Shown: piece after piece, positions 1 through 64,000 of the stretch | Layout: each line of letters begins with the position of its first letter | How positions within the stretch are numbered: the first letter of the stretch is position 1 | NCBI GenBank assembly: GCA_031423635.1 | Contig: JANPFX010000083.1 | Location: 5,108-69,107, forward strand | Direction of reading: 5' to 3' | DNA length: 64,000 nt | Source of the DNA: Acidimicrobiia bacterium | GTDB lineage: Bacteria; Actinomycetota; Acidimicrobiia; Acidimicrobiales; JANYDT01 | Position numbers and translations under genes: made by a program | Notes under the pieces: generated by a model | Database searches by the model: none | The model's input: the letters and a program-made list of their open reading frames with translations, nothing else | What the model was told of the DNA's origin: nothing

Positions 1-258
<258 letters not shown>

Positions 259-351
259 AGTTCGCCCAGCGTATTCGTCCGCCCCGGGGTTCGTTGCGGG
301 TCGACACTCAACCGGGAACGGCGATCACGAAACCGCACGAGGCAGGGGAGT

Positions 352-2208
352 TCACTCCTGCGGTCGGGTTGCGTAGGCCGCCGCCTGCATGGTGAAGAGT
401 TCCGCGTAGCGGCCGCCGCGGGCGAGGAGGTCGTCATGGCTCCCGACCTCGACCACGCGGGCGCCGTCCATCACGACGATGAGGTCGGCCATCCGCACGG
501 TCGAGAACCGGTGGGAGATGAGCACGACCACGCGTCCGTCGATGGCCTGCGCCCTCGACGCTTCGGCGAACTGCTCGAACAACGCATGCTCGGTTTCGGC
601 ATCGAGCGCAGCGGTCGGCTCGTCGAGGATCACGACCAGAGGCGCGTCGCGCATGAACCCCCGCGCCAGCGCCAGCTTCTGCCATTGGCCGAAGCTGATG
701 TCCGCACCTCCCTCCCACGTGGGTCCGAGCTGGGTGTCGAGACCGTACGCGAGGCGGTCGACTACGTCCTGGGCGCCCGCACGGTCGATCGCCACTTCGC
801 CCGCCGGTCGGTCGTCGAGGCGGGGCAGGTCGCCGAGGCCGACGGTCCGCTGCGCCTGGAATTCGAACCGGTAGAAGTCCTGGAAAGCGCCGGCCAGCCG
901 CTCGCGCCAATCGGCTGAGCTGATCGTCGCCAGATCGACACCGTCCGCGGTGATGCGGCCGCCGGTCGGGCGATACATCCGGGCGAGCAGCTTGACGAGC
1001 GTCGACTTGCCAGCACCGTTCTCCCCGACGATGGCGACCACCGAACCGGCCGGAAAGGCCACCGATACGTCATCGAGCACGGCACGCGGTGTTCCCGGGT
1101 ACGAAAAGCTGACGTGCTCGAAGGCGATACCGGTGCTGAGGATCTTCGGGGCCGGTACACCAATTCCGGTGTCCTGGGCCGCGGCATAGTCCTCCAACCA
1201 GGTGAGGCGGCGCGAAGAGTCGAGCCAGAAACCCCGGAGGAATCCGAGTTCGCCGGCGGTGGCGCCGACGTACATCGCCAGGCGCATGCCCGCAGTGACG
1301 ACGAGTACGACGGAACCGACGGAACGGCCGAGTCGCTCGGACACGAAGACGATCGCGGCCACGTAGCCCGCCCCGAACACCGCCCACGCGCCCGCCTGCC
1401 ACGCCGCCGTGGCGATCCGCACGTTCGCCTTGGGTCGATACGAACGCTCGAAGGCTGCCGCGCGCTCCGCCGCGACCCAGTCGCCGGTTCGGGTGACCCG
1501 GACCTCCTTGCCCGCGGCCGCGGTGGTCGCCAGCACGAACAGGTGGCGGGCCAGGCGGGTGTTGGCGATCACGGACTCCTCGACGTTGCGCTCCACTCCG
1601 GGCCGCCACGTGGACACCCACACGGCCGGAAGCGCGCAAAGCACCAGTGCGATCAGCGCCGGGTGGATCGACGCCAGCAGCGCAACGGTGACGGCGAGAC
1701 GCACGATCCAGCCGAGCGTCGAGAACAGCGACATGAAGAGGTGATCGAGCGCGAACACCTGATCGCGAAGCATGGCGAGACGATCGAGGTAGGCAGGGCG
1801 CTCGTGGTGCTCCACCGTCGGCACGCTCGCCTGCAATTTCGCGACGTGGGACTCGAGCGCAATGGCCACGCGATCGCGGAACCGACGCCCGACGCGGTTC
1901 GACAACACGCGCAGCACCCAGGTGCCGGCGACGCATATCGCCAAGCCGATGACGGCCACCCGAACGAGGCCACCGTCGCTCTTGGCGATGCCGTCGACGA
2001 GCAGCTTCAGCCACAACGCGAGCAGCGCATCAGGCAGCATCATCAGGAGCGCGAGCGACAGGGAGAGGCCGAGAAGGCGTGGCTCGGCGCGATAGCCCAG
2101 CTGGAACGTCCGCCACAGTGACGAGAAGCCCCCCGGCAACGGCTCGGGTTCGTCACCGACCGGGCCGGCGCCGCCAACGGTTTCAGCGAGCGGCTCAGAG
2201 GGTGTCAT
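352..2208 (-). CDS. ABC exporter, fused permease/ATPase half-transporter
   Basis: ORF 352..2256, with the start moved to MTPSEPLAE (ATG at 2208). It has an N-terminal multi-TM region, Walker A GENGAGKST, signature ISFGQWQKLALAR and Walker B VVILDEPTAALD. It overlaps the upstream paralog's stop by 14 nt. Confidence 0.85.
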   Translation of the reverse strand: MTPSEPLAETVGGAGPVGDEPEPLPGGFSSLWRTFQLGYRAEPRLLGLSLSLALLMMLPDALLALWLKLLVDGIAKSDGGLVRVAVIGLAICVAGTWVLRVLSNRVGRRFRDRVAIALESHVAKLQASVPTVEHHERPAYLDRLAMLRDQVFALDHLFMSLFSTLGWIVRLAVTVALLASIHPALIALVLCALPAVWVSTWRPGVERNVEESVIANTRLARHLFVLATTAAAGKEVRVTRTGDWVAAERAAAFERSYRPKANVRIATAAWQAGAWAVFGAGYVAAIVFVSERLGRSVGSVVLVVTAGMRLAMYVGATAGELGFLRGFWLDSSRRLTWLEDYAAAQDTGIGVPAPKILSTGIAFEHVSFSYPGTPRAVLDDVSVAFPAGSVVAIVGENGAGKSTLVKLLARMYRPTGGRITADGVDLATISSADWRERLAGAFQDFYRFEFQAQRTVGLGDLPRLDDRPAGEVAIDRAGAQDVVDRLAYGLDTQLGPTWEGGADISFGQWQKLALARGFMRDAPLVVILDEPTAALDAETEHALFEQFAEASRAQAIDGRVVVLISHRFSTVRMADLIVVMDGARVVEVGSHDDLLARGGRYAELFTMQAAAYATRPQE

Positions 2209-4006
2209 GGACGACCTCCTGGCCGTGCTCGTCGACCTCGGGTGTGGCCTCGCCATCGGCGAAACGAGAGGCTTGGAGCTCGAACATCGTGCGGTACCGG
2301 CCCCCCAGGGCGATCAGCTCATCGTGGGTTCCCTGCTCGATGACCCGACCCCCTTCCACGACGCAGATCCGGTCAGCCAGGCGAACGGTCGAGAAGCGAT
2401 GCGAGATCAGGATGGTCGTGCATCCCTTCGTGGCCCGGAGCACCCGCTCGAAGATCTCGGTCTCGCCGCGCACGTCGAGCTGTGCCGTCGGCTCGTCGAG
2501 CAGCACCACGTCGGCGCCCATACGAACGGCGCACAGGGCCCTCGCAATCGCGACGCGTTGCCACTGTCCTCCGGAGAGATCGGTGCCACCCGCATAGCCC
2601 TTGGAGAGCACGGTGTCGAGGTTGCCCTCGGCGATGCCTTCGGCTCCGGCATCGGCGAGCGCCGCGCGGACCACATCTTCGGGGGCACCGAGCGGCGCGA
2701 CGTTCGTGCGGAGGGAAAGTTCGAAGCGCACATAGTCCTGGAACACCGCTGTCACTCGGCGCCGCCAGTCGTCGGCCGTGAGCGTTGTCAGCGGCGAGCC
2801 GCCGATGTCGATACGCCCCTCGTTCGGGTCGTAGAGGCGGCAGATGAGCTTGGCGATCGTCGTCTTGCCAGCCCCATTCTGGCCGACGATGGCGAGCGAC
2901 TTGCCTGCGGGGATCGTGAGGTCGAGATGATCGAGAACGTTGCGCTCTCCGTCGCTCCCGTAGGCGAACCGCACGTCGCGGAACGCAATCTCGGGGGCAA
3001 GGTCGTGCGGCACGGAGCCGGTCGACGACCCGGCGGCCGTGCTGAGTGCACCCGCCTTCGCCATGGCCGGTTCGAGCCTCGAGAGTGCTTCGACCGGAGC
3101 ACTCGCGCCGTCGAGCGCCCAGTTGAGTCCCCCGAACGCGATCGCCGAGACGCCGATCGCGGCCTGCACGAACACGACGGCGCGCGCCGTCGAGAGATCG
3201 CCATTGTTGGCGGCGACGCCGATCGCCCAGAACACGAGGCCGTTCGCAACCGCCACGATCGCGATTGCACCCGCGAGCGACTTCTCGCGCAGCTTCGTCG
3301 CCTCGTACTGGAGCTCATACAGCTTCGTACGTGTACTGATGAATCGCTCCGTCACCCAACCGGCGAGTCCGAAGAACCGCAACTCCTTCGACGGCAGCGC
3401 GTCGACCGCGAGGCGATACGAGTAGTCGGCATGGCGCTGCGCGGTGCGAACCTCGTCGGTGTTGCGGTCGCGCCAGACGCCGCTCTCCCGCAGGAGCCAA
3501 TGCGTCGCCACCCATCCGGCCACGACGACGGGCGGCGCCCACCACGTGAAGCCGAACAGCACGAACGCCGCAACCGTTCCGATGACGAGGTCGAGAATCC
3601 CGCCGGTGAGGAAGTCCATGCTGATCGAGAGCGGAGGACCCATGATCCCCTGATCGAAGTCGCGCGCCATCGTGAGGTCGTTGGCAAGTTCCGGCCGCTC
3701 GAGATGACCGATGCCATCGGGGCTCACTCCGGCGAGGGTGAGCCTGTCGTAGAGATGTGACGCGACGCGATCACCCAGGTTCGAACTGACCATGGTGTGC
3801 ACCGGAAGGAGCACCACCAGCAACATGAAGCTGATGCCCACGCCGATCAGTGGAGCGGTCGCCGACACATCGCGCGAAATGGCCGAGACGAGCCAGCCGA
3901 AGCACACCGAGAGCGCAGTCGGCAGGATCCCGCGGACGAGTAGCAGCAGCCACCAGGTGAACGACCAGCCGGGCGAGGCGCCGTGGAGTGCCGCGAAGAA
4001 TCGCAT
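2195..4006 (-). CDS. ABC exporter, fused permease/ATPase half-transporter (probable heterodimer partner)
   Basis: ORF 2195..4225. It has Walker A GQNGAGKTT, signature LSGGQWQRVAIARAL and Walker B VVLLDEPTAQLD. The start is uncertain: ATG at 4006 (MRFFAALHG) or GTG at 4045. The longer track start overlaps the upstream gene. Confidence 0.85.
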   Translation of the reverse strand: MRFFAALHGASPGWSFTWWLLLLVRGILPTALSVCFGWLVSAISRDVSATAPLIGVGISFMLLVVLLPVHTMVSSNLGDRVASHLYDRLTLAGVSPDGIGHLERPELANDLTMARDFDQGIMGPPLSISMDFLTGGILDLVIGTVAAFVLFGFTWWAPPVVVAGWVATHWLLRESGVWRDRNTDEVRTAQRHADYSYRLAVDALPSKELRFFGLAGWVTERFISTRTKLYELQYEATKLREKSLAGAIAIVAVANGLVFWAIGVAANNGDLSTARAVVFVQAAIGVSAIAFGGLNWALDGASAPVEALSRLEPAMAKAGALSTAAGSSTGSVPHDLAPEIAFRDVRFAYGSDGERNVLDHLDLTIPAGKSLAIVGQNGAGKTTIAKLICRLYDPNEGRIDIGGSPLTTLTADDWRRRVTAVFQDYVRFELSLRTNVAPLGAPEDVVRAALADAGAEGIAEGNLDTVLSKGYAGGTDLSGGQWQRVAIARALCAVRMGADVVLLDEPTAQLDVRGETEIFERVLRATKGCTTILISHRFSTVRLADRICVVEGGRVIEQGTHDELIALGGRYRTMFELQASRFADGEATPEVDEHGQEVVHDTL

Positions 4007-4127
4007 CACCTTGCGCGTCTGAGACGCTCGGAACCGCTCGATCACCCCTTCATCATCGCCGATCGCCGCCGGACTCCGACGGGCCGATCGATCTCCCCTG
4101 GCAGCTCGCCGCCCGAGGTCGCACCGA

Positions 4128-4553
4128 TCAGATCGCCCGCATGCGGTTGTTGCGGGGGTTGTGCTCCAACTCCGCCTTTCCGAGGCGTTCCATGAGCGGC
4201 GGCACGTACATCCCGAACCGGCCACGCAGTCCCTTCTTCAGGCCGTACCAGCCACCGACAGGATTCGCCGCCGAACGTCCCCAGGCCTCGACGGTGCCGT
4301 CTTTGGCCGGCTTCTGTTCGTCGGCCGACCCGAGGTCCATCCAGTCCCCGTGGCCCACGAGCATGGCGTGGAGATCGTCGAGACAACGAGCGTCGTAGAG
4401 CAGGACCGTCTTGCCAACCGTGCACACGATCACCTTCACCCCGTCTCGTTGGTCCAGGTGCATCGTGTACTCCGACGTGAGCGGCGGCGTCTGCAAGACC
4501 CACGGATCGTCAGGCGTTCCGGATCCTTTGCCAGCGGCGGAGGTGGTCGTCAT
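4128..4553 (-). CDS. conserved hypothetical protein (141 aa)
   Basis: Protein-like composition, with a GGGAG RBS about 9 nt upstream of the ATG. The C-terminal motif GGWYGLKKGLRGRFGMYVPPLMERLG looks like a conserved actinobacterial family that I cannot name with certainty. Confidence 0.6.
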   Translation of the reverse strand: MTTTSAAGKGSGTPDDPWVLQTPPLTSEYTMHLDQRDGVKVIVCTVGKTVLLYDARCLDDLHAMLVGHGDWMDLGSADEQKPAKDGTVEAWGRSAANPVGGWYGLKKGLRGRFGMYVPPLMERLGKAELEHNPRNNRMRAI

Positions 4554-4580
4554 GGGGAGGCTCCCGTCGGCTCTTGCTCT

Positions 4581-4606
4581 TTCGGTAGAAACCGAATTCT
4601 ACCGAA
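4581..4606. promoter_or_regulatory. perfect 10-bp inverted repeat TTCGGTAGAA-N6-TTCTACCGAA
   Basis: Read directly. It lies 28-53 nt upstream of the 4553 start, in a locally AT-richer spacer. No T-tract follows on the minus strand, so an operator is more likely than a terminator. Confidence 0.45.
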
Positions 4607-4630
4607 CGTCGGCACCTGCCGTCGTCCGCG

Positions 4631-4909
4631 TCAGCCCGGAGCGATGACGTCAGCAAAGCGCGGTGCACCTGGTTCCAACGGAATTCGGGCGGCCCGGGCG
4701 GCGAAGCTGATGGCGTGGTACCAGCCGGTCAACATCAAGAGATCGAGGACCTGGCGCTCGTCGAACACCGACCGGAGGCGCTCCCACAGGTCGTCGGTGA
4801 GGTCCGACGATTCGTGCAGCGAGTCGACGGCGTTCCCCAACCCGGTAAACCCGTCCGAGGCAGCTCGAGCGGTCGACCGCTCATGGCGGCGCTGGATCTT
4901 CTCGGGCAT
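4631..4909 (-). pseudogene. carboxymuconolactone decarboxylase (AhpD-like) family, C-terminal remnant
   Basis: Only the C-terminal part looks CMD-like (DDLWERLRSVFDERQVLDLLMLTGWYHAISFAARAARIPLE). The upstream part of ORF 4631..5065 is antisense to a convincing HxlR gene and does not look CMD-like. Confidence 0.4.
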
Positions 4910-5158
4910 CGGTGGCTGCTGCGCGTCGTGTGGGAACTCCGTGACGGCCCGGTCGGATTCCGCGCTCTGGCCCAACAATGCGATGGTGTCTCGACCGCCG
5001 TGCTTCGTGACCGTGTCCTCGAGCTCGCCGACGCCGGCATCGTCGACCAGAACGACGAACGCCACTACCGTTTGACCCGGCTCGGACAGGAATTGATCGT
5101 CGCTCTGACGCCCATCGACGAATGGTCCAAGCGGTGGGCCAACACCCTGCGTCGTTGA
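4883..5158 (+). CDS. HxlR-family winged-helix transcriptional regulator
   Basis: MAALDLLGHRWLLRVVWELRDGPVGFRALAQQCDGVSTAVLRDRVLELADAGIVDQNDERHYRLTRLGQEL matches the HxlR pattern. The start was moved to the ATG at 4883, inside ORF 4715..5158. Confidence 0.75.
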   Translation: MAALDLLGHRWLLRVVWELRDGPVGFRALAQQCDGVSTAVLRDRVLELADAGIVDQNDERHYRLTRLGQELIVALTPIDEWSKRWANTLRR

Positions 5159-5191
5159 AGCCGAACGCCGCTGGAGGCAGCGACGCCGTCG

Positions 5192-6730
5192 TCAGTGGCG
5201 GAAGTGGCGACGGCCGGTGAACACCATGGCGATGTCGTGCTCGTCGGCGGCGGCGATGACTTCCTCGTCGCGCATCGAACCGCCCGGCGCGATCACCGCA
5301 CGAACGCCTGCCGTGGCGACCACATCGAGGCCATCTCGGAACGGGAAGAACGCGTCGCTCGCACACGCACCGCCCATCGCCCGCTCCCCAGCCTTTCGCA
5401 CCGCGATCTGCGCGGCATCGACGCGGCTTTGCTGGCCGGCACCGATCCCTGCGGCCATCGAGTCGTTGGCGATGACGATCGCGTTCGACGACACGTGCGC
5501 ACACACAACCCATGCGACCGCGAGATCGCGCCACTCATGCTCCGACGGAGACCGCTTCGTGACGACGGTCCACTCGTCGCGCCTGGCGAGGTCCTCGCCG
5601 ATCACATCGGGTGTCTGGACGAGCAGGCCTCCGTCGATGGAGCGCACGGAGAGCGGAGCCGCTCCGGGCGGAGGCGCCGACAGAACCCGGAGGTTCTTCT
5701 TCGACAGGAGCAGCCCGAGGGCGTCGTCGTCGTAACCCGGAGCGATCACCACTTCGCTGAAGACCGGAGCGAGCGATTCGGCGAGTGCCAGAGGGACACG
5801 CTGATTGATGGCGACAATTCCGCCGAACGCCGAAACGGGGTCACCGAGATGGGCGAGCCGGTAGGCCGTCGAGACGTCCGACGCAACTGCGGCACCGCAA
5901 GGGTTCGCATGCTTGATGATCGCGACGGCCGGCGCAATCCCGTCTGCGCCGCCTGCCGCTGCGAGATCGTGCACCAGACGCCATGCCGCGTCGGCGTCAT
6001 AGACGTTGAGATAGCTGAGCTCCTTGCCACCGTGCTGCGTTGCACGGTCCCACCAGCTCGACGCACCGTGCAAGCGGTATCGCGCACCTCGTTGGTGCGG
6101 ATTCTCGCCGTAGCGAAGCGTTTCGGCGTGTTCCAGCGCGAGCCCGATGGTGGGCGGAAAGCCGCCGGTGTCCGAATCATCTGTATACGTATCAAGCCAT
6201 TGAACGATCGCCGCGTCGTATGCCGACGTGTGGGCGAACGCCTTTCGGGCAAGACGGACACGGGTCGATGTGGAGAGCGCGCCGGACGCCATGAGTTCGG
6301 CGATGACCGGCCCATAGTCCGCCGGATCGACGACGACGCCGACGGCATCATGGTTCTTGGCCGCTGATCGGAGCATCGACGGACCGCCGATGTCGATCAA
6401 CTCGACGGAAGGATCGGACGAGAACGGATAGAGATTGCACACCACGAGGTCGATCGGCGTGATGCCGTGGGCAGCAATGGTCTCGAGGTGTTCGGGAAAG
6501 TCGCGACGGGCGAGGATGCCTCCGTGAATCGCTGGATGAAGTGTCTTGACACGGCCGTCGAGCATCTCGGGAAACCCGGTCACGTCCTCGACCGAGAGGT
6601 GGTCGATCCCGGCGGCGCGGAGTGCGGCCGAGGTACCGCCACTGGAGACGATCTCGACGTCCAGCGAGCGCAGGGAGCGGGCGAAGTCGACGATGCCGGT
6701 CTTGTCGAAGACCGAGAGCAGTCCTCTCAC
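5192..6730 (-). CDS. purH: bifunctional AICAR formyltransferase / IMP cyclohydrolase
   Basis: VRGLLSVFDKTGIVDFARSL...GRVKTLHPAIHGGILARR...FFPFRDG...GGSMRD...FTGRRHFRH. The start was set at the GTG at 6730, which overlaps the upstream stop as GTGA. This gives 512 aa, the normal PurH size. Confidence 0.95.
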   Translation of the reverse strand: MRGLLSVFDKTGIVDFARSLRSLDVEIVSSGGTSAALRAAGIDHLSVEDVTGFPEMLDGRVKTLHPAIHGGILARRDFPEHLETIAAHGITPIDLVVCNLYPFSSDPSVELIDIGGPSMLRSAAKNHDAVGVVVDPADYGPVIAELMASGALSTSTRVRLARKAFAHTSAYDAAIVQWLDTYTDDSDTGGFPPTIGLALEHAETLRYGENPHQRGARYRLHGASSWWDRATQHGGKELSYLNVYDADAAWRLVHDLAAAGGADGIAPAVAIIKHANPCGAAVASDVSTAYRLAHLGDPVSAFGGIVAINQRVPLALAESLAPVFSEVVIAPGYDDDALGLLLSKKNLRVLSAPPPGAAPLSVRSIDGGLLVQTPDVIGEDLARRDEWTVVTKRSPSEHEWRDLAVAWVVCAHVSSNAIVIANDSMAAGIGAGQQSRVDAAQIAVRKAGERAMGGACASDAFFPFRDGLDVVATAGVRAVIAPGGSMRDEEVIAAADEHDIAMVFTGRRHFRH

Positions 6731-7401
6731 GTGCGCCACACAGGATCTCTCGGCGGGTCGAACTGGGTGGGTTGCCGCGCGCCCTGCACTGCCGCGAATG
6801 CCTGCGGCACCCAGCGCTCCAGACCGATGAGCGGCGTCGGGAGGTTGTCCTCCCGGAACCATCCAACATCGGTGGCTTCGAGTGGATGCGGCTGCAGCGT
6901 GCCTCCCGTGGCCCGGCAGAAGAAGACGATGGAGTAGAGCGGAACGGTGGTGAAGCCGTGGCGCATCCCATCGACGATCGAGAGCACCGAGACCGGTTCG
7001 CACTCGATGCCGGTCTCCTCCCGTACCTCCTTGACCGCTACTTCCGCCGGTGAGTAGCCGATGTCGGCCCAGCCGGTGGGGTAGAGCCAATGCCCGGAAT
7101 CGGCACGCTGGAGCAGCAACAGCTCACCGTCGTCGTTGCCGACCACTGCGCCGACCGCGATCTTCGGTGTCACGTAGCCGGGGACGCCGCTTCCGACGCT
7201 GCGCATCCACTCACCGTGAAGCTCCTCACGAACGAGATCGTGACCGGCGGCCACCCGCATGTCCGACGCGACGTGGAGGATCTCCTCGTAGCGCTCACGC
7301 TCGTACTGCACTTGGGAGAAGCCGAGTCCGGTGCGGGCGATCCCGGCGAGCGTCTCACTCCAGCGCAGCAGCTCCGCCCGGGTGACCCGGTCGGACGTCA
7401 C
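6727..7401 (-). CDS. NUDIX hydrolase with N-terminal Nudix-associated domain
   Basis: Nudix box GWADIGYSPAEVAVKEVREETGIE. The N-terminal region LLRWSETLAGIARTGLGFSQVQYERERYEEIL is typical of the ADP-ribose pyrophosphatase-like subgroup. The start is probably the GTG at 7401. Confidence 0.85.
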   Translation of the reverse strand: MTSDRVTRAELLRWSETLAGIARTGLGFSQVQYERERYEEILHVASDMRVAAGHDLVREELHGEWMRSVGSGVPGYVTPKIAVGAVVGNDDGELLLLQRADSGHWLYPTGWADIGYSPAEVAVKEVREETGIECEPVSVLSIVDGMRHGFTTVPLYSIVFFCRATGGTLQPHPLEATDVGWFREDNLPTPLIGLERWVPQAFAAVQGARQPTQFDPPRDPVWRT

Positions 7402-7477
7402 AACGTTTCCCGGTTCAAGTTCAGTGTCGCGTTGTCGCCGATGAGGCGGAACGGGGCACCGCGAACTGCACGCAAGC

Positions 7478-7669
7478 TCATGTCGTCTCGCCGTTCTCGG
7501 GCTCCTCGACAGCCCATCCCACTCCACTTATAGCCCGAGGTTCGAAGAAGATGCAGTTCTCCGGGCAATCGAACGGAATGACCTGCGCCATGTCGAGGCG
7601 GCACTTCTCGATGATTCCCGCCGGCGTGGACCGAGACGAATAGTGGCGGCAATCGTTTCGCACGGCCAT
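7478..7669 (-). CDS. small conserved Cys4 protein (63 aa)
   Basis: MAVRNDCRHYSSRSTPAGIIEKCRLDMAQVIPFDCPENCIFFEPR has the pattern C-x15-C-x11-C-x3-C. The start was moved to the ATG at 7669. Confidence 0.6.
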   Translation of the reverse strand: MAVRNDCRHYSSRSTPAGIIEKCRLDMAQVIPFDCPENCIFFEPRAISGVGWAVEEPENGETT

Positions 7670-7745
7670 GGACCCCAGGGTAGCGGGCACCCCCGGCAAC
7701 GATCTCCCGGTCACTGGAACAAAGGAACCAAGAGGCTAGTTATCT

Positions 7746-7774
7746 TTGATTAGTTACTTACTGTTCATAATCAA
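7746..7774. promoter_or_regulatory. inverted repeat TTGATTA-N15-TAATCAA in an AT-rich patch upstream of azoR
   Basis: Read directly. The surrounding stretch 7731..7775 is strikingly AT-rich for this genome. It sits just 5' of the GGGAGA RBS and the ATG at 7785. Confidence 0.4.
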
Positions 7775-7784
7775 GGGAGACGCC

Positions 7785-8345
7785 ATGACCCGCATTCTTC
7801 GCCTCAACGCCGGGGCCAACCACGCCGACTCGGTCAGCCGGCCGCTGGCCACCGCGCTCATCGACGGCTTCGCCAGAAAAGGACCGGTCGACGTCACGAC
7901 CGTCGAACTGAGTGAAGGACTCCCGTTCGTCGATGCCGCGTGGGTTTCCGGTGAGCCGACCGCGGCCGCCATTTCCGACGCGTACATCGCACAACTCGAA
8001 GCTGCCGACGTCCTCGTGATCACCGCTCCGATCTACAACTTCTCCGTCCCTGCCGCCCTCAAGGCATGGATCGACCAGATCGCCAAGGCGGGACGCACCT
8101 TCTCCTACGTCGGCCCGGGGCAGGTCGAAGGCCTTCTCAAGGACAAGAAGGCATACGTCGTGATCACCGCGGGAGGTGTCAAGCTCGGGTCGGAGTGGGA
8201 CTTCGCTTCGCCGTACCTGCGCCACGTCCTCGGCTTCGTCGGGATCACCGACGTCGCGTTCATCGACGCCTCGGGTCTGGCCCTCGACCCCGAGCAGTCG
8301 GTCAGCGGCGCACGCGCCCAGATCAGCACCCTCCTGGCCGCATAG
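7785..8345 (+). CDS. azoR: FMN-dependent NADH-azoreductase
   Basis: MTRILRLNAG...VITAPIYNFSVPAALKAWIDQIAKAGRTFSY...GLLKDKKAYVVITAGG is the typical AzoR/flavodoxin-like pattern. Confidence 0.85.
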   Translation: MTRILRLNAGANHADSVSRPLATALIDGFARKGPVDVTTVELSEGLPFVDAAWVSGEPTAAAISDAYIAQLEAADVLVITAPIYNFSVPAALKAWIDQIAKAGRTFSYVGPGQVEGLLKDKKAYVVITAGGVKLGSEWDFASPYLRHVLGFVGITDVAFIDASGLALDPEQSVSGARAQISTLLAA

Positions 8346-8497
8346 CGCTTCGGAGCGAGGTGCAGCCTCGCTGGATGGGCTATGCCTTCGACAGGGTTCC
8401 CGCCGGGAGCGGTCATCGATGAGCGCACAGTCCACTTGGAGCCAGCGGCCGAGCTGGTTACGCTTACGGACCGAGTGCGGGACGATGAGGTTGGCCA

Positions 8498-8908
8498 ATG
8501 TCGACGCCGAGGAACACCACCACCAACGAAGCCGGCGTGGCGTCGACCAACGGCGCGTACTGTCCCTTTTTCCATCACGTCATCGAGCTGATCGGACGGC
8601 GATGGACCGGCGCCATCCTGCTGGTCCTGGCGAGTGGGCCGTCGCGGTTCTCCGGCCTCCGTCATCAGATCCCGGGTCTGAGCGACCGGCTCCTCTCCGA
8701 ACGGCTCGACGAACTCGAAGACGAAGGGATCGTCGAGCACCGGGAGCTCAACGACCACACCTTCTACCAACTATCGGAGAAGGGCGCAGGACTGCGACCC
8801 GTCATCGATGCGATCGAGACTTTCGCCCAGGCGACGGCGTGTGATCAACGCCAGTCAGACCGACCCGGCCGTCGCGCCGACAAAGGCTCGCCGCTCCTTC
8901 AGCGCTGA
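8498..8908 (+). CDS. HxlR-family transcriptional regulator
   Basis: CPFFHHVIELIGRRWTGAILLVLASGPSRFSGLRHQIPGLSDRLLSERLDELEDEGIVEHR. Confidence 0.85.
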   Translation: MSTPRNTTTNEAGVASTNGAYCPFFHHVIELIGRRWTGAILLVLASGPSRFSGLRHQIPGLSDRLLSERLDELEDEGIVEHRELNDHTFYQLSEKGAGLRPVIDAIETFAQATACDQRQSDRPGRRADKGSPLLQR

Positions 8909-9390
8909 TGCCGGGCACGGTGGGCGAACGCCTTGGTGACACCCCACCGCAGACCGGCTTCGTGCACCGAAGGGCCGAGATCGGCAAACGCCCGGGGCGT
9001 GATGGCGAACACGTCGTCGGGCTGCGCGGTGATGTCGGCCGGATCGCGTTGCACAGGAGCGATCCCATGGGAGAGGAGCATCTCGGTCAGAGGAAGGTGG
9101 GTCTGCCGAAGAACGGTCAAGGGAGTGCCACGCTGCGCGTCGACGTCAGCAGCAAGCAGACCGGCCAGACGCGGCGCCGCCAGCTTCGCGATCTCGTCCC
9201 CGGCCGTTCGGCCGTCTTGGGCAAGTGCCACACCTCCGAGACGCACTGCCTGCCGTTCGGCCCACGGGCCGAGCGCGTCGAGGATGGCCTCGCCGAGGGC
9301 CAGGCCGGCCTCAGCAAGCAATACGTCCGGAGTCTCGCCCGCTGGCCGATCGTCGCTCACGACTCCACAGTCGCACACCTTCACTGGCAT
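8899..9390 (-). CDS. hypothetical protein (163 aa)
   Basis: Only the C-terminal 163 codons of ORF 8899..10119 have protein-like composition (MPVKVCDCGVV...LTEMLLSHGIAPVQRDPADI...). The rest is antisense to DUF427. No family was recognised. Confidence 0.45.
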   Translation of the reverse strand: MPVKVCDCGVVSDDRPAGETPDVLLAEAGLALGEAILDALGPWAERQAVRLGGVALAQDGRTAGDEIAKLAAPRLAGLLAADVDAQRGTPLTVLRQTHLPLTEMLLSHGIAPVQRDPADITAQPDDVFAITPRAFADLGPSVHEAGLRWGVTKAFAHRARHQR

Positions 9391-9399
9391 GCTCGGTGG

Positions 9400-9900
9400 A
9401 TGCACCGACCTCCACGGATCGAACCCGGCCCGGGACAGGAGTCCGTCTGGGACTATCCCCGACCGCCCCGGGTCGAACCCTCCGACGAACTCGTCGAAGT
9501 CGTCTTCGGCGGCGTGCTCATCGCCTCGACGCGACGATCGCTCCGGGTTCTCGAGACCAGCCACCCGCCTGCGTACTACCTCCCGATGGCCGACGTCTCG
9601 GCCGAGCACATCCGACCGAGCGGAACCCGGCCGACCTTCTGCGAGTGGAAGGGCCTCGCCAGCTACTTCACGTTCGTCGCCGGAGGCTACGTCGACCGGG
9701 ACTGCGCCTGGACGTACACCAACCCGACCAAGGGGTACGAAGCAATCACCGATCACCTCGCGCTCTATCCGGGCCGCATGGACGAGTGTCGGGTCAACGG
9801 CGAGATCGTCGTCGCCCAGGAGGGGGGCTTCTATGGCGGATGGATCACCAGCCGCGTTGTCGGGCCCTTCAAAGGTGGGTCCGGGACCTGGGGCTGGTGA
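9400..9900 (+). CDS. DUF427 domain protein
   Basis: VWDYPRPPRVEP...VLETSHPPAYYLPMADV...TFCEWKGLASYF...AWTYTNP. The start was moved to the ATG at 9400 in ORF 8908..9900. Confidence 0.8.
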   Translation: MHRPPRIEPGPGQESVWDYPRPPRVEPSDELVEVVFGGVLIASTRRSLRVLETSHPPAYYLPMADVSAEHIRPSGTRPTFCEWKGLASYFTFVAGGYVDRDCAWTYTNPTKGYEAITDHLALYPGRMDECRVNGEIVVAQEGGFYGGWITSRVVGPFKGGSGTWGW

Positions 9901-9923
9901 AGCGTGCACTCTGCGGTCCGCCC

Positions 9924-11210
9924 ATGACCAGCAGCGCGTGGACGACGACGGGCCCGAGCAATCCGAACCGACACGTCGGTAGGCTCCCTCAGATCCGACG
10001 GTCCCTCCCACTTCGTTCCTCTGGCCTCGCCGTACTGGTGGGCCTCGCCGGGCTTGTGGTGACGACGACCGGATGCACGTCGGCCAAAGAACCGTTGAGC
10101 ACCCCTGCCGCCACGGCATCGACGACCTCGGCGCCGACGACGACGCGACCGCCGATCACGCGGAACGCGACCATCGTGCTCGTCGTCCCCGCGAGTGGGC
10201 CGCTCGAGGGACTCGGCACAGAAGCGCGCGAGGGTCTCGAGCTCGCCATCCGACACGCCACAGAAGACGGCAAGCTTCCGGCCGACATGAACGTGCGCAT
10301 CCGCGTCCTCGACGAAAGCGCACGCAACTTCTCGCGTGCCGTCGATCGTGCCGTTCGAAGCGAGGACGTGATCGCCATCACCGGAGGACTTCTCGAGTCG
10401 ACCGAAGACGTGCTCTCCCCGCTCGCACGGCGTCGCAAGATCGCTCTCTTCACGTTCACCTGGGGACAGGGAAACGAACCGGCATCATCGGTCCGTGTCG
10501 GGCCGTCCAGGTCGAGCCTCGCGGACGAGGCGGCACGCTACATCGTCGCGGCGAATCCGAACGTTGCGTCGATCGCCCTCATCGCCACACCCGGGGCGGC
10601 GGGCTCAGTGACCATGCGTGATGCCATCGCCGCGAAGATGGCACCGGTCGACGCGGCATCTACCGGTGGACCTGTCGTCACGACCAACTCGCCCGCAGAC
10701 GTCACTCTGCTCGAGCAGGTCCCCCTCATCGTCACCGGAGACGGCGACGCGTCATTCGAACGATACGCGCGCCTACGGATTGCCCCATCTGCCGAACCAC
10801 CATCGCTCGTCGTTCCGGGCGATGCCCTCGGTTGTCGCACTGCCCCCGATGGGCTGGCCGAGGGAACCCGATGCGTCTCGCGTGGATCCTGGCACGGACC
10901 GGGCCGGGCGGCGGTCGCGTTCCGTGAGGACACCGCGGCTGCCGCGATCACACCGTCGTGGGCGACCGTGGTCGCCTATGACGCCGGCTCGCTCGTCGCT
11001 CGGATCGCCGGGCCGGCGGCCCTTACGCGTTCGGGTGCTCCGAAGGACTTGCGGGCAGCATTGCTCAAAGCGAAGACCGCCCCCATGTTCGCCACGTTCA
11101 CCGGTGTGAGCGGGCGACTGAAGCCCGGCGAGGGCTTCATCGGCAACGCTCAGGTCCTGCGATCGGAAGGTGGGGTCTGGGTCGCCGATCTCCTCGGTGC
11201 TACCGGGTGA
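9924..11210 (+). CDS. lipoprotein, periplasmic-binding-protein type I (LivK-like) fold, orphan
   Basis: Signal peptide with lipobox LVVTTTGC followed by a Thr/Pro linker. IVLVVPASGPLEGLGTEAREGLELAI resembles branched-chain amino-acid type solute-binding proteins. No ABC permease gene is adjacent. The start is the ATG at 9924 within ORF 9225..11210. Confidence 0.65.
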   Translation: MTSSAWTTTGPSNPNRHVGRLPQIRRSLPLRSSGLAVLVGLAGLVVTTTGCTSAKEPLSTPAATASTTSAPTTTRPPITRNATIVLVVPASGPLEGLGTEAREGLELAIRHATEDGKLPADMNVRIRVLDESARNFSRAVDRAVRSEDVIAITGGLLESTEDVLSPLARRRKIALFTFTWGQGNEPASSVRVGPSRSSLADEAARYIVAANPNVASIALIATPGAAGSVTMRDAIAAKMAPVDAASTGGPVVTTNSPADVTLLEQVPLIVTGDGDASFERYARLRIAPSAEPPSLVVPGDALGCRTAPDGLAEGTRCVSRGSWHGPGRAAVAFREDTAAAAITPSWATVVAYDAGSLVARIAGPAALTRSGAPKDLRAALLKAKTAPMFATFTGVSGRLKPGEGFIGNAQVLRSEGGVWVADLLGATG

Positions 11211-11892
11211 GTTCGCCGAACACCACTTCGGGCGCGTCGACCATTCCGGAGATGAACGGTCCGAACTCGCCATAGAGCGCCGAGGCCTCATCGAAGCGCA
11301 TGGTGTACACAACCTCTTTCAGGTCGGCTGGATCGTGGGCGAAGAGCGTCACACCCCATTCGTAGTCGTCCACGCCCGTCGAGCCGGTCACGAACTGGGA
11401 GATGCGTCCCGCGAACGTTCGGCCCGACGTGCCGTGATCGTGCATCAGCCGATTGCGGTCGTCGAAGGGAAGAGTGAACCAGTTGGCATCGGCGGCGCCG
11501 ACGCCACGGCGCTTCGACATCGGGTAGAAGCACACGGCGCGCATTCCTTGCGGGGGCATCGTTCCGGGGTAGAGCCGCGGCCGCGTCATCGCCTCCGGGG
11601 CTCCCTTGGCGTACTCGGACACTTCGGTGAACGACACATAGGAATCGACAAGCAGCAACCCGGCACGGCTGAGCTCGGTCTGGAGCCGGCGAAGGCGCCA
11701 CAGGTCGGGCCCCACGACCATCGTGCCGACATCGGCCTTGTGCCCGAGAGTGGCGAACGTGATCACCTGGTGATCGTCGGCGATGCACGACTTGACGGCC
11801 GACGTCGCGGCCTCGGCATCCGTGGTCGGCGTGATCTTCCAGAACAGGTGGAGAACTCCCCAACCAACCTTCGGCGACAGCGGCTCAGTCAT
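11200..11892 (-). CDS. hemQ: coproheme decarboxylase / chlorite dismutase family
   Basis: GWGVLHLFWKI...FYPMSKRR...NWFTLPFDDRNRLMHDHG...VDDYEWGVTLFAHDPADLKEVVYTMRFDEAS. The start is the ATG at 11892 (MTEPLSPK). Confidence 0.88.
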   Translation of the reverse strand: MTEPLSPKVGWGVLHLFWKITPTTDAEAATSAVKSCIADDHQVITFATLGHKADVGTMVVGPDLWRLRRLQTELSRAGLLLVDSYVSFTEVSEYAKGAPEAMTRPRLYPGTMPPQGMRAVCFYPMSKRRGVGAADANWFTLPFDDRNRLMHDHGTSGRTFAGRISQFVTGSTGVDDYEWGVTLFAHDPADLKEVVYTMRFDEASALYGEFGPFISGMVDAPEVVFGELTR

Positions 11893-11986
11893 GGCCCCCA
11901 GCGTAGGGGTCATCGATCGTTGCGTTATCGGCGCGCCGGACGCGAATCGTGCGCAAGCGCACCGATCCCGGCGCGAAACTTGCCCG

Positions 11987-13894
11987 GTGGGTGGACGAGC
12001 GTGGGCGTGGGCTGGGTGCGTCGCCATCACCGTCTCCATGATCACACCGCTCACGATGGCGGCGGCCACGGCCAACCCCGACCCCCGGACAACCAGGACC
12101 TCCGCCCCCACCACCCCGGCGTCGTCGGGCCGATGGGTCACCATCCTCGGGAGAGGCTTCGGGCATGGTGTCGGCATGGCTCAGGACGGCGCCTACTGGA
12201 TGGGACGCCAAGGTCGCTCGTCCAGAGAGATCCTCCGCCACTTCTACCCCGGCACCGCCCTGGGCTCTCGGAGCGGCACGATCCGGGTTCCTCTCGGCGG
12301 GGCGGGAACCGTCACCCTCACGCTCGGAGAGGGCGGAACCGTCGGTGGGAGACGGGTCGCACCCGGCGGCTCCGTCAGCGTGCGACCGGGTGATGGGGAA
12401 CTGATCGCCACGGTGATCGCTCCACCCGATCTGACCGGTGCGACGTCGGGATCCCGGGCTCCGGCGCTGGCGATGGAGCCGATCTCCCTCCGCCTGCAGA
12501 CGCCAACGGCTCCGGGTGACACCCCGGCCTCGACTCCGGCACTCGCGCCGGCGCTTCCGCCCCCGACCCCGCAGCTCCCGGCCACCCCATCGTCGTCAGA
12601 ACCGTCGGCCGGTGCCCTGTTCCTGCCCGGCATGCTCCCGGACCCGCCTGCCCCTTCGACAACGGAACCGGCTCCCGTCGCATCGCCGTCGGACCTGCCG
12701 ATCCCGCCGCTGAAGAACGAAGCCGAGGACCCGGCCTCGCCTCCGCCCTCCGCCACGCCCGCAGAGGGATCGCCCGACACGATGCGCGGCGACCCGATCG
12801 TCGTCACCGCGACCGATGGGGGCACCGTGACCTACGCCGGCAAGCGGTACCGGGGTTCATTCGAACTGCGCGCGCGGGACGGCATCCGCATCGTCAACGA
12901 ACTCGACGTCGAGCAGTATCTGCGCGGCATGGGGGAGATCACCGATCCGGGATGGCCTGCGGCCGCACTCGAGGCGCAGGCCATTGCCGCTCGGACGTAC
13001 GCCTTTCGTACGATGGCGTCCGCCGGAGAGGTTTGCCCGACGCAGCGCTGCCAGGTCTACGTCGGCGCTCGAGCCGAGTACGGAGCGATGGATGCCGCCG
13101 TCGCAGCGACACGAGGCAAAGTCGTGACCTACGACAACGGCAAGCTCGCCGTCACGTTCTACTCGGCGAGCGGCGGAGGGACGATCGCCACGCCCCTGGA
13201 AGCGTTCGGAGGATCCGGCGACTTCCCGTACCTGCAATCCGGTACGTACCCGACCGGCGACCTCAAGTCGTGGGTCGTCACCATGACGATCGACGAGATC
13301 GCCCGACGTGTCGGCTACCCGGGACGGGCGTCACGCGTAGAAGTGACGCAGGTCGGTCCGTCCGGTCGAGCCACGGAAGTCACCGTGGGCGGCGACGCTG
13401 CCGACCTGACGATCGATGGGCCGCGGTTCGACGCCGCCCTCGGCTTGCGCTCCACCCTGTTCACCCTGCAGCAATCGGAAACGCCCTCACTCGAGGGCCT
13501 CGGTGATGTGGACGTGCTCCGTCCGTCTGAATCTGCCCAAACCGACGATGACGGAGCGGCGAGCGAGGTGTTCGCCCAGACCGGCTTCTTCGAGTCCTCC
13601 GGTTCGTACCAGGAGCCGATGCCGTCCGCGTCCGACGCAGTGACGCCCAACTCGGTGGCGACGCCCGAGTCGGTGACTTCGGCGGAGCCGTCGCCTCGAA
13701 CCACCGCGTCGCGGCTGTCCGGACGCAGGACCGGAGACGCTTCCTCCGCCCGACCTGTCCCGGCCACCAGCAACCAAAGTCAGCAGAGCGACGGGTTCTT
13801 CGTAGGCGCGCTTACTGCAGTCGGAGCGGCCACCCTCGCCGTCACCCGGCGTTGGGTGCGCACGCGCCGAGGACGGCTCAAACGACCACGTTGA
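11987..13894 (+). CDS. SpoIID/LytB domain protein, secreted, C-terminal TM anchor (paralog 1)
   Basis: Signal-like AWAWAGCVAITVSMITPLTMAAATA is followed by GRGFGHGVGMAQDGAYWMGRQGRSSREILRHFYPGT and a Pro-rich linker. The SpoIID core then follows (VEQYLRGMGEI, ALEAQAIAARTYA, CPTQRCQVY, FYSASGGGT), ending in the anchor FFVGALTAVGAATLAV-RRWVRTRR. The start is uncertain (GTG at 11987 or ATG at 11891). Confidence 0.8.
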   Translation: MGGRAWAWAGCVAITVSMITPLTMAAATANPDPRTTRTSAPTTPASSGRWVTILGRGFGHGVGMAQDGAYWMGRQGRSSREILRHFYPGTALGSRSGTIRVPLGGAGTVTLTLGEGGTVGGRRVAPGGSVSVRPGDGELIATVIAPPDLTGATSGSRAPALAMEPISLRLQTPTAPGDTPASTPALAPALPPPTPQLPATPSSSEPSAGALFLPGMLPDPPAPSTTEPAPVASPSDLPIPPLKNEAEDPASPPPSATPAEGSPDTMRGDPIVVTATDGGTVTYAGKRYRGSFELRARDGIRIVNELDVEQYLRGMGEITDPGWPAAALEAQAIAARTYAFRTMASAGEVCPTQRCQVYVGARAEYGAMDAAVAATRGKVVTYDNGKLAVTFYSASGGGTIATPLEAFGGSGDFPYLQSGTYPTGDLKSWVVTMTIDEIARRVGYPGRASRVEVTQVGPSGRATEVTVGGDAADLTIDGPRFDAALGLRSTLFTLQQSETPSLEGLGDVDVLRPSESAQTDDDGAASEVFAQTGFFESSGSYQEPMPSASDAVTPNSVATPESVTSAEPSPRTTASRLSGRRTGDASSARPVPATSNQSQQSDGFFVGALTAVGAATLAVTRRWVRTRRGRLKRPR

Positions 13895-14774
13895 CCTGCA
13901 CAGGAAACGCGATCGACACCGTGTATCCACTGAGCACGACGCTCACCGTCGGCTGGTAGAACCCCGACACCGCACTCGCTGATGCGGAGAAGCTGACGTC
14001 GAATGACAACCCCGCGACCGACGTCTGGGAGAGCCCGACCGCGAGTCCTGTCGGCACCGAGCCGGCGCTCACGATCGCCGTACCCGAGAAGCCCGGCAGG
14101 CGATTCAGGTTCACCCGGTAGGCCACGAACGTGGCGCCGCCAGGAAGGATTGGACCGGCTAGAAGGACCTCAGCTGTTGGCGCGAACGACTGCGGAGCTC
14201 CGGGCGCAACCGTCGTTGTCGTCACCGCGGGTGCCGTCGTGTCGACCACGAGTTCCAAGGCGAGGGTCGCGGATGTTCCGCCCCCGATGGCGGTGACGAG
14301 GAATGATTGATACCCCCCAGGAGTGATTCCGGCCGTCGTCGTCAGGGTCATCGTCGTCGTCGAGGTCGTCGGGTTCGTTGCAAGAACCGCGCGGACACCG
14401 GCAGGGAGACCGCTCACGCTCAAGGTGGTCGGTTCCGTCGATCGCGATTTCGCGGTCAGCAGGTAGGTCGCGCTGCCCCCCGGAACGGCAAGCCGTCGAG
14501 GAACGTCGCTCGAAATGGTGAGCCCCGGCTGGGCAACCGTCGTCGGGGGTGCGGTGGTCACCGCGGCCGTGGTCGGTGGGAGCGGCTGCGGAGCGGGCGC
14601 AGTCGTCGGCGGGAGAGGGATGACCTTCGGCGCGACCGGTCGTTTCGCCGTTCGTTTCTTGGTGGCGGCGTCCGCCGAAGGGACAGCGATCAGGCCCAGC
14701 ACAATCATGGCTGCGACGCCGGCCTGCAAAACACGGACACGCGAACGAAAACTGGAATGGACCAGAGTGATCAT
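13878..14774 (-). CDS. secreted two-domain beta-sandwich (CARDB/NEW3-like) protein, paralog A
   Basis: A signal peptide (VAAMIVLGLIAVPSADA) is followed by a basic tract (TKKRTAKRP) and a Pro/Thr linker. Two repeats of the type LSVSGLPAGVRAVLATNP...GYQSFLVTA then follow. Confidence 0.7.
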   Translation of the reverse strand: MITLVHSSFRSRVRVLQAGVAAMIVLGLIAVPSADAATKKRTAKRPVAPKVIPLPPTTAPAPQPLPPTTAAVTTAPPTTVAQPGLTISSDVPRRLAVPGGSATYLLTAKSRSTEPTTLSVSGLPAGVRAVLATNPTTSTTTMTLTTTAGITPGGYQSFLVTAIGGGTSATLALELVVDTTAPAVTTTTVAPGAPQSFAPTAEVLLAGPILPGGATFVAYRVNLNRLPGFSGTAIVSAGSVPTGLAVGLSQTSVAGLSFDVSFSASASAVSGFYQPTVSVVLSGYTVSIAFPVQVNVVV

Positions 14775-14870
14775 GCACTCCACCGTATGCGAACGAACGA
14801 TCCGGCGTCACCCCTCGACCGAGCCGCGAATGTGGAACGGAGGCGTTGCAGCACGCGCTCGCTGCGCCGG

Positions 14871-15878
14871 TCAGCCGATGACGAGGGTGACTTCGCCTGA
14901 CTTCTTCAGACCTTTGGAGATGCCGGTGATGGTGAACGGATAGCGACCCGGACGCATCGCCACCGTCGAACTGAGCCACAGCACCGTCCTCTTCGTGCTG
15001 ACCTTCTCGGAGAAGCCGTGCCACACGCCGTCGGGCAGTCCGGACACGAAGTACTCGATGGACCCGTTGTAGCCGGTGTCGTAGATCGGTTCGATCTCGT
15101 ACTGCACCTGCCCACCCGTGACCAACGTCCTCCCATCACCGGTGACCCGGAAGCCGAACGACGGAGCGAGTCCGGAGGGGTCGATCGTCGAGGTCGTCGT
15201 CGAACCGGCCACGCTCGTCACGCGGAGGGTCATCGTCGCCCAGGCCTGGGCACCAGCGAAGGACCCGATGACGCGGAGCGGATAGTCGGCAGGCACTGCG
15301 TTCGACGGAACGTCGATACGCAGGACCGCAAGACCCGTCGCCGGATTCGGACTCAGGGTGGCCGCCATTCCACCTGGGAGGCCGACGAGGCTGAGCGCGA
15401 TCGGATTCGATGCCCCCCGTTGGGCGATCACGATGGAGAACGCGACCGTCGACCCGACAACCGCTTCGGCCCGATCATTGACCGCCACCACCTCGAACGG
15501 TGCGATGGCGAGAGGCGGCACCGTGGTCGTCGGTGCTGAAGTGGTCGGCGCGGACGGAGGAGGTGAAGTCGACGTCGGCGGCACCGGAGGGACCGTCGTC
15601 GTCGGTGCCGGGGCGGTGATGGTGACTCCGGCGACCTGGGTCGGCACAAACCTGACCGTCGTCCGCGCGGGCTTCTCCGGGGTCTTGGTCGTCCGCTTCA
15701 GGGTCTTCTTCGTCGGACGTTTCAAGGTGGTCGAGGCCTTGGGCGTCGCGGACGCACCCGATACGGCCGACGGCGGCGTCACGAGAAACGTCAACACGGC
15801 GATCGCTGCGAGCGTCGCGACGGACCGCCGGGTACGGACACCCGACCGAGAGAAACGACGCAGATCCACGCCCACCAT
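14871..15878 (-). CDS. secreted two-domain beta-sandwich (CARDB/NEW3-like) protein, paralog B
   Basis: A signal peptide (VATLAAIAVLTFLVTPPSAVSGA) is followed by a K/T-rich tract (LKRPTKKTLKRTTKTPEKP) and a Pro/Thr linker. Then come SLVGLPGGMAATLSPNP...DYPLRVIG and a second domain. The start was set at MVGVDLRRF (15878). Confidence 0.7.
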   Translation of the reverse strand: MVGVDLRRFSRSGVRTRRSVATLAAIAVLTFLVTPPSAVSGASATPKASTTLKRPTKKTLKRTTKTPEKPARTTVRFVPTQVAGVTITAPAPTTTVPPVPPTSTSPPPSAPTTSAPTTTVPPLAIAPFEVVAVNDRAEAVVGSTVAFSIVIAQRGASNPIALSLVGLPGGMAATLSPNPATGLAVLRIDVPSNAVPADYPLRVIGSFAGAQAWATMTLRVTSVAGSTTTSTIDPSGLAPSFGFRVTGDGRTLVTGGQVQYEIEPIYDTGYNGSIEYFVSGLPDGVWHGFSEKVSTKRTVLWLSSTVAMRPGRYPFTITGISKGLKKSGEVTLVIG

Positions 15879-15966
15879 CGTCTCGCGAACGTGAGCGGAA
15901 TGGTCGGATTGCCGTATGCGCGCGTAGCGCCGCGGAGACTCGCTGCGCTGATGTCGCAACGACAAA

Positions 15967-15994
15967 CCGCCGCCGTCTCGAGAGACGGCGGCGG
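15967..15994 (-). terminator. GC-rich hairpin downstream of groEL
   Basis: CCGCCGCCGTCTC-GA-GAGACGGCGGCGG, followed on the minus strand by TTTGTC. It lies 49 nt after the groEL stop. Confidence 0.6.
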
Positions 15995-16042
15995 CTCAGA
16001 TGCTCGGAACTGCTGGCCGGAAGATTCGGCCAGCGCGTGCCG

Positions 16043-17782
<1,740 letters not shown>

Positions 17783-17804
17783 CTACTCGCTCGCTGGGCA
17801 TTCG

Positions 17805-17831
17805 TTGGCAGACGACACCGTCGAGTGCCAA
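17805..17831. promoter_or_regulatory. CIRCE-like element 2 (degenerate left arm)
   Basis: TTGGCAGAC-N9-GAGTGCCAA, with 7 of 9 positions symmetric. It lies 51 nt upstream of element 1. Confidence 0.6.
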
Positions 17832-17843
17832 CGCGGTGATCCC

Positions 17844-18872
17844 TCAGGGCAGGAGGTCGGAGACGACCTCGCGTACGCATCGCAGCGGCGCGTTCCAGGC
17901 TTGAGCTGCCCCGAAGCGCTCGGTGAGGGACACCACGGAGATCATCGACGCGTCCAGCGATGACGGGAGCACGAAATCCTCGCCGAGGTCGCCGGCGATG
18001 ACGACAACCGGGACACCGGCATCGCGAGCGAGTTCACAGACACCCCCGACGACCTTGCCGTTGAACGACTCCGTATCGCAGCGCCCTTCGCCGGTGTAAA
18101 CGATGTCAGCAGCGGCTATGGCGTCCACGAGGCCGACCTCCTCGGCGACGAACGAGAAGCCGGAGGTGACACGGGCACCGATGCTGACCAGCGCTCCGGC
18201 AAGCCCGCCCGCCGCGCCGGTCCCCGGAATCGACCGGATGTCGATGCCGCGCTCGAGAACATAGCGATCGGCGAGTTGTTCGAGCCGACGGGTCAGCAGA
18301 CCGACCTGCGCCGGTGACGCTCCCTTCTGCGGACCGAAGTCGGTGGCCGCCCCGGTGAACGTCGTCTGGACATCGCAGGCGACGAGAAAGTCGACGCCAC
18401 GGAACCGGGCCAGAGGCGCCATCGCGTTCAAGGCGCCAAGGCCACCGTCGGTCGTAGCCGAGCCGCCGAGGGTGACGACGATGCGTTTTGCTCCGGCGAC
18501 GAGGGCTTCGGCAATGAGCTGGCCGGTTCCGTAGGTCGTCGCATCGAGTGGACGATTCCGGTCCGGTCCACCGACCAAGTCGAGCCCCGACGCCTGGGCC
18601 ATCTCGATGATGGCTGTGCGATCCCGCATCAACCACACCGCCTCGACCGGCTCACCCAGCGGGCCAGTCACGGTCGATCGGCGAAGCCGGCCGCCCTGCG
18701 CCGACAGTGCGCCGATGGTCCCCTCACCCCCGTCCGCCATGGGACGGACCAACGCCTCGAGGCCTCGCTCCCAGGCGACGTCAGCGACCACCCGGCACAG
18801 GTCCGAAGCGGATGCCGTGGAGCGGAACTTGTCGAAGCACGCCAGGACGACAGGCGTCGCCGGCGTCGGCAT
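17844..18872 (-). CDS. glycerate kinase
   Basis: CFDKFRSTASA...PMADGGEGT...GGSATTDGGLGAL...ACDVQTTFTG...FGPQKGA...GTGAAGGLAGAL...ADIVYTGEGRCDTESFNGKVVGGV. The start is the ATG at 18872, 4 nt after the upstream stop. Confidence 0.88.
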   Translation of the reverse strand: MPTPATPVVLACFDKFRSTASASDLCRVVADVAWERGLEALVRPMADGGEGTIGALSAQGGRLRRSTVTGPLGEPVEAVWLMRDRTAIIEMAQASGLDLVGGPDRNRPLDATTYGTGQLIAEALVAGAKRIVVTLGGSATTDGGLGALNAMAPLARFRGVDFLVACDVQTTFTGAATDFGPQKGASPAQVGLLTRRLEQLADRYVLERGIDIRSIPGTGAAGGLAGALVSIGARVTSGFSFVAEEVGLVDAIAAADIVYTGEGRCDTESFNGKVVGGVCELARDAGVPVVVIAGDLGEDFVLPSSLDASMISVVSLTERFGAAQAWNAPLRCVREVVSDLLP

Positions 18873-18876
18873 CGGT

Positions 18877-19524
18877 CTAGGCGCCGGCGACCGGTCCCGC
18901 CGTCGCCGTGGGCGCGTTGCCGCTTCCGGTCTGGGCAGCGAACCGGTCGGCCATCGCGGCGTCGACGACGACGAGAATGTCGTAGGGCTCGGCGACGGTG
19001 ATCCCGGTCTTGACCGGCGGGGGCACGGGCATGGCGCCGATGGATCCGGTGATCCCCAGCAACGTCGCGATGTCCGACGCCTCGACCTGGAAATCGGCGT
19101 TGAAGTACACGACGCCACTCAGGGTGGACGAGTTCGCATCGACGGATTTGCGCAGGTTGTACTGATTCGTCTTCAGGTAGTCGGCAACCCGCGACGCTGC
19201 CCGGTTCTTGCCCGATCCGTTGATCACGAGCACGTTCACGAGCGCCGGAGCCCGCCGCGTGACCGCCGGGGTCGAGGCAGGCGTGGTCACCACGGCACCT
19301 GCTGCGTCGGTCGTCAGCGCTGCGCTGTCGTCGACCGGAGCCTCGGTGTCGTTCGATGCGGCCGACGGGGAGTCGATCACCAGTTTCGGGGTGTCGTTCA
19401 CCCCCCGGAGGAGGAGCAGACCGAGCACCAGTGCACCGAGGAGCAGGAGGAGGCCACGCGCCGCCGCCTGACCGGCCGAGCGGCCGTACGACGAGTCTGC
19501 GTTGGTTTGACGCCCTTGGCTCAT
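18877..19524 (-). CDS. LytR_C domain membrane protein
   Basis: An N-terminal TM (GLLLLLGALVLGLLLL) is followed by VLVINGSGKNRAASRVADYLKTNQYNL, typical of the LytR C-terminal domain. The start is MSQGRQ (19524). Confidence 0.75.
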   Translation of the reverse strand: MSQGRQTNADSSYGRSAGQAAARGLLLLLGALVLGLLLLRGVNDTPKLVIDSPSAASNDTEAPVDDSAALTTDAAGAVVTTPASTPAVTRRAPALVNVLVINGSGKNRAASRVADYLKTNQYNLRKSVDANSSTLSGVVYFNADFQVEASDIATLLGITGSIGAMPVPPPVKTGITVAEPYDILVVVDAAMADRFAAQTGSGNAPTATAGPVAGA

Positions 19525-19654
19525 GGGTGACCTCTTGTCTTCGTGACGCCCGCAGGCGTACCCCAAAACGAGGAGCCTACCGATCGCCAGCAGGCGCCGG
19601 ACGGATTCGGTCAGGAGTGTGGCGGATTGTCGACGACGAGACCGCGCCGCCAAC

Positions 19655-19696
19655 GGAGCCGAGTGTCAGATTTGAACTGATGACCTGCTGTTTACA
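19655..19696 (-). repeat. direct repeat of the 3' half of tRNA-Thr (att remnant)
   Basis: 41/42 identity to 20940..20981, in the same orientation. It covers the tRNA from anticodon position 34 to the CC of the 3' end. The single mismatch (19681 T vs 20966 C) would break the T-stem. Confidence 0.85.
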
Positions 19697-19911
19697 CGGG
19701 AGACTTGGCCCATGCCGGCTGATGTCGTTCCGTTCTCTCCAATCCGCTGACCAGCGGTTACTCGCATCTTATGCGTACGTAGCACCACTCGCCGGACTGG
19801 TTGAAACGCAGCGGATTGATACATTCGAGATACATCGACGTTCATCGATCCGTGCGGCGCGTCCGCTCACCACACCACGGGCCCCGACGTCATCGCCGGG
19901 ACCTTTCCGAG

Positions 19912-20241
19912 CTACGGAGCAGCGTCGGTGACGATCTCCGATGCCACGTCTCGCCGGACGTGGAGAACGCGCCACACTTCGCTGCGCTCTTCGGCGATCA
20001 CGTAGAACACGAGATACGGGAACCGGGTCAACGGACGGGCGCGCAGATCGGCTATATCGAGTTCGTAGGCGAAGCGGAGACTTCCCGCCTGGGGGGAGCG
20101 TGCGATCTGGCCGAGAACCCGCTCAACCGCGTCAACGAATCGCAACGCAACGTCGCCACCTGCTTCGGCGAGGTAGTAGTCGGCGGCCGCGTCGATATCC
20201 GTCGCCGCTGCCGCTCGCAGGTGGACGGACTTCTCCGACAT
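19912..20241 (-). CDS. parE: type II toxin, ParE/RelE family
   Basis: AAATDIDAAADYYLAEAG...RFVDAVERVLGQIARSPQAG...FPYLVFYVIAEERSEVWRVLHVRRD. It starts 5 nt after the antitoxin stop. Confidence 0.85.
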   Translation of the reverse strand: MSEKSVHLRAAAATDIDAAADYYLAEAGGDVALRFVDAVERVLGQIARSPQAGSLRFAYELDIADLRARPLTRFPYLVFYVIAEERSEVWRVLHVRRDVASEIVTDAAP

Positions 20242-20246
20242 TCGAA

Positions 20247-20480
20247 TCAGCCCGCAGTTCGAATCCGCCCGCGCACTGCCTCGAAGTACGACGAATCAGC
20301 AATCGGACCCGGAGCCGACGCGGCACCATCGAGAAGCGCACGTCGAAGCTGCTGACGGTCTTTGTCTCGGCGGATGAGATCACGCACATACTCGCTCGTC
20401 GACCCATAACCGCCCGCTCCGACCTGATCATCGACGTAGGCCTTGAGCTCATCAGGGAGCGACACGTTCATGGTCGACAT
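20247..20480 (-). CDS. parD: type II antitoxin, ParD/CopG ribbon-helix-helix family
   Basis: MSTMNVSLPDELKAYVDDQVGAGGYGSTSEYVRDLIRRDKDRQQLRRALLDG. Confidence 0.85.
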   Translation of the reverse strand: MSTMNVSLPDELKAYVDDQVGAGGYGSTSEYVRDLIRRDKDRQQLRRALLDGAASAPGPIADSSYFEAVRGRIRTAG

Positions 20481-20499
20481 GTGAGGATTCTACCGCCTT

Positions 20500-20516
20500 A
20501 TGGCAAAGCTTGCCAT
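20500..20516. promoter_or_regulatory. palindrome ATGGCAA-AGC-TTGCCAT upstream of parD
   Basis: Read directly. It lies 20 nt upstream of the parD ATG, which fits an autoregulatory operator. Confidence 0.45.
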
Positions 20517-20604
20517 CCCTTCCACCCCGAATCGACACCCCGGTGGGTTGACAAGACACGAAGTCGAGGGGCGGCAGGTGTGTCTTCGTCAATGGCCTCT
20601 CGGA

Positions 20605-20817
20605 TCACGGCACGGCCGGACGCAACAAGCGATTTGATCCGTTTGTCGGCGATGTCGCAACGAGGTCGGAGCCGATCACGCTGGCGAGCTTCTCGAGCGT
20701 TTCGAGGGTCGGTCGGACTCCGCCTCGTTCCAAGCGAGCAATCGCGGATTGTGTCGTGCCCATTCGTTCGGCGAGTTCGGCCTGCGTGAACCCTGCGTCG
20801 GTACGGATCCGGTGCAC
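20605..20817 (-). CDS. XRE-family helix-turn-helix protein (possibly 5'-truncated or non-canonical start)
   Basis: GFTQAELAERMGTTQSAIARLERGG is an HTH_3 signature. The frame stays open upstream as far as the tRNA, with no ATG/GTG/TTG. Confidence 0.7.
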   Translation of the reverse strand: MHRIRTDAGFTQAELAERMGTTQSAIARLERGGVRPTLETLEKLASVIGSDLVATSPTNGSNRLLRPAVP

Positions 20818-20938
20818 GAGAGCGCGGAACGCCGAGACCCGCGCTTCGCCGTCGTTCGCCGCTTGGCCTTGCTTGGTCAGCGGGGTGCGGCCTTTGCGTT
20901 CGGTCCAGCTGGTTCGGCTGCCTTCGCTGGCACCGATC

Positions 20939-21013
20939 TGGAGCCGAGTGTCAGATTTGAACTGACGACCTGCTGTTTACAAGACAGCTGCTCTACCCCT
21001 GAGCTAACCCGGC
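20939..21013 (-). tRNA. tRNA-Thr (anticodon TGT), CCA encoded
   Basis: Folded by hand: GCCGGGT TA GCTC AGGGGTA GAGC A GCTGT CTTGTAA ACAGC AGGTC GTCAG TTCAAAT CTGAC ACTCGGC T CCA. All four stems pair (one G-U). Confidence 0.9.
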
Positions 21014-21042
21014 GAGGTTGATCCCAATCGTAGAACCGTGGT

Positions 21043-22182
21043 TCAGACCCGGTGGCGACCCATCTCGAACATCGCCACTGCGCCGGCGACGCTGGCATTG
21101 AGCGACGGGAGCGCCCCGCGCAGCTGTATCCGGGCAATCGAATCGCACCGGGCGCGCACAAGGCGGGAAAGCCCTGATCCTTCTGCTCCGATGACGATGA
21201 CGAGCGGCTCGTCACCCAGGTGAGCCAGCGAATACAGGTCGTCGGGACCGTCGGCGTCGAGACCGACGATCCACGCGCCGGCCTTCTTCGCATCGAGCAT
21301 CGCCGTGGGCAGCCCGCCGACGAGGGCCATCGGCACCCGCTCGACAGCTCCGGCCGCAGCCTTTGTCACCGTCGGGGTGACGTGCACCGCCCGGTGCCGT
21401 GGAAGTACGACTCCGGTGATGCCCGCGCCATCAGCGCTACGAAGGAGCGCTCCGAGGTTCTGGGGATCGGTGACCTGATCGACGAAGAGGAGGAACGGCA
21501 GCCGTCCGCCGCGAGGCCGCAGCATGTCGTCGAACTCCATCTCGGCGATCTCGTCGGCGAACGCCAGCACACCCTGCGGCGCCTCCGTTCGCGCCTCCGC
21601 GAAAAGTTGGTCGCGGGTGACGACCCGCACCGGCACTCGCCCTTCACCGGCGAGTTGTTCGATCTCCGCGAGGATCGGCGAATCGTCGGACCCATCAGCC
21701 ATCCAGACCTCGCGCACGCGGCGGCGACCGGCAAGGAGGAGTTCGCGTACCGCCTGGCGTCCTTCGACCTGATCGCCCCCCAGGCCGCGGGGTGCGCGTG
21801 GGCGCAGCGGGGCACCCATGGCCGCCGTACTGCGTGATCCGCGCGGTGGCTTCCCGCCGAAGCTCCCGGGCCCGGGTCGTGTGGAACGACCGCCGGGAGC
21901 ACGGCTTCCCGGAGCCCGCCCCGATCCGCCGAGCGAACCCGTTCCCGACGGCCGGGCTGCGCCAGCGTCCCGGGGAGCACCCGCGGACGATCCGCCGCGA
22001 CTCGTTCCTCGAGGTGCCGCATCGGATCCTCGCGACCCTCCTGTCGCGCCACCACGCGGACCAGCCGGAGCGTCTCTCGGCCCCCCACGCGAGGTCCCGC
22101 CTGACGCACCACCGCGGCCCGGCGCCCCTCGTGTGGTTCCGGTCTTGGGTGCGCGGTCGGGCCGCTGTCCTCCGCGATTCAT
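21043..22182 (-). CDS. rlmB: 23S rRNA (guanosine-2'-O)-methyltransferase RlmB (SpoU/TrmH family) with Arg/Gly-rich N-terminal extension
   Basis: GRQAVRELLLAG...QGVLAF...VTDPQNLGALLRSADGAGITGVVLP...IVIGAEGSGLSRLVRARCD...LPSLNASVAGAVAMFE. The start was set at MNRGGQ (22182). Confidence 0.88.
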   Translation of the reverse strand: MNRGGQRPDRAPKTGTTRGAPGRGGASGGTSRGGPRDAPAGPRGGATGGSRGSDAAPRGTSRGGSSAGAPRDAGAARPSGTGSLGGSGRAPGSRAPGGRSTRPGPGSFGGKPPRGSRSTAAMGAPLRPRAPRGLGGDQVEGRQAVRELLLAGRRRVREVWMADGSDDSPILAEIEQLAGEGRVPVRVVTRDQLFAEARTEAPQGVLAFADEIAEMEFDDMLRPRGGRLPFLLFVDQVTDPQNLGALLRSADGAGITGVVLPRHRAVHVTPTVTKAAAGAVERVPMALVGGLPTAMLDAKKAGAWIVGLDADGPDDLYSLAHLGDEPLVIVIGAEGSGLSRLVRARCDSIARIQLRGALPSLNASVAGAVAMFEMGRHRV

Positions 22183-22407
22183 GGCCCCGACGCTACTGGG
22201 CGCTTTCCATGCCGGTCCCCGCTCGTCTGGTGAGCGAAACCTTCGAGGGTGTCTCGACGCCTCACGCGCACATCGGGCGGGTTTCACGCGCACATCGCCG
22301 TCGCGGCGCGGCAAATCGGACGGGATGACCCGAGGTGCGCGTGGAAACAGCTGATCTGCGCGTGAATCGCCCACCGGTACGCGCCTCAGCAGCAGCACGG
22401 CCCACGC

Positions 22408-23661
22408 TCAGGTCGGACGGGGCACCGCAGCGCGGCGCTCCCGTTCGGCCAGCGCCGACGGGTTGGTCCGGTCGTCGTAGTGCCAGAAGTCGTGCAGCCC
22501 GCGGCCGACGGCGAGCGAACCCACGCTGCACGCCACTCCACCGCTGACGATGCCCCCGGCCACCCCGAAGAGCCGAGCGGCCACTCCGGATTCGACGCCG
22601 CCGAGCGTCGGCCCGACCGAGTAGCTGACCATCTCGATCCCGGCGAGGCGCCCCCGTACGTCGTCGGGAATGGTCTGGTTCCAGATCGTCTGACGAAACA
22701 CCCCCGACACCGCGTCAGCGGCACCGGCGAAGACGAAGCAGCTGAACGCCGCGAGCAGGGTCGGCGAGAGGCCCATGCCCACGACACCGGCACCCCAGGC
22801 CACCGCGGCCAGGGCGATGGCGCGACCGTGACGGTGGACGCTCGTGGTCCATCCCGTCGTGAGCGACGCGATTCCTGCGCCGATCACCGGGGCCGCGCTG
22901 AGCAGTCCGTAGGCGCTGGCGTCGCCGAACTTCTTCGAGAATGCCGGAAGGAGCGCGAGCGGCATCCCGAAGAACGTCGCGACGATATCGACCACGTAGG
23001 TCCCGAGCAACTCCTGACGACTTCGCGCGTACCGCAACCCCGTTCTGATCGAACCGAGCCCGATCGGTTCGGCGCTCTCCCGACGCGGAGTGGCCACCAC
23101 CCCGAGGAACAGCGCGAGGGCCGGGAGCACGGTGGCCGCATCGACGAGATAGACCGCAGTCACCCCGAAGGCATCGATCAGGACACCGCCGACGAGCATC
23201 CCGAGCAGGAACGCCGTGGACCATCGGAGTTGATTGAGACGGGCGAGGGCACCGACTTCGTCGTGGGCGACGATTCGAGCGAACGAGGCCTCGAGTGCAG
23301 GTCGCTGGATCCCGTCGATGATCGAGAGCAGCACGACCACGACGAAGATCATCGGCACCGGTACCCGGTCGCTGGCACCGATCGCGGCCAGGGCGAGGGC
23401 ACACGCCATCAGCGAGAGTTCGCCACCGATGATGAGGCGGCGCCGGTCGAGCGCGTCGGCGAGCGCACCGCCGAGAAGGGCGCTGAACACGAGCGGGACT
23501 GCCTCGGCCAGACCGAGCAACCCCACGATCAGCGAACTTCCCGTTCGTTCGTAGACGTGGAACGGCACCGCGATGAAGGTGGCCGCCGATCCGATCCGCG
23601 AGATGAACAGCCCCAGCCAGAGCCGACGGATGTCCGGATGACGAAGCGGTCGGAGATCCAC
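22408..23661 (-). CDS. MFS transporter
   Basis: About 12 predicted TM segments, with DIRRLWLGLFISRIGSAATFIAVPFHVY and the loop motif GALADALDRRRL. Confidence 0.8.
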   Translation of the reverse strand: MDLRPLRHPDIRRLWLGLFISRIGSAATFIAVPFHVYERTGSSLIVGLLGLAEAVPLVFSALLGGALADALDRRRLIIGGELSLMACALALAAIGASDRVPVPMIFVVVVLLSIIDGIQRPALEASFARIVAHDEVGALARLNQLRWSTAFLLGMLVGGVLIDAFGVTAVYLVDAATVLPALALFLGVVATPRRESAEPIGLGSIRTGLRYARSRQELLGTYVVDIVATFFGMPLALLPAFSKKFGDASAYGLLSAAPVIGAGIASLTTGWTTSVHRHGRAIALAAVAWGAGVVGMGLSPTLLAAFSCFVFAGAADAVSGVFRQTIWNQTIPDDVRGRLAGIEMVSYSVGPTLGGVESGVAARLFGVAGGIVSGGVACSVGSLAVGRGLHDFWHYDDRTNPSALAERERRAAVPRPT

Positions 23662-23670
23662 CGAGGGGAT

Positions 23671-24177
23671 CTAGCGGTCGCGGATGATCAAGGCGCTGGC
23701 AAAACACGCAATGCCTTCGCGGCGACCCAACGCGCCCAGCCCCTCGGCTCGTTTCGCCTTCACGCTTACTGGCGCATCGCACACCGCGCTCAGACGCTCT
23801 GCCATCGCCGCTCGGACCGGCGCGAGCTTCGGTGCTTCCAGGACCACCGTGGTGTCGACATTGAGCACCGACCAGCCTTCGCCGGCGAGCAACTCCACGG
23901 TGGCGGCCAGCAGACGCATCGAGTCGGCACCCTTCCACGCCGGGTCGGTGTCGGGGAAGTGCTGCCCGATGTCGCCCAAACCGGCGGCGCCCAACAACGC
24001 GTCCGTGACGGCGTGGGCAATGGCGTCCGCGTCGCTGTGTCCGACGAGACCGCGCTCGCCCTCCAGCACCACGCCGCCCAGGATCAACCGCCTGGATGGG
24101 TCGTCGGAGAACGGGTGGATGTCGAATCCCTGTCCGACGCGCAGGTCCGAAACGTCGCTCCTCCTATCGGGCGTCAT
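23671..24177 (-). CDS. ispF: 2-C-methyl-D-erythritol 2,4-cyclodiphosphate synthase
   Basis: RVGQGFDIHPF...LGGVVLEGERGLVGHSDADAIAHAVTDALLGAAGLGDIGQHFPDTDPAWKGADS. The start is MTPDRR (24177). Confidence 0.93.
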   Translation of the reverse strand: MTPDRRSDVSDLRVGQGFDIHPFSDDPSRRLILGGVVLEGERGLVGHSDADAIAHAVTDALLGAAGLGDIGQHFPDTDPAWKGADSMRLLAATVELLAGEGWSVLNVDTTVVLEAPKLAPVRAAMAERLSAVCDAPVSVKAKRAEGLGALGRREGIACFASALIIRDR

Positions 24178-24191
24178 CGGGCAACCACCGT

Positions 24192-24899
24192 TTACCGGTA
24201 CTGTTCCGCAATCGTGTCGAGTTGCGCCCGCAACCAAGTGAGATCTTCATCGGTTGTCACCTTACGAGCGAGTGGGTCGCCGGGCACGACGACGACGAGT
24301 CCCCCCGAAGCTTCGACCAGGGCAGCGTCATCGGTTGCCTCTCCGCCGGCCGCATGGACTCGTCGGAGGACCGCGGCCCGGAAGGCTTGTGGCGTCTGCA
24401 CCGCCATCAGCGAAGCGCGATCCGGTGTTTCCAGCACCACCCCGGTGCGATCGACCCGCTTCACCGTGTCGGTCACCGACAGACCCGGGACCGCTGCATC
24501 GGCGCCTGCATCGATCGCCGCGAGAAGCCGGGAAAGGACCGCGCCGGGCACGAGGGGCCGCGCCGCGTCGTGCACGAGGATGATCTCCGCGTCGGACCCG
24601 ACGGCGGCGAGCCCGGCGCGAACGGAATCGGACCGCGTCGCCCCTCCGGCGACGACGAGCGCCGCGTTGGTTCCGTGATTGCCCAGGCGATCGGGTGCGA
24701 CGACCAGAACGACACGGTCACCGCACACTGACCGGACGAGAGACAACGACCAGTCAACGACACGCCCAGACCCCAAGGAAAGGTATTGCTTGGCAACGGC
24801 ACCTCCGAACCGGGCACCGGTCCCGCCCGCCACGACGATCGACCACACGCCGGCGCGCTCGGTCGCTCGCCTGCCTGCCAGCCAGCGATGGTCGGTCAC
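24192..24899 (-). CDS. ispD: 2-C-methyl-D-erythritol 4-phosphate cytidylyltransferase
   Basis: VVAGGTGARFG...KQYL...ILVHDAARPLV...AVPGLSVTDTVK...MAVQTPQAF. An alternative start is the GTG at 24848. Confidence 0.9.
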   Translation of the reverse strand: MTDHRWLAGRRATERAGVWSIVVAGGTGARFGGAVAKQYLSLGSGRVVDWSLSLVRSVCGDRVVLVVAPDRLGNHGTNAALVVAGGATRSDSVRAGLAAVGSDAEIILVHDAARPLVPGAVLSRLLAAIDAGADAAVPGLSVTDTVKRVDRTGVVLETPDRASLMAVQTPQAFRAAVLRRVHAAGGEATDDAALVEASGGLVVVVPGDPLARKVTTDEDLTWLRAQLDTIAEQYR

Positions 24900-24926
24900 G
24901 GGCGATGACGGCCGTACGGGCCGGCC

Positions 24927-25409
24927 TCAGGCCAGGGCGTCGGAGAGTTTCTTCTCGGCCGTTTCCTCATCGACGTTCAACGCAAACGTGAGCTCGGAGA
25001 CGAGGATCTGGCGAGCCTTCACGAGCATGCGCTTCTCGCCGGCCGAGAGGCCCTTGTCCTTGTCGCGGATCGACAGGTTCCGAACCACTTCGGCGACCTG
25101 GTAAATATCGCCGGACTTCAGCTTCTCCACGTGGTTCTTGAAGCGCCGCGACCAGTTGGTCGGCATGCGGGCTTCTTTCTTGGACAGCACCGCGAACACT
25201 TCCTCGACCTCTTCGTCGTTGATCACGTCGCGCAGGCCAACCTTTTCGACGTTCTCGGCGGGTACCGAAAGCGTCAGATCTCCGTACGCCACCTTCAGCA
25301 CGAGGTACTCGCGCTCTTCACCATTGATGGTGCGCTTCTCCCGTCGTTCGATGATGGCTGCACCGTGGTGCGGGTAGACGACCTTGTCGCCGACGTCAAA
25401 CGTCGTCAT
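24927..25409 (-). CDS. carD: CarD-family RNA polymerase-binding transcription factor
   Basis: [62 protein letters not shown]...[17 protein letters not shown]. Confidence 0.95.
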
Positions 25410-25600
25410 GGAGCGGCTCCTGATTGGGGACCACTTGTGCCGCGAACAGCGAGAACACAAGAACTAGCGGCTTGCCAGTCTACCGGAACGGCGGAAGTTC
25501 CCGAGACGTTGTGGCGCAGGGGTCGCCGAGCCGTCCCAGCCGGCGCAGTTTGTGGCTGTCGTCACATCATCGAACGGAGGTCCGAAGTAGCCTGTCACGC

Positions 25601-26260
25601 GTGGTCCATCCCGACGCTCTCCGATCGAACGAATTCTTCGCCGGTTTCGACGAAGAAGCGCTGTCCACCTTGGGTTCCGCAGCGCGAAAGACCACCCACC
25701 ACCGCGGTGACTACGTGTTCAAGGAGACCGATCCGGCAAACGAGCTCTTCCTCGTGCTGTCCGGACGCATCGCCATCGCCAACACCTCGTCGGATGGACG
25801 CGAATCGGTGCTCGCGCTCATGGGACCCGGTGACCTGTTCGGCGAGATGGCCCTCTTCGACGACACCGGACGGTCGGCCGGGGCCCGCGCCCTCGAAACG
25901 TCAGATGTCGTTTCCGTCCCCTTCAGCGTTTTGCGCGCCTACCTCGAAGGCGATACCAAAGCGCTGTGGAGCGTGCTCGGGCTCCTCGTGCGCCGCCTCC
26001 GCGCCGCCGACGAAGCCTTGGCCGACTCGGTGTTCTTGGATGTGACCGGCCGAACCGCCAAGCGGCTCCTCGAGATCGCCGGCGACAACGACGAGTTCAC
26101 CCTCCCGATCACCCAGGAGGAACTGGCCGGGATGATCGGTGCGTCTCGCGAGCGGGTGAACAAAGCGATCGCCGCGTTCGTCCGACTCGGTTGGCTCGAC
26201 CAACGCGAGCGCACCTACCGCATCGTCGATCGCCGCAAGCTGACCATGCGCTCCACCTGA
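25601..26260 (+). CDS. crp: Crp/Fnr-family transcriptional regulator
   Basis: A cNMP-binding domain (ELFLVLSGRIAIA...GPGDLFGEMALFD) is followed by a C-terminal HTH (QEELAGMIGASRERVNKAIAAFVRLGWL). The start is approximate (GTG at 25601). Confidence 0.88.
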   Translation: MVHPDALRSNEFFAGFDEEALSTLGSAARKTTHHRGDYVFKETDPANELFLVLSGRIAIANTSSDGRESVLALMGPGDLFGEMALFDDTGRSAGARALETSDVVSVPFSVLRAYLEGDTKALWSVLGLLVRRLRAADEALADSVFLDVTGRTAKRLLEIAGDNDEFTLPITQEELAGMIGASRERVNKAIAAFVRLGWLDQRERTYRIVDRRKLTMRST

Positions 26261-26282
26261 GCGCATCGCAACGCACCACGGC

Positions 26283-27326
26283 TCAGCCGAGGCTCGACGC
26301 CTCCAGTATTCGGGCGAGGCCCTCGCGGATCTTGCGGGCGCGGACCTCACCGACGCCATCGACTTGGGTCAGACCGACAACGCTTGCCTGCACCAATTTG
26401 GGGAGGCCGCCGAAGTGCTCGGCGACCTCGGCGATCACGGTGTCGTTGAGGCGAGGGATTCGCGCCAGCACCCGGTAGCCCTTCGGCACGAGCACGCCCC
26501 GAGTCCCTGTCGGGGTGCGTTCCCCGTGCCAGATCACGTCGATGACCTCGTCGAGGTCGAGCAGGTTCTCGGTGGACAATCCTGCAAGCCTGTCGATGCC
26601 GGGGAGGCGGTAGTCCTTGGCCAGGAACTCACGCTCGCGGTCGACGCCAGCGAGAAGCTCGCTCAGCTGAAGCTCCACGAGGCGGCCGTCATCACCGAGC
26701 TCGATCGTGAAACCACGGGTCTCCTCACCGAGACGACGCACCATCTCCACCCGCTGCAGCGCGACCGCCAGCTCGCGTTTCGTGACGTGTCCGTCGAGCT
26801 CGTGATTCGTAAGCGTACTTAACACAGCGTCGAGGCGGTTGCGGTAGCGCTCGAGCGTGGCGAGCGCCTGCGAGGACCGGTCGAGCACGTCGCTGATCGG
26901 TTCGATCTGATGGCGCTGATCGGCCCGGTAGACGGTGATGACGGACATCTCCTCCGAGGCCGCCACCACCGGCACGTCGACCGACCGGGCGACGCGCTCA
27001 GCCGTACGGTGCCGAGTTCCGGTCTCGACCGTGGCCGTTCGCGGGTCGGGCAGGAGATGTACGTTCGCCCTCGCGATCCGCGACGCGTCGGACGACAAGA
27101 TGATGGCACCGTCCATCTTGGCGAGCTCGGAAAGCCGCTGCGGCGAGTACTCCGCGTCGAGCAGGAAGCCACCCGAGCAGATCGCCAGGACATCGGGCCC
27201 GTCGCCGACTACGACGAGCGCCCCGGTCTTCGCCCGGAGGATGCGATCAAGTCCTTCGCGGAGCGGTCGGCCCGGGGCCACGAGACGAACGGCTCCCTGC
27301 AACAGCGGAGACGAGAGGAGAGGCAT
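26283..27326 (-). CDS. disA: DNA integrity scanning protein DisA (diadenylate cyclase)
   Basis: TGALVVVGDG...LSELAKMDGAIILS...TGTRHRTAERVA is the DAC domain. The C-terminal HhH region is GLTQVDGVGEVRARKIREGL. Confidence 0.93.
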   Translation of the reverse strand: MPLLSSPLLQGAVRLVAPGRPLREGLDRILRAKTGALVVVGDGPDVLAICSGGFLLDAEYSPQRLSELAKMDGAIILSSDASRIARANVHLLPDPRTATVETGTRHRTAERVARSVDVPVVAASEEMSVITVYRADQRHQIEPISDVLDRSSQALATLERYRNRLDAVLSTLTNHELDGHVTKRELAVALQRVEMVRRLGEETRGFTIELGDDGRLVELQLSELLAGVDREREFLAKDYRLPGIDRLAGLSTENLLDLDEVIDVIWHGERTPTGTRGVLVPKGYRVLARIPRLNDTVIAEVAEHFGGLPKLVQASVVGLTQVDGVGEVRARKIREGLARILEASSLG

Positions 27327-27441
27327 CAGGTCGCCGAGGCTAGCGGTCCATCGCCGATTTCCGGGCTGCGGCAGAGAGTTGTTTCGTCGGGGGCAACATC
27401 ACCGTCGGACTCACCTCGCGGCGCCGACGCAGGTACGTGGG

Positions 27442-28989
27442 TCAGAAGGATTCGTGCTCATCGGCGTCGGCCAGTTCGTCGTAGCCGTCGCTCGCCCTTG
27501 CCCCGCGGCCCCCACTCCGACCCCAGGGGGCGGAATACCACGATTCGTCGCCACCGCCTCCGGCGCCGCCACGCCCCCCATTCGACGAGGAACGGCTCTT
27601 GCGCGCCACCACCGGAATGGCAAGCGAGCGCAGGGCCGAGGCGACGTCACCCACGCGATGCAGCCGCAGCCCCGGCGGAGCGTCCTTCATCGATGCGGGC
27701 ACGACCGCGGCCGTGAAACCGAGCCTGGACGCTTCCTGCAATCGCCGCTGGATGTGGGCCACCGAGCGGATCTCTCCGCCGAGGCCGATCTCGCCGACGG
27801 CGATCGTGGTGGCATCGATCGGCACCCCCGCGCTGGCCGAGGCAATGGCCAGGGCAACCGCCAAGTCGGCTGCCGGTTCGGTGAGGCGAACACCGCCCGC
27901 CGCCGACGCGAACACGTCGCACGAGCCGAGTCGGATGCCGGCGTGCTGATCGAGCACGGCGAGCAGGAGGGCAAGGCGACCGCCATCGACGCCCTGGGCA
28001 CTGCGTCGCGGCATGGCGAGCGGTGAGTCGGTCACGAGCGCCTGGGTCTCCACGAGCAGCGGACGAGCGCCTTCCATGGCACACGTGACGACGGAGCCGG
28101 CGATCCCCGCACGGCGGTCACCGAGGAACCGGGTGCTCGGATCGGCAACACCGACGAGACCTTCCTCGACCATCTCGAACAGACCGAGCTCACCGGTCGC
28201 CCCGAACCGGTGCTTCACTGCCCGCAGGAGCCGGAGGGCATGATGACGGTCGCCCTCGAACGACAGAACGGTATCGACGATGTGTTCGAGCACTCGCGGG
28301 CCCGCGAGCGATCCCTCCTTGGTGACGTGGCCGACGAGGATCACGGCGACACCGCGCCCCTTGGCGACCCGCACGAGTTGATGAGCGCACTCGCGTACCT
28401 GGGCGACGCTTCCCGGCGCAGAACTGAGCTGAGGGTCCACCATGGTCTGGATCGAGTCGACGACGAGCACGGCCGGCCGCACGTCGGCGAGGTGGCCGAG
28501 CACTTCCGGCAGCGTGGTGGTCGAAGCGAGCCAGAGCTCGCGGGGTAGCGAACCGAGGCGCTCCGCCCGTAGGCGAACCTGTTGCAGTGACTCCTCCCCG
28601 GAAACGAGGAGCGTGCGCGTGCCGCTCGAAGCCATCGACGCCAGCAGTTGGAGCAACAGCGTGGACTTCCCGATGCCCGGTTCGCCGCCGAGCACGGTGA
28701 CCGATCCCGGCACGAGCCCGCCGCCGAGCACCCGATCGACCTCGGTGTTGCCGGTCGGTCGGGCGGTCCACTCGTGGAGGCTCACGTCGCCGATCGGCGT
28801 GGCCGGCTCGGCCGGGCTTACCGCACCGCTGCCGGCAGTCATCGACGGCGGTGTGTCGAGTTCTTCGACCAACGTGTTCCAGGCTCCGCACGACGTGCAG
28901 CGGCCCGCCCACTTCGGTGCCTCTCCCCCACATTCGGAGCACCGGAACACCGTGCGCCCGCGAAACACTTTCGCGCCGGCCTTGGTCAT
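27442..28989 (-). CDS. radA: DNA repair protein RadA/Sms with unusual 54-aa C-terminal tail
   Basis: Zinc ribbon FRCSECGGEAPKWAGRCTSCGAWNT, Walker A GGEPGIGKSTLLLQ, KNRFG-like motif VKHRFG, and a Lon-like C-terminal domain. An extra Gly/Arg-rich tail ends in DGYDELADADEHESF. Confidence 0.93.
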   Translation of the reverse strand: MTKAGAKVFRGRTVFRCSECGGEAPKWAGRCTSCGAWNTLVEELDTPPSMTAGSGAVSPAEPATPIGDVSLHEWTARPTGNTEVDRVLGGGLVPGSVTVLGGEPGIGKSTLLLQLLASMASSGTRTLLVSGEESLQQVRLRAERLGSLPRELWLASTTTLPEVLGHLADVRPAVLVVDSIQTMVDPQLSSAPGSVAQVRECAHQLVRVAKGRGVAVILVGHVTKEGSLAGPRVLEHIVDTVLSFEGDRHHALRLLRAVKHRFGATGELGLFEMVEEGLVGVADPSTRFLGDRRAGIAGSVVTCAMEGARPLLVETQALVTDSPLAMPRRSAQGVDGGRLALLLAVLDQHAGIRLGSCDVFASAAGGVRLTEPAADLAVALAIASASAGVPIDATTIAVGEIGLGGEIRSVAHIQRRLQEASRLGFTAAVVPASMKDAPPGLRLHRVGDVASALRSLAIPVVARKSRSSSNGGRGGAGGGGDESWYSAPWGRSGGRGARASDGYDELADADEHESF

Positions 28990-29068
28990 GTGCAGTCCCC
29001 AAATCGCATCGGCTCAGGGTACGGGAGGGGTACGACAACGACGCGCTGCCGCCAGGCCAATGGCATCG

Positions 29069-30187
29069 TCAGCCGTCGGTTGCAGGGGCGGCGATCGACG
29101 GGAGGCCTCCGGCCCGCCGTTTCGTGGCCCGTTGGTAGCTGGGGTCCCCTTCCGGGGGCCAGTAGGACTGCAGGGTGAGGGCCGCGCCGTCGACGTCGAA
29201 TGATCCGGGTTGCGAGGAGACCACGCCCACCTGCCCGGCGCACGGCACACCGTCGACCTTGATCAGACTCGGCGGGAAGGCGTTTCCGGGAAGCCGAGGT
29301 TGGCGGACCGTCACGCGTTGCCACTGCCGGGAGGTCGTGATCTCGGTGCGATGGACGACGTCGCTGCAGGGCTCCCGGTAGGTGATCTGTACGCGGACAG
29401 GGGCGCCGGATGACCGCACGAGCGCACTCGCCGTGGCCAGTATCGGCTGCGAAGACGTGTCGACCGGCGTGTCCTGGCGGATGCCCTCGCCGCGGGCTGA
29501 CGCGACAACTCGAAGAAACTGCCGCCCGTCGACGGCACCCGACCGGTCAGCGACGACGGTCGCCCCCGCGTCGATCGTCCACGACTCGAAGCCGCTCCCC
29601 AGTTCGAAGGATGGGTTGACCAGGCCGGCGTCCACGTAGCTCGCGTCGTCCAGATCCACCGTGCCGGCCGTGGACCGGACGACGACACGCATGGTGCACC
29701 GCTCGCCGTCGACCGGCTGCACGGTGGCCGAGACCTCCCGCCAGGCCGCACCGGTCACGAACGGCGTCGATGCCACCTCCTCGGCGCTCGCGCACGCGGT
29801 CTGGGCCGTGATCGATCCGTTCGCCGCGATCCCCGGGTCCGCTGACCGCAACCACACGGAGAATCGGTAGGCACGCCCACGAACCGGGGTCAACAGCACC
29901 TCCTGTCCGATCGAGCCTTGGGTGAGCCGTCCGAGCCGACCGAGGTCGCGGGCGTCCGACGAATCGATCACCCGGAAGACCGTCTCCGGTGTTTCCGCAC
30001 CGATCGGACGGACGTTCCAGGTACCGAGCCTCGCGGGCTGCTCGAAGGACGGGTCCTGCAGCAGCTGCTGAGGTTCATCGGCGACCGTCGGCACGGCGGC
30101 GGGATTGAGCAGATAACCGATCACCAGAGCACCACCGAAAAGGGCGACCCCGACGGTCGTGAACAACCGTCGACGAGTGGCCATCAC
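29069..30187 (-). CDS. membrane-anchored protein with two CBM4/9-like (galactose-binding-like) repeats
   Basis: An N-terminal TM (LFTTVGVALFGGALVIGYLL) is followed by two repeats. Each opens with (D/N)PSFE...W and closes with a VDLDDASY-type strand. Confidence 0.6.
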   Translation of the reverse strand: MMATRRRLFTTVGVALFGGALVIGYLLNPAAVPTVADEPQQLLQDPSFEQPARLGTWNVRPIGAETPETVFRVIDSSDARDLGRLGRLTQGSIGQEVLLTPVRGRAYRFSVWLRSADPGIAANGSITAQTACASAEEVASTPFVTGAAWREVSATVQPVDGERCTMRVVVRSTAGTVDLDDASYVDAGLVNPSFELGSGFESWTIDAGATVVADRSGAVDGRQFLRVVASARGEGIRQDTPVDTSSQPILATASALVRSSGAPVRVQITYREPCSDVVHRTEITTSRQWQRVTVRQPRLPGNAFPPSLIKVDGVPCAGQVGVVSSQPGSFDVDGAALTLQSYWPPEGDPSYQRATKRRAGGLPSIAAPATDG

Positions 30188-31020
30188 GATTGCCCGACCA
30201 CATCGACGGCACCGGCAGCGGGAATCGAGTTCACGCGCGGGAACTCATCGTCCTCCGGGCCGGGAGCACCACCGCCGGGTCGTTTCGACCGGAAGTGGAG
30301 CGCCACGAGCACGACGAGCGCAAGGGCCGCCGCAGCGGTCCCGGCGAGCGTCGCCCAGGATGTCCTGCTCGCCGAAAGGAGGACCGGAGTCGACACTCCG
30401 GAGGGGAGCTTCCAAGACCGCTCGAGCGCGAGAAGTCGAGCGTCGACGCGAAGGGCGAAGACCGAGTCGAGAGAGTCTCCACCGGCCTGTCGGACCACTT
30501 CGGCGTCACTGACCCCGAAGGCACCACTGCCGGTCACGGCGGCGAGTCGCTCGTCCCCGAAGGACGCCAGCCCGCTGCGGAAATCGCCTTTCCCGGACAG
30601 CGAGACCGCGGTGGACCAGGCCGAGCGCTTCCGGGTGATCCGAAGATCGGACAACGGTCCGCGGGGTCCGGAGACTTGCCGGAGAAGCTTGTTGGCCTCT
30701 TCGACCGACCTGAAGCGATGGAAGAGTGAGAACCGGGCGGACCCATCCGCCGTGCGAACGACGCCCGGACCCTCCCAGCCCGTTCGACGGAAGTCGTCGA
30801 TCCGCACGCGACCGGCCGCCGTATCTGTTGGCGTCGCCGCTGCGGCCTCCGCCGACGACGACTGGGGAAACACGGCGGCGGCGGCGTTTGCGTCGAGCTC
30901 CGCCGTCACCTCGATCCGCCCGGCGCCGAACTCGTCGGATTCGACCCTGACCGTCATGTCGACCCGACACGAGGTCAGCAACACTACGGAAGCACCGAGC
31001 AACAGCAGGCGGGCGACCAT
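30184..31020 (-). CDS. LppM-like lipoprotein with C-terminal TM segment
   Basis: Lipobox LLLLGASVVLLTSC, then CRVDMTVRVESDEFGAGRIEVTAELD, then C-terminal TM TLAGTAAAALALVVLVALHF. The start is the ATG at 31020. An ATGA overlap links it to the downstream gene. Confidence 0.65.
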   Translation of the reverse strand: MVARLLLLGASVVLLTSCRVDMTVRVESDEFGAGRIEVTAELDANAAAAVFPQSSSAEAAAATPTDTAAGRVRIDDFRRTGWEGPGVVRTADGSARFSLFHRFRSVEEANKLLRQVSGPRGPLSDLRITRKRSAWSTAVSLSGKGDFRSGLASFGDERLAAVTGSGAFGVSDAEVVRQAGGDSLDSVFALRVDARLLALERSWKLPSGVSTPVLLSASRTSWATLAGTAAAALALVVLVALHFRSKRPGGGAPGPEDDEFPRVNSIPAAGAVDVVGQS

Positions 31021-31358
31021 CGGGCGACGCCGACACACTTGCCGGACCGTGTCGAGAAGCGAAGGCCGACCGCGCCTGAGCACAGGTCCACAACGGCGAC
31101 GCACGACGGCCACGGTAGCTGGCCCAGGACGCGGTGACGGGCCCGAAGACCCAACATGTCGAGCACACGAGTGACGGCCCAGCCGGCGCAAACACGAAGA
31201 GAGTGGAGGGGTGGCACCGATCGGGCCCCACCCCGAGGAACGGAGACCCGGTTCGACGAAGGAGAACAGCGGGCGAGTACCGCAGCGGGTGGGGAGGATC
31301 GGTGACAGGCCCCGCAACGGCAAGCACCGGAAACCGTCCGGCGCGGCGGCAGAAATCG

Positions 31359-31384
31359 GAAGGGCCCGCCGAAGCGGGCCCTTC
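31359..31384 (-). terminator. hairpin downstream of clpC1
   Basis: GAAGGGCCCGC-CGAA-GCGGGCCCTTC (11-bp perfect stem), followed on the minus strand by CGATTTCT. It lies 26 nt after the clpC1 stop. Confidence 0.6.
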
Positions 31385-31409
31385 TCCGAGAACTTCCGGT
31401 CGATCAGTT

Positions 31410-33947
31410 TCAGTCGGACGGAGTGGCTACAGGCTCGTCGGCGCCGGAGGCGGTCAGATCATCGGGAAGGACGGTGTCGCTCGCCGTGAACACGATGCCT
31501 CCGTCGATGGCGTCGACGATGATCGACTGACCGGTGTGGAACTCCTTCTCGAGGAGCTTCTCCGACAGCGGGTCTTCGACCAGCCGCTGGATGGCCCGAC
31601 GAAGCGGACGGGCGCCGAGGGTCGGGTCATAGCCCTGGCGGGCGAGTTCCAGCTTGGCGTCACCGGTGATCTCGATGGAGATCCCCTGCACCGTGAGCTG
31701 CTCGGCGAGGCGGCGGACCATGAAGTCCACCATCTGGACGACCTCACTCATGGCGAGTTCGTGGAACACGATCGTGTCGTCGATGCGGTTGAGGAACTCC
31801 GGACGGAAGTGCGCCTTCAGCGCATCTATGACCTTGTCCTTCATCCGCTCGTAGGACACCGCTTCGCTGGTCTTCGAGAAGCCGAGGGTGGCCTTGCGGA
31901 GTTCGGCGGTGCCAAGGTTCGACGTCATGATGATGACGGTGTTCTTGAAGTCCACCGAGCGTCCCTGGGAGTCGGTCAGGCGACCGTCTTCGAGGATCTG
32001 CAGCAGCGTGTTGAATACGTCTGGGTGGGCTTTTTCAACCTCGTCGAAGAGCACGACCGAGAACGGACGACGGCGCACGGCTTCGGTGAGCTGGCCGCCT
32101 TCGTCGTACCCGACGTAGCCCGGGGGCGAACCCACGAGACGGCTGACGGTGTGCTTCTCCTGGTACTCGCTCATGTCGAGACGGATCAGTGACTGCTCGT
32201 CGCCGAAGAGGAACTGGGCGAGCGTCTTCGCCAGCTCGGTCTTACCGACGCCGGTGGGGCCGAGGAAGATGAATGATCCGCTCGGACGGCGGGGATCCTT
32301 GATTCCGGCGCGGGTGCGACGGATCGCCCGCGACACGGCCTTAATAGCGTCTTCCTGACCGATGACCCGCTTGTGGAGCTCGTCCTCCATACGGAGGAGC
32401 TTCTCGGTCTCGGCTTCGGTGAGCTTGGACACCGGGATGCCGGTCCACATGGCCAGCACGTCGGCGATGGCTTCCTCATCGACTTCGTCGAAGAGATCGA
32501 CGCCGGCAGCCTTCCACTCCGCTTCCTTCGCCGTCTTCTGCTCGAGCAGGTCCTTCTCCTGGTCACGTAGCTTGGCGGCAGCCTCGAACTGCTGGTTCTC
32601 GATGGCCGCTTCCTTGTCCTTGCGGACCTTGGCGACTTCGTTCTCCAGCTCGCGGTAGTCGGGCGGGGTCTGCATCCGCTTGATGCGAAGGCGGGCACCG
32701 GCCTCATCGATCAGATCGATGGCCTTGTCGGGGAGTTGGCGGTCCGCGATGTAGCGGTCCGCCATATTGGCTGCGGCGACCAGCGCCTGGTCGGTGATGG
32801 TGACACGGTGGTGCGTCTCGTAGCGATCCCGCAGACCCTTCAGGATCTCGACGGTGTGGGCCACCGACGGCTGCTCGACCTTGATCGGCTGGAAGCGACG
32901 TTCGAGCGCGGCGTCCTTTTCGAGGTGCTTGCGGTACTCCTCGGTGGTGGTCGCCCCGATGGTCTGCAGCTCACCGCGGGCGAGCATCGGCTTGAGGATG
33001 CTCGCCGCGTCGATGGCGCCTTCGGCTGCGCCGGCGCCGACGAGGGTGTGGATCTCGTCGATGAACAAGATGATGTCGCCGCGGGTCTTGATCTCCTTGA
33101 GCACCTTCTTGAGGCGTTCCTCGAAGTCACCGCGGTAGCGGCTTCCGGCGACAAGGGCGCCGAGGTCGAGCGTGTAGACCTGCTTGTCCTTGATGGTGTC
33201 CGGCACATCGTTGGCGACGATCCGCTGGGACAGCCCCTCGACGATGGCCGTCTTGCCGACGCCGGGCTCTCCGATCAGGACCGGGTTGTTCTTGGTGCGA
33301 CGCGAGAGCACCTGCATGATGCGCTCGATCTCCTTCTCGCGGCCGATCACCGGGTCGAGCTTCTTCTCTCGTGCGAGGGCGGTGAGGTTGCGGCCGAACT
33401 GGTCGAGCACGAGCGAGCCCTGCGGCGCATCGGCGGCACCGGTTGACGCGCCCACACCTGCGGCGGTGGGCTGGCCACCCTTGGCGGCGTCGCCGGTTTG
33501 ACCGGAGCCCTGATAGCCGGAGAGCTGCTGGATGACCTGCTGGCGGACCCGGGAGAGGTCGGCGCCGAGCTTCACGAGAACCTGGGCGGCAACCCCCTCG
33601 CCTTCGCGGATCAGGCCGAGCAGGATGTGCTCCGTACCGATGTAGTTGTGGCCGAGTTGCAGAGCCTCACGCAGAGAGAGCTCGAGAACCTTCTTGGCCC
33701 GGGGGGTGAACGGAATGTGGCCCGACGGCGAGTTCCCGCCCTGACCGATGATCTCCTCAACCTGGGCGCGCACGGCCTCGAGCGAGATCCCGAGGGACTC
33801 GAGCGACTTGGCGGCGACGCCCTCACCTTCGTGGATCAGACCGAGGAGGATGTGCTCGGTCCCGATGTAGTTGTGGTTGAGCAGGCGCGCCTCTTCTTGC
33901 GCCAATACGACCACTCGACGGGCCCGATCAGTGAAACGTTCGAACAA
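31410..33947 (-). CDS. clpC1: ATP-dependent Clp protease ATP-binding subunit ClpC1
   Basis: (L/M)[36 protein letters not shown], two AAA+ modules ([29 protein letters not shown]) and a UVR-like linker. The start is the TTG at 33947, preceded by a GAGGAGG RBS. Confidence 0.96.
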
Positions 33948-34255
33948 CGGAGCCTCCTCGAGACCGTTGGGGGGATACTGCAAGTGTACTGGCGGGTCGC
34001 TCTCTACAGACCGGACCGTTGTTCACTCGTTGCTTGCACTGTGTTGTAACGCCGCGGAAGACCACAACGTTCCAACGTTGCCATCTTCTTCGACCTGTCC
34101 TTCGTCACATCGGCGGGACAGCGGGGGACTTGAGATGCCGGATGACCTATTTCGGCTCCCGGGGGGCCTTCTTCCCGCACGGCAGGTGACCGACGCAACT
34201 CCGGGCGCCTTTCACGGCCTGCGCAGTATTGGCGACGGTGCCGTAGCCTTACCTT

Positions 34256-35233
34256 GTGAGCAAATCTGCGCTCCCGCTCGATCTTCCTCTTCTGGAGGAC
34301 GATCTCCGTCGGGTTGAAGACGAACTGCGTTCGTCCGTGGTGACCGAGGACCCGTTCCTCACCGAAGTTGCGCGCAACCTGATCGTCGCCGGCGGGAAGC
34401 GGCTTCGGCCCGTCTTGTCCCTGGCTGCGGCCTACGCCGGACCGGGCCACGTCGTCGACGACGTCGTGCGCGGGGCGGTCGCCGTCGAGCTGGTTCACCT
34501 CGGTTCGCTTTACCACGACGACGTGATGGACGAAGCTGCCACCCGTCGCGGTCAACCAACGGCGAACGCCCGGTTCGGGAACTTCGCGGCGATCGTGGCC
34601 GGCGATTTCTGCCTTGCCGTGTCGGCTCAGATAGCCGCCTCGCTCGGGGTCGAGGTCTCGGGACTGCTCGGCTTCACGATCGGGGAGCTGTGCAAGGGCC
34701 AGGTGGCCGAACTGCAGTCGCTGTTCCGACTCGATCGGGCAGAGGAGGCGTATTTCCGGTCCATCAACGGCAAGACGGCGTCACTCATGGCGGCCGCAGC
34801 ACGCGTGGGCGCCATCACCAGTGGCATGAACCGGCCCGAGATCGAGGCGCTGACCGTCTTCGGGCAACGGGTCGGGATGGTGTTCCAGATCGCCGACGAC
34901 ATCCTCGACGTCGTCGCCACCGACGAGCAACTGGGAAAGCCGGCGGGGAACGACCTGGTCGAGGGTGTCTACACGTTGCCGGTGCTCCGCGCCTTCCGCG
35001 ATCCTGCCGTCGGCGACGAGCTCCGGGGGATGCTGGGTGCACCGATTGACCGGTCCCTGGTCGACCAGTTGCGCAAGCTCGTGCGGGCGTCCGATGGCGT
35101 CGAACAGGCCGTCACCGTCGCCCGCGGGTTCGCCGACGAAGCCGCTGCGGCGCTCGACGCGCTTTCCGGGTCGGCCGCCCGAACGCAGCTGGCCGGCTTG
35201 GGGCACTCCCTGCTCGACCGCCTTCCTGCCTAG
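34256..35233 (+). CDS. polyprenyl diphosphate synthase (trans-IPPS family)
   Basis: Aspartate-rich motifs LYHDDVMDE and QIADDILD, plus GKRLRP. GTG start. Confidence 0.88.
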   Translation: MSKSALPLDLPLLEDDLRRVEDELRSSVVTEDPFLTEVARNLIVAGGKRLRPVLSLAAAYAGPGHVVDDVVRGAVAVELVHLGSLYHDDVMDEAATRRGQPTANARFGNFAAIVAGDFCLAVSAQIAASLGVEVSGLLGFTIGELCKGQVAELQSLFRLDRAEEAYFRSINGKTASLMAAAARVGAITSGMNRPEIEALTVFGQRVGMVFQIADDILDVVATDEQLGKPAGNDLVEGVYTLPVLRAFRDPAVGDELRGMLGAPIDRSLVDQLRKLVRASDGVEQAVTVARGFADEAAAALDALSGSAARTQLAGLGHSLLDRLPA

Positions 35234-35361
35234 CCCTCCCAGGGCTGCCCAAACGGCAGGACCACCACCCCGGGTTTCGGGCTCTCTGCGTCGGAATCCA
35301 CCGGACTCGCCTGCGTCGGGATGCGTCCGGGCCCGGTCCGGGGCGACTCGACCGACTCCGG

Positions 35362-37209
35362 TCAGCGCTTTTTCGTGGTCTTCTTCTTGGCGACGGGTTT
35401 GACCGTGGTCGGACTGCCGACGTCGGCTCCTCCGACCACCGTGACCACCGGACTGGCGCCGACCGCCACCGCTACAGCGACGACGGTGGTGTTCGGATTG
35501 GTCTTGACGGTGGTGGTCTTCGTCTTGGACTTCTTCGTGGTCGTCGTGGTGGCGGTCGCCGAAGGCTCCGGTGCGACTGCCGGGCTGAGGGCGCCAGGAG
35601 GCAACGCGCCGACCGCAGCGACCGGCCCCCCGGCGTCGCCCGTCAGCGCCTGACCGGGCGCGGTATCGACGGTTGCGGCAACGGGATCCGCGGCAGGTGC
35701 GGGGCCGCCCTCAACGATCATCGAGGTGAAGAAGTACGACGACTTCAGGGAGAACGAACGCATGAACTCGGCTCCGGAGATCGACACTGAGCCCTTCTCG
35801 TAGACGAGGGTGACCGTGTTGGCGCGTCCTCCGTCCGGGCCGATCCCGTCCCGTGCGGTGACCTTCACGTCGACCAGTGCACCGAGCTTGGGGCTCTTGC
35901 GAACGCTGTCGCTGGGAAGCCGACGCTCCCAGCTCCGATTGGGGTTCGGGTCGATCGCGTCCCCTTCGTCGATCACCGCCGGGAACTCGCCTCCGGCTGT
36001 GTGTCCGCCGGTCGACGCGGAGAACTCGGTGCGGATCGCGACGCCGTTCTTCGGGTTCACCCGGATTTCGCCAGCGGTCTCGGCGATCGCCCGATCGGTC
36101 CGTGGATCCTCGAGCGAGGTGAAGCCTTTTGCCGTCATCACCCCGCGCCCGCCGTACACCTGGCACGAGATCGTGTCGCAGGTGTTCGAGAATCCCGAGC
36201 GCTTCTCGGCGGCAGCATACGAACGGGCCGCAACTGCTTGCGCCTTCACCGCCTCGAGGCCCTTGTCGCCCCAGGAGGCCGAGATTTCGCGTGGGACGAC
36301 ACCACGGAGGTAGGCCTCCATACCCACGAGGTTGACGCTGCGCTGGACCTTGCCGTCGGTGATGGCGAGCAAGTCGCCCCGGTACACCCTCCGCTGGGCG
36401 TCCTCACAGACCTGCAACATGTTGGTGTGGTCATCGGGGCCGGCCGCCGGGTCGGCCGGCCCCGTCGTGATCGTGACCGTCCGGGAGGCCAACGACGTCC
36501 GAACGGTCCACGGTCCCGAGCAGCCGGGGGCGTCGCTGATCTCCCATGCGCCGCGGGAGAGACGGACCCGCACAGCAGCACCCACCCCCGAACTGAGCGG
36601 CGGATCGACGACGGAAACCGCTCCCGGATTGACCGTCGTGGTCGGACCGGCAACGGGTTGCGCTGCCGGTGCCACGGTCACCGCAGCCCCGACGATCGGA
36701 TCGGGAGCAGCCGCCACAACCGCCGGCGCGGAAACGGCTCCGATCGCAAGTGCCGGCGGGACGATCAGCCCGGCCTCGCCTTCGACCCGAAGGTAGAGGC
36801 GGCCTTTCGGCTGATACACCGCGAGAGGTTTCGCGTCGAGTGCGCTGATGCGCACACCGATCGCCGAGGTGGGGGAAAGAGCGCCCGGGACGGTGCCCCC
36901 GTAGAAGTGGTCCAGGATCTGTCGGCTCGTCCAGCCCTTGGTGGTGGCATAGCCAAAGGCGCCCCACTGTCCGAGCCCGCGCCCATGGCCGAACCCGCGG
37001 CCGGAGATCACGAGCGTTCGTTTCGGGGCAGCCGTGCTCGTGGGTGCCGGTGGAGCGGTGTCGGCCACCGGTGCCGGAGCGGGTGTGGACGCCACGGAGG
37101 AATCCGTCTGGGCCGACGCTCCCGTGGCCGCGATCATCAGGGCGCAGAGAGCAAGCGCGCTGATCATCACGGAACGAGGCGTTACGAGGGGGAAGACCCG
37201 CACGCGCAC
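35362..37209 (-). CDS. SpoIID/LytB domain protein, secreted, Thr/Lys-rich C-terminal tail (paralog 2)
   Basis: A signal peptide (ISALALCALMIAATGASA) is followed by GRGFGHGRGLGQWGAFGYATTKGWTSRQILDHFYGGT. The SpoIID core follows (MEAYLRGVVPREI, AVKAQAVAARSYA, CDTISCQVY, EFSASTGGHT). The tail is TTTTTKKSKTKTTTVKT...KPVAKKKTTKKR. Confidence 0.8.
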   Translation of the reverse strand: MRVRVFPLVTPRSVMISALALCALMIAATGASAQTDSSVASTPAPAPVADTAPPAPTSTAAPKRTLVISGRGFGHGRGLGQWGAFGYATTKGWTSRQILDHFYGGTVPGALSPTSAIGVRISALDAKPLAVYQPKGRLYLRVEGEAGLIVPPALAIGAVSAPAVVAAAPDPIVGAAVTVAPAAQPVAGPTTTVNPGAVSVVDPPLSSGVGAAVRVRLSRGAWEISDAPGCSGPWTVRTSLASRTVTITTGPADPAAGPDDHTNMLQVCEDAQRRVYRGDLLAITDGKVQRSVNLVGMEAYLRGVVPREISASWGDKGLEAVKAQAVAARSYAAAEKRSGFSNTCDTISCQVYGGRGVMTAKGFTSLEDPRTDRAIAETAGEIRVNPKNGVAIRTEFSASTGGHTAGGEFPAVIDEGDAIDPNPNRSWERRLPSDSVRKSPKLGALVDVKVTARDGIGPDGGRANTVTLVYEKGSVSISGAEFMRSFSLKSSYFFTSMIVEGGPAPAADPVAATVDTAPGQALTGDAGGPVAAVGALPPGALSPAVAPEPSATATTTTTKKSKTKTTTVKTNPNTTVVAVAVAVGASPVVTVVGGADVGSPTTVKPVAKKKTTKKR

Positions 37210-37284
37210 ATCACCATTCTGCCAAAGGATCCCGCCGACCGGTGTTGCCGCCGGTCATCGACCAGCAACCGGACGACGGAACAG

Positions 37285-38709
37285 CTAGGGGAACTGCTCC
37301 GGACGAAGCGTCGGGAAGAGGATCACGTCACGGATCGTGGTGGTGTTGGTGAGCAGCATGGCGAGCCGATCGATGCCGATGCCGAGGCCACCGGTCGGCG
37401 CAAGACCGTATTCGAGTGCCCGGACATAGTCGTGGTCCATGACCATTGCCTCGTCGTCGTAGTCGGACTGCCGGACCTGATCCTCGAACCGGGACTTCTG
37501 TTCGGCGGCATCGATGAGCTCGGAGTACCCGTTGCAGAGCTCGCGTCCGGCGACGATGCCCTCGAACCGCTCCGTCATGTTCGGCAGGGTGCGGTGGTCA
37601 CGGGCCAGCGGCGAGACTTCCTTCGGGTAGTCGCACACGAAGACGGGATCCCAGAGGGTGTGCTCGACCGTCTTCTCGTAGAGCTCCAGGAGCAGTTTGC
37701 CGGGGCCGTATCCCGGCTTCACCTCGACACCGTGCTGCGCGCAGAGCGAGCGCAGTACGCTCACCGGCGTCTCGATGGAGACATCGACCCCGATGGCTGC
37801 GCTCGTAAGCGCGCTGAGGGTCTTGCGGGGCCAGGGAGGAGTGAGGTCGAGCTCCCGATCGCCGTACGCGATCTTCGTCGTGCCGTTCAGCTGCTGACAC
37901 AGATAGGCCACGACGTTCTCCGTGAGCTGCATCTGGTCTTCGTAATCCCAGTACGCCGCATAGATCTCGAGCATCGTGAACTCGGGGTTGTGCCGCGGGG
38001 ACAGACCCTCGTTGCGAAACACGCGGCCGATCTCGAAGACCCGCTCGAGTCCTCCGACCACCAGGCGCTTCAGGTAGAGCTCGGGAGCGATTCGGAGGAA
38101 CAGCGGCAGATCGAGCGCGTTGTGGTGGGTCGTGAACGGCTTTGCGAGGGCGCCACCCGGAATCGGCTGGAGCAGCGGTGTTTCCACCTCGAGGAATCCG
38201 TGCTCGTCTTCCAACCAGCGACGCATGAGCGAGATCATGCGGGATCGGTTGACCAAGGTCGTCCGCGACTCCTCGTTCACCACGAGGTCGACGTAGCGCT
38301 GCCGATAGCGGGTGTCGGTATCAGTGAGCCCGTGCCACTTGTCGGGGAACTGTCGCTTCGCCTCGGCCAGGAGCGTCCACGACGTGACCTTGACCGAGAG
38401 CTCACCCTTCTTCGTGCGCATCACGAGGCCGGTAACACCGATCCAGTCGCCCAGGCTGAGTGAAGTGAAGGCGTCGAAGTCGGGGGTGACGTCGGCCGGA
38501 GCAAAGAGCTGTATCCGGCCGGTCGAGTCCTGCAGCTGGCCGAACGCGAGTTTGCCCTGCCCACGCCGGAGCATCAGCCGCCCGGCGACCGTCACTTCGC
38601 TGGTCGTTTCGGTGGCGTCGGCCACGACGCCCTCGGCGCCGAACTGGGCCACGACGGCGGCAGCCGAGTGTGTCGGGGCGAAGCGGTAGGGAACGTCAGC
38701 GGTCGTCAT
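37285..38709 (-). CDS. lysS: lysine--tRNA ligase (class II)
   Basis: An OB-fold ([31 protein letters not shown]) is followed by class II motifs ([37 protein letters not shown]). The start is the ATG at 38709. Confidence 0.94.
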
Positions 38710-38811
38710 AGCGGTCGACAAGTCTCCCACCCGCCCGGGAGCGGAACAGTCAACGTTCCGTCGTCGTCCCGACACCGCGACGCTCCGTCGGCGGATGTCT
38801 AACCTGGCCAC

Positions 38812-39612
38812 GTGCTCCTGGTCATCGACGTCGGTAACACCCAGACCGTGTTCGGCGCGTACCCGAGCGATGAGCTCGGCTTCACCAACGGATCGGACCT
38901 GGCCGACCACTGGCGGATCGCCACCAACGCCGAGCGCACGCCTGACGAGCTCGCCATGCTGCTGCGCCAGTTCTTCTCGTCCCGCGCCGAGGACTTCTCC
39001 GCCGATCACATCCACGGCGTGGCGATCTGCTCAGGGGTGCCCCGCGCGACCGCTCACCTTCGACGCATGTGCGAGCGCTACCTCGACCTCACCGCCATGG
39101 TGCTCGAACCGGGCGTGAAGACGGGGATGCCGGTCCTCTACGACAATCCGAAAGAGGTCGGCGCCGACCGCATCGCGAACGCCGTCGGCGCGCTCGATCG
39201 CTACGGGTCCCCGGCGATCGTCGTCGACTTCGGAACCGCCACGACCTTCGATGTGATCTCGGCCAAGGGCCAGTACCTCGGTGGCGCGATCGTCCCGGGT
39301 GTCGAGATCTCGCTCGAGGCCCTCTTCCAGCGCGCTGCCGCGCTGCGTCGGGTCGAGCTGGTCGAGCCGCGCGGGGTCATCGGCAAGTCGACCGCGGAGT
39401 CGTTGCAGTCCGGGGCGCTCTACGGGTATTCGTCGATGATCGACGGGATGTGCGGACGGATCGAAGATGAGCTCGGCGAGAGCGCCACGGTGGTTTCGAC
39501 CGGAGGACTCGGAGCCGTCATCGCGCCCTTCTGCCGGACGGTGGACCACAACGACCCGTGGGTCACCCTCCACGGGCTCCGCCTGATCTACGAGAAGAAC
39601 ACTGTCGCTTGA
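38812..39612 (+). CDS. coaX: type III pantothenate kinase
   Basis: [14 protein letters not shown]...[11 protein letters not shown]...[14 protein letters not shown]...[13 protein letters not shown] start. Confidence 0.93.
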
Positions 39613-39616
39613 CCCC

Positions 39617-40051
39617 TCAAAGGGCGACGCATTCACCGAAGCCTTCCGCGCGTGCCTTCTCGCGGAGCTCCGCAAGCTCCGCCCTCCCCTCGGACGCGGA
39701 GATCGATCCCTTGCTCACGTCGGCAACGATTCGCTGTGAAGAAGTCAGGGCACTCTTGAGCTGATCGGCGACGTCCGGGGGTCCACCGACGCTGTCGACC
39801 TCGGCGAGAAGCCGATCGGTGGCACGGCGGGCCGAGCTCATCGCCTCCCGAGCCTGGGCATCGACGCCGAGCTCACCGGCAAGGTTCCAGGCCAGCTTCG
39901 CCTCCGACTTGGAGAGCTTGCACTTCAGGTTCACGGTCTTGATGAACGCCGACTTGGCCAGGTCGGTACGAGCCTCCTCCGTGCATGCGCCGACAGAGGC
40001 GGAGGCAAGCACCAGCACGGGTACGAGTACAAGGCGACGCTGACCTTTCAT
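39617..40051 (-). CDS. hypothetical lipoprotein
   Basis: Signal peptide with lipobox LASASVGAC, then a helical Ala/Glu/Lys-rich body. No family was recognised. Confidence 0.6.
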   Translation of the reverse strand: MKGQRRLVLVPVLVLASASVGACTEEARTDLAKSAFIKTVNLKCKLSKSEAKLAWNLAGELGVDAQAREAMSSARRATDRLLAEVDSVGGPPDVADQLKSALTSSQRIVADVSKGSISASEGRAELAELREKARAEGFGECVAL

Positions 40052-40145
40052 CGTTCCTCCGCAGATCGCTTCCCAACCCGAACGACGGTTCGGCTGGTGA
40101 CGGACGAACCTACCCGGCCTGATCGCACCGACCCTGTTTCCTCGC

Positions 40146-40937
40146 TCACCGCCGTAGAGAGCCCACTCGTCTTCCCACCGAGTACGCGAAGCGTTGCGTT
40201 GGCGATCTCGCAGGCGTGTCTGTCACCCCGACGAAGTTCCGCAAGTCGTGAATCCTTCCGAAGCGGGTCGCCTCGGTCATGAGTTGGCCGACGGCGGTTC
40301 CGTCCTCCGTGGACATGGCGGCCTCGAGGCGGGAGAGAAAGGTGCTGTAGGCGGCGAGGTCGACAGAGGCTGCGGCACGCTCGAGGTCGAGCAGTCCGAG
40401 CAGTGCGACGTACGTTCGTCCGAGCTCCTCCCACGCCGACGCCGAGCGCAGTCCGTCTCCGTGCTTCACGGTCTGCAGGGCCACCAAGAACCGCCGTCCG
40501 GTCGACGCGTACCGCTGGGCCTTCGCGGCGGAGACGACCGCACCGATCGGCACGACGCCGACGACCAGCCAACCCAGCTGGCGCACTGCCGATTTCCGGA
40601 GGTCGGTGATCCGACCCTCCCACGACGAACAGACGTCGGCGAGGTGGTCGAGGAGATCGGGTTCGACGGCAAGGTACGTCATCGCCCCGGTGGCCATCCG
40701 AAAGTCACCACCGCGGCCGCTCAGATCCCAGGAGGACGTGTCGTTCTCCATGCCGGCTTCGGAGGACGACCTGCCCTCCAGGACGTCATACGCCTCCCGC
40801 ACCCGGCGGAATGCTTCGGCTTCGCCGCCCACGTCCGGGTGAGCCACGGCAGCCAGCCTCCGATACTGACGCTTCACATCAGCCGGGCCCCAGTCCCCGA
40901 CCAGGCCGAGAACTGCGGTCGCCTGTGATCTCCTCAT
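40146..40937 (-). CDS. J-domain protein with uncharacterised C-terminal region and one TM segment
   Basis: DVKRQYRRLAAVAHPDVGGEAEAFRRVREAYDVL carries the HPD motif. A central hydrophobic segment is LGWLVVGVVPIGAVVSAA. Confidence 0.7.
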   Translation of the reverse strand: MRRSQATAVLGLVGDWGPADVKRQYRRLAAVAHPDVGGEAEAFRRVREAYDVLEGRSSSEAGMENDTSSWDLSGRGGDFRMATGAMTYLAVEPDLLDHLADVCSSWEGRITDLRKSAVRQLGWLVVGVVPIGAVVSAAKAQRYASTGRRFLVALQTVKHGDGLRSASAWEELGRTYVALLGLLDLERAAASVDLAAYSTFLSRLEAAMSTEDGTAVGQLMTEATRFGRIHDLRNFVGVTDTPARSPTQRFAYSVGRRVGSLRR

Positions 40938-40993
40938 CCTCCACGCCCCTGTTCAGTGCGATCACCGCCGGGCGACGATTCCCCGCCCACCTG

Positions 40994-41066
40994 CGTCCAC
41001 GGCAGGAATTGAACCTGCGACCTACCGCTTAGGAGGCGGTTGCTCTATCCCCTGAGCTACGTGGAC
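40994..41066 (-). tRNA. tRNA-Arg (anticodon CCT), CCA not encoded
   Basis: Folded by hand: GTCCACG TA GCTC AGGGGATA GAGC A ACCGC CTCCTAA GCGGT AGGTC GCAGG TTCAATT CCTGC CGTGGAC G. Confidence 0.9.
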
Positions 41067-41123
41067 CGACGAGGGGACAGCCTACGAGAAGCAACGGCGC
41101 CATCCGCGAGATGGCCGGCGACG

Positions 41124-41765
41124 TCAGGGATGCGGACTGACGTCCTCCATGGTGATGTGTCCATCGGGCGGGAGTTCCCCGGCGGGCGCCTCCAACGCCT
41201 GGAGGACCCTGCCGATGAAGCGATGGACGACGTCGAACTCGTGGTCATCGGTGATGAGGTCGGCGAAGAACTGCCGGACACCGCGGACATGTACCGGGAT
41301 CGCGTCGGTGAGAAGCTGACGACCTTCGTCGGTAAGGGTGCAGAGCAACCCGCGACGGTCGTCCTCGGCCTTGATCCGTTCGACGAGGCCACGGGCTTCG
41401 AGACGGTCGACGCAGTGTGTGAGACGGCTGCGTGAGATCATCACGGACTCGGCGATCGTCGACATCCGAACGCCGTCCGGCGGCCCTTCGGCGATCACGA
41501 CGAGCGCGGCATAGTCGGCGATCGACAATCCGTGGGCAGTGGCGAGGGCCGTATCGAGCCGAATGAGCAGTTGCGTCGCAAGGCGGAGCTGGTCCCGCCA
41601 CAACGCCTGTTCCCGTGAACCGGGCCATGGTTCCCCACGCGCCGTGCGCATCGTCACGGGGATGCGCGGATCGGGCTGGACCGATCCGCGCAAACCGGCA
41701 TCCATGGCCGAAGCTCCGTCACCCGTCACGGCGGCGACCATAGCGGTGGGCCTCGGACTACTCAC
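41124..41765 (-). CDS. MarR-family transcriptional regulator
   Basis: LSIADYAALVVIAEGPPDGVRMSTIAESVMISRSRLTHCVDRLEARGLVERIKAEDDRRGLLCTLTDEGR. The true start is probably internal (for example the ATG at 41651). Confidence 0.8.
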   Translation of the reverse strand: MSSPRPTAMVAAVTGDGASAMDAGLRGSVQPDPRIPVTMRTARGEPWPGSREQALWRDQLRLATQLLIRLDTALATAHGLSIADYAALVVIAEGPPDGVRMSTIAESVMISRSRLTHCVDRLEARGLVERIKAEDDRRGLLCTLTDEGRQLLTDAIPVHVRGVRQFFADLITDDHEFDVVHRFIGRVLQALEAPAGELPPDGHITMEDVSPHP

Positions 41766-41806
41766 AGGAGCCGAGCAACCACCCGGCGACCCGCTGACGG
41801 AGAGCG

Positions 41807-43165
41807 TCAGAGAAAGCCGAGCGGGTCGAAACGACGACCGAGAACTCCCGCGGGGTCAGCACCGAGGACCTGCTCGAGCACGGTGGAGTAGACCCGGCGG
41901 AAGTCGGTGGTGACCTTCAGATCGCCATCGACCAGATCGGTCAGGCTCGGGTAGTCGCTGTGTATTCCTCCCCGCACACCGTGCCCGAGGACCAGCACGG
42001 GGCCCGCCGTGCCGTGATCAGTTCCCAGCGACAGATTGGGCGCCACGCGCCGGCCGAACTCCGAGTAGACGACCACCACGACGTCCTTCGCCAGCGGGCT
42101 GTCGGCGAGTCCGGCGACGAATCGGCTGACGCCCCGGTCGAGCACGCTGAGGAGCGCACCGTGCGTCCCGGCTTCGTTGGCATGCGTGTCGAATCCGCCG
42201 AGCGAGACGGAGTAGACCCGGGTCGGGAGTCCGGCCCGAAGAAGCGTCGACACTTCCGACAGTTGTCGGTCGAACGCCGAGTAACTCGCTGCGTCCCCGG
42301 CCGCACCTTCGAGGCTGACGTCAGCCGATCCCTCGGACCCCGCCGTGAGGATCGGCTGCAATCGCGTCATGACTCGGAGAAGGTCGGCGCCGGTCGCGGC
42401 AACGCGCCCACCCCAGGCACCGAGTTCGGAGCCCGGGGTTCGGACGGCCTCCGTGTAGGCGTTCAGCAGCGGTGCCCCGCCGGGAAGCGTGAAGGTTCCG
42501 TTCGGGATGGCCGAGGCGCTGCTCTGACTCCCGATGAGGGCGCGCGGAACGGACGGTCCGATCGAAAGCATCCGCAGCGGATCGGCACCCGTTCCGTCAT
42601 GCCACCGACCGAGCCAGCCGGTCAGCTCGACGCGATCGGGAACCCCGGACTGCCAGATGTCCATCGACCTGAAATGGCTACGGTTCGGTGTCGGGTAGCC
42701 GACCCCGGAGACGATGCCGACCTTTCCGGCATCGAAGAGCGCCTTGATGCCGGCCAGCGAAGGGTGGAACCCAAAGCGGTCGTCGATCCGCAGCGTCTTG
42801 TCCGCCGCGATGCCGGCCTGGCCGCGAACCGAGGTGTAGGTCGCGTCCTGGGTCGGGACGATGGTGTTCAGACCATCGTTGCCTCCGTACGCCGTGATGA
42901 GCACCAGCACACCCTGCCCTGGGCGTCGAGCGACACCGCCGCCGGCTGCGGGGGAGGAGACGGCGGCAGCGGGACGGCTGGCGAGTGACGGGAGGGCGAG
43001 CACCGCCGCGGTCGCTCCGATACCACCGAGCACCTCGCGGCGGGTGAGGGTCCGACCGTCGGGAAGCGTGATGGGGATCGGTAGGGCCATCGCTCCGCCG
43101 GCGTTGCATTGCCCGGCCGGGTCCGGCACCGTTCGATCCGTTGGCGAGAACTTCGTCGGATTCAT
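41807..43165 (-). CDS. DUF1501 protein (sulfatase-like fold), Tat signal
   Basis: Twin-arginine signal TRREVLGGIGATAAVLALP. Motifs GGNDGLN, SLGGFDTHANE and YSEFGRR. Confidence 0.85.
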   Translation of the reverse strand: MNPTKFSPTDRTVPDPAGQCNAGGAMALPIPITLPDGRTLTRREVLGGIGATAAVLALPSLASRPAAAVSSPAAGGGVARRPGQGVLVLITAYGGNDGLNTIVPTQDATYTSVRGQAGIAADKTLRIDDRFGFHPSLAGIKALFDAGKVGIVSGVGYPTPNRSHFRSMDIWQSGVPDRVELTGWLGRWHDGTGADPLRMLSIGPSVPRALIGSQSSASAIPNGTFTLPGGAPLLNAYTEAVRTPGSELGAWGGRVAATGADLLRVMTRLQPILTAGSEGSADVSLEGAAGDAASYSAFDRQLSEVSTLLRAGLPTRVYSVSLGGFDTHANEAGTHGALLSVLDRGVSRFVAGLADSPLAKDVVVVVYSEFGRRVAPNLSLGTDHGTAGPVLVLGHGVRGGIHSDYPSLTDLVDGDLKVTTDFRRVYSTVLEQVLGADPAGVLGRRFDPLGFL

Positions 43166-43217
43166 CGTGGTCGATTCCTTCGGGAGGGAGCGGATGGCGA
43201 GGTTCGGGGACGCGGCA

Positions 43218-44600
43218 TCAGGCGAGCACGTATTCCGGGCTGGTCAGGGCAACGACGAGCTGGGTCCGAGGATTGGACGCTTTGATCAGCCCGGCGCGAG
43301 TGGCCTGAGTCCACCCGTCGATCCCGAGTTGACGGGCGATGGTGTCAGGGCGGGCGTTCGCCGCCGCTCCGCTCAACCAACCGAGGTTGGCCCGTGCGGC
43401 GAGCCCGTTGGCGAAGCGAAGCCGAGCCAGTGCGGTCGCGGTGGAAAGCCAGTAGCCGTTCTGCGGCCATCCCCCCACACTCGGTGGGTTGAACGGCACC
43501 TGGTTGAGGTCACGCAACGTCACCAGGAGGTTCGGGCCGACGACGTCGAACTCGTTCGCGCGCATACCAACAGCACGGATCGACCCGACCACCCACTCGA
43601 CTGGCTGCTTGACGAGTCCCTGCCGTGCGGTCGTGCTTGCGAACTGGGGATGACGGAACAGGGCACGCATGACGGCGGCGATCGTCCCCTGGGTCCGGAA
43701 CACAGCGGCGAGGTCGGCCACGACGGGATCGTTGACCGCTACCGGATACGCGAAGCGGCTCCAGAGCTTCGAGCTGACGAAGGCCGCTGTCTCCGGTCGT
43801 TCGGCGAGGAACGAGACGGTGTCGTCGAAGCCGAACGAGCGGGCCTCCCCCAGGATCGTCTTCGGTGCACCGTCGACCTGGCGGGGAAGCACCGAGACGG
43901 TTCCCGATCGCCGATCGACCCGCGTCCCGGTGAAAGCCCGAGCCGCTTCGCGGACGTCGGCGTCGGAGTAGGAGCCGATGCCGATCGTGAAGAGCTCCAT
44001 CAGCTCCCGGGCGAAGTTCTCGTTCGGACTCCCCTTCCTGTTGTCGTTCGCATCAAGCCACACGAGCATCGCGGGGTCCTTCGCGACGGCCAGTGCGAGT
44101 TGGGTGAACCCGCCGAGGCCGAGGAGACGGAATATCTGGTTCTGGGCAAGCATGAAGGTGGCCTCATCGACCTTCTCGACGGCTGTGGCGAAGTGACCAT
44201 GCCAGAACAGCGTCATCTTCTCGGAGAGCGGACGCTCAGTTGCCGTCATCCGATCGAGCCACCAACGGGCAAGTGCCTGGTTCTGCGCCTGCTTGAGCTG
44301 GTTACGGGCCTTCTTCTCCTCTCCCGAAGTCCGAGGAAGCGGTGCGATCAGCGTGAACGTCACCGGGGGCGGCGTCGATGCTGCCCCGGCGTCCGGAGCC
44401 CCGACATCGAGAAGTGAATCGACCGCGGCGTCGTAGCCGTTCGCGACCGCAGCGTCCAGGGCTGCCGCAGTCGCGCCGAAGCCGGCCCGGCGGGAGAGGT
44501 GAGCGATGCGCGAGCGGAGTTCATCGGCCATCGCCCAATGCTCGAACAGAGATGTGAACTCGTCGTGAGCAACAGGTGACGATCGATCAGCGAGGTCCAT
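43218..44600 (-). CDS. DUF1800 protein
   Basis: MTLFWHGHFAT, ENFARELMELFTIG and GGWP motifs. It is the usual partner of DUF1501. Confidence 0.85.
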   Translation of the reverse strand: MDLADRSSPVAHDEFTSLFEHWAMADELRSRIAHLSRRAGFGATAAALDAAVANGYDAAVDSLLDVGAPDAGAASTPPPVTFTLIAPLPRTSGEEKKARNQLKQAQNQALARWWLDRMTATERPLSEKMTLFWHGHFATAVEKVDEATFMLAQNQIFRLLGLGGFTQLALAVAKDPAMLVWLDANDNRKGSPNENFARELMELFTIGIGSYSDADVREAARAFTGTRVDRRSGTVSVLPRQVDGAPKTILGEARSFGFDDTVSFLAERPETAAFVSSKLWSRFAYPVAVNDPVVADLAAVFRTQGTIAAVMRALFRHPQFASTTARQGLVKQPVEWVVGSIRAVGMRANEFDVVGPNLLVTLRDLNQVPFNPPSVGGWPQNGYWLSTATALARLRFANGLAARANLGWLSGAAANARPDTIARQLGIDGWTQATRAGLIKASNPRTQLVVALTSPEYVLA

Positions 44601-44682
44601 CGCGAGCCGGCACGGTGATGACGTGGCGGCGGGCGGCGGTTGCCCCGGCAGCCATTACCGTTGCGTCGTGCACTTTCGACGC

Positions 44683-45813
44683 ATGCCGATCGAGGTGGAG
44701 TCACCTGAGGAACTCGGTTACGACACGATCCGCTTCAACCTCAGCGAGTCGAGCATGCGTGACGCGACCGTCGGCGACCTCGGACTGCACAGCTCGTCCC
44801 TCCTCGATGAACTGCACCAGAAGGTGCTGTGGTACGGCGATCATCGCGGCGATCCCCGGCTCCGTTCTCTGGTCGCGGCGCACGGGAGCTCGCTCTCGAC
44901 CGATGACGTTCTGGTCACGGCAGGAGCCGCCATGGCGCTGTTCATGGTGCACACGGCATTCCTCGAGCCGGGCGACGACATCGTCGTGTTCCACCCCAAC
45001 TACGCCACGAACATCGAGACGCCGAGGGCGATCGGAGCCAACGTCCTGCCACTCCAGCTGACGTTCAGGGATGGTTACCGGCCCGACCTCGATCGGCTCG
45101 AATCACTCGTAAGCGCGCGAACGAAAATCCTCTCGATCACGGACCCACACAACCCGACGGGGATCTGCCTGACCGAGGAGGAGCGCCTGCACATTGTCAC
45201 CCTCGCCGAACGCCACGGGTGCCTGTTGCTGGTCGACGAGACGTACCGCGATCTGTCCCGTGGACCGGCGCAGCCGTGGGCGGCAGAGATGAGCGCATCA
45301 GCCATCAGCATCTCGTCACTCTCGAAGAGCATGGGACTCCCCGGGATCCGTGTCGGTTGGGCGATCACCCGGAATCGGGCCCATCAGGAACGGCTCCTCG
45401 CTGCGAAGGAACAGATGATGATCTGCGGTTCGGTGCTCGACGAGACCGTCGCGACCCATGCGCTCCGCCAGCGCGCCGATTTGCTGGCCAGTCGACGCGC
45501 AACGGCGGAACGGCATTTTTTCATCGTCCGCGAATGGATGAGCGGACACGCCGACCTCGAATGGGTCGAACCACAGGGGGGCGTCGTGTGCTTTCCCCGC
45601 ATTCGGGATCCGTTCGCCGTCGACGTCGGCGCGTTCTACCACCACCTTCGCACCGCCGGCGGAACGCTGGTCGGTGCCGGCCACTGGTTCGAGGTCGACC
45701 CCCGTTCGTTCCGTGTCGGCTTCGGGTGGCCCACCGATTCGGAGTTGCGGGGCGGTCTCGCCGCGATCGATGCGTCGCTTGACGCCGCGCGTGGCATGAG
45801 AAAGACGTCATGA
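44683..45813 (+). CDS. class I/II PLP-dependent aminotransferase
   Basis: VTAGAAMALF...HPNYATN...NPTG...SSLSKSMGLPGIRVGW (PLP-lysine motif). The start is the ATG at 44683 (MPIEVE). Confidence 0.85.
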   Translation: MPIEVESPEELGYDTIRFNLSESSMRDATVGDLGLHSSSLLDELHQKVLWYGDHRGDPRLRSLVAAHGSSLSTDDVLVTAGAAMALFMVHTAFLEPGDDIVVFHPNYATNIETPRAIGANVLPLQLTFRDGYRPDLDRLESLVSARTKILSITDPHNPTGICLTEEERLHIVTLAERHGCLLLVDETYRDLSRGPAQPWAAEMSASAISISSLSKSMGLPGIRVGWAITRNRAHQERLLAAKEQMMICGSVLDETVATHALRQRADLLASRRATAERHFFIVREWMSGHADLEWVEPQGGVVCFPRIRDPFAVDVGAFYHHLRTAGGTLVGAGHWFEVDPRSFRVGFGWPTDSELRGGLAAIDASLDAARGMRKTS

Positions 45814-46400
45814 GCGACCGCCCCCTCGAGCTCTCGTTCGTGAAATCCGCGGTCGACCACACGACCTTCGACGACCTCGGACCGGAGGTCGCGTTCGTCG
45901 GTCGATCGAACGTCGGGAAGTCGTCGATCATCAACGCGCTCGCAAACCGCAGAGGGCTGGCAACGGTGTCGAACACCCCGGGCCGAACAAGAGTGCTGAA
46001 CCAGTTCGCCCACCGAGACGGAGGCGCAGTGATCGACCTCCCGGGCTACGGCTTCGCCCGCGTCAGTGATGCCGAGCGCCGACGCTGGCAGGCGATGATC
46101 GAGAACTACCTCACCCAACGCGAGCAGCTGGTCATGGTGGTCGCGCTCGTCGACGGCGAGATCGGTCCCGCCAAACTCGATGTCCAGCTCCTCGAATGGC
46201 TGCAGAGCGTCGGGGTTCCGCACGCCGTCGTCGCCACCAAGGGGGACCGCTTGAAGTCCTCGGCACTGGGACGTCGCCGCAACGAGGTGGCCGAGGGCTG
46301 CGGGCTGCACATCGACGACGTCCGGTGGGTCAGTGCCACGAGCGGCAAGGGCGTCGACGGCATGCGCACATGGGTTCGCGCCCTGCTCCTCGGCACCTGA
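45810..46400 (+). CDS. engB: ribosome biogenesis GTPase EngB/YsxC
   Basis: VAFVGRSNVGKSSIINAL...PGRTRVLNQF...DLPGYGFA...ATKGDRL. An ATGA overlap links it to the upstream gene. Confidence 0.9.
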   Translation: MSDRPLELSFVKSAVDHTTFDDLGPEVAFVGRSNVGKSSIINALANRRGLATVSNTPGRTRVLNQFAHRDGGAVIDLPGYGFARVSDAERRRWQAMIENYLTQREQLVMVVALVDGEIGPAKLDVQLLEWLQSVGVPHAVVATKGDRLKSSALGRRRNEVAEGCGLHIDDVRWVSATSGKGVDGMRTWVRALLLGT

Positions 46401-46455
46401 AAGCCGCAGGTCTCGACAGGTCGAACCGGTCGTCGCGTCCCGAGCCGCAACCCGG

Positions 46456-47127
46456 TCAGAACAGCGAGTCGAGCACCGCCCAGTGGGCGTCGTCGCCCGT
46501 TGCCAGCAACGTCGCCATCCCGACCGCTATTGCGCCCGCGATGTTCTGTTCGAAGTCGTCGATGAACATGCAGTCCTGCGGGATCAGACGCACACCGAGA
46601 CGTTCGTTCAAGGCCTCGACCGTGTGGTGGTAGATCCGTTCTTCGGGTTTGCGCATGCCGACCTCCGACGAATCGATGATGACGTCGAAAAGCGAGAGCC
46701 CCCCGGCGGCGTCGAGCTTCGCCGTCCAGTGCGGCCGCCACTCGGCAACGTTGTTGGTCAACAGCGCCAACGGGATGCCGCGCCCGCGCCAGCTGCGAAT
46801 CCGCTCGATGACGTCGGCGCGGACCTCGAGGGATGCCATGAGGGTCGCCGGGTTGTCGCCGCTGAAGAACACTCCTGCCCCGGGCACGACCTCCTCGATC
46901 CGTTCGACGAGTTCGCCGACCGACGTTTCGCCCCGCTCGAGCCGGTTCCAAAGAGCGCCAGGGTCAGGATTGTGCAGTTCGTGCGACATCATCGAGCGCA
47001 GCCGGTCGATCGACGACGGCGCGTTCTCCGGGTCGTTCGGTTCCGGGCGGGACCGGCCACCCATCGAGAGCGGCACCGTGATCACGCCGGTGTAGTCGAT
47101 GATCAACGCGGAAAGTCGTCGGCTCAT
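46456..47127 (-). CDS. HAD-superfamily hydrolase
   Basis: Motif I is LIIDYTGVIT. The later motifs are LLTNN and FIDDFEQN. Confidence 0.75.
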   Translation of the reverse strand: MSRRLSALIIDYTGVITVPLSMGGRSRPEPNDPENAPSSIDRLRSMMSHELHNPDPGALWNRLERGETSVGELVERIEEVVPGAGVFFSGDNPATLMASLEVRADVIERIRSWRGRGIPLALLTNNVAEWRPHWTAKLDAAGGLSLFDVIIDSSEVGMRKPEERIYHHTVEALNERLGVRLIPQDCMFIDDFEQNIAGAIAVGMATLLATGDDAHWAVLDSLF

Positions 47128-47203
47128 GCGCTTCCAGTCTGGCCGACCCGAGGGTCCTCGCCGCTTGGATCCGATCGCGCGGTGGTCTCCGTAGGCTGAG
47201 GGT

Positions 47204-47746
47204 GTGGTCTACACCCCGATCATCGGCACGCTGGCCTATGTCGTCGACCGCACATCGGACCGCGGTCCGGGCGGCGCAGCACTCCTCGTGCATCGCAACG
47301 CCCGACCCGACGATGAGCACCTCGGCAAATGGAACGGACTCGGCGGCAAGTTGGAGGCCGACGAGGACGTCGCCGCGGGACTACGGCGCGAGTTGCAGGA
47401 GGAGGCCGCGATCGAGGTCACCTCGATGCAGTTGCGCGGAACGGTGAGCTGGCCCGGTTTCGGGCCGAACGGTGAGGACTGGTTGGGCTTCGTCTTCCTC
47501 GTCGACGGGTGGACCGGAGTTCCCCCGTCGAGCAACGAGGAGGGCCGACTGGAATGGGTGCCGCTTCCGCGTCTGCTCCGGGCATGCAGTCCCGATGCCG
47601 GAGACCGCGAAGCGGCCGATCTCCCGATGTGGGAAGGCGACCGGTTCTTCCTACCGCTCGTTTTCGACGACGACCCGCGGTCCTTCCATGGCGTGATGCC
47701 CTACGAACAAGGTCGCCCGGTCGGTTGGACGTGGGAACGCTGGTGA
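47204..47746 (+). CDS. NUDIX hydrolase (MutT-like)
   Basis: Nudix box GKWNGLGGKLEADEDVAAGLRRELQEEAAIE. GTG start. Confidence 0.85.
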   Translation: MVYTPIIGTLAYVVDRTSDRGPGGAALLVHRNARPDDEHLGKWNGLGGKLEADEDVAAGLRRELQEEAAIEVTSMQLRGTVSWPGFGPNGEDWLGFVFLVDGWTGVPPSSNEEGRLEWVPLPRLLRACSPDAGDREAADLPMWEGDRFFLPLVFDDDPRSFHGVMPYEQGRPVGWTWERW

Positions 47747-49116
47747 CAACCAGGCCGGCCGCAGCCCGCAGCCGATGGAGACCCTTTGCTCTGACCCTGA
47801 TCGGCGCCTGCTCAGTCCTCGCCCGGCAGCCCCCATCCGCACCGGCATCGGGCCGGGTCGCAGCGACGGTCGATGGGCGCGTCGAATCGGTCGCCGCCCG
47901 CTTCGCACTGATCCGGTCGCACCTGGGCTACCGACACTGGACGCGATTGGACGAGGTGGTCGCGCTCGCCCAGGCCAAGGATGCCCCGAGCGGTCCGCTG
48001 ACCGGATTGATGGTCGCCGTGAAGGACAACATCGACCTCTCGTGGCTGCCCACGTCTGCTGGTGCCTCGGCCCTCCGCAACCGACGACCGGCTCGGAACG
48101 CGTCGGTCGTCGATCGACTGCTCGCGTCCGGGGCGGTGATCGCCGGCCACACGAACATGGACACCTGGGCACGCGGCGTCCGATCGGTCAGCGAAACATT
48201 CGGCGCGACGGCGAATGCGCTCAACCCGAGCCGCGGACCGATGGGTTCGAGCGGCGGCTCCGCCGTCGCAGTGGCGCTCGGAGAGGTCGATGCCGCTCTC
48301 GGAACGGACACGTGCGGCTCCCTGCGCTACCCCGCTGCAGCGAATGTCATCGTTGCGTTGCGTCCGACGCCGGGCCTGGTGAGCCGGGCCGGGATCGTCC
48401 CGCTCGCGCCGACTCAAGACGTCGTCGGCCCGATGGCAAGGGATGTCCGAATGCTCGCCCGCATGCTCGACGTAATCGCCGGAACGGACCCGCGGGACCC
48501 GCTCACACAGCTCGCTCCGCGTCCCGATCGCACGTACACAGAGGATCTACAGGGGCCGCGCGGACCGGTGTCGGGCGCGCCGCGTCGCTGGCGCGTCGGT
48601 GTCGTCCGGACGCTCGGGCCGTTTCGCCGCGACTCGACGGGTCTCACGATGCTCGACAAGATGAGTGCAGCAGGAATCGACCTCGTGAACGTCTCGATGG
48701 CGAAGGCTCCGTTCGCGGGCGTGATCGACGACGAGTCTGCGGCCACTCGCGCCCTTGTGCTGGCGGACGCGGACGAGTCAACGTGGCTCGTCGACTCCCT
48801 CCGGGTTCCGAACCGATCCACCTACGCGTCCCGGCTCCGTGACCGGAAGCTCTCCGCGTCCAGTCTCACGGCACTGCTCGACCGCAACGGTCTCGACGCG
48901 CTCACCTACCCGACGACCCCGTTCGGACCCGCTCTACGCGGTCAGCGTCAGGCGAGCGCGAACTGCCAGTTCTCCGCCACGAGTGGGTTGCCCGCTCTGG
49001 CGCTCGGACACGGCGTCGATGCTGACAACATCGCCGTTCCCGGTGTGGATCTGCTCGGCCGGGAGTTCGACGAGTCGACCCTTCTCCGCCTCGGACTGGC
49101 GATCACGGAGACGTGA
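47743..49116 (+). CDS. amidase-signature family enzyme with lipoprotein signal peptide
   Basis: The start is the GTG at 47743, overlapping the Nudix stop as GTGA. N-terminus RWRPFALTLIGAC carries a lipobox. AS motifs are VAVKDNID and GSSGGSAVAVALG...GTDTCGSLRYPA. Confidence 0.8.
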   Translation: MTTRPAAARSRWRPFALTLIGACSVLARQPPSAPASGRVAATVDGRVESVAARFALIRSHLGYRHWTRLDEVVALAQAKDAPSGPLTGLMVAVKDNIDLSWLPTSAGASALRNRRPARNASVVDRLLASGAVIAGHTNMDTWARGVRSVSETFGATANALNPSRGPMGSSGGSAVAVALGEVDAALGTDTCGSLRYPAAANVIVALRPTPGLVSRAGIVPLAPTQDVVGPMARDVRMLARMLDVIAGTDPRDPLTQLAPRPDRTYTEDLQGPRGPVSGAPRRWRVGVVRTLGPFRRDSTGLTMLDKMSAAGIDLVNVSMAKAPFAGVIDDESAATRALVLADADESTWLVDSLRVPNRSTYASRLRDRKLSASSLTALLDRNGLDALTYPTTPFGPALRGQRQASANCQFSATSGLPALALGHGVDADNIAVPGVDLLGREFDESTLLRLGLAITET

Positions 49117-49609
49117 GCCGGGCCATCTGCGCAGTGTGGACGGCGACGCAGGAGCGGGTGGCGTCGTCCGCGTCGACGCCACACCCGACGGAGGCGACGA
49201 CGACGACGTCGACTCGACCGAACGCCAGCGCCGACCAGATTGTCGTTCCCGCCCCGTCGTCCTCCGAAACCAATGCGACGGTCACCGAGTCGCAGTGCCG
49301 GACACCGGCGTTGCCGGCGTGCAGCTCCGACCACGAGTCGGCGACGCCGAGAACAGCGGCCGACGGATCCCCCAGCCGATAGAGCACCACCCGGGCCACG
49401 AGGTCCTGAGGATCGTCCAGCTTCCACCAGCACCTGAGCGCACCGACGCGGAAGCCTCGTGTACTCAGCCGACTTCGTTCGGCCTGCGGGTCCCGATGCA
49501 GCAGTGCAGCGTCCGGAAGGTCCAGAGCAGACGTCTCGACCTCGGTCGACAGCGGATCGAACGAAAACGACACGAGCAAGGCCGACAGTGACGGCAGTAC
49601 GCCGGTCAT
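49103..49609 (-). CDS. hypothetical protein (168 aa)
   Basis: A 4-nt overlap with the upstream membrane-protein gene suggests co-translation. No family was recognised. Confidence 0.45.
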   Translation of the reverse strand: MTGVLPSLSALLVSFSFDPLSTEVETSALDLPDAALLHRDPQAERSRLSTRGFRVGALRCWWKLDDPQDLVARVVLYRLGDPSAAVLGVADSWSELHAGNAGVRHCDSVTVALVSEDDGAGTTIWSALAFGRVDVVVVASVGCGVDADDATRSCVAVHTAQMARLTSP

Positions 49610-50169
49610 CTCACTGATCCCACGAAGGCGACGATCGAGAGGACCACGACGACCAGAGAGGCACCACGGCCGACTCGGAACTCGACCCGGCTCAGCCAGG
49701 CGCTCCGCTCAGCCATCTGCGTCCCGCTGCGAACGCTGGCCGACGAGACGTACATCGACAGTGCACGCATCAAGGCAAACACCAACGAGCCGACGACGAT
49801 CCACCCGGGACCGGAGATCGCCGCAACGACGAACGCCGCCCACCACACCCAGGAGACCAGGATCGTCGCCGGGCCGAAGCCCATACGGAAGCCGTAGCGC
49901 GCCGCGGCTTTCCAGGGCCCGAGGCGGTGTCCGTAGTCACGGGGGACCTGCCGGTGAACGGCGAGCGGACGGACCCCGCGGGAGCGGTTGACCGGGAAGG
50001 TGTCGAGACCGACTGCGAGGAGTCCGCCTGCTCCGGCGACACCGGCTGACATCGGGCCGATGCCGACGCCCTGGGCCACCAGAGCGGCAAGAAGTCCGGG
50101 GACGGTTCCGCCGATGAACGCCGAGAAGGCGAACACGGCGAGGTTGAGTGGCTGAAGCGCACGTCGCAC
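49606..50169 (-). CDS. hypothetical integral membrane protein (about 4 TM)
   Basis: The hydrophobic segments include NLAVFAFSAFIGGTVPGLLAALVA and LVSWVWWAAFVVAAI. There are no cysteines. Confidence 0.55.
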   Translation of the reverse strand: MRRALQPLNLAVFAFSAFIGGTVPGLLAALVAQGVGIGPMSAGVAGAGGLLAVGLDTFPVNRSRGVRPLAVHRQVPRDYGHRLGPWKAAARYGFRMGFGPATILVSWVWWAAFVVAAISGPGWIVVGSLVFALMRALSMYVSSASVRSGTQMAERSAWLSRVEFRVGRGASLVVVVLSIVAFVGSVR

Positions 50170-50267
50170 GGACGGGCTGACGGTCTCCGCGACCGATCGG
50201 CCTCACGGAGACCAGAGCGACTGAAGCCCGGCGATCGCGAAGAGAAGACCGGAGAAAACCTGCGCGC

Positions 50268-51821
50268 TTACTTCTTCGTCGCCTTCGTGGAGGACGTCGA
50301 TTCGGGAGCGGACGTCGTCGTCGTGGTTGTGATCGGCGCTGCACCCGGAGCGGTCCGCGGCGGCGGGGTCTGCGCCGGCGCAAAGCCGATCGGCCGCTTG
50401 TGACGGGCCCGCGGAACCACGCCGGGCACACTGGTCGACGGAGCCGGGCCGGACACACGGACCATCCCGATCGGACGCTCCTCGAGCGGTTGGGCGAAGA
50501 CCGGCAGACCGACCCCGTCGTCGTCACCCCGGAGGAACTGGCGGTCGTAGCCGTTGAGGGCGCCCTGCAACTCGAGCACGCCCGCGTCACCCAGCCCGCC
50601 GGGAACAGTGAGAACGCACTCGGCGACGGCGAACCGAGCCCGCCGGGCGACCAGCCAGTCGCGGAAGTCCGGCGAGATCACCGAGTCGTCGTGCACCAGC
50701 AATGGGCCGCCGACAGGAAGATAGCCACCACCCAGGCGCGCCGAGGACGCCGGGACGAACGCTAGACCGAAGGTACGACGGGGCTCGGCTGCGTCGAAGA
50801 GCCGATCGGCCAGGGCTCGGCTGAGCGTCCGCACGTTCCGACCGCTGATCCGCTCACCCTCGCCCACCAGCGAGGGATCGCCGGCGCCCTCGCCGACCAA
50901 GAGGCATGGACCAGATCGTCCGGACTGCCCGCGGAACGCGTTCACCGCATCCGTCCCGATCAGCAACGGCGAGCCGGTCGCTGCGGCGTAGGCGGACGCC
51001 GAGGCGGCAATGTCGAGACTCGGCGCGTCGGCACCGATGCACACCGCGCCAGTTCGTTCGGTCGAACCGGACACCAGGACGGCCACGTCCACGGAGGCCA
51101 CAGCGATATCGGTCGGCGAACCGACCAACGTCACTTCGATCGTCGCCGAACGCAGAGCGCCGAGCACGGCGTCGGAGACGCCTGCAGCGACGACAGTCGC
51201 CGAGCGGACCCCCAGTCGGGAGAGTTCGGGGAGCAGACCCGGCCGGAGCGATGCCGGGTCGGTGAGCACCAGTGGGGTTCCCGTGGAGTTCGCCAGCGGT
51301 CCGGCGATCGCCGCAGCCAGCACGTCGGCGGAAGCGATCACGACGCCCGGTGTCGATCCGGCGGGGCGCGTCGCGAGTCGGGCAAGCGAAAGGTCCGCGG
51401 CATCGGCGGCGTAGCTGCGTTCCAGCGCAACCTTCTGGAGCCGTGGATCCTCGAGGCAGCTCTCCACCATGCAGTACACGTTGTGCCCGTCGGGGCAGTA
51501 GCCGTGAACGTTCGGGTGGTTCCGCTTGCAGCAGTCGCAGATCTTCTTCAGACCGCCGTTGGTGCAGCAGCCGGGACTGGCGTACCAGCACCACCCCCAG
51601 ACCACGTCGGATCCGACGCAGTCATAGGTCGGGCACCTCGGCGACACGCCTGACTGCCCGCAGGCCCGCGCCTCGGCGCGAGTGGCGAACACGGAAGCCA
51701 GCGTCGCCCCGCCGGCGACGACAACCGCGGCCTTTCCCGTGGTGGCGATGAATGTGCGCCTCGTCGTCCGCGATGCCATCCACCGCGACGCGCGCTCGAC
51801 AACGCGGTCGAGGGAACTCAT
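50268..51821 (-). CDS. Tat-exported protein: 12-Cys MADH-light-chain-like module + three CWB2-like cell-wall-binding repeats + Thr/Lys tail
   Basis: Tat signal SRTTRRTFIATTGKAAVVVAGGATLASVFATRAEA. Cys module CGQSGVSPRCPTYDCVGSDVVWGWCWYASPGCCTNGGLKKICDCCKRNHPNVHGYCPDGHNVYCMVESC. There are three repeats of the type VVIASADVLAAAIAGPLANSTGTPLVLTD...ATVVAAGVSDAVLGAL. The ATG overlaps the upstream stop (ATGA). Confidence 0.75.
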   Translation of the reverse strand: MSSLDRVVERASRWMASRTTRRTFIATTGKAAVVVAGGATLASVFATRAEARACGQSGVSPRCPTYDCVGSDVVWGWCWYASPGCCTNGGLKKICDCCKRNHPNVHGYCPDGHNVYCMVESCLEDPRLQKVALERSYAADAADLSLARLATRPAGSTPGVVIASADVLAAAIAGPLANSTGTPLVLTDPASLRPGLLPELSRLGVRSATVVAAGVSDAVLGALRSATIEVTLVGSPTDIAVASVDVAVLVSGSTERTGAVCIGADAPSLDIAASASAYAAATGSPLLIGTDAVNAFRGQSGRSGPCLLVGEGAGDPSLVGEGERISGRNVRTLSRALADRLFDAAEPRRTFGLAFVPASSARLGGGYLPVGGPLLVHDDSVISPDFRDWLVARRARFAVAECVLTVPGGLGDAGVLELQGALNGYDRQFLRGDDDGVGLPVFAQPLEERPIGMVRVSGPAPSTSVPGVVPRARHKRPIGFAPAQTPPPRTAPGAAPITTTTTTSAPESTSSTKATKK

Positions 51822-52303
51822 CGAACGCCTCCGACACCGGACGAACCGAGCCTGGCTTCCCGGACCAGTTCTTCGATCTGCTCCAGTGAGTTCGCAACCC
51901 CGCGACCCCGGACGACACCGGCCGAATCAACCGCGACGACGTAGGGAGTGGACCTCACCGCCATTGCATCGAACACCGGCGCATCCGCGTCGAGGTCGAC
52001 AGTCTGCACGTGAAGTTCCCGGTACTGCCGGCGAAACGCATCGAGCGATGGACGAAGCTCCCGACAGAGCACACACGTCCGCGACGTGAAAAGCAGAACG
52101 GTGAGCACACTCGCCGACCAGTCGATACCCACAGCGGGTGCCCGAGCGTCGAGCTCGGGACCTTCGGAAGCGAAGTGCACACCCATCGGCGCGAGCCGCT
52201 GATGCAGGACCCCGATCTGGCGTAGCAGGGCCACCACGGCCACGGCGAGAACGGCCACGACGAGCCAGAGCGCCAGGAATGCGACGACCCAAGGTCCCGT
52301 CAT
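51818..52303 (-). CDS. MauD-like membrane-anchored thioredoxin-fold protein
   Basis: N-terminal TM WVVAFLALWLVVAVLAVAVVALL. CxxC motif in LLFTSRTCVLCREL. The C-terminal GVVRGRGVANSLEQIEEL resembles the MauD/TlpA-like end. Confidence 0.7.
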   Translation of the reverse strand: MTGPWVVAFLALWLVVAVLAVAVVALLRQIGVLHQRLAPMGVHFASEGPELDARAPAVGIDWSASVLTVLLFTSRTCVLCRELRPSLDAFRRQYRELHVQTVDLDADAPVFDAMAVRSTPYVVAVDSAGVVRGRGVANSLEQIEELVREARLGSSGVGGVR

Positions 52304-52304
52304 C

Positions 52305-52871
52305 TCACACGTCCGACCGGGAAGTGGGAAACACAGACCCGGTGACGAGCCTCAGTTCGGCCAAAGCGTGAATCAGAAGGCCGATGCTGACCACACCGAG
52401 GCCGACCATGAGACTCGCCAACCGCTCGACGGCGTCGATCGTCAGGACGGACGGGGCCGGCCAGGCGAGGAGCGATGCGGCAATCAGCCCGCCGTTGCGG
52501 AGAAGTGACACCGAGGTCACCGGGGTAGAAGATCCCGCGCCGAAACAACCGCAACGAACCGTTCGCCCCGTGGCGAGGGCCCGGCGGAGAAGCACCGCGA
52601 AGACCGCGAGAAGACCGGTGGCGGCGGCGGCGCCGGCCGCAGGAACGAAAAGAAGCATCATTGCCACGCCAAGTTCGACCGGGGCGACGAAGGAAGCGGC
52701 CACAGCGGGAACGCCGAGGGCGATCGTCGCCTCACCCGTTGCTGCGGGCGAACGGAGCTTGGCCACCGCTGCGACGACGAAGACGCCCGCGACGACGAAG
52801 GCACATGCCAGGGAAATCGTCGACAAGGAGACAGCCGTCAGTCGAGAAGGGAAAGCGCTTGTTTCGGACAC
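52305..52871 (-). CDS. MauE/DoxX-family membrane protein
   Basis: Four hydrophobic segments and the RCGCFG motif characteristic of MauE. The GTG start at 52871 overlaps the ferredoxin gene by 34 nt. An alternative start is the TTG at 52826. Confidence 0.7.
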   Translation of the reverse strand: MSETSAFPSRLTAVSLSTISLACAFVVAGVFVVAAVAKLRSPAATGEATIALGVPAVAASFVAPVELGVAMMLLFVPAAGAAAATGLLAVFAVLLRRALATGRTVRCGCFGAGSSTPVTSVSLLRNGGLIAASLLAWPAPSVLTIDAVERLASLMVGLGVVSIGLLIHALAELRLVTGSVFPTSRSDV

Positions 52872-53071
52872 ATGCGGACAGCGGTCTGGACGGCAACGCG
52901 TCGATCGGCTGATGGCTCCTCGTTCAGGATGACGAGTTCGTCGTTGTCGTCGATCTCGAAGATGTCGGGGGCATGACCGACGCAGAGTCCGTTGCTTTCA
53001 CACTTGGGACGGTCGACCGAGATGCGCACAGATTCATTCTGTCCGAACCGCGGAGCTACGCCGGGCATCAT
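52838..53071 (-). CDS. small [3Fe-4S]-type ferredoxin
   Basis: RISVDRPKCESNGLCVGHAPDIFEIDD...AVRMCPKQALSLL. The start was set at the MM pair (53071/53068). Confidence 0.8.
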   Translation of the reverse strand: MMPGVAPRFGQNESVRISVDRPKCESNGLCVGHAPDIFEIDDNDELVILNEEPSADRRVAVQTAVRMCPKQALSLLD

Positions 53072-53136
53072 CGGTCGCCCCGGCGGCCACCTGCCCGGTT
53101 GTGACTCTCGGCTCATCGTTCCCTACGTTGGTGTCC

Positions 53137-54402
53137 ATGACTTTTCGTGACGTCTTGGCGGTCGACGACATCAACCTGTCGGAACTCGAGTTCTGGGCTC
53201 GACCCCTCGCCGAACGCGAAGGCGCGTTTCACCGCCTGCGCACAGAGCGCCCGCTGGCCTTCTTCGCCGAGCCCAACATCGAGAGCGATCTGATTCCGGT
53301 CGGGCCCGGGTACTACGCGGTCACGAAGTACGACGACATCCTTGAGGTATCGAAGAACCCTGAGCTGTACTGCTCCGGACGCGGCGCCACATCGATCGCC
53401 GACATGCCCGATTTCATGCTCGACTTCTTCGGTTCCATGATCAACATGGACGACCCACGGCACGCCCGCCTCCGAAAGATCGTCTCCGCGGCGTTCACCC
53501 CGAGGATGCTCAAAGCCATCGAGGACCAGGTCGTCATCGCCGCACGGGAGATCGTCGACGATGTGCTCCGCAAGGGCGGCGGTGACTTCGTGACCGACGT
53601 CGCCGCCCGCCTTCCGCTCAAGGTCATCTGCGACATGATGGGGATTCCCGAATCCGAGTACGAGACCGTCTTCTCGAGGTCGAACGTCATCCTCGGGGCA
53701 GCCGACGCCGAATACGTTCCGCAGGGGAGCGCAGACGTTGTCATCAATGCGCTGCTCACGGCCGGAGGCGATCTCCACAAACTCGTCTCCGACCTGGGCG
53801 CGGCCCGACGAGCCGATCCGACGGACGACTTGACAAGCGCACTGGTGAACACCGAAGTCGATGGAGAGCGCCTCAGCGACAGTGAACTGGGGTCGTTCTT
53901 CATCCTCCTCGTCGTCGCCGGAAACGAGACCACCCGCAACGCCATCGCCCACGGGCTCGATCTGTTCACGAAGAACCCCGAACAGCGCGACTTCGTGGCC
54001 GCAGACATCCCTACGCGCATGCCGGGTGCGGTGGAGGAGATCGTCCGCGTCGCATCGCCGGTCGTCTGGATGCGACGCACGGCGACCAGGTCAGGGAGTC
54101 TTCGTGGCGTCGACTTCGCCGAGGGCTCGAAGTTCATCCTCTATTACTGGTCGGCCAACCGCGACACGGACGTGTTCACTGATCCGTATCGCTTCGACGT
54201 TTCGCGCTCGCCGAATCCCCACGTCGGCTTCGGCGGGCCCGGCCCGCACTTCTGCCTCGGCGCGCACCTCGCGCGTCGCGAGATCGGCGTGATGTGGAAG
54301 GAACTGCTCTCCCGCGCCCCGAAGGTTCAGGCCACGGCAGAGCCCGACCGTCTGCTCTCGTCGTTCATCAACGGCATCAAGCACCTCGAGTTCTCCGTCT
54401 GA
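53137..54402 (+). CDS. cytochrome P450
   Basis: Heme-binding loop FGGPGPHFCLGAHLARRE, I-helix VVAGNETTRN and the EIVR (ExxR) motif. The start is the ATG at 53137 (MTFRDV). Confidence 0.92.
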   Translation: MTFRDVLAVDDINLSELEFWARPLAEREGAFHRLRTERPLAFFAEPNIESDLIPVGPGYYAVTKYDDILEVSKNPELYCSGRGATSIADMPDFMLDFFGSMINMDDPRHARLRKIVSAAFTPRMLKAIEDQVVIAAREIVDDVLRKGGGDFVTDVAARLPLKVICDMMGIPESEYETVFSRSNVILGAADAEYVPQGSADVVINALLTAGGDLHKLVSDLGAARRADPTDDLTSALVNTEVDGERLSDSELGSFFILLVVAGNETTRNAIAHGLDLFTKNPEQRDFVAADIPTRMPGAVEEIVRVASPVVWMRRTATRSGSLRGVDFAEGSKFILYYWSANRDTDVFTDPYRFDVSRSPNPHVGFGGPGPHFCLGAHLARREIGVMWKELLSRAPKVQATAEPDRLLSSFINGIKHLEFSV

Positions 54403-54489
54403 CGGACCGATCCCGGTCTCGGAGAAAGAGGAGTCCGCGGAAGATCACGCGGATTCCAAAGTTGACGTGTGCGGATCTTGGATGACTCC

Positions 54490-55962
54490 TCACGATGCGG
54501 AGCGAAGGGCGCTCACCGTCCGGAGGAGCAACGTGAGCGCTGCGGCGGCACTCGCCGCGAGCAGTGCTGCGGTCGCCGCAAACCGAGCGGCCGGCGCGAG
54601 CTGACCGGACTCACTCAGACCGAGCAGGACTCCGCAGACGGCCACCGAGGCAACCACCGTGAACGCGACGGCACGGATCGGGAAGTCCACCCGCCACACG
54701 CGCTCGGACCGGACCAACCCCACAACGACGAGCAGCACGGATGTCGCCAACGATGCCCAGCAGGCACCGCTCTGGCCGAAGGGCGGCACGAGCGCCGCGC
54801 AAAGCGCGACATTCGCAACTGTTCCGCCGACCATGGTCTCGAACGCGGGCCGCCCGGTACCCACGATCGACGGGCCGGTGTTCACGATCGGTAGGGCGCC
54901 GCTGATGAGCATGGATGCCCCGAACACGAGGGATGGAACGGCGAGGTCGCGGAACCGGGCACCGAGGATGGGCAGCGCGACCGGGAAACCGGCGGCGAGG
55001 AAGATGCAGAAGAGGCCGGCGACGGCGGCGAAGCCGAGGAGCGCCGCCCGGTAGATGGGTTTGGCGCCCTCTCGGTCGGTAAGCGACAGGGCGTAGGGCT
55101 CCCAGGCCTGCTGCAGCGCCGTCGTGAAGAGTGTGACGACAGTCGCCAGCATGGCGACGACCTGGAACTTCCCGACCTCTCCGACGTCGGAGAAGGCCCG
55201 GATCAGCACCCTGGTGAGCAGCCCGAGGAGGAACGGCGACGCGACGGCCGGAAGCAGCGGCAGGCTGTAGCGCAGCATGATGCGCAGACGGCCGCGATCG
55301 ATGTGCGGGGCCCCGATGGTCGGCCACAGCTGCACGAGCCCTGCCACCGTGACGACCGCCCCGACCACCGCCTGGGCCGCAAACACCCCGGCGACCCCGG
55401 CATGTCCGACGCCGACCAGCCCGATGGTCAACAGCAGCGTGCCGAGCGCCACGGCACCGGCGACCACCAACGCGGGCATCGGCCGCCTCACCATCCGATA
55501 CCAATGCTGAAGGACGTTGATCATGGCGAGAGCCGGGATGGTCAGCGCAGCAGCCCTCGTGGCGCGCACCTCGCCCGCTGTTCCCTCGAAGACGAGCCGG
55601 GCGAAGGGTTCAGCCAGGATCACACCCACAACCGCCAGGAGTCCGGCAGAGAGCAGCGTCGCCCAGACCCAGGCCGAGAGCGTTCGTCGGCGATCCTCGC
55701 GAAGCGCGTCTCCGGTGAGGCCGGCCGCACCAGCCTCGTAGAACCATCTCGTCGCCCCCGAGTCGAGTCCTAACCCGGACGCGTACTGCAAGAGCAGCAG
55801 CGTCGAGGTCAGCAGCCCGAACACACCCAGTTCCGGGTCGGAGAGCCGGCGGGTCAGCAACGGCAGAAGAAGCACACCCGTGACCCGGGCGATGCCGATC
55901 GCCATCGCATAGACCGCTCCTTCGCGTATGGCCGACGGAACCTTCTCGATGCGACTCACCAC
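54490..55962 (-). CDS. polysaccharide/oligosaccharide flippase (Wzx-like, MOP superfamily)
   Basis: A 490-aa protein with about 12-14 TM segments. The N-terminus AIGIARVTGVLLLPLLTRRLSDPELGVF is typical of polysaccharide biosynthesis flippases. Confidence 0.75.
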   Translation of the reverse strand: MVSRIEKVPSAIREGAVYAMAIGIARVTGVLLLPLLTRRLSDPELGVFGLLTSTLLLLQYASGLGLDSGATRWFYEAGAAGLTGDALREDRRRTLSAWVWATLLSAGLLAVVGVILAEPFARLVFEGTAGEVRATRAAALTIPALAMINVLQHWYRMVRRPMPALVVAGAVALGTLLLTIGLVGVGHAGVAGVFAAQAVVGAVVTVAGLVQLWPTIGAPHIDRGRLRIMLRYSLPLLPAVASPFLLGLLTRVLIRAFSDVGEVGKFQVVAMLATVVTLFTTALQQAWEPYALSLTDREGAKPIYRAALLGFAAVAGLFCIFLAAGFPVALPILGARFRDLAVPSLVFGASMLISGALPIVNTGPSIVGTGRPAFETMVGGTVANVALCAALVPPFGQSGACWASLATSVLLVVVGLVRSERVWRVDFPIRAVAFTVVASVAVCGVLLGLSESGQLAPAARFAATAALLAASAAAALTLLLRTVSALRSAS

Positions 55963-56208
55963 GCGTCAGACCCGGACCGTCTTGTCGCCGTCAGCATCGC
56001 CGAAGGTTTAGCAGGCGGGCCGGAAACGATCGGAACCGACGATGTCACGGCCGGCTCCGGCTTGAACGAACGCAGCGCCGCTAGGGTCGGAACTGATGCC
56101 TGCCTCGACGTCAGCCTCGACAGGGCCCGAGCACGCAGTCGGACCACTGAACGGCGGTCTACGCCAAGCCGTGGACGTGCGAACGAACGTCATCCAGCTC
56201 CGGGTTCC

Positions 56209-58656
56209 ATGACCTCGTTCCTGCTCGCCTCGTTGTTCGCCGTCACCGTGGCATCGGCGGCGTCCCTCGTCGCGGCCACGGTCTTCAGCGGAAACGTCCC
56301 TGACGTTCGTCGTTCGCTCTCTGGCGCGGTGTCGATCATCATCGTGGGGGGGTCGTCGCTCGGCGCCGGGCTTGCCTCGGGCGCACCTACTGGTTCACGA
56401 GCCGTTGATCTCGGTTACCGCGTCGGCTTCGGCGCCGTACTCCCGGTCGCCGGGGGAGCCTGTTCGCTCGCCCTGCTCACGCTCGGCGGAGTTGCCGCGG
56501 CTGCTGCACTCCTCACCGGCGCGGGAACTGCAGCTCCCCTGGCCATGGCAAGCCTCATCCCGGGCGCAACGTTCGGCGTCCACCGCGGCCGGACATCGCA
56601 GGGCGACGCCCGTGGCGATTCGGCCGGGGCGCTCCAACTCAGTCACCTCACACGCCTCGGCTGCGGTGGTCTCCTGGCGAACGCGCTCCTTCGGCTGCCC
56701 ACTGATTTCTGGGTGGGTGTTCCCACGGTGGTCGCTGGCGCCATCGCGGTGATCGTTCTTGCGGGCGCGATCCGGCAGACGTCGCGGCGGACCCGCCGGG
56801 CCGTCCTCACCGGAGTAGCCGCAGCAGCGTTGGCGGCGGGTGTCGCCGCGGCACTCGCCGGATTCGCGGCACGAGAGGCCCGCACGTCGGCGGAGGCCGG
56901 CATCGATGCCGCACGCGAGGCACTCGGAGCGGCGCGGCGTGGCGACTCCGACGCGGCGACGATCGGCTTCCAGAACGCCACGAGGCTGTTTCGAGCGGCC
57001 GATCGGGGCCTTCGCGCACCCCGCACATCGCTCGGGACGTTCGTGCCGATCGTTGGTCCGAACCTGCGTGTCGCTCGACGCTTCACCGCCGCTGGCGCCG
57101 ATGTGGCCGAGACCGCAGCCACCGCAGTCGGTGCGGCAAATCTCTCCGACATGCGGCTCGAAGATGGCCGCATCGACGTCGACAGGATCGACGCGCTCCG
57201 GCTGCCCGTCGGGAGAGCACGCGACGCTGTGGAGCGCGCCTTCGCGTCGCTCGCAACGGCCGACGGCCCATGGACGGCCACCGTCATCAGGAACAAGGTG
57301 CGTTCGCTCCGCACCGAACTCGTCGACGCCCGGAAGTCGACGGCCGACGCAGGCGCGATCCTGGCCGCGCTGCCCGACCTTCTCGGCCGTTCCGGGCCGA
57401 GGCGCTATCTCATCGTCGTGCCCTCGCCCGCGGAGGCGAGCGGAAGCGGGGGCCTCATCGGCAACTACGGCGAGATCACCGCGGTCAACGGCAGGGTGAG
57501 CCTCTCCCGTTTCGGACGGACGATCGAACTCAATCGAAACGGTGTGCCCGGACCGCAGCGAGTTCTCCGCGCACGACCCGACTACATACGCCGGTACACC
57601 CAGTTCGAGGTGTCGCAGCTCTGGCAGAACGTCACCCTCTCGCCCGACTTCCCGTCGTCGGCCGAGGCAATGGCGTCGCTCTACCCGCAGTCCGGGGGCT
57701 CCGAGGTCGACGGCATCTTCAGCGCCGACCCCTACGCGCTCGCAGCAATACTACGGATCACCGGACCCGTTGCCTTGGCCGACTGGCCCGAACCGATCAC
57801 CGCCGAGAACGCCCCGCGAATCCTTCTTCACGATTGGTATTCGCAACTGACGGAAGAGCGCAACCTCGAACGTATCGACCTGCAGGGAGAGGTCGCTTCG
57901 GAAGCGTGGTCCCGGTTGTTCACTGCGCCGATCCCGCCGATGGGGACGCTGGGTGCCACCATGGGTGACGTCGTACGTTCGCGTCATCTGCAATTCTGGG
58001 CGCGGCGTGAACGGGAGCAGGCGTTCTTCCGCCAGCTTGGTTTGGACGGTTCGATGGGACCGCTCGAGGGTGATGGGTTCGCGGCCGTGACCAACAACGC
58101 CGGTGCCAACAAGATCGAGTGGTACCTGTACCGCACGATCGGGTACGACGCTCAGATCGACGTCGCCACCGGCAGGGTGCGATCGACCGCAACGATCGAG
58201 ATGCGCAACGAGGCTCCGGCCGTCGGGGAACCGCCATACGTCATCGGGAACGGTGCGACGCCGCCCGCACCCGAAGGCACGTCGATCCAGTACCTGTCCC
58301 TCTACTCTCCGCTGCGTCTCGTGGGGGCGACCTTCGACGGCGTTCCATTGGAGATGACCAGCGAGATCGAGCTTGGGCGGAACGTCTACTCGGGCTGGAT
58401 CCGCATTCCGCCGAAAGGCAACGGCACCGTCGTCGCCGAATTCGAAGGTGTCCTCGAGTCGGTCTGGACGGAGGGGTACTCCGTGGAGCTCGGCTGCCAA
58501 GCCATGGTCAACCCCGACCAGGCTCGCGTGCGCTTGCGGATCTCACCGGTGAGCGCATCGGTGTCCGACGACGGCGAACGGACCCTCGCTGCTGACGAAC
58601 CGTTGGTCTGCCGGAAGCGCTACCGGCTCGGTCAGACGCCGTCCGCGCCGCGCTGA
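56209..58656 (+). CDS. DUF4012 domain membrane protein
   Basis: An N-terminal polytopic region is followed by RYLIVVPSPAEASGSGGLIGNYGEITAVNGRVSL and FSADPYALAAILRITGPV. The start was set at the ATG at 56209. Confidence 0.75.
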   Translation: MTSFLLASLFAVTVASAASLVAATVFSGNVPDVRRSLSGAVSIIIVGGSSLGAGLASGAPTGSRAVDLGYRVGFGAVLPVAGGACSLALLTLGGVAAAAALLTGAGTAAPLAMASLIPGATFGVHRGRTSQGDARGDSAGALQLSHLTRLGCGGLLANALLRLPTDFWVGVPTVVAGAIAVIVLAGAIRQTSRRTRRAVLTGVAAAALAAGVAAALAGFAAREARTSAEAGIDAAREALGAARRGDSDAATIGFQNATRLFRAADRGLRAPRTSLGTFVPIVGPNLRVARRFTAAGADVAETAATAVGAANLSDMRLEDGRIDVDRIDALRLPVGRARDAVERAFASLATADGPWTATVIRNKVRSLRTELVDARKSTADAGAILAALPDLLGRSGPRRYLIVVPSPAEASGSGGLIGNYGEITAVNGRVSLSRFGRTIELNRNGVPGPQRVLRARPDYIRRYTQFEVSQLWQNVTLSPDFPSSAEAMASLYPQSGGSEVDGIFSADPYALAAILRITGPVALADWPEPITAENAPRILLHDWYSQLTEERNLERIDLQGEVASEAWSRLFTAPIPPMGTLGATMGDVVRSRHLQFWARREREQAFFRQLGLDGSMGPLEGDGFAAVTNNAGANKIEWYLYRTIGYDAQIDVATGRVRSTATIEMRNEAPAVGEPPYVIGNGATPPAPEGTSIQYLSLYSPLRLVGATFDGVPLEMTSEIELGRNVYSGWIRIPPKGNGTVVAEFEGVLESVWTEGYSVELGCQAMVNPDQARVRLRISPVSASVSDDGERTLAADEPLVCRKRYRLGQTPSAPR

Positions 58657-58686
58657 CCGGCATCAGAAGCGGGCGGTCGGGGGGCT

Positions 58687-59103
58687 TCAGGCGGTGCGGC
58701 GACGACGGCGACGACCAACGAGCACGAATGCCGCACCGGCGCCGACCAGCGCAGCACCTGCGGCGGTGAGCGGAACGGTGGCGTTCGAGCCGGTGAAGGC
58801 CGGCTGGCTGAAGCTCTCACCAAGGACCGACGCCGAAGCGGGCGCGACCGAAGGCTCGGGCGCAGCCTTCGTCGACGGGAGCACCGTTGCGGGCGCCGAC
58901 GAGGGCGCCGGCGGAACCGAGGTGCCCGGAGCCGACGACGGGGGCACAGACGACGGGGGCACAGACGACGACACGACCGTCGGGGGCACTGTCGACGGTG
59001 GTGTGATCGGATACTGCGTCTGCGCACCGGCGTGACTCACGCCCCCGAACACGGTAAGGCCCGCGGCGAGGAGGAAGGCGAATCGGAATCGAGACCTGTT
59101 CAC
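58687..59103 (-). CDS. secreted Pro/Ser-rich protein with sortase-type C-terminal sorting signal (variant motif)
   Basis: Signal peptide FAFLLAAGLTVFGGVSHAGA and VPPSS repeats. The C-terminus is QPAFTGSN + hydrophobic AAGAALVGAGAAFVLVG + RRRRRR. The start is the GTG at 59103. Confidence 0.65.
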   Translation of the reverse strand: MNRSRFRFAFLLAAGLTVFGGVSHAGAQTQYPITPPSTVPPTVVSSSVPPSSVPPSSAPGTSVPPAPSSAPATVLPSTKAAPEPSVAPASASVLGESFSQPAFTGSNATVPLTAAGAALVGAGAAFVLVGRRRRRRTA

Positions 59104-59425
59104 ACCGCCATTCTCACACAGCGTGGTCAATAGTGCAACCGTGAACGGCCGATCAGGCCGAAGGACCCAACGTTTGGAGCCGAATGGCCACCGGAAGGGG
59201 CACCGGGGAAAAACCGAACCGTGGAACCGGAGCGCGAAAAGGAGCACCCAGATTCATGTCCGGCTTCACCCCTCGCCCAACGCGCGAGCCCGGCGGGACT
59301 AGCTTCGACCCTCGAACGTTCGCCGTGCAACGCTCGCTGGATGGCCGCTCAGCGTTGACACGAGTAGTCACTGTCCGTGTACGGTGGAGCGAATTAACCA
59401 CTCAGAGCGCGCATCAGGAGAAGGC

Positions 59426-60445
59426 ATGAGAGTCGTTGTCACTGGACATGAAGGGTACGTAGGGGCGGTCCTCGTACCGCTCCTGGTCGACGCCGGACAC
59501 GAGGTGATCGGGCTTGACAGCGGCCTGTTCCGCGGATGCGACCTTTCCCAGGTGCTCGCAGTACCCATGATCGAACGCGACACTCGCGACGTCACGCCCG
59601 CCGATCTCGAAGGCGCCGACGCCGTGATCCACTTGGCGGCGATCTCCAACGACCCGATCGGGCACCTCAACCCGCAGATCACCTACGACGTCAACCACCT
59701 CGCGTCGGTTCGGCTCGCCCGGGTGGCGAAGGAGGCCGGCGTCGGTCGCTTCCTGTTCTCTTCGTCATGTTCGCTCTACGGCAAGGGGGGCGACGCGGAA
59801 GTTGACGAGGGCGGGCAGTTCCAGCCGGTCACGCCGTATGGCGAGTCCAAGGTCTTGGCCGAGCAGGACATCGCCGCTCTCGCCGACGACACGTTCTCGC
59901 CGACGTACCTCCGGAACGCGACTGCGTACGGTGCGTCACCCAGGCTGCGCGGCGACATCGTTGTCAACAACCTCACGGGATTCGCCTACACCGTCGGGGA
60001 AGTCCGCCTCCAGAGCGACGGAACGCCGTGGCGGCCCCTCGTCCACGTCGAGGACATCAGCCGCGCCTTCCTCGCCATCATGGAAGCCCCGCGCGACTGG
60101 ATCCACAACGAGGCGTTCAACGTCGGCATGCCCGGCGAGAACTACCAGATCCGAGACGTCGCCAACATCGTGATGGAAACGGTGCCGGACAGCAGGATCA
60201 CGTTCGCTGCCGACGCCGGCCCGGACCTCCGCAACTACCGGGTCAGCTTCGACAAGCTGGCCAGCAGGGTTCCGACCTTCCGACCGAAGTGGAACGTCCG
60301 ATCCGGCGCCGCACAACTGCTCGAGGCATTCAAGTTGGGGGGCCTAACGCTCGAAGACCTAACCGGGCCGAAATTCACTCGTCTCGAAAAGGTGAAGCTC
60401 CTCATGCTCGACGGACGACTGACCGCCGAGCTCCGCTGGAACTGA
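59426..60445 (+). CDS. NAD-dependent sugar epimerase/dehydratase (extended SDR)
   Basis: [13 protein letters not shown] (GxxGxxG) and YGESKVLAE (YxxxK). A GGAGAAGG RBS lies before the ATG at 59426. Confidence 0.88.
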
Positions 60446-60552
60446 CACCGACAACCCGAATCGACCAAAGACCACCGACCCGTGCCTCGCTGCACCACGA
60501 CCGACCCGCCGAGGAGCTTCTCGGCGGGGCCCCAGAACTGGAGACACCACCG

Positions 60553-61101
60553 ATGAAGTTCACCGAGCTCGGAATTCCCGGGGTCTTCGCGGTCGACCTC
60601 GACGAGCGTTCCGACGATCGCGGCTTCTTCGCCCGCTCGTACTGCGACGACGAGTTCGCCGCACACGGCCTGGCCAGTCACATGGTTCAGACGAACGTCA
60701 GTTTCAACCACCTGGCCGGCACCATTCGCGGGATGCACATGCAGCGGGAACCGCACGGCGAGGTGAAGCTCGTGCGGGCTGTTCGAGGCGCAATCCTCGA
60801 TGTCGTCGTGGACATGCGGCGCGATTCGTCGTCCTACCTCAGCAGCGTTGCCGTCGAACTCACGGATACAAATCGCCGAGCGCTCTATGTGCCCATCGGA
60901 TTCGCGCACGGATACCAGGCGCTGACAGACAGCGCCGAGGTCCTCTACCAGGTGTCGACCGTCTACGCCCCAGGGTTCGAACAGGGCTACCGATTCGATG
61001 ATCCCTCGTTCGGCATCGACTGGCTGCTTCCCGTGAGTGCGATCTCCGAGAAGGACGCCACCTGGCCATTGCTCGCCAACGAAGAGCAGGGCGCGGCGTA
61101 G
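60553..61101 (+). CDS. dTDP-4-dehydrorhamnose 3,5-epimerase-like cupin
   Basis: DDRGFFARSY...GTIRGMHMQ...KLVRAVRGAILDVVVDMR...LYVPIGFAHGYQAL...YRFDDPSFGIDW. The start is the ATG at 60553. Confidence 0.88.
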   Translation: MKFTELGIPGVFAVDLDERSDDRGFFARSYCDDEFAAHGLASHMVQTNVSFNHLAGTIRGMHMQREPHGEVKLVRAVRGAILDVVVDMRRDSSSYLSSVAVELTDTNRRALYVPIGFAHGYQALTDSAEVLYQVSTVYAPGFEQGYRFDDPSFGIDWLLPVSAISEKDATWPLLANEEQGAA

Positions 61102-61105
61102 CGCC

Positions 61106-62398
61106 ATGCACATCATCGACAACGCCTTACGGCGACGCGCCGAAGAGGGGCGTCCCATTCGCGTCGGCATGATCGGTGCTGGGTTCATGGCCGACGGTCT
61201 CACCAATCAGATCGTGAATTCGACGCCCGGCATGGAACTCGTGGCGATCGCCAACCGCACTCCGGAGAAGGCCGCTGCGCTCTTCACGAAGGCCGGCGTT
61301 CCTTCGCGTCGGGTCGACACACAAGCGGCCTTTGCTGCCGCGACGGAGGCCGGTATCGCCGCCGTCACAGCAGATCCGTTCCTGCTGTGCGAATCCCCTG
61401 CGATCGATGTCATCGTGGAAGTGACCGGCGCCATCGAGTACAGCGCACACATCGTCGTACGGGCGATGGAACACGGGAAGCACGTCGTGTTGATGAACGC
61501 GGAGCTCGATGGAACCATCGGGCCGATCCTCAAGACCTACGCCGATCGTGCTGGTGTCATCCTCACGGGTTGCGACGGTGATCAACCCGGTGTGGAGATG
61601 AACCTGTTCCGTTTCGTGAAGGGCATGGGACTCACACCACTGGTCTGCGGGAACATCAAGGGCCTTCAGGACCCCTACCGCACGCCGACGACGCAGGCCG
61701 GTTTCGCCGAGAAATGGGGGCAGAATCCGACGATGGTCACCAGCTTCGCCGATGGTACGAAGATCTCGTTCGAGCAGGCAATCGTGGCGAACGCGACCGG
61801 AATGAAGGTGGCTAGGCGTGGCATGGTCGGCGCCGAGTTCGCAGGACACGTCGATGAGCTCACGACGCACTACGACATCGATGAACTGCGCGCGAACGGC
61901 GGCTTCGTCGACTACGTCGTTGGCTTCAACATCAAGCCCGGACCAGGCGTGTTCGTCCTCGCCACCCACGACGACCCGAAGCAGCGCCATTACCTGAACC
62001 TCTACAAACTCGGCGAAGGCCCGCTGTACTCCTTCTATACGCCGTACCACCTCTGTCATTTCGAAGTCCCGTCCTCGATCGCCCGGGCCGTGATCTTCGG
62101 TGATGCGGTCCTGCAACCGCTGGATGGACCGCTCGTCGACGTGATCACCACGGCGAAGACCGACCTTGCGGCGGGAACTGTCCTCGACGGGATGGGCGGC
62201 TTTCACACCTATGGCCAAGCAGAGAACCACTCCGTCGTTCGAGCCGAGGCTCTTCTCCCGATGGGACTGGCCGAAGGCTGCACCTTGCGTCGGGCCGTTG
62301 CGAAGGACGCCGTTCTCACGTACGACGACGTGGAGGTCCCTCCCGGTCGTCTCTGCGATGCACTGCGACGGGAGCAAAACGAGCGGTGGCCGGCGTGA
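61106..62398 (+). CDS. NAD(P)-binding oxidoreductase with C-terminal SAF domain (homoserine-dehydrogenase-like)
   Basis: IRVGMIGAGFMADG...GCDGDQPGVEMNLFRFVKGMGL...NIKGLQDPYRTPTTQAGFAEKWGQNPTMVTSFADGTK. Confidence 0.75.
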   Translation: MHIIDNALRRRAEEGRPIRVGMIGAGFMADGLTNQIVNSTPGMELVAIANRTPEKAAALFTKAGVPSRRVDTQAAFAAATEAGIAAVTADPFLLCESPAIDVIVEVTGAIEYSAHIVVRAMEHGKHVVLMNAELDGTIGPILKTYADRAGVILTGCDGDQPGVEMNLFRFVKGMGLTPLVCGNIKGLQDPYRTPTTQAGFAEKWGQNPTMVTSFADGTKISFEQAIVANATGMKVARRGMVGAEFAGHVDELTTHYDIDELRANGGFVDYVVGFNIKPGPGVFVLATHDDPKQRHYLNLYKLGEGPLYSFYTPYHLCHFEVPSSIARAVIFGDAVLQPLDGPLVDVITTAKTDLAAGTVLDGMGGFHTYGQAENHSVVRAEALLPMGLAEGCTLRRAVAKDAVLTYDDVEVPPGRLCDALRREQNERWPA

Positions 62399-63405
62399 CC
62401 AGCCCCTCTTCGGGCTTCGTCGAGGCCGCACCTCTCGACACGGACGTGCGGGTCTCGGTCATCGTTCCCGGCCGCAACGTCGAAGCCACCCTTGCGCAGA
62501 CGCTCGACTCGCTTCTCGCTCAGACGTTCTCGGACTTCGAGCTGATCTTCTCGGACAACGGATCAACAGATCGCACCGTCGAGATCGCGAAGAGCTACTG
62601 CAGGCGCTTCAAAGCATTGCGAGTGATCGACGCTTCGGTCTCACCGGGGTCAGGGTTCGCACGGCGAGCCGGTGTCGAGGTGGCGAGCGGCGACCTGTTG
62701 ATCTTCATCGACTCCGACGATGTGGTGAGCGAGAACTACATCGAGGCGATGTCGGCGGCTCTGCGGACGAGGACGTTCGTGCACGGCGCCCAGGACATGA
62801 CCCTGCTCAACCCGACCTGGGTGAGTCAGGTCCAGCCAGGACGGGGTTCGCGAACCGAGACGGTGGGTGGCTGGAAGTTCGCCGGCAGCGCAACACTCGG
62901 CGTCCGCCGAGGTGCCTACGACGCGGTCGGTGGCTTCTGCACCGAACCCGAGATCGCCGAGGACAACGACTTCTGCTTCCGCATGAGGGTGGCTGGGCAT
63001 GATCTGCAGGTGGTCCCAGAGGCCATCGTGCATGTCCGCCAGAAGTTCACGTTCAAGTCGGCGTTCAATCAGGGGCGGTACTACGGCCGGTGCCACGGTC
63101 ATACGAACCGACTGTGGCGACCGATGGGTCTGCCGGTGGAGTCGGAATGGACACTCGCCGGCCGCGCCCTGCGGCTGTTCACGCCCCGGCGGCTTCGATC
63201 CTTGCGTTCCCTCAAGGGACGTTATCCGTGGATCGTGGAAGTCGGTTCGGTGGGAGCGCGGGTATGGGCAAATGTCAAAGACGTCGTCACCCGGCGCGAG
63301 TTCCGACCTGCGACGGGTCTGATCAGACCGAGCGTCGATCCGTTCCTCGAACCATTCCGGGCGCAGCGTCACGAACGCCCCGAAGGACAGCCACCTGCAG
63401 TGTGA
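62386..63405 (+). CDS. family 2 glycosyltransferase
   Basis: VSVIVPGRNVEATLAQTLDSLLAQTFSDFELIFSDNGSTDRT...LIFIDSDD. An alternative start is the GTG at 62395, which forms a GTGA overlap with the upstream stop. Confidence 0.88.
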   Translation: MAGVTSPSSGFVEAAPLDTDVRVSVIVPGRNVEATLAQTLDSLLAQTFSDFELIFSDNGSTDRTVEIAKSYCRRFKALRVIDASVSPGSGFARRAGVEVASGDLLIFIDSDDVVSENYIEAMSAALRTRTFVHGAQDMTLLNPTWVSQVQPGRGSRTETVGGWKFAGSATLGVRRGAYDAVGGFCTEPEIAEDNDFCFRMRVAGHDLQVVPEAIVHVRQKFTFKSAFNQGRYYGRCHGHTNRLWRPMGLPVESEWTLAGRALRLFTPRRLRSLRSLKGRYPWIVEVGSVGARVWANVKDVVTRREFRPATGLIRPSVDPFLEPFRAQRHERPEGQPPAV

Positions 63406-63576
63406 GCACCAAGGGACGACCACACCCTGTGGGCGCAGGCTAGGTCGTTCGGCCCAAAAAAGTGCAGAACGCGGTTTCAGTTCTGTAGACTTTGCACTGT
63501 GGAGTCGCTGATCACGCTCGGTACGACTCGCCCTTCGGCAAGGTCCGGGATCCGAAGTCGTCAACGAGCAGTCGCC

Positions 63577-64000
63577 ATGGTCACCGCTGCCGTGATGGCC
63601 ATCGCTGGTGCCCTTGTGCTGGCAAGTCCGCCCAGCGGAGCCACGGCGTGCACGCAGAAGGTGCTCAACATCGTCGCCCATTACGACGACGACCTCTACT
63701 TCCTCAACCCGGACATCCAAGAGGACATCACCGCCGGGCGCTGCGTGCGCACCACCTTCGTAACGGGCGGCGACGCCGGCTACAGCCTCGGCTACGTCGG
63801 GTCGCGTGAGTCAGGCATCATGGCCGCGTACGCCCGAATGGCGGGCCAGGCCAGCACCTGGACGACCACGACTGCTGCCGTCGGCCTGGAAACGACCCTC
63901 ACGGGCGACAACCGGATCTCCTTGCAGTTCATGCGCCTGCCCGAAGGCGGCGCTTACGGATTCGGCTACCCGAGCACCGGCAACGTGTCGCTCATGCAAC
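63577..64000 (+). CDS. PIG-L/LmbE-family deacetylase, secreted, 5' part (runs off right edge)
   Basis: Own translation gives MVTAAVMAIAGALVLASPPSGATACTQKVLNIVAHYDDDLYFLNPDI...FVTGGDAG. This shows the AH(P/Y)DD motif. An alternative start is the GTG at 63499. It is missing from the ORF track because there is no stop. Confidence 0.75.
   Translation, partial: MVTAAVMAIAGALVLASPPSGATACTQKVLNIVAHYDDDLYFLNPDIQEDITAGRCVRTTFVTGGDAGYSLGYVGSRESGIMAAYARMAGQASTWTTTTAAVGLETTLTGDNRISLQFMRLPEGGAYGFGYPSTGNVSLMQ

Follow-up and report, generated by a model that had tools for sequence, protein, structure and literature searches.

A Mau-derived operon of Acidimicrobiia apparently dedicated to a wall-anchored, twelve-cysteine protein

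We describe a five-gene operon on the minus strand (49103..52871) of a 64,000-nucleotide stretch of DNA from an Acidimicrobiia bacterium (the window), for which the best reading is a dedicated, Mau-derived oxidative-folding and export cassette serving a wall-displayed disulfide-knot domain. In outline this is what the initial annotation had proposed, namely that a Mau maturation module has been repurposed to make a disulfide-rich domain anchored to the wall, and the identities of the genes, their co-conservation and the CWB2 fold of the client protein keep that reading in first place. The unit was drawn too short, however. Its three genes, all on the minus strand (as are all coordinates below) and encoding proteins of 188, 161 and 517 aa (52305..52871, 51818..52303 and 50268..51821), are as described, but the operon does not end at 50268: the genes for two further proteins, X187 and w168, had been missed.

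The mauE-mauD order and the translational coupling reported for these genes stand on reading of the open reading frames. The MauE-like and MauD-like genes are separated by a single nucleotide (TGA-G-ATG), and both the junction of the MauD-like gene with the 517-aa gene and that between X187 and w168 are ATGA overlaps, giving coupling at three of the four junctions. This arrangement is not due to chance, since it recurs in 72 related loci from Acidimicrobiia MAGs; the order E-D-A-X (A being the 517-aa client), on one strand, is found in about 65 of these 72 loci from species-level genomes. A co-occurrence analysis of the trio showed the MauE-like and MauD-like genes to be co-conserved with the client gene in essentially every related genome. 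The same order surrounds rare stand-alone proteins of 124–158 aa that consist of the leader and the Cys module, in other metagenomic lineages (loci L083-L086), where w168 is absent; in locus L081 an X187-like protein is fused to MauE. As the initial annotation had stated, the window contains no mauB, mauC (amicyanin) or mauG, and neither these nor mauJ, mauM or mauN were found there or among the related loci, 1.25 Mb of sequence in all. The search for mauB, mauG and amicyanin genes, negative at every related locus, extended ±10 kb around each homolog, so that mauB or mauG could sit elsewhere in the genomes.

The client gene is single-copy and has at least 275 homologs, nearly all of them unnamed. 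Its product comprises a leader, a 12-Cys module, three CWB2-like repeats, a C-terminal motif and a Thr/Pro/Lys tail, the Thr/Lys-rich character of which had already been pointed out and is evident from the sequence; the AF2 model of the whole protein has a pLDDT of 87.9 and a pTM of 0.83. Residues 1–51 (51669..51821) form a MauA-type extended leader with twin arginines, D5-x3-E9-x3-R13-x2-A16-x4-R21R22-x-F, which includes the TRRTFI signal recognised previously and has a likely AEA cleavage site before R52. Its spacing is identical to that of the MauA invariants D8/E12/R16/A19/R24R25. Comparison with the MauA leader by hhalign gave a probability of 98.2% (E=3.7e-14), and the N-region alone, 19 columns before the RR, gave 96.9% (E=1.7e-10). 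An HMM of MauA leaders matched 68 of 71 A-family ORFs at 20–39 bits, the next-best score among 4,888 ORFs being 7.5 bits, and TAT_signal_seq matched 17 of 32 family members. Judged from such comparisons, homology of the client to MauA is firm for the leader only; TTQ-model scores in the client family fall far under curated cut-offs.

The 188-aa polytopic membrane protein had been called MauE-type, with an RCGCFG motif, and Pfam bears this out (PF07291, E=6e-18; 65.8 bits, with the gathering score at 27). The HMM of its family matches canonical MauE at 40–76 bits and the gene is kept in 54–60 related loci. The motif, R106-C107-G108-C109-F110-G111 (52539..52556), corresponds to the CXC-FG reported as the MauE active site, of which the CXC is essential and the FG, a Lys and a Glu are conserved (Gonzalez et al., 2026; bioRxiv 10.64898/2026.03.05.709764). 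In an alignment of 61 family members the two motif cysteines are present at ≥95% and ≥80%, and K38 and E66 are likewise conserved. The start of the protein is uncertain, being either GTG at 52871 or TTG at codon 16 (52826); starting at the GTG, the gene would share 34 nt with a ferredoxin ORF upstream. We regard the protein as a putative DsbB-like, quinone-linked thiol oxidase. The MauD-like protein, described earlier as a thioredoxin-fold protein with a CVLC motif, is confirmed as such: it has an N-terminal membrane anchor, falls short of canonical MauD by about 40 residues, carries C77-V-L-C80 (52064..52075) with both cysteines conserved in a 69-sequence family alignment, and ends in GVANSLEQIEEL... 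It matches NCBIfam TIGR02661 with E=4.8e-16 at 58.8 bits, below the cut-off of 188.6, and Pfam Thioredoxin at 26.8 bits; blastp aligns it end to end with four canonical MauD proteins (E 7e-15 to 2e-20), its family HMM matches canonical MauD at 94–96 bits, and the gene is present in 65–68 loci.

The MauE pathway has been described as analogous to DsbB-DsbA and VKOR, and it resembles the system in the window in its four-helix MauE with CXC-FG and conserved Lys and Glu, in its thioredoxin-fold partner and in the occurrence of MauE in organisms lacking MauA (Gonzalez et al., 2026). MauE complements dsbB, behaves as a DsbB-like oxidase and mostly occurs without MauA, and it is read as a generalist by the authors of that preprint; adjacency to a client need not therefore imply exclusivity. 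The E, D and X187 proteins might then be a general envelope disulfide system, perhaps the sole oxidative pathway of these genomes, with the 517-aa gene merely an adjacent abundant or regulatory client. We consider this unlikely, because the client keeps the MauA-specific N-region of the leader, the E-D-A-X order is essentially invariant and recurs around stand-alone module proteins of unrelated length, and most of the junctions are translationally coupled. MauF, the MauA leader and dedicated clients are not discussed in the preprint; in contrast, the operon of the window ties its MauE to MauD, a MauF-like protein and a single client with the leader, which argues for a specialised module.

Directly downstream of the client gene in 64 loci lies X187 (49606..50169), a Cys-less polytopic membrane protein with the motif RxQVP...YGxRLGxGPxT, a half-size homolog of MauF (CcdA/DsbD_2-like) that corresponds to its C-terminal half. 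A profile of X187 alone matched the MauF family with an hhalign probability of 91.3% (E=1e-6, 132 columns) and an hmmsearch score of 25.8 bits, the highest score among about 2,000 shuffles being 5.8 bits; with an earlier profile the probability was 92.8%, and membrane-protein controls stayed near 0%. Both conserved cysteines of MauF are missing, and X187 therefore cannot share any MauF thiol chemistry. The fifth component, the soluble domain w168 (49103..49609), was detected downstream in 56 loci by jackhmmer. In 34 loci, about half of the related genomes, it forms the C-terminal part of a fusion with the X187-like domain; it is a separate adjacent ORF in 21 and went undetected in 9. It lacks conserved cysteines and matches nothing in Pfam or NCBIfam.

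Set beside the TTQ mau clusters, such as mauFBEDACJGMN of Paracoccus denitrificans, the operon resembles them in encoding MauE and MauD homologs and one of the C-terminal half of MauF, and in the extended leader D-x3-E-x3-R-x2-A-x4-RR, the E-D-client order with its 1-nt E/D spacing, and the 12 cysteines that the client has in common with mature MauA. It lacks the heavy chain, MauG, amicyanin and MauJ/M/N, has the additional w168 domain, and belongs to a monoderm actinobacterium rather than a proteobacterium. Its MauF-like protein is half-size and Cys-less, and is encoded downstream rather than upstream. The mature domain has about 75 residues, as opposed to about 130 in MauA, does not belong to PF02975, lacks the second TTQ Trp and is fused to a CWB2 wall anchor.

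This domain, the 12-Cys module, spans residues 52–127 of the client (51441..51668). The earlier description of 69 residues with 12 cysteines and a WGWCW cluster is exact: the cysteines run from C54 to C122 (C54, 63, 68, 78, 85, 86, 95, 97, 98, 109, 117 and 122) and WGWCW occupies 75–79. AF2 predicts, without metal, a compact beta-sheet of three long strands (pLDDT 84–94). The 12 cysteines are invariant in 107 sequences, as are W79, Y80, K92, K93, D96, Y108, E120, S121, D125 and R127. Mean pairwise identity is 0.78 in the module, and still 0.73 when the Cys columns are removed, compared with 0.32 in the CWB2 part, and the module is shared with the stand-alone proteins (hhalign 98.4%). With conservation as extreme as this, the module is more likely to have a specific ligand, partner or chemistry than to be a mere structural knot.

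One candidate for that chemistry is a protein-derived cofactor or cross-link, for example a hydroxylated or quinone Trp at the invariant W79 or a Cys-Trp link, in what would be a genuine but strongly reduced version of the TTQ light-chain core. TTQ systems have the leader and three accessory genes in common with the operon, and the invariance of W79, D96 and many other non-Cys residues speaks for this view. The best bridge is a compact light-chain homolog of Thermomicrobium roseum, an unannotated ORF on plasmid NC_011961.1 (locus L077) for a small Cys-rich protein with a Tat leader, which adjoins MauE and MauD-like genes; as in the window, the host is not a proteobacterium. A profile of the module superfamily matched it with a probability of 51–61% (E about 1e-4) over W-Y...CC...DCC...CPxG, placing W79 on the TTQ Trp57 and D96-C97-C98 on Asp76-Cys77-Cys78, and none of 150 shuffles reached this score in any of four nulls. 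The Thermomicrobium protein differs, however, in that it is clearly a light chain of the PF02975 type (98.3% with MADH), keeps both TTQ tryptophans and has neither the MauA-type N-region nor a CWB2 domain. Against canonical mature light chains the module reached an hhalign probability of only 8–9%, in two competing registers; the position matching the second TTQ Trp (W108) is Y/R/F/L/K, with no conserved aromatic; PF02975 does not match the client; and a Foldseek search with the AF2 model returned no PDB fold match for the module, the MADH and AADH small subunits included. Nor do the neighbourhoods of the related loci conserve a MauG, heavy chain, electron acceptor, radical-SAM or flavoprotein maturase. 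The light-chain-like character first given to the product is accordingly demonstrated for its leader (98%) only; the resemblance of its mature module to the TTQ core lies in the twilight zone of sequence comparison, and we think this reading quite unlikely. If it were right, the client would be a mini-quinoprotein or redox domain on the wall whose maturation does without MauG.

A second candidate is metal. Proteins exported by Tat typically acquire their cofactors in the cytoplasm, and metallothionein-like proteins contain CC and CDCC motifs; with its twin-arginine leader the client might receive Fe-S or Cu/Zn before export, or sequester extracellular metal at the wall, the 12 cysteines being ligands instead of structural disulfides. 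The original suggestion of a His-based metal or cofactor site fails because the His residues between the cysteines vary in the family alignment. Neither ferredoxin-type CxxCxxC spacing nor a metal-binding family match was found in the client, the module is predicted to be compact without metal, and the proteins that obligatorily accompany it are a disulfide oxidase and one with a thioredoxin fold. A metal-binding role seems to us very improbable.

The module is followed by three tandem CWB2-like alpha/beta repeats (residues ~130–425, 50547..51434). These had been proposed earlier, and they are upheld by structure and weak by sequence. Foldseek matched the predicted structure to Clostridioides difficile Cwp6 (5j72, E=7.2e-12), Cwp8 (5j6q) and the SlpA high-molecular-weight subunit (7acz/7acy) with a probability of 1.00 over 350–390 columns, whilst Pfam CW_binding_2 reached E=0.066 in the client of the window and matched 4 of 20 family members (best E=1.8e-5). 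The assignment, resting on a predicted structure, makes this part a putative binder of secondary cell-wall polymer. The C. difficile proteins likewise combine three CWB2 repeats with a separate functional domain; sequence identity to them is only 12–16%, they are Firmicutes proteins with Sec-type rather than Tat-type leaders, and a very small Cys knot at the N-terminus serves as the functional domain of the actinobacterial client. Residues 411–455 (50457..50591) carry a further motif, LQ(S/G)ALNG(F/Y)D..L.G..G.GLPV..QP.EER.IG..RV, with Q419, L430, G432, G438 and G452 invariant, a mean pairwise identity of 0.57 and a pLDDT of mostly about 90, apart from one 10-residue block near 60.

Fusion to this 390-aa anchor speaks against a RiPP-like or toxin cassette from which the Cys module would be cleaved and released as a disulfide-rich bioactive peptide. 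In Streptomyces, decRiPPter flagged three candidate RiPP families with mauE, one of them also with mauD, beside small precursors with at least 8 Cys and no other mau genes (PMC7794033), and the stand-alone leader-plus-module proteins could be seen in the same light. Those precursors are nevertheless unrelated in sequence, have 57–66 aa, and a different Cys pattern, and lack a leader of the twin-arginine or MauA type; neither a MauF-like gene nor a wall anchor is reported with them (PMC7794033). Here the gene is single-copy and conserved at 78% identity across the whole class, unlike fast-evolving antimicrobial peptides, and the neighbourhoods of the related loci hold no conserved protease, exporter or immunity gene. 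We give this possibility hardly any weight.

We think it fairly probable that the operon is self-contained and exports and oxidatively folds one dedicated client. The client would be made with its extended leader, as are the TTQ light chains MauA and AauA, exported, presumably by Tat, and cut after AEA, and the triple CWB2 domain would hold it on the cell-wall polymer of the monoderm host. Outside the membrane the MauD-like thioredoxin (CVLC) would insert, and perhaps shuffle, six disulfides in the module; the MauE-like protein would re-oxidise MauD through its CGC site and pass electrons to the quinone pool. X187 and the often-fused w168 may be accessory subunits of this folding machinery, which probably contact MauE and may recognise the conserved N-region of the leader. 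Disulfide formation after export fits poorly with Tat, because Tat normally exports folded proteins. The same paradox applies to MauA itself.

The initial annotation knew of no described system of this kind, and we found no description of this client family in the literature; the general idea is not wholly undescribed, however, since the pairing of MauE or MauD with Cys-rich precursors in Streptomyces (PMC7794033) and the generalist MauE pathway (Gonzalez et al., 2026) precede it. What the operon adds is a case in which the Mau helpers and the MauA-type export leader have apparently been reused, across the Acidimicrobiia, for a different and wall-anchored protein.

The genes for the MauE-like protein (E, 188 aa, 52305..52871), the MauD-like protein (D, 161 aa, 51818..52303) and the client protein (A, 517 aa, 50268..51821) lie on the minus strand exactly where the initial annotation had placed them, with the junctions it described (TGA-G-ATG between E and D, ATGA between D and A) and all the motifs it quoted: RCGCFG, CVLC, GVANSLEQIEEL, TRRTFI, WGWCW, twelve cysteines in 69 residues and a Thr/Lys tail. 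The 1-nt gap between E and D is also found at the mauE/mauD junction of P. denitrificans (reference locus L073:6354-6356). The three ORFs of that annotation are real, but the operon has five genes. The fourth, X187, encodes a MauF-like membrane protein of 187 aa (49606..50169, minus strand), and the fifth, w168, a soluble domain (49103..49609, minus strand) joined to the X187 stop by an ATGA overlap. The only untranslated gap within the operon is the 98-nt spacer between A and X187. It contains an 11-nt inverted repeat (GGTCTCCGCGA / TCACGGAGACC, 50182-50213), a potential hairpin that was set aside because shuffled versions of the entire spacer fold equally well (z=0.04). A promoter and terminator scan of positions 48800-53400 was uninformative; the G+C content of the window is about 67%.

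When a single genome from each GTDB species was scanned for A, 72 loci emerged, the titles of which are nearly all Acidimicrobiia/Acidimicrobiales or, more broadly, Actinomycetota/Actinomycetes, with one metagenome-assembled genome labelled Acidobacteria. More than 275 homologs of A were found in all, nearly all of them unnamed. By tblastn and unbiased ORF clustering, A was counted at 70 loci, the MauD-like gene at 65, the MauE-like gene at 54–60 and X187 at 64, in all cases in the order E-D-A-X187 on a single strand. Iterative searching detected w168 at 56 loci. When the X187 profile was freed of C-terminal w168 extensions, the X187-like membrane domain proved to continue at its C-terminus into a fused w168 at 34 loci; at 21, the clade of the window among them, w168 is encoded by a separate adjacent ORF, and at 9 it went undetected. 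No match to w168 was found in Pfam, NCBIfam, the canonical Mau proteins or the neighbours of the stand-alone relatives of A described below.

E is a MauE protein, matching Pfam PF07291 with 65.8 bits against a gathering threshold of 27 (E=6e-18, profile positions 3-126 of 128). According to a 2026 preprint, loss of dsbB in E. coli is rescued by MauE proteins, the CXC motif being essential and the following F-G, a lysine and a glutamate being conserved (bioRxiv 10.64898/2026.03.05.709764). E has the CXC-FG motif as C107-G-C109-F-G, together with K38 and E66, all conserved in a 61-sequence family alignment; K38 and E66 were equated with the TM1 lysine and TM2 glutamate of the preprint by helix position rather than by joint alignment. 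D scores 58.8 bits (E=4.8e-16) against the MauD equivalog TIGR02661, short of the curated cut-off of 188.6, and is therefore filed as MauD-like rather than as an equivalog. Blastp aligns it over its full length with four canonical MauD proteins from annotated mau/aau clusters (E 7e-15 to 2e-20). The strongest alignment pairs its residues 1-157 with 1-190 of the Cupriavidus protein (E=1.8e-20), the other three having E of 7e-15 to 2e-19, and the HMM of the D family scores these four at 94–96 bits. The protein has a single transmembrane segment (residues 1-35), an LLRQIG.L motif and a thioredoxin fold with the CxxC motif C77-V-L-C80, and lacks about 40 residues in comparison with canonical MauD.

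X187 has no match in Pfam or NCBIfam, and canonical MauF likewise lacks a model, so the link between the two rests on home-built profiles; a weak DsbD_2 match was seen in one relative only. Through a shared motif, RxQVP...YGxxLGxxxLT, the X187 HMM detects P. denitrificans MauF, at 20.8 bits before cleaning of the profile and 25.8 after it, where about 2,000 shuffles reach 5.8 at most. Compared by hhalign with a MauF profile of 39 sequences, X187 matches at 91.3–92.8% (E=4e-7 to 1e-6) over 132–134 columns, and membrane-protein controls at about 0%. The alignment covers the C-terminal half of MauF, residues ~114-260 of a protein of about 277 aa. The conserved MauF cysteines (reference positions 20 and 79) fall in the N-terminal half and have no counterpart in X187, whose family has no conserved cysteine. 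Some homologs of MauF bear the label CcdA or have a DsbD_2 domain, and the literature searched held almost nothing on the function of MauF.

The client carries a leader of the MauA type. In 34 genuine precursors of TTQ (tryptophan-quinone) light chains, D8, E12, R16, A19, R24 and R25 are invariant; the A family has D5, E9, R13, A16, R21 and R22, with identical spacing. Compared by hhalign, the two leaders match at 98.2% (E=3.7e-14), and the 19 columns before the twin arginines match alone at 96.9% (E=1.7e-10), so the likeness extends beyond a generic Tat motif. From a set of 4,888 ORFs, an HMM trained solely on MauA leaders recovered 68 of the 71 that belong to the A family, at 20–39 bits, the next-best ORF scoring 7.5. 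Searched against the PDB, the N-terminal profile left mature MADH and AADH chains unmatched and gave as its sole near-significant match 3c75_L, a light-chain entry that includes the leader. In the predicted Tat signal itself, T-R-R-T-F-I (residues 20-25) is followed by a hydrophobic segment (27-45) and by AEA (49-51), and the Tat model TIGR01409 matches 17 of 32 A-family N-termini.

When 1.84 billion representative proteins were searched exhaustively with a leader-plus-module HMM, only 76 matched, among them the full-length family, stand-alone leader-plus-module proteins of 124–158 aa (98.4% by hhalign) and longer variants. Among the matches of the N-terminal profile, database proteins P0270, P0294 and P0297 resemble frameshifted or merged gene calls, P0297 joining a MauD-like end to an A-like start in one ORF; architecture counts drawn from the lengths in that collection call for care. 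Four stand-alone loci (L083-L086) have the order MauE, small ORF, MauD-like, A-like, X187-like, with HMM scores of 50–76 bits for E, 76–100 for D, 35–45 for the leader and 14–66 for X; w168 was not found in the stand-alone systems. On two independent contigs the stand-alone E-D-A-X genes are flanked by genes for an ECF-type sigma factor and a CAP-domain (PF00188) protein (L084:5981-7048, L085:2919-3494 and 6839-7411), which hints at envelope-stress-linked regulation in these lineages. A 379-aa fusion of an X187/MauF-like part (~21-204) with MauE (208-370) is encoded on a further metagenomic contig (L081:1154-2293, ENA ERZ27258818). One rival reading is that E, D and X187 form a general oxidative-folding system to which the client is merely a neighbour: MauE has been described as a widespread DsbB-like oxidase, and MauA is present in only ~10% of MauE-containing species (bioRxiv 10.64898/2026.03.05.709764). 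Against this can be set the recurrence of the E-D-A-X order around the stand-alone proteins; MauE adjoins the stand-alone and variant proteins in every context examined.

The module that follows the leader (A residues 52-127) is highly constrained. Across 107 sequences its 12 cysteines never vary, nor do many of its other residues, and pairs of sequences have an average identity of 0.78 (0.73 once the Cys columns are removed), compared with 0.32 in the CWB2 region. AlphaFold2 predicts three long beta strands, with pLDDT of 84–94 when the whole protein is modelled and 75 for the module alone. Beyond the leader, nothing significant was found in Pfam, NCBIfam, the PDB (phmmer, HMM) or by Foldseek. 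Metal binding is a second rival reading, which the initial annotation had raised on account of the histidines lying between the cysteines; the His-based version was dropped, since H102, H106 and H113 are not constant within the family. A third is a RiPP-like product, of which one is reminded by Streptomyces, where MauE or MauD is found beside Cys-rich precursors (PMC7794033); those precursors, considered as relatives of the module, are unrelated to it in sequence.

A fourth rival reading sees in the module a relative of the TTQ core that carries a cofactor. The initial annotation had likened it to the MADH light chain, a comparison that direct searches did not bear out: the light-chain domain PF02975 had no match in A at E<=1, and Foldseek on the PDB, a method with little power for small disulfide-rich domains, here applied to an isolated model of pLDDT 75, gave a best E of 3.0 and no MADH or AADH small subunit among 33 matches. 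The TTQ light-chain model TIGR02659 scores A at 17–20.5 bits (cut-off 196.85), and hhalign aligns the module with mature MADH light chains at 8–9%, in two registers, a score equalled by 1 of 60 column shuffles. A compact light-chain ORF, unannotated and lying between annotated genes, is present on a Thermomicrobium roseum plasmid (NC_011961.1, locus L077, ~4950-5330, plus strand). It encodes about 100 mature residues behind a TRRSWL signal, matches MADH light chains at 98.3% by hhalign and has both TTQ tryptophans; downstream come the gene for a MauE fusion protein of 596 aa and a MauD-like gene of weak similarity, about 5 kb upstream is a second, annotated light-chain gene, and no canonical heavy chain is annotated nearby. 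A broadened module profile aligns with this compact chain at 51–61% (E ~1e-4), in the twilight zone, with a score that none of 150 shuffles under four nulls reached. In this twilight-zone register W79 falls on Trp57 and D96-C97-C98 on Asp76-Cys77-Cys78, and the candidate for Trp108, the residue before C117, is Y, R, F, L or K rather than a conserved aromatic. Taken together, the alignments are suggestive of homology between the mature module and the TTQ core but do not establish it, and they make canonical TTQ in the module unlikely. In preMADH the first oxygenation of Trp57 is independent of MauG and has, as far as is known, no assigned mau protein. It is conceivable, though we think it improbable, that the module is a sister of the TTQ core with a novel protein-derived redox cofactor or cross-link at W79 and D96-C97-C98, made by the MauE, MauD and MauF-like proteins (with w168) without MauG, and that the product is a minimal quinoprotein or redox relay displayed on the wall. 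If so, the cassette would reveal which mau accessory proteins carry out that MauG-independent step.

The remainder of A holds a putative wall-binding region. The three CWB2-like repeats of the initial annotation are well supported by predicted structure, Foldseek matching the model to C. difficile Cwp6, Cwp8 and SlpA over 350–390 columns (E 7e-12 to 3e-8, probability 1.00), with the best match of the triplet, A residues ~130-425, at E=7.2e-12 and pLDDT mostly 93–98 over residues 130-430. By sequence, A scores 14.2 bits against PF04122 (CWB2), under the gathering threshold of 24.9; at E<=0.1 the Pfam model picks up 4 of 20 members of the A family, the strongest at 1.8e-5, and one homolog has a precomputed PF04122 match. 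A conserved motif (411-455) and then a low-complexity tail follow the triplet. The wall polymers of Acidimicrobiia are, to our knowledge, uncharacterised.

The absence of mauB, mauG and amicyanin noted from the window holds more widely: tblastn with P. denitrificans MauB, MauG, amicyanin, MauJ, MauM and MauN (E<=1e-3) found none of them in the window and 78 related loci (1.25 Mb). Directly upstream of E, and overlapping it, is an ORF judged by eye to encode a 3Fe-4S-type ferredoxin-like protein (52838-53116, minus strand, 92 aa), divergent from a cytochrome-P450-like ORF also assigned by eye (53101-54402, plus strand, 433 aa). As this pair is conserved only in the closest relatives (6–8 loci), both genes lie outside the core cassette, and the ferredoxin gene of the window may be co-transcribed with it. 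An amidase-like ORF, again by eye (47509-49116, plus strand), converges on the operon and overlaps the end of w168 by 14 nt; a convergent amidase gene is found at 17 related loci. At about 38 loci, some half of the family, a DUF4214 protein, absent from the window, is encoded immediately upstream of E on the same strand; it is a secreted protein of ~290-310 aa across loci, with three DUF4214 repeats in the example at L031:7949-8881 (Pfam E=7e-24).

The most economical reading of these data is that E-D-A-X187-w168 is a dedicated Mau-derived cassette. From the computed homologies, synteny and fold we infer an export route, a flow of redox equivalents, wall binding and accessory roles. The MauA-type leader would direct export of the client, probably by Tat; the MauD-like thioredoxin would then oxidise the 12 cysteines of the module to six disulfides and be re-oxidised in turn by MauE via the quinone pool. 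The MauF-like protein, with or without w168, would act as an accessory subunit and may read the N-region of the leader, and the CWB2 triplet would keep the product on the wall. Such a cassette would work like the F/E/D/A sub-module of mau clusters. With no PF02975, no heavy chain or MauG nearby and no conserved second TTQ tryptophan, it differs from the TTQ dehydrogenase systems and is not a member of them. We found no published description of the A family or the w168 domain, of MauA-type leader conservation outside amine dehydrogenases, or of a MauF-like partner or MauF-like::MauE fusion.

MauE, MauD, MauF and the 57-residue MauA leader have been known since the 1990s to be genetically required for methylamine dehydrogenase. 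Among these elements only MauE has a known biochemical role, recently and in preprint only (bioRxiv 10.64898/2026.03.05.709764). Here MauE, MauD, a MauF-like protein and a MauA-type leader travel together with a client that is not MADH, and no TTQ chemistry genes are nearby, which argues that the task of the four together is export guided by the leader and oxidative folding, not cofactor synthesis. It argues also that the N-region of the leader is a recognition element, and that MauF belongs functionally with MauE, as the natural MauF-like::MauE fusion supports. The cassette offers a minimal natural system of four or five genes in which the roles of MauD, MauF and the MauA leader can be tested. 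In the Acidimicrobiia, represented here chiefly by metagenome-assembled genomes, A is an unnamed single-copy surface protein conserved across the class. Constraint is far stronger on the 12-Cys head of A than on the wall anchor, which points to some important function in the envelope.

Follow-up and report, generated by a model that had tools for sequence, protein, structure and literature searches.

The 12-Cys module encoded at positions 51456-51662 of the window (the whole stretch of 64,000 nucleotides analysed) is probably the head domain of a Tat-leadered, CWB2 wall-anchored protein of Acidimicrobiia, oxidatively folded by a dedicated MauE/MauD pair under the guidance of a MauA-type leader. 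In the cassette that holds its gene, the maturation core of the mau cluster, E-D-A(-F), appears to have been put to use for another Cys-rich cargo. On sequence grounds, the best reading of the module is a new, still unnamed and extremely conserved disulfide-rich domain. The original prediction had read the module as similar to a MADH light chain and had connected it with MauA, MauE and MauD. The connection and the accompanying doubt about a TTQ cross-link held up, and the likeness of the module itself to a light chain did not.

Architecture and conservation of the module protein

The ORF listing and its translation placed the module at residues 54-122 of a 517-aa ORF (50268-51821, minus strand). 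The features of the gene are as follows.

50268..51821, minus strand: whole gene, with leader, 12-Cys module, triple CWB2 body, conserved C-terminal segment and Pro/Thr tail
51663..51821, minus strand: MauA-type twin-arginine leader, aa 1-53, reading LDRVVERASRWMASRTTRRTF, then a hydrophobic region, then AEAR/A
51456..51662, minus strand: 12-Cys module, 69 aa, aa 54-122; predicted compact three-stranded beta mini-domain
50592..51428, minus strand: triple CWB2 (cell wall binding 2) repeat body, aa ~132-410, from PDB profile and Foldseek matches
50442..50591, minus strand: conserved C-terminal segment, aa 411-460, LQxALNGxD..L.G..G.GLPV..QP.EER..G.ARV
50268..50441, minus strand: Pro/Thr/Ser-rich low-complexity tail and stop codon, aa 461-517, columns 540-695 of alignment A1

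The translation of the module, CGQSGVSPRCPTYDCVGSDVVWGWCWYASPGCCTNGGLKKICDCCKRNHPNVHGYCPDGHNVYCMVESC, comprises 69 aa with 12 Cys and 3 Trp and is identical to the sequence quoted earlier as a 69-residue module with exactly 12 Cys. Four His had also been counted; the actual number is three (H102, H106, and H113). The Cys spacing is C-8-C-4-C-9-C-6-CC-8-C-1-CC-10-C-7-C-4-C. All of the 120 homologues listed carry a module of 65-71 residues with exactly 12 Cys, and by per-column counts each of the 12 Cys is invariant (121/121 sequences). Besides the Cys, W79, Y80, K92, K93, D96, and E120 are invariant. Among the 121 sequences, the W75 column holds Trp in 111 and Phe in 10, and the W77 column holds Trp in 99, Tyr in 20 and Phe in 2. 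The M118 column varies across the family (V49/I46/M21/A5). The mean pairwise identity of the module is 0.77 versus 0.33 for the CWB2 body, and the conservation of the module exceeds chance by a wide margin.

The full-length AF2 model of the protein was obtained with a pLDDT of 87.3 and a pTM of 0.83. The block-mean pLDDT of residues 61-130 was 82-94 in this model, and the module modelled by itself gave a pLDDT of 78. Three strands were predicted in the module (73-81, 92-100, and 113-121). Foldseek, which is weak on small disulfide-rich domains, found no fold match for the module-only model among 350,542 PDB chains (best E 1.7, TM<0.4). A named knottin or zinc-ribbon assignment was given up because of this result. 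The N-terminal 140 aa, searched against the PDB as a single sequence with phmmer, returned chance matches only. When the module profile was run against 1.84 billion representatives, only 52 clusters were found to carry the module. No MauA was among them, and the other architectures were only fragments, frameshifted copies and a small sister family. Two repetitive matches, P0155 and P0156, were set aside as low-complexity Cys repeats.

Three tandem CWB2 repeats, as assigned from profile and model comparisons, form the predicted wall-binding body. The family profile of this region matched PDB sequences of Cwp6 (6.9e-19), Cwp8 (1.6e-16) and the SlpA HMW subunit (~1e-9). Foldseek of the full-length model retrieved the same three proteins at E values from 2.8e-11, for Cwp6, to 1e-7, and SlpA 7acy_B was superposed with a TMt of 0.63 and an rmsd of 3.6. 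The sole Pfam match of the single 517-aa sequence was CWB2 (PF04122), which stayed below threshold at 14.2 against a cut-off of 24.9 bits. In the C-terminal segment (aa 411-460), Q419, L430, G432, G438, and G452 are invariant and the mean pairwise identity is 0.55. The Pro/Thr/Ser tail is variable in length and missing from many homologues. Its pLDDT is ~50-60 in the full-length model, except near residues 481-500, where a short stretch reaches 74-80. The protein has at least 275 homologues at E<=1e-3, and every one of them is labelled 'hypothetical', with no name.

A MauA-type leader and the order of the mau genes

The leader of the module protein is homologous to the MauA leader, as judged by profile comparison. 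Their hhalign alignment reached a Prob of 98.5 and an E value of 2.6e-15. The 15 columns before the twin arginines by themselves gave an E value of 8e-9 and a score of 27.3, against a maximum of 12.4 for shuffled columns. The match of the family profile to the light-chain precursor 3c75_L in the PDB covers aa 3-38 only, that is, the leader. TIGR02659 matches 15 of 37 family members (best E 1.6e-5), and the Tat signal model TIGR01409 matches five of the same 37. R21 and R22 are invariant and F24 is conserved at >=90%; the window protein has RTTRRTF at this position. With the motif S/T-R-R-x-F-L, a hydrophobic region and an AxA site, the leader is predicted to direct export through Tat. No described MauA-leader motif was found in a literature search. 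The idea of a lipoprotein with Cys at the mature N-terminus was rejected because residues -3 to -1 (A-R-V/A) form no lipobox.

The original prediction had invoked MauE and MauD as partners of the module, and true homologues of both are encoded directly upstream. The neighbouring genes are listed below.

52305..52871, minus strand: MauE-like membrane protein, DsbB-type disulfide generator; CGC motif VRCGCFG; PF07291 E 6e-18
51818..52303, minus strand: MauD-like membrane-anchored thioredoxin-fold protein; CVLC motif; TIGR02661 E 4.8e-16, Pfam Thioredoxin 5.6e-6
49606..50169, minus strand: MauF-like / DsbD_2-like polytopic membrane protein, 187 aa; invariant RQVP..W and YG..G, no conserved Cys
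49103..49609, minus strand: 168-aa protein, fast-evolving; start overlapping the MauF-like stop by 4 nt

The genes of MauE, MauD and the Cys-rich protein stand in the canonical mau E-D-A order with overlapping or adjacent stop and start codons; the MauD-like stop overlaps the start of the Cys-rich gene (ATGA). The start of the MauE-like ORF is uncertain because the ORF overlaps an upstream ferredoxin ORF. In BLASTP, the MauE-like protein of the window matched Methylobacterium MauE at 8e-6 around the CGC motif. CxC is present in 67 of 68 MauE orthologues, and in 54 of those it is CGC. The MauD-like protein scored below the equivalog cut-off of TIGR02661. Its BLASTP match to bona fide Methylobacterium MauD (2e-22) covers the N-terminal anchor region LLRQxGxLHxR..PMG, and CxxC is kept in all of the 83 MauD orthologues. 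The MauF-like label of the downstream 187-aa protein comes from a single profile-sequence comparison, in which hhalign matched family alignment A3 to Methylobacterium MauF over 140 columns (Prob 89.8, E 1.8e-6). In addition, two aligned relatives of this protein matched PF13386 DsbD_2 (best E 6.6e-8). The 168-aa protein is a tentative member of the cassette. A same-strand gene of 163-176 aa occupies its position in loci L001-L003, and tblastn detects it in closer relatives only. It gave no Pfam match and no lead from structure, and no clear relationship links it to the fifth gene in the sister cassette.

Comparison of the module with MADH light chains

The similarity to MauA that is clear in the leader was sought in the module as well. 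The Cys spacing of MauA is C-5-C-6-C-1-C-7-C-14-C-15-CC-7-C-1-C-20-C-11-C, with the same total of 12. The hhalign comparison of the module profile with a profile of 116 mature MauA sequences gave a score of 22.5 and a Prob of 12%, within the range of 30 column-shuffled control profiles (mean 14.3, max 24.2). Thus the MauA-like Cys and Trp spacing proposed at first is not distinguished from chance. The parallel drawn from the pattern CP..W..C..DCC was recovered only as the second suboptimal match (score 10.2, P 0.45). Global hhalign produced no alignment, so the 12-Cys pattern is not superimposable on the six-disulfide pattern of MauA. The original prediction had said that such a mismatch, together with a knottin- or zinc-ribbon-like fold, would speak against it; the mismatch was found and neither fold was assigned. 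PF02975 (Me-amine-dh_L) did not match the 517-aa protein at E<=0.1, and TIGR02659 gave 17 bits against a cut-off of 196.85. The module-only profile found no MADH, AADH or QHNDH chain in the PDB at E<=10, and no light-chain structure was listed among the Foldseek results for the module model. By these sequence and model comparisons, the module is not a recognisable light chain or quinone enzyme, and the cargo is not a methylamine dehydrogenase subunit.

Two explanations would nevertheless keep the module close to MauA. According to the first, it is a diverged remnant of the N-terminal half of a MADH light chain (MauA residues ~25-62) whose C-terminal half was replaced by CWB2, and it would be a degenerate MauA homologue with no cofactor. 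The homologous leader and the place of the gene in the MauA slot after MauE-MauD agree with this. The best hhalign alignment (P 0.002) also pairs vWGwC with yWRhC, KICDCC with nICDCs, GYCPxG with nCPPGT, and VESC..DP with VaSC.NP. However, its score lies inside the shuffled range given above, its HH probability is the 12% already stated, and only one of the six MauA disulfides would keep both partners. Foldseek similarity to light-chain structures is absent, and the small stand-alone family, used as an intermediate, matched no better. Bridging the module to MauA through this sister family or through a combined profile was abandoned, as it yielded a Prob of 3.8-6.7% only. A remnant is thus considered unlikely.

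According to the second, the module carries a cross-linked or quinone cofactor (TTQ/CTQ-like, or a new Cys-Trp or Cys-Tyr cross-link) around C78-W79-Y80 and would be a wall-displayed redox or catalytic centre. The only system known to make TTQ light chains has the same type of leader together with MauE, MauD and a MauF gene. The invariance of W79, Y80, D96, E120, K92, and K93 and the module identity of 0.77 are seen more typically in active sites than in scaffolds. The first hydroxylation of Trp57 in MauA is not known to require MauG, which also favours this explanation. On the other hand, tblastn with Methylobacterium MauB, MauG, MauC, MauJ, MauL, MauM, and MauN gave no match at E<=0.01 in the 64-kb window and 86 related loci, and the absence of MauG, MauB, amicyanin and MauJ/L/M/N homologues there argues against a cofactor. 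Neither a Radical_SAM protein (QhpD-type) was found among the called neighbours in loci L001-L004, nor a LodB-type flavoprotein among the called neighbours. QhpC has CTQ and thioether cross-links, and no QHNDH gamma chain appeared in the PDB profile searches at E<=10. The failure of the module to align significantly with mature MauA, and to match PF02975, a PDB sequence or a fold, counts against the cofactor too. TTQ is formed from Trp57 and Trp108 (P. denitrificans numbering). Trp57 pairs with M118 in the best hhalign alignment, a column of Met, Val or Ile, and with W75 in the alignment of the original prediction, which is Phe in 10/121 sequences. The Trp108 loop has no counterpart in the module. 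The earlier caution that a classical TTQ cross-link is unlikely was borne out by this loop and by the absence of MauG and MauB. A cofactor of this kind is regarded as very unlikely.

Disulfides or bound metal

Most likely, the head is a rigid mini-domain with six disulfides. The even number of invariant Cys (12) counts in favour of disulfides, and the compact beta fold confidently predicted in the full-length model counts in favour of a disulfide-bonded domain. The competing view is that the 12 Cys are metal ligands, with an Fe-S, Cu(I)-thiolate or Zn cluster inserted in the cytoplasm. The holo-domain would then be exported by Tat, and MauE/MauD would serve another purpose or keep and adjust the thiol state. 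Metalloproteins that receive their cofactor before export usually travel through Tat, and a twin-arginine leader with invariant RR fits this well. In the module, CC and CDCC are reminiscent of the thiolate clusters of metallothioneins, and the mature part of the small homologues starts with His-rich HH.CGHTG. Disulfides are favoured, in contrast, by the translational coupling of the gene to a DsbB-type oxidase and a DsbA-type partner, seen in ~85 genomes. The canonical ferredoxin motif CxxCxxC...CP is absent from the module. The His-based metal site suggested at first loses its footing as well: three His are present instead of four, and none is conserved. H102 is H54/W34/Y31, H106 is H87/Q34 and H113 is S45/T27/H24 in the 121 sequences. 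AF2 gives a confident compact beta-sheet with no ligand. MauA has six disulfides and is metal-free in MADH structures such as 2BBK, and its leader type and 12 Cys are the same. Metal binding is quite unlikely for these reasons, and the disulfide-bonded head is preferred.

Proposed maturation pathway

The conserved segment of the leader before the twin arginines (D..vE..sR..A.RTsRR.FL) would act as a tag that couples export to the oxidative-folding machine of the same operon. We infer this role of the N-terminal region from its co-conservation, which is the one argument for it. MauE, as a DsbB-like quinone-linked membrane oxidase with a CGC site, would re-oxidise the membrane-anchored MauD through its CxxC, and MauD would in turn put the disulfides into the 12-Cys domain. 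The MauF-like membrane protein may assist maturation. The leader would be cut at AxA just before R52-V/A-C54, and the CWB2 body would hold the folded head on a wall glycopolymer. Since surface residues other than Cys are extremely conserved, the head may bind a partner or ligand that is itself conserved. This function is a guess, and the 77% conservation could equally mean catalysis or a cofactor.

Tat classically exports proteins that have been folded or loaded with a cofactor in the cytoplasm. Tat export is therefore hard to square with disulfides formed after export, a paradox that MauA poses as well. MauE was shown to replace DsbB experimentally through its CXC motif and was described as a generalist oxidase (Gonzalez et al., bioRxiv 10.64898/2026.03.05.709764). 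Like the MauE of that preprint, the one of the window has a CGC(F)G motif and a thioredoxin-fold partner and occurs outside MADH-containing genomes. It may be such a generalist, as the preprint argues, instead of being dedicated to the Cys-rich cargo. Unlike the generalist, however, it is translationally linked to one Cys-rich cargo with a MauA-type leader and a MauF-like gene. This tight linkage to a specific cargo that keeps both suggests a dedicated leader-guided system.

Distribution, sister family and related systems

The order and strand of the cassette MauE - MauD - X - MauF-like are kept in 84 loci from 112 matching species genomes. Practically all loci with enough flank have the MauF-like gene downstream of the Cys-rich one. 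All of the genomes found with the cassette protein are metagenome-assembled, and all belong to Acidimicrobiia or unclassified Actinomycetota, except one labelled Acidobacteria. Besides the wall protein, the stand-alone small proteins P0164 and P0285 are homologous to the module (hhalign Prob 97.9, E 3.5e-13). They belong to a sister family of 126-142 aa that has the same leader and lies in the same MauE - MauD - X - MauF/DsbD_2 cassette.

The MauE-MauD-cargo(-MauF) core, with the MauA leader, thus forms a self-contained cassette, and at least two non-MADH cargo families are served by it: the CWB2 fusion and the stand-alone proteins of ~130 aa. This points to leader-guided dedicated oxidative folding. 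To our knowledge, no mechanism has been defined so far for MauD and MauF, and the operon is a simple testable system for their roles and for that of the N-terminal region of the leader. In a bolder version, the MauA-type leader would work as a portable tag in the manner of RiPP leaders and bring unrelated Cys-rich cargos to MauF/MauE/MauD, and the C78-W79-Y80/D96/E120 core would hold a novel cross-link or redox centre displayed on the wall by CWB2 and made with no MauG. If true, it would mean a wall-tethered enzyme with a protein-derived cofactor made in the absence of MauG; we give this combination only a slim chance.

The closest known system is MauA with mauF/E/D in Paracoccus and Methylobacterium. 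It has in common with the cassette of the window a long twin-arginine leader whose N-terminal region is conserved in the same way, a small exported domain with 12 Cys, the MauE-MauD-cargo order and a nearby MauF-like membrane protein. It differs in its mature part, to which the module does not align above chance, and in having the TTQ tryptophans, MauB, MauG, amicyanin and MauJ/L/M/N. Furthermore, the module is fused to a CWB2 anchor in monoderm Acidimicrobiia, whereas MauA is found in Proteobacteria. In Streptomyces, candidate RiPP clusters found by decRiPPter have MauE/MauD adjoining precursors with at least eight Cys (PMC7794033). They are similar in gene context, with actinobacterial MauE/MauD beside a Cys-rich product and no other mau genes. 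Their products are short predicted peptides, unlike the 517-aa wall protein of the window and the 126-142 aa cargo of the sister family.

The envelope protein that the operon defines spans the class Acidimicrobiia, an abundant lineage. Its body of three tandem CWB2 repeats is like those of the Clostridioides difficile proteins Cwp6, Cwp8 and the SlpA HMW subunit. The identity to them is 12-15%, and the 69-aa 12-Cys head takes the place of the amidase or the LMW-SLP partner. The actinobacterial host class and the Tat-type leader are further differences. CWB2 wall anchoring, studied structurally in Clostridia, is thereby placed in a distant class of actinobacteria.

The 12-cysteine module and its carrier protein

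The 69-residue peptide quoted in the original prediction is the exact translation of window 51456-51662 on the minus strand, with 12 cysteines and a WGWCW tryptophan cluster. It forms residues 54-122 of a 517-residue protein (50268-51821, minus strand), here called the cargo. More than 275 homologues of about 460-570 residues were found, all of them unnamed 'hypothetical' proteins. A module with exactly 12 cysteines was kept in all 120 homologues listed. In an alignment of 121 sequences, the 12 cysteines were invariant, together with G55, Q56, T65, D67, W79, Y80, K92, K93, D96, G107, Y108, P110, E120, and S121. W75 was replaced by Phe in 10 of these sequences and W77 by Tyr or Phe in 22. The mean pairwise identity was 0.77 for the module, 0.33 for the next 280 residues, and 0.55 for the C-terminal segment. 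On the basis of this identity and the invariant cysteines, the module is therefore a real feature under very strong constraint.

The N-terminus of the cargo is a twin-arginine leader (RTTRRTF, RR invariant), whose AEAR(A/V) end lies directly before Cys54. The regions that follow the module are listed here.

Regions of the cargo after the module
Residues about 132-410: three CWB2 cell-wall-binding repeats, from family-profile and Foldseek matches
Residues 411-460 (window 50442-50591, minus strand): conserved segment 3' of the repeats, LQxALNGxD..L.G..G.GLPV..QP.EER..G.ARV
After residues 411-460: variable Pro/Thr tail

The family profile matched the C. difficile proteins Cwp6 (6.9e-19), Cwp8 (1.6e-16), and the SlpA HMW subunit. 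The same three were matched by Foldseek (E 2.8e-11 to 1e-7, TMt up to 0.63) with the full-length AlphaFold model (pLDDT 87.3, pTM 0.83). In this model, the module was predicted confidently (block-mean pLDDT 82-94 for residues 61-130) with three long beta strands at 73-81, 92-100, and 113-121. The strands were unchanged when the module was modelled alone (pLDDT 78). The 411-460 segment is more conserved than the CWB2 body (Q419, L430, G432, G438, and G452 invariant) and had no family match.

A metal site had been hinted at from four histidines in the module. The translation holds three, and none is conserved among the 121 sequences. The invariant cysteines and the twin-arginine leader might also suit a metal-thiolate or Fe-S domain, exported by the Tat pathway as a holo-protein, but we regard this as improbable.

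Comparison with MauA

The module was compared by hhalign with mature MauA, the light chain of methylamine dehydrogenase (MADH), using 116 full-length MauA homologues. The P. denitrificans precursor sequence was checked against the PDB. The score was 22.5 (Prob 12%, P 0.002). Thirty column-shuffled module profiles averaged 14.3, the highest reaching 24.2; therefore, the match is not above the background of Cys-rich profiles. The best pairing set KICDCC..GYCPxG..VESC of the module against ICDCS..CPPGT..WVASC in the N-terminal half of MauA. The spacing proposed originally (CP..W..C..DCC) appeared only as the second suboptimal match (score 10.2, P 0.45). Pfam PF02975 did not match the protein, the module-only profile, run against the PDB with a limit of E<=10, found no MADH, AADH, or QHNDH chain, and Foldseek with the module model gave no match (best E 1.7). 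The TTQ tryptophans, from which the quinone cofactor of MauA derives, were unconserved in the family under either alignment. Thus, homology of the module to the light chain is not demonstrable. The best pairing falls in the N-terminal half of MauA, but the module is unlikely to be a diverged remnant of that half; this origin is nevertheless the least unlikely of the alternatives weighed here.

Among 1.84 billion representative proteins searched by profile, the module was found in 52 clusters only, none of them MauA, and almost all with the same architecture. The module defines an unnamed domain. Two metagenome proteins (P0151 and P0160) are apparently frameshifted or mis-called copies, with either a fusion of MauD-like sequence to the leader and module or a degraded module. 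Errors of assembly or gene calling, not new architectures, are their probable source.

The leader gave a different result. Two matches pointed to MauA: the cargo weakly matched NCBIfam TIGR02659 (E 0.004), and a profile search of the PDB matched 3c75_L, a precursor of the MADH light chain (E 0.013), over the leader only (residues 3-38). An hhalign comparison of the cargo and MauA leaders reached E 2.6e-15 (Prob 98.5%). Restricted to the 15 columns preceding the twin arginines (fD..vE..sR..A), it gave E 8e-9, with a score of 27.3 versus a shuffled maximum of 12.4. TIGR02659 was matched by 15 of 37 family members and a generic Tat-signal model by 5.

The cassette and its distribution

Genes of the cassette flanking the cargo
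52305-52871, minus strand: MauE, upstream (PF07291 6e-18; RCGCFG motif; 8e-6 to Methylobacterium MauE)
51818-52303, minus strand: MauD, upstream (TIGR02661 4.8e-16; BLASTP 2e-22 to Methylobacterium MauD, N-terminal anchor included; CVLC motif)
49606-50169, minus strand: MauF-like membrane protein of 187 residues, downstream (invariant RQVP..W; hhalign Prob 89.8%, E 1.8e-6)

The order E-D-cargo is that of the canonical mau cluster, E-D-A, and the MauD stop overlaps the cargo start (ATGA). Two aligned relatives of the MauF-like protein matched Pfam DsbD_2. The predicted relationship to MauA, MauE, and MauD thus holds for the leader and the operon, while the module spacing is at chance level. MauB, MauG, amicyanin, and MauJ/L/M/N were absent from the window and 86 related loci. 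The original doubt about a classical TTQ is borne out by the unconserved tryptophans and the absence of MauB and MauG. The least probable alternative places a cross-linked or quinone cofactor of a new kind around the invariant C78-W79-Y80; nothing yet indicates new chemistry.

The module occurred in 112 of 185,579 species genomes scanned. The 80 listed were all uncultured MAGs, labelled Acidimicrobiia, Acidimicrobiales, Actinomycetes, or Actinomycetota, with one Acidobacteria. The order MauE - MauD - cargo - MauF-like was kept on one strand in 84 loci, wherever flanks allow. CxC was present in 67 of 68 MauE orthologues and CxxC in 83 of 83 MauD orthologues.

A rare sister family consists of stand-alone proteins of 126-142 residues (P0162, P0164, P0285, and P0286) with the same type of leader. 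Their Cys domain is homologous to the module (hhalign Prob 97.9%, E 3.5e-13), and their genes lie in the same MauE - MauD - X - MauF/DsbD_2 cassette. The mature proteins start with HH.CGHTG, which reads NH.CGHTG in P0286. The family of the window's cargo lacks this His-rich N-terminus. Downstream of the sister cassette (L085:2896-6451, L086:4052-7865) lie genes for a membrane-anchored protein that may be an anti-sigma factor and for an ECF sigma factor, with a CAP-domain protein nearby.

MauE replaces DsbB in E. coli via its CXC motif, with a probable thioredoxin-fold partner (2026 preprint, bioRxiv 10.64898/2026.03.05.709764). Genome mining in Streptomyces placed MauE/MauD beside precursors with at least 8 Cys (PMC7794033). 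Together with the protein anatomy, these precedents lead to the reading that we favour and consider rather probable. The 12 cysteines would form six disulfides, introduced by MauD, which MauE would re-oxidise. Export would be coupled to this machine by the MauA-type leader, acting as a recognition signal, and possibly by the MauF-like protein; the rigid head would then be presented on the CWB2 wall anchor. This reading builds on observed homologies, synteny, and fold, whereas the disulfide state, the recognition of the leader, and the function of the head are inferred. What is new here is a MauA-leadered cargo served by MauE/MauD(/MauF), whose new 12-Cys domain is fused to CWB2 repeats and kept across a poorly studied class. 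The cassette is a hint that a MauE system may be dedicated instead of generalist, and it provides a clean setting in which to dissect MauD, MauF, and the leader.

Neighbouring genes

Genes around the cassette
47509-49116, plus strand: amidase-family gene (PF01425 1.6e-66), convergent on the cassette end
52838-53116, minus strand: small 4Fe-4S ferredoxin ORF, in the same orientation as MauE, whose annotated start it overlaps
53101-54402, plus strand: cytochrome P450-like gene, divergent from the ferredoxin ORF
54490-55962, minus strand: Wzx-like flippase (PF01943)
56062-58656, plus strand: DUF4012 protein
59384-60445, plus strand: NAD epimerase/dehydratase
61037-62398, plus strand: DRL-type oxidoreductase
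62386-63405, plus strand: GT2 glycosyltransferase

The ferredoxin ORF and the P450-like gene were kept in the closest relatives only (L005, L006, L008, L009, L011, and L012) and are therefore probably outside the cassette. The amidase-family gene held the same relative position in several, not most, related loci. A polysaccharide-biosynthesis cluster adjoins the operon (54490-63405); by analogy with C. difficile, it could make the wall glycopolymer bound by the CWB2 body.
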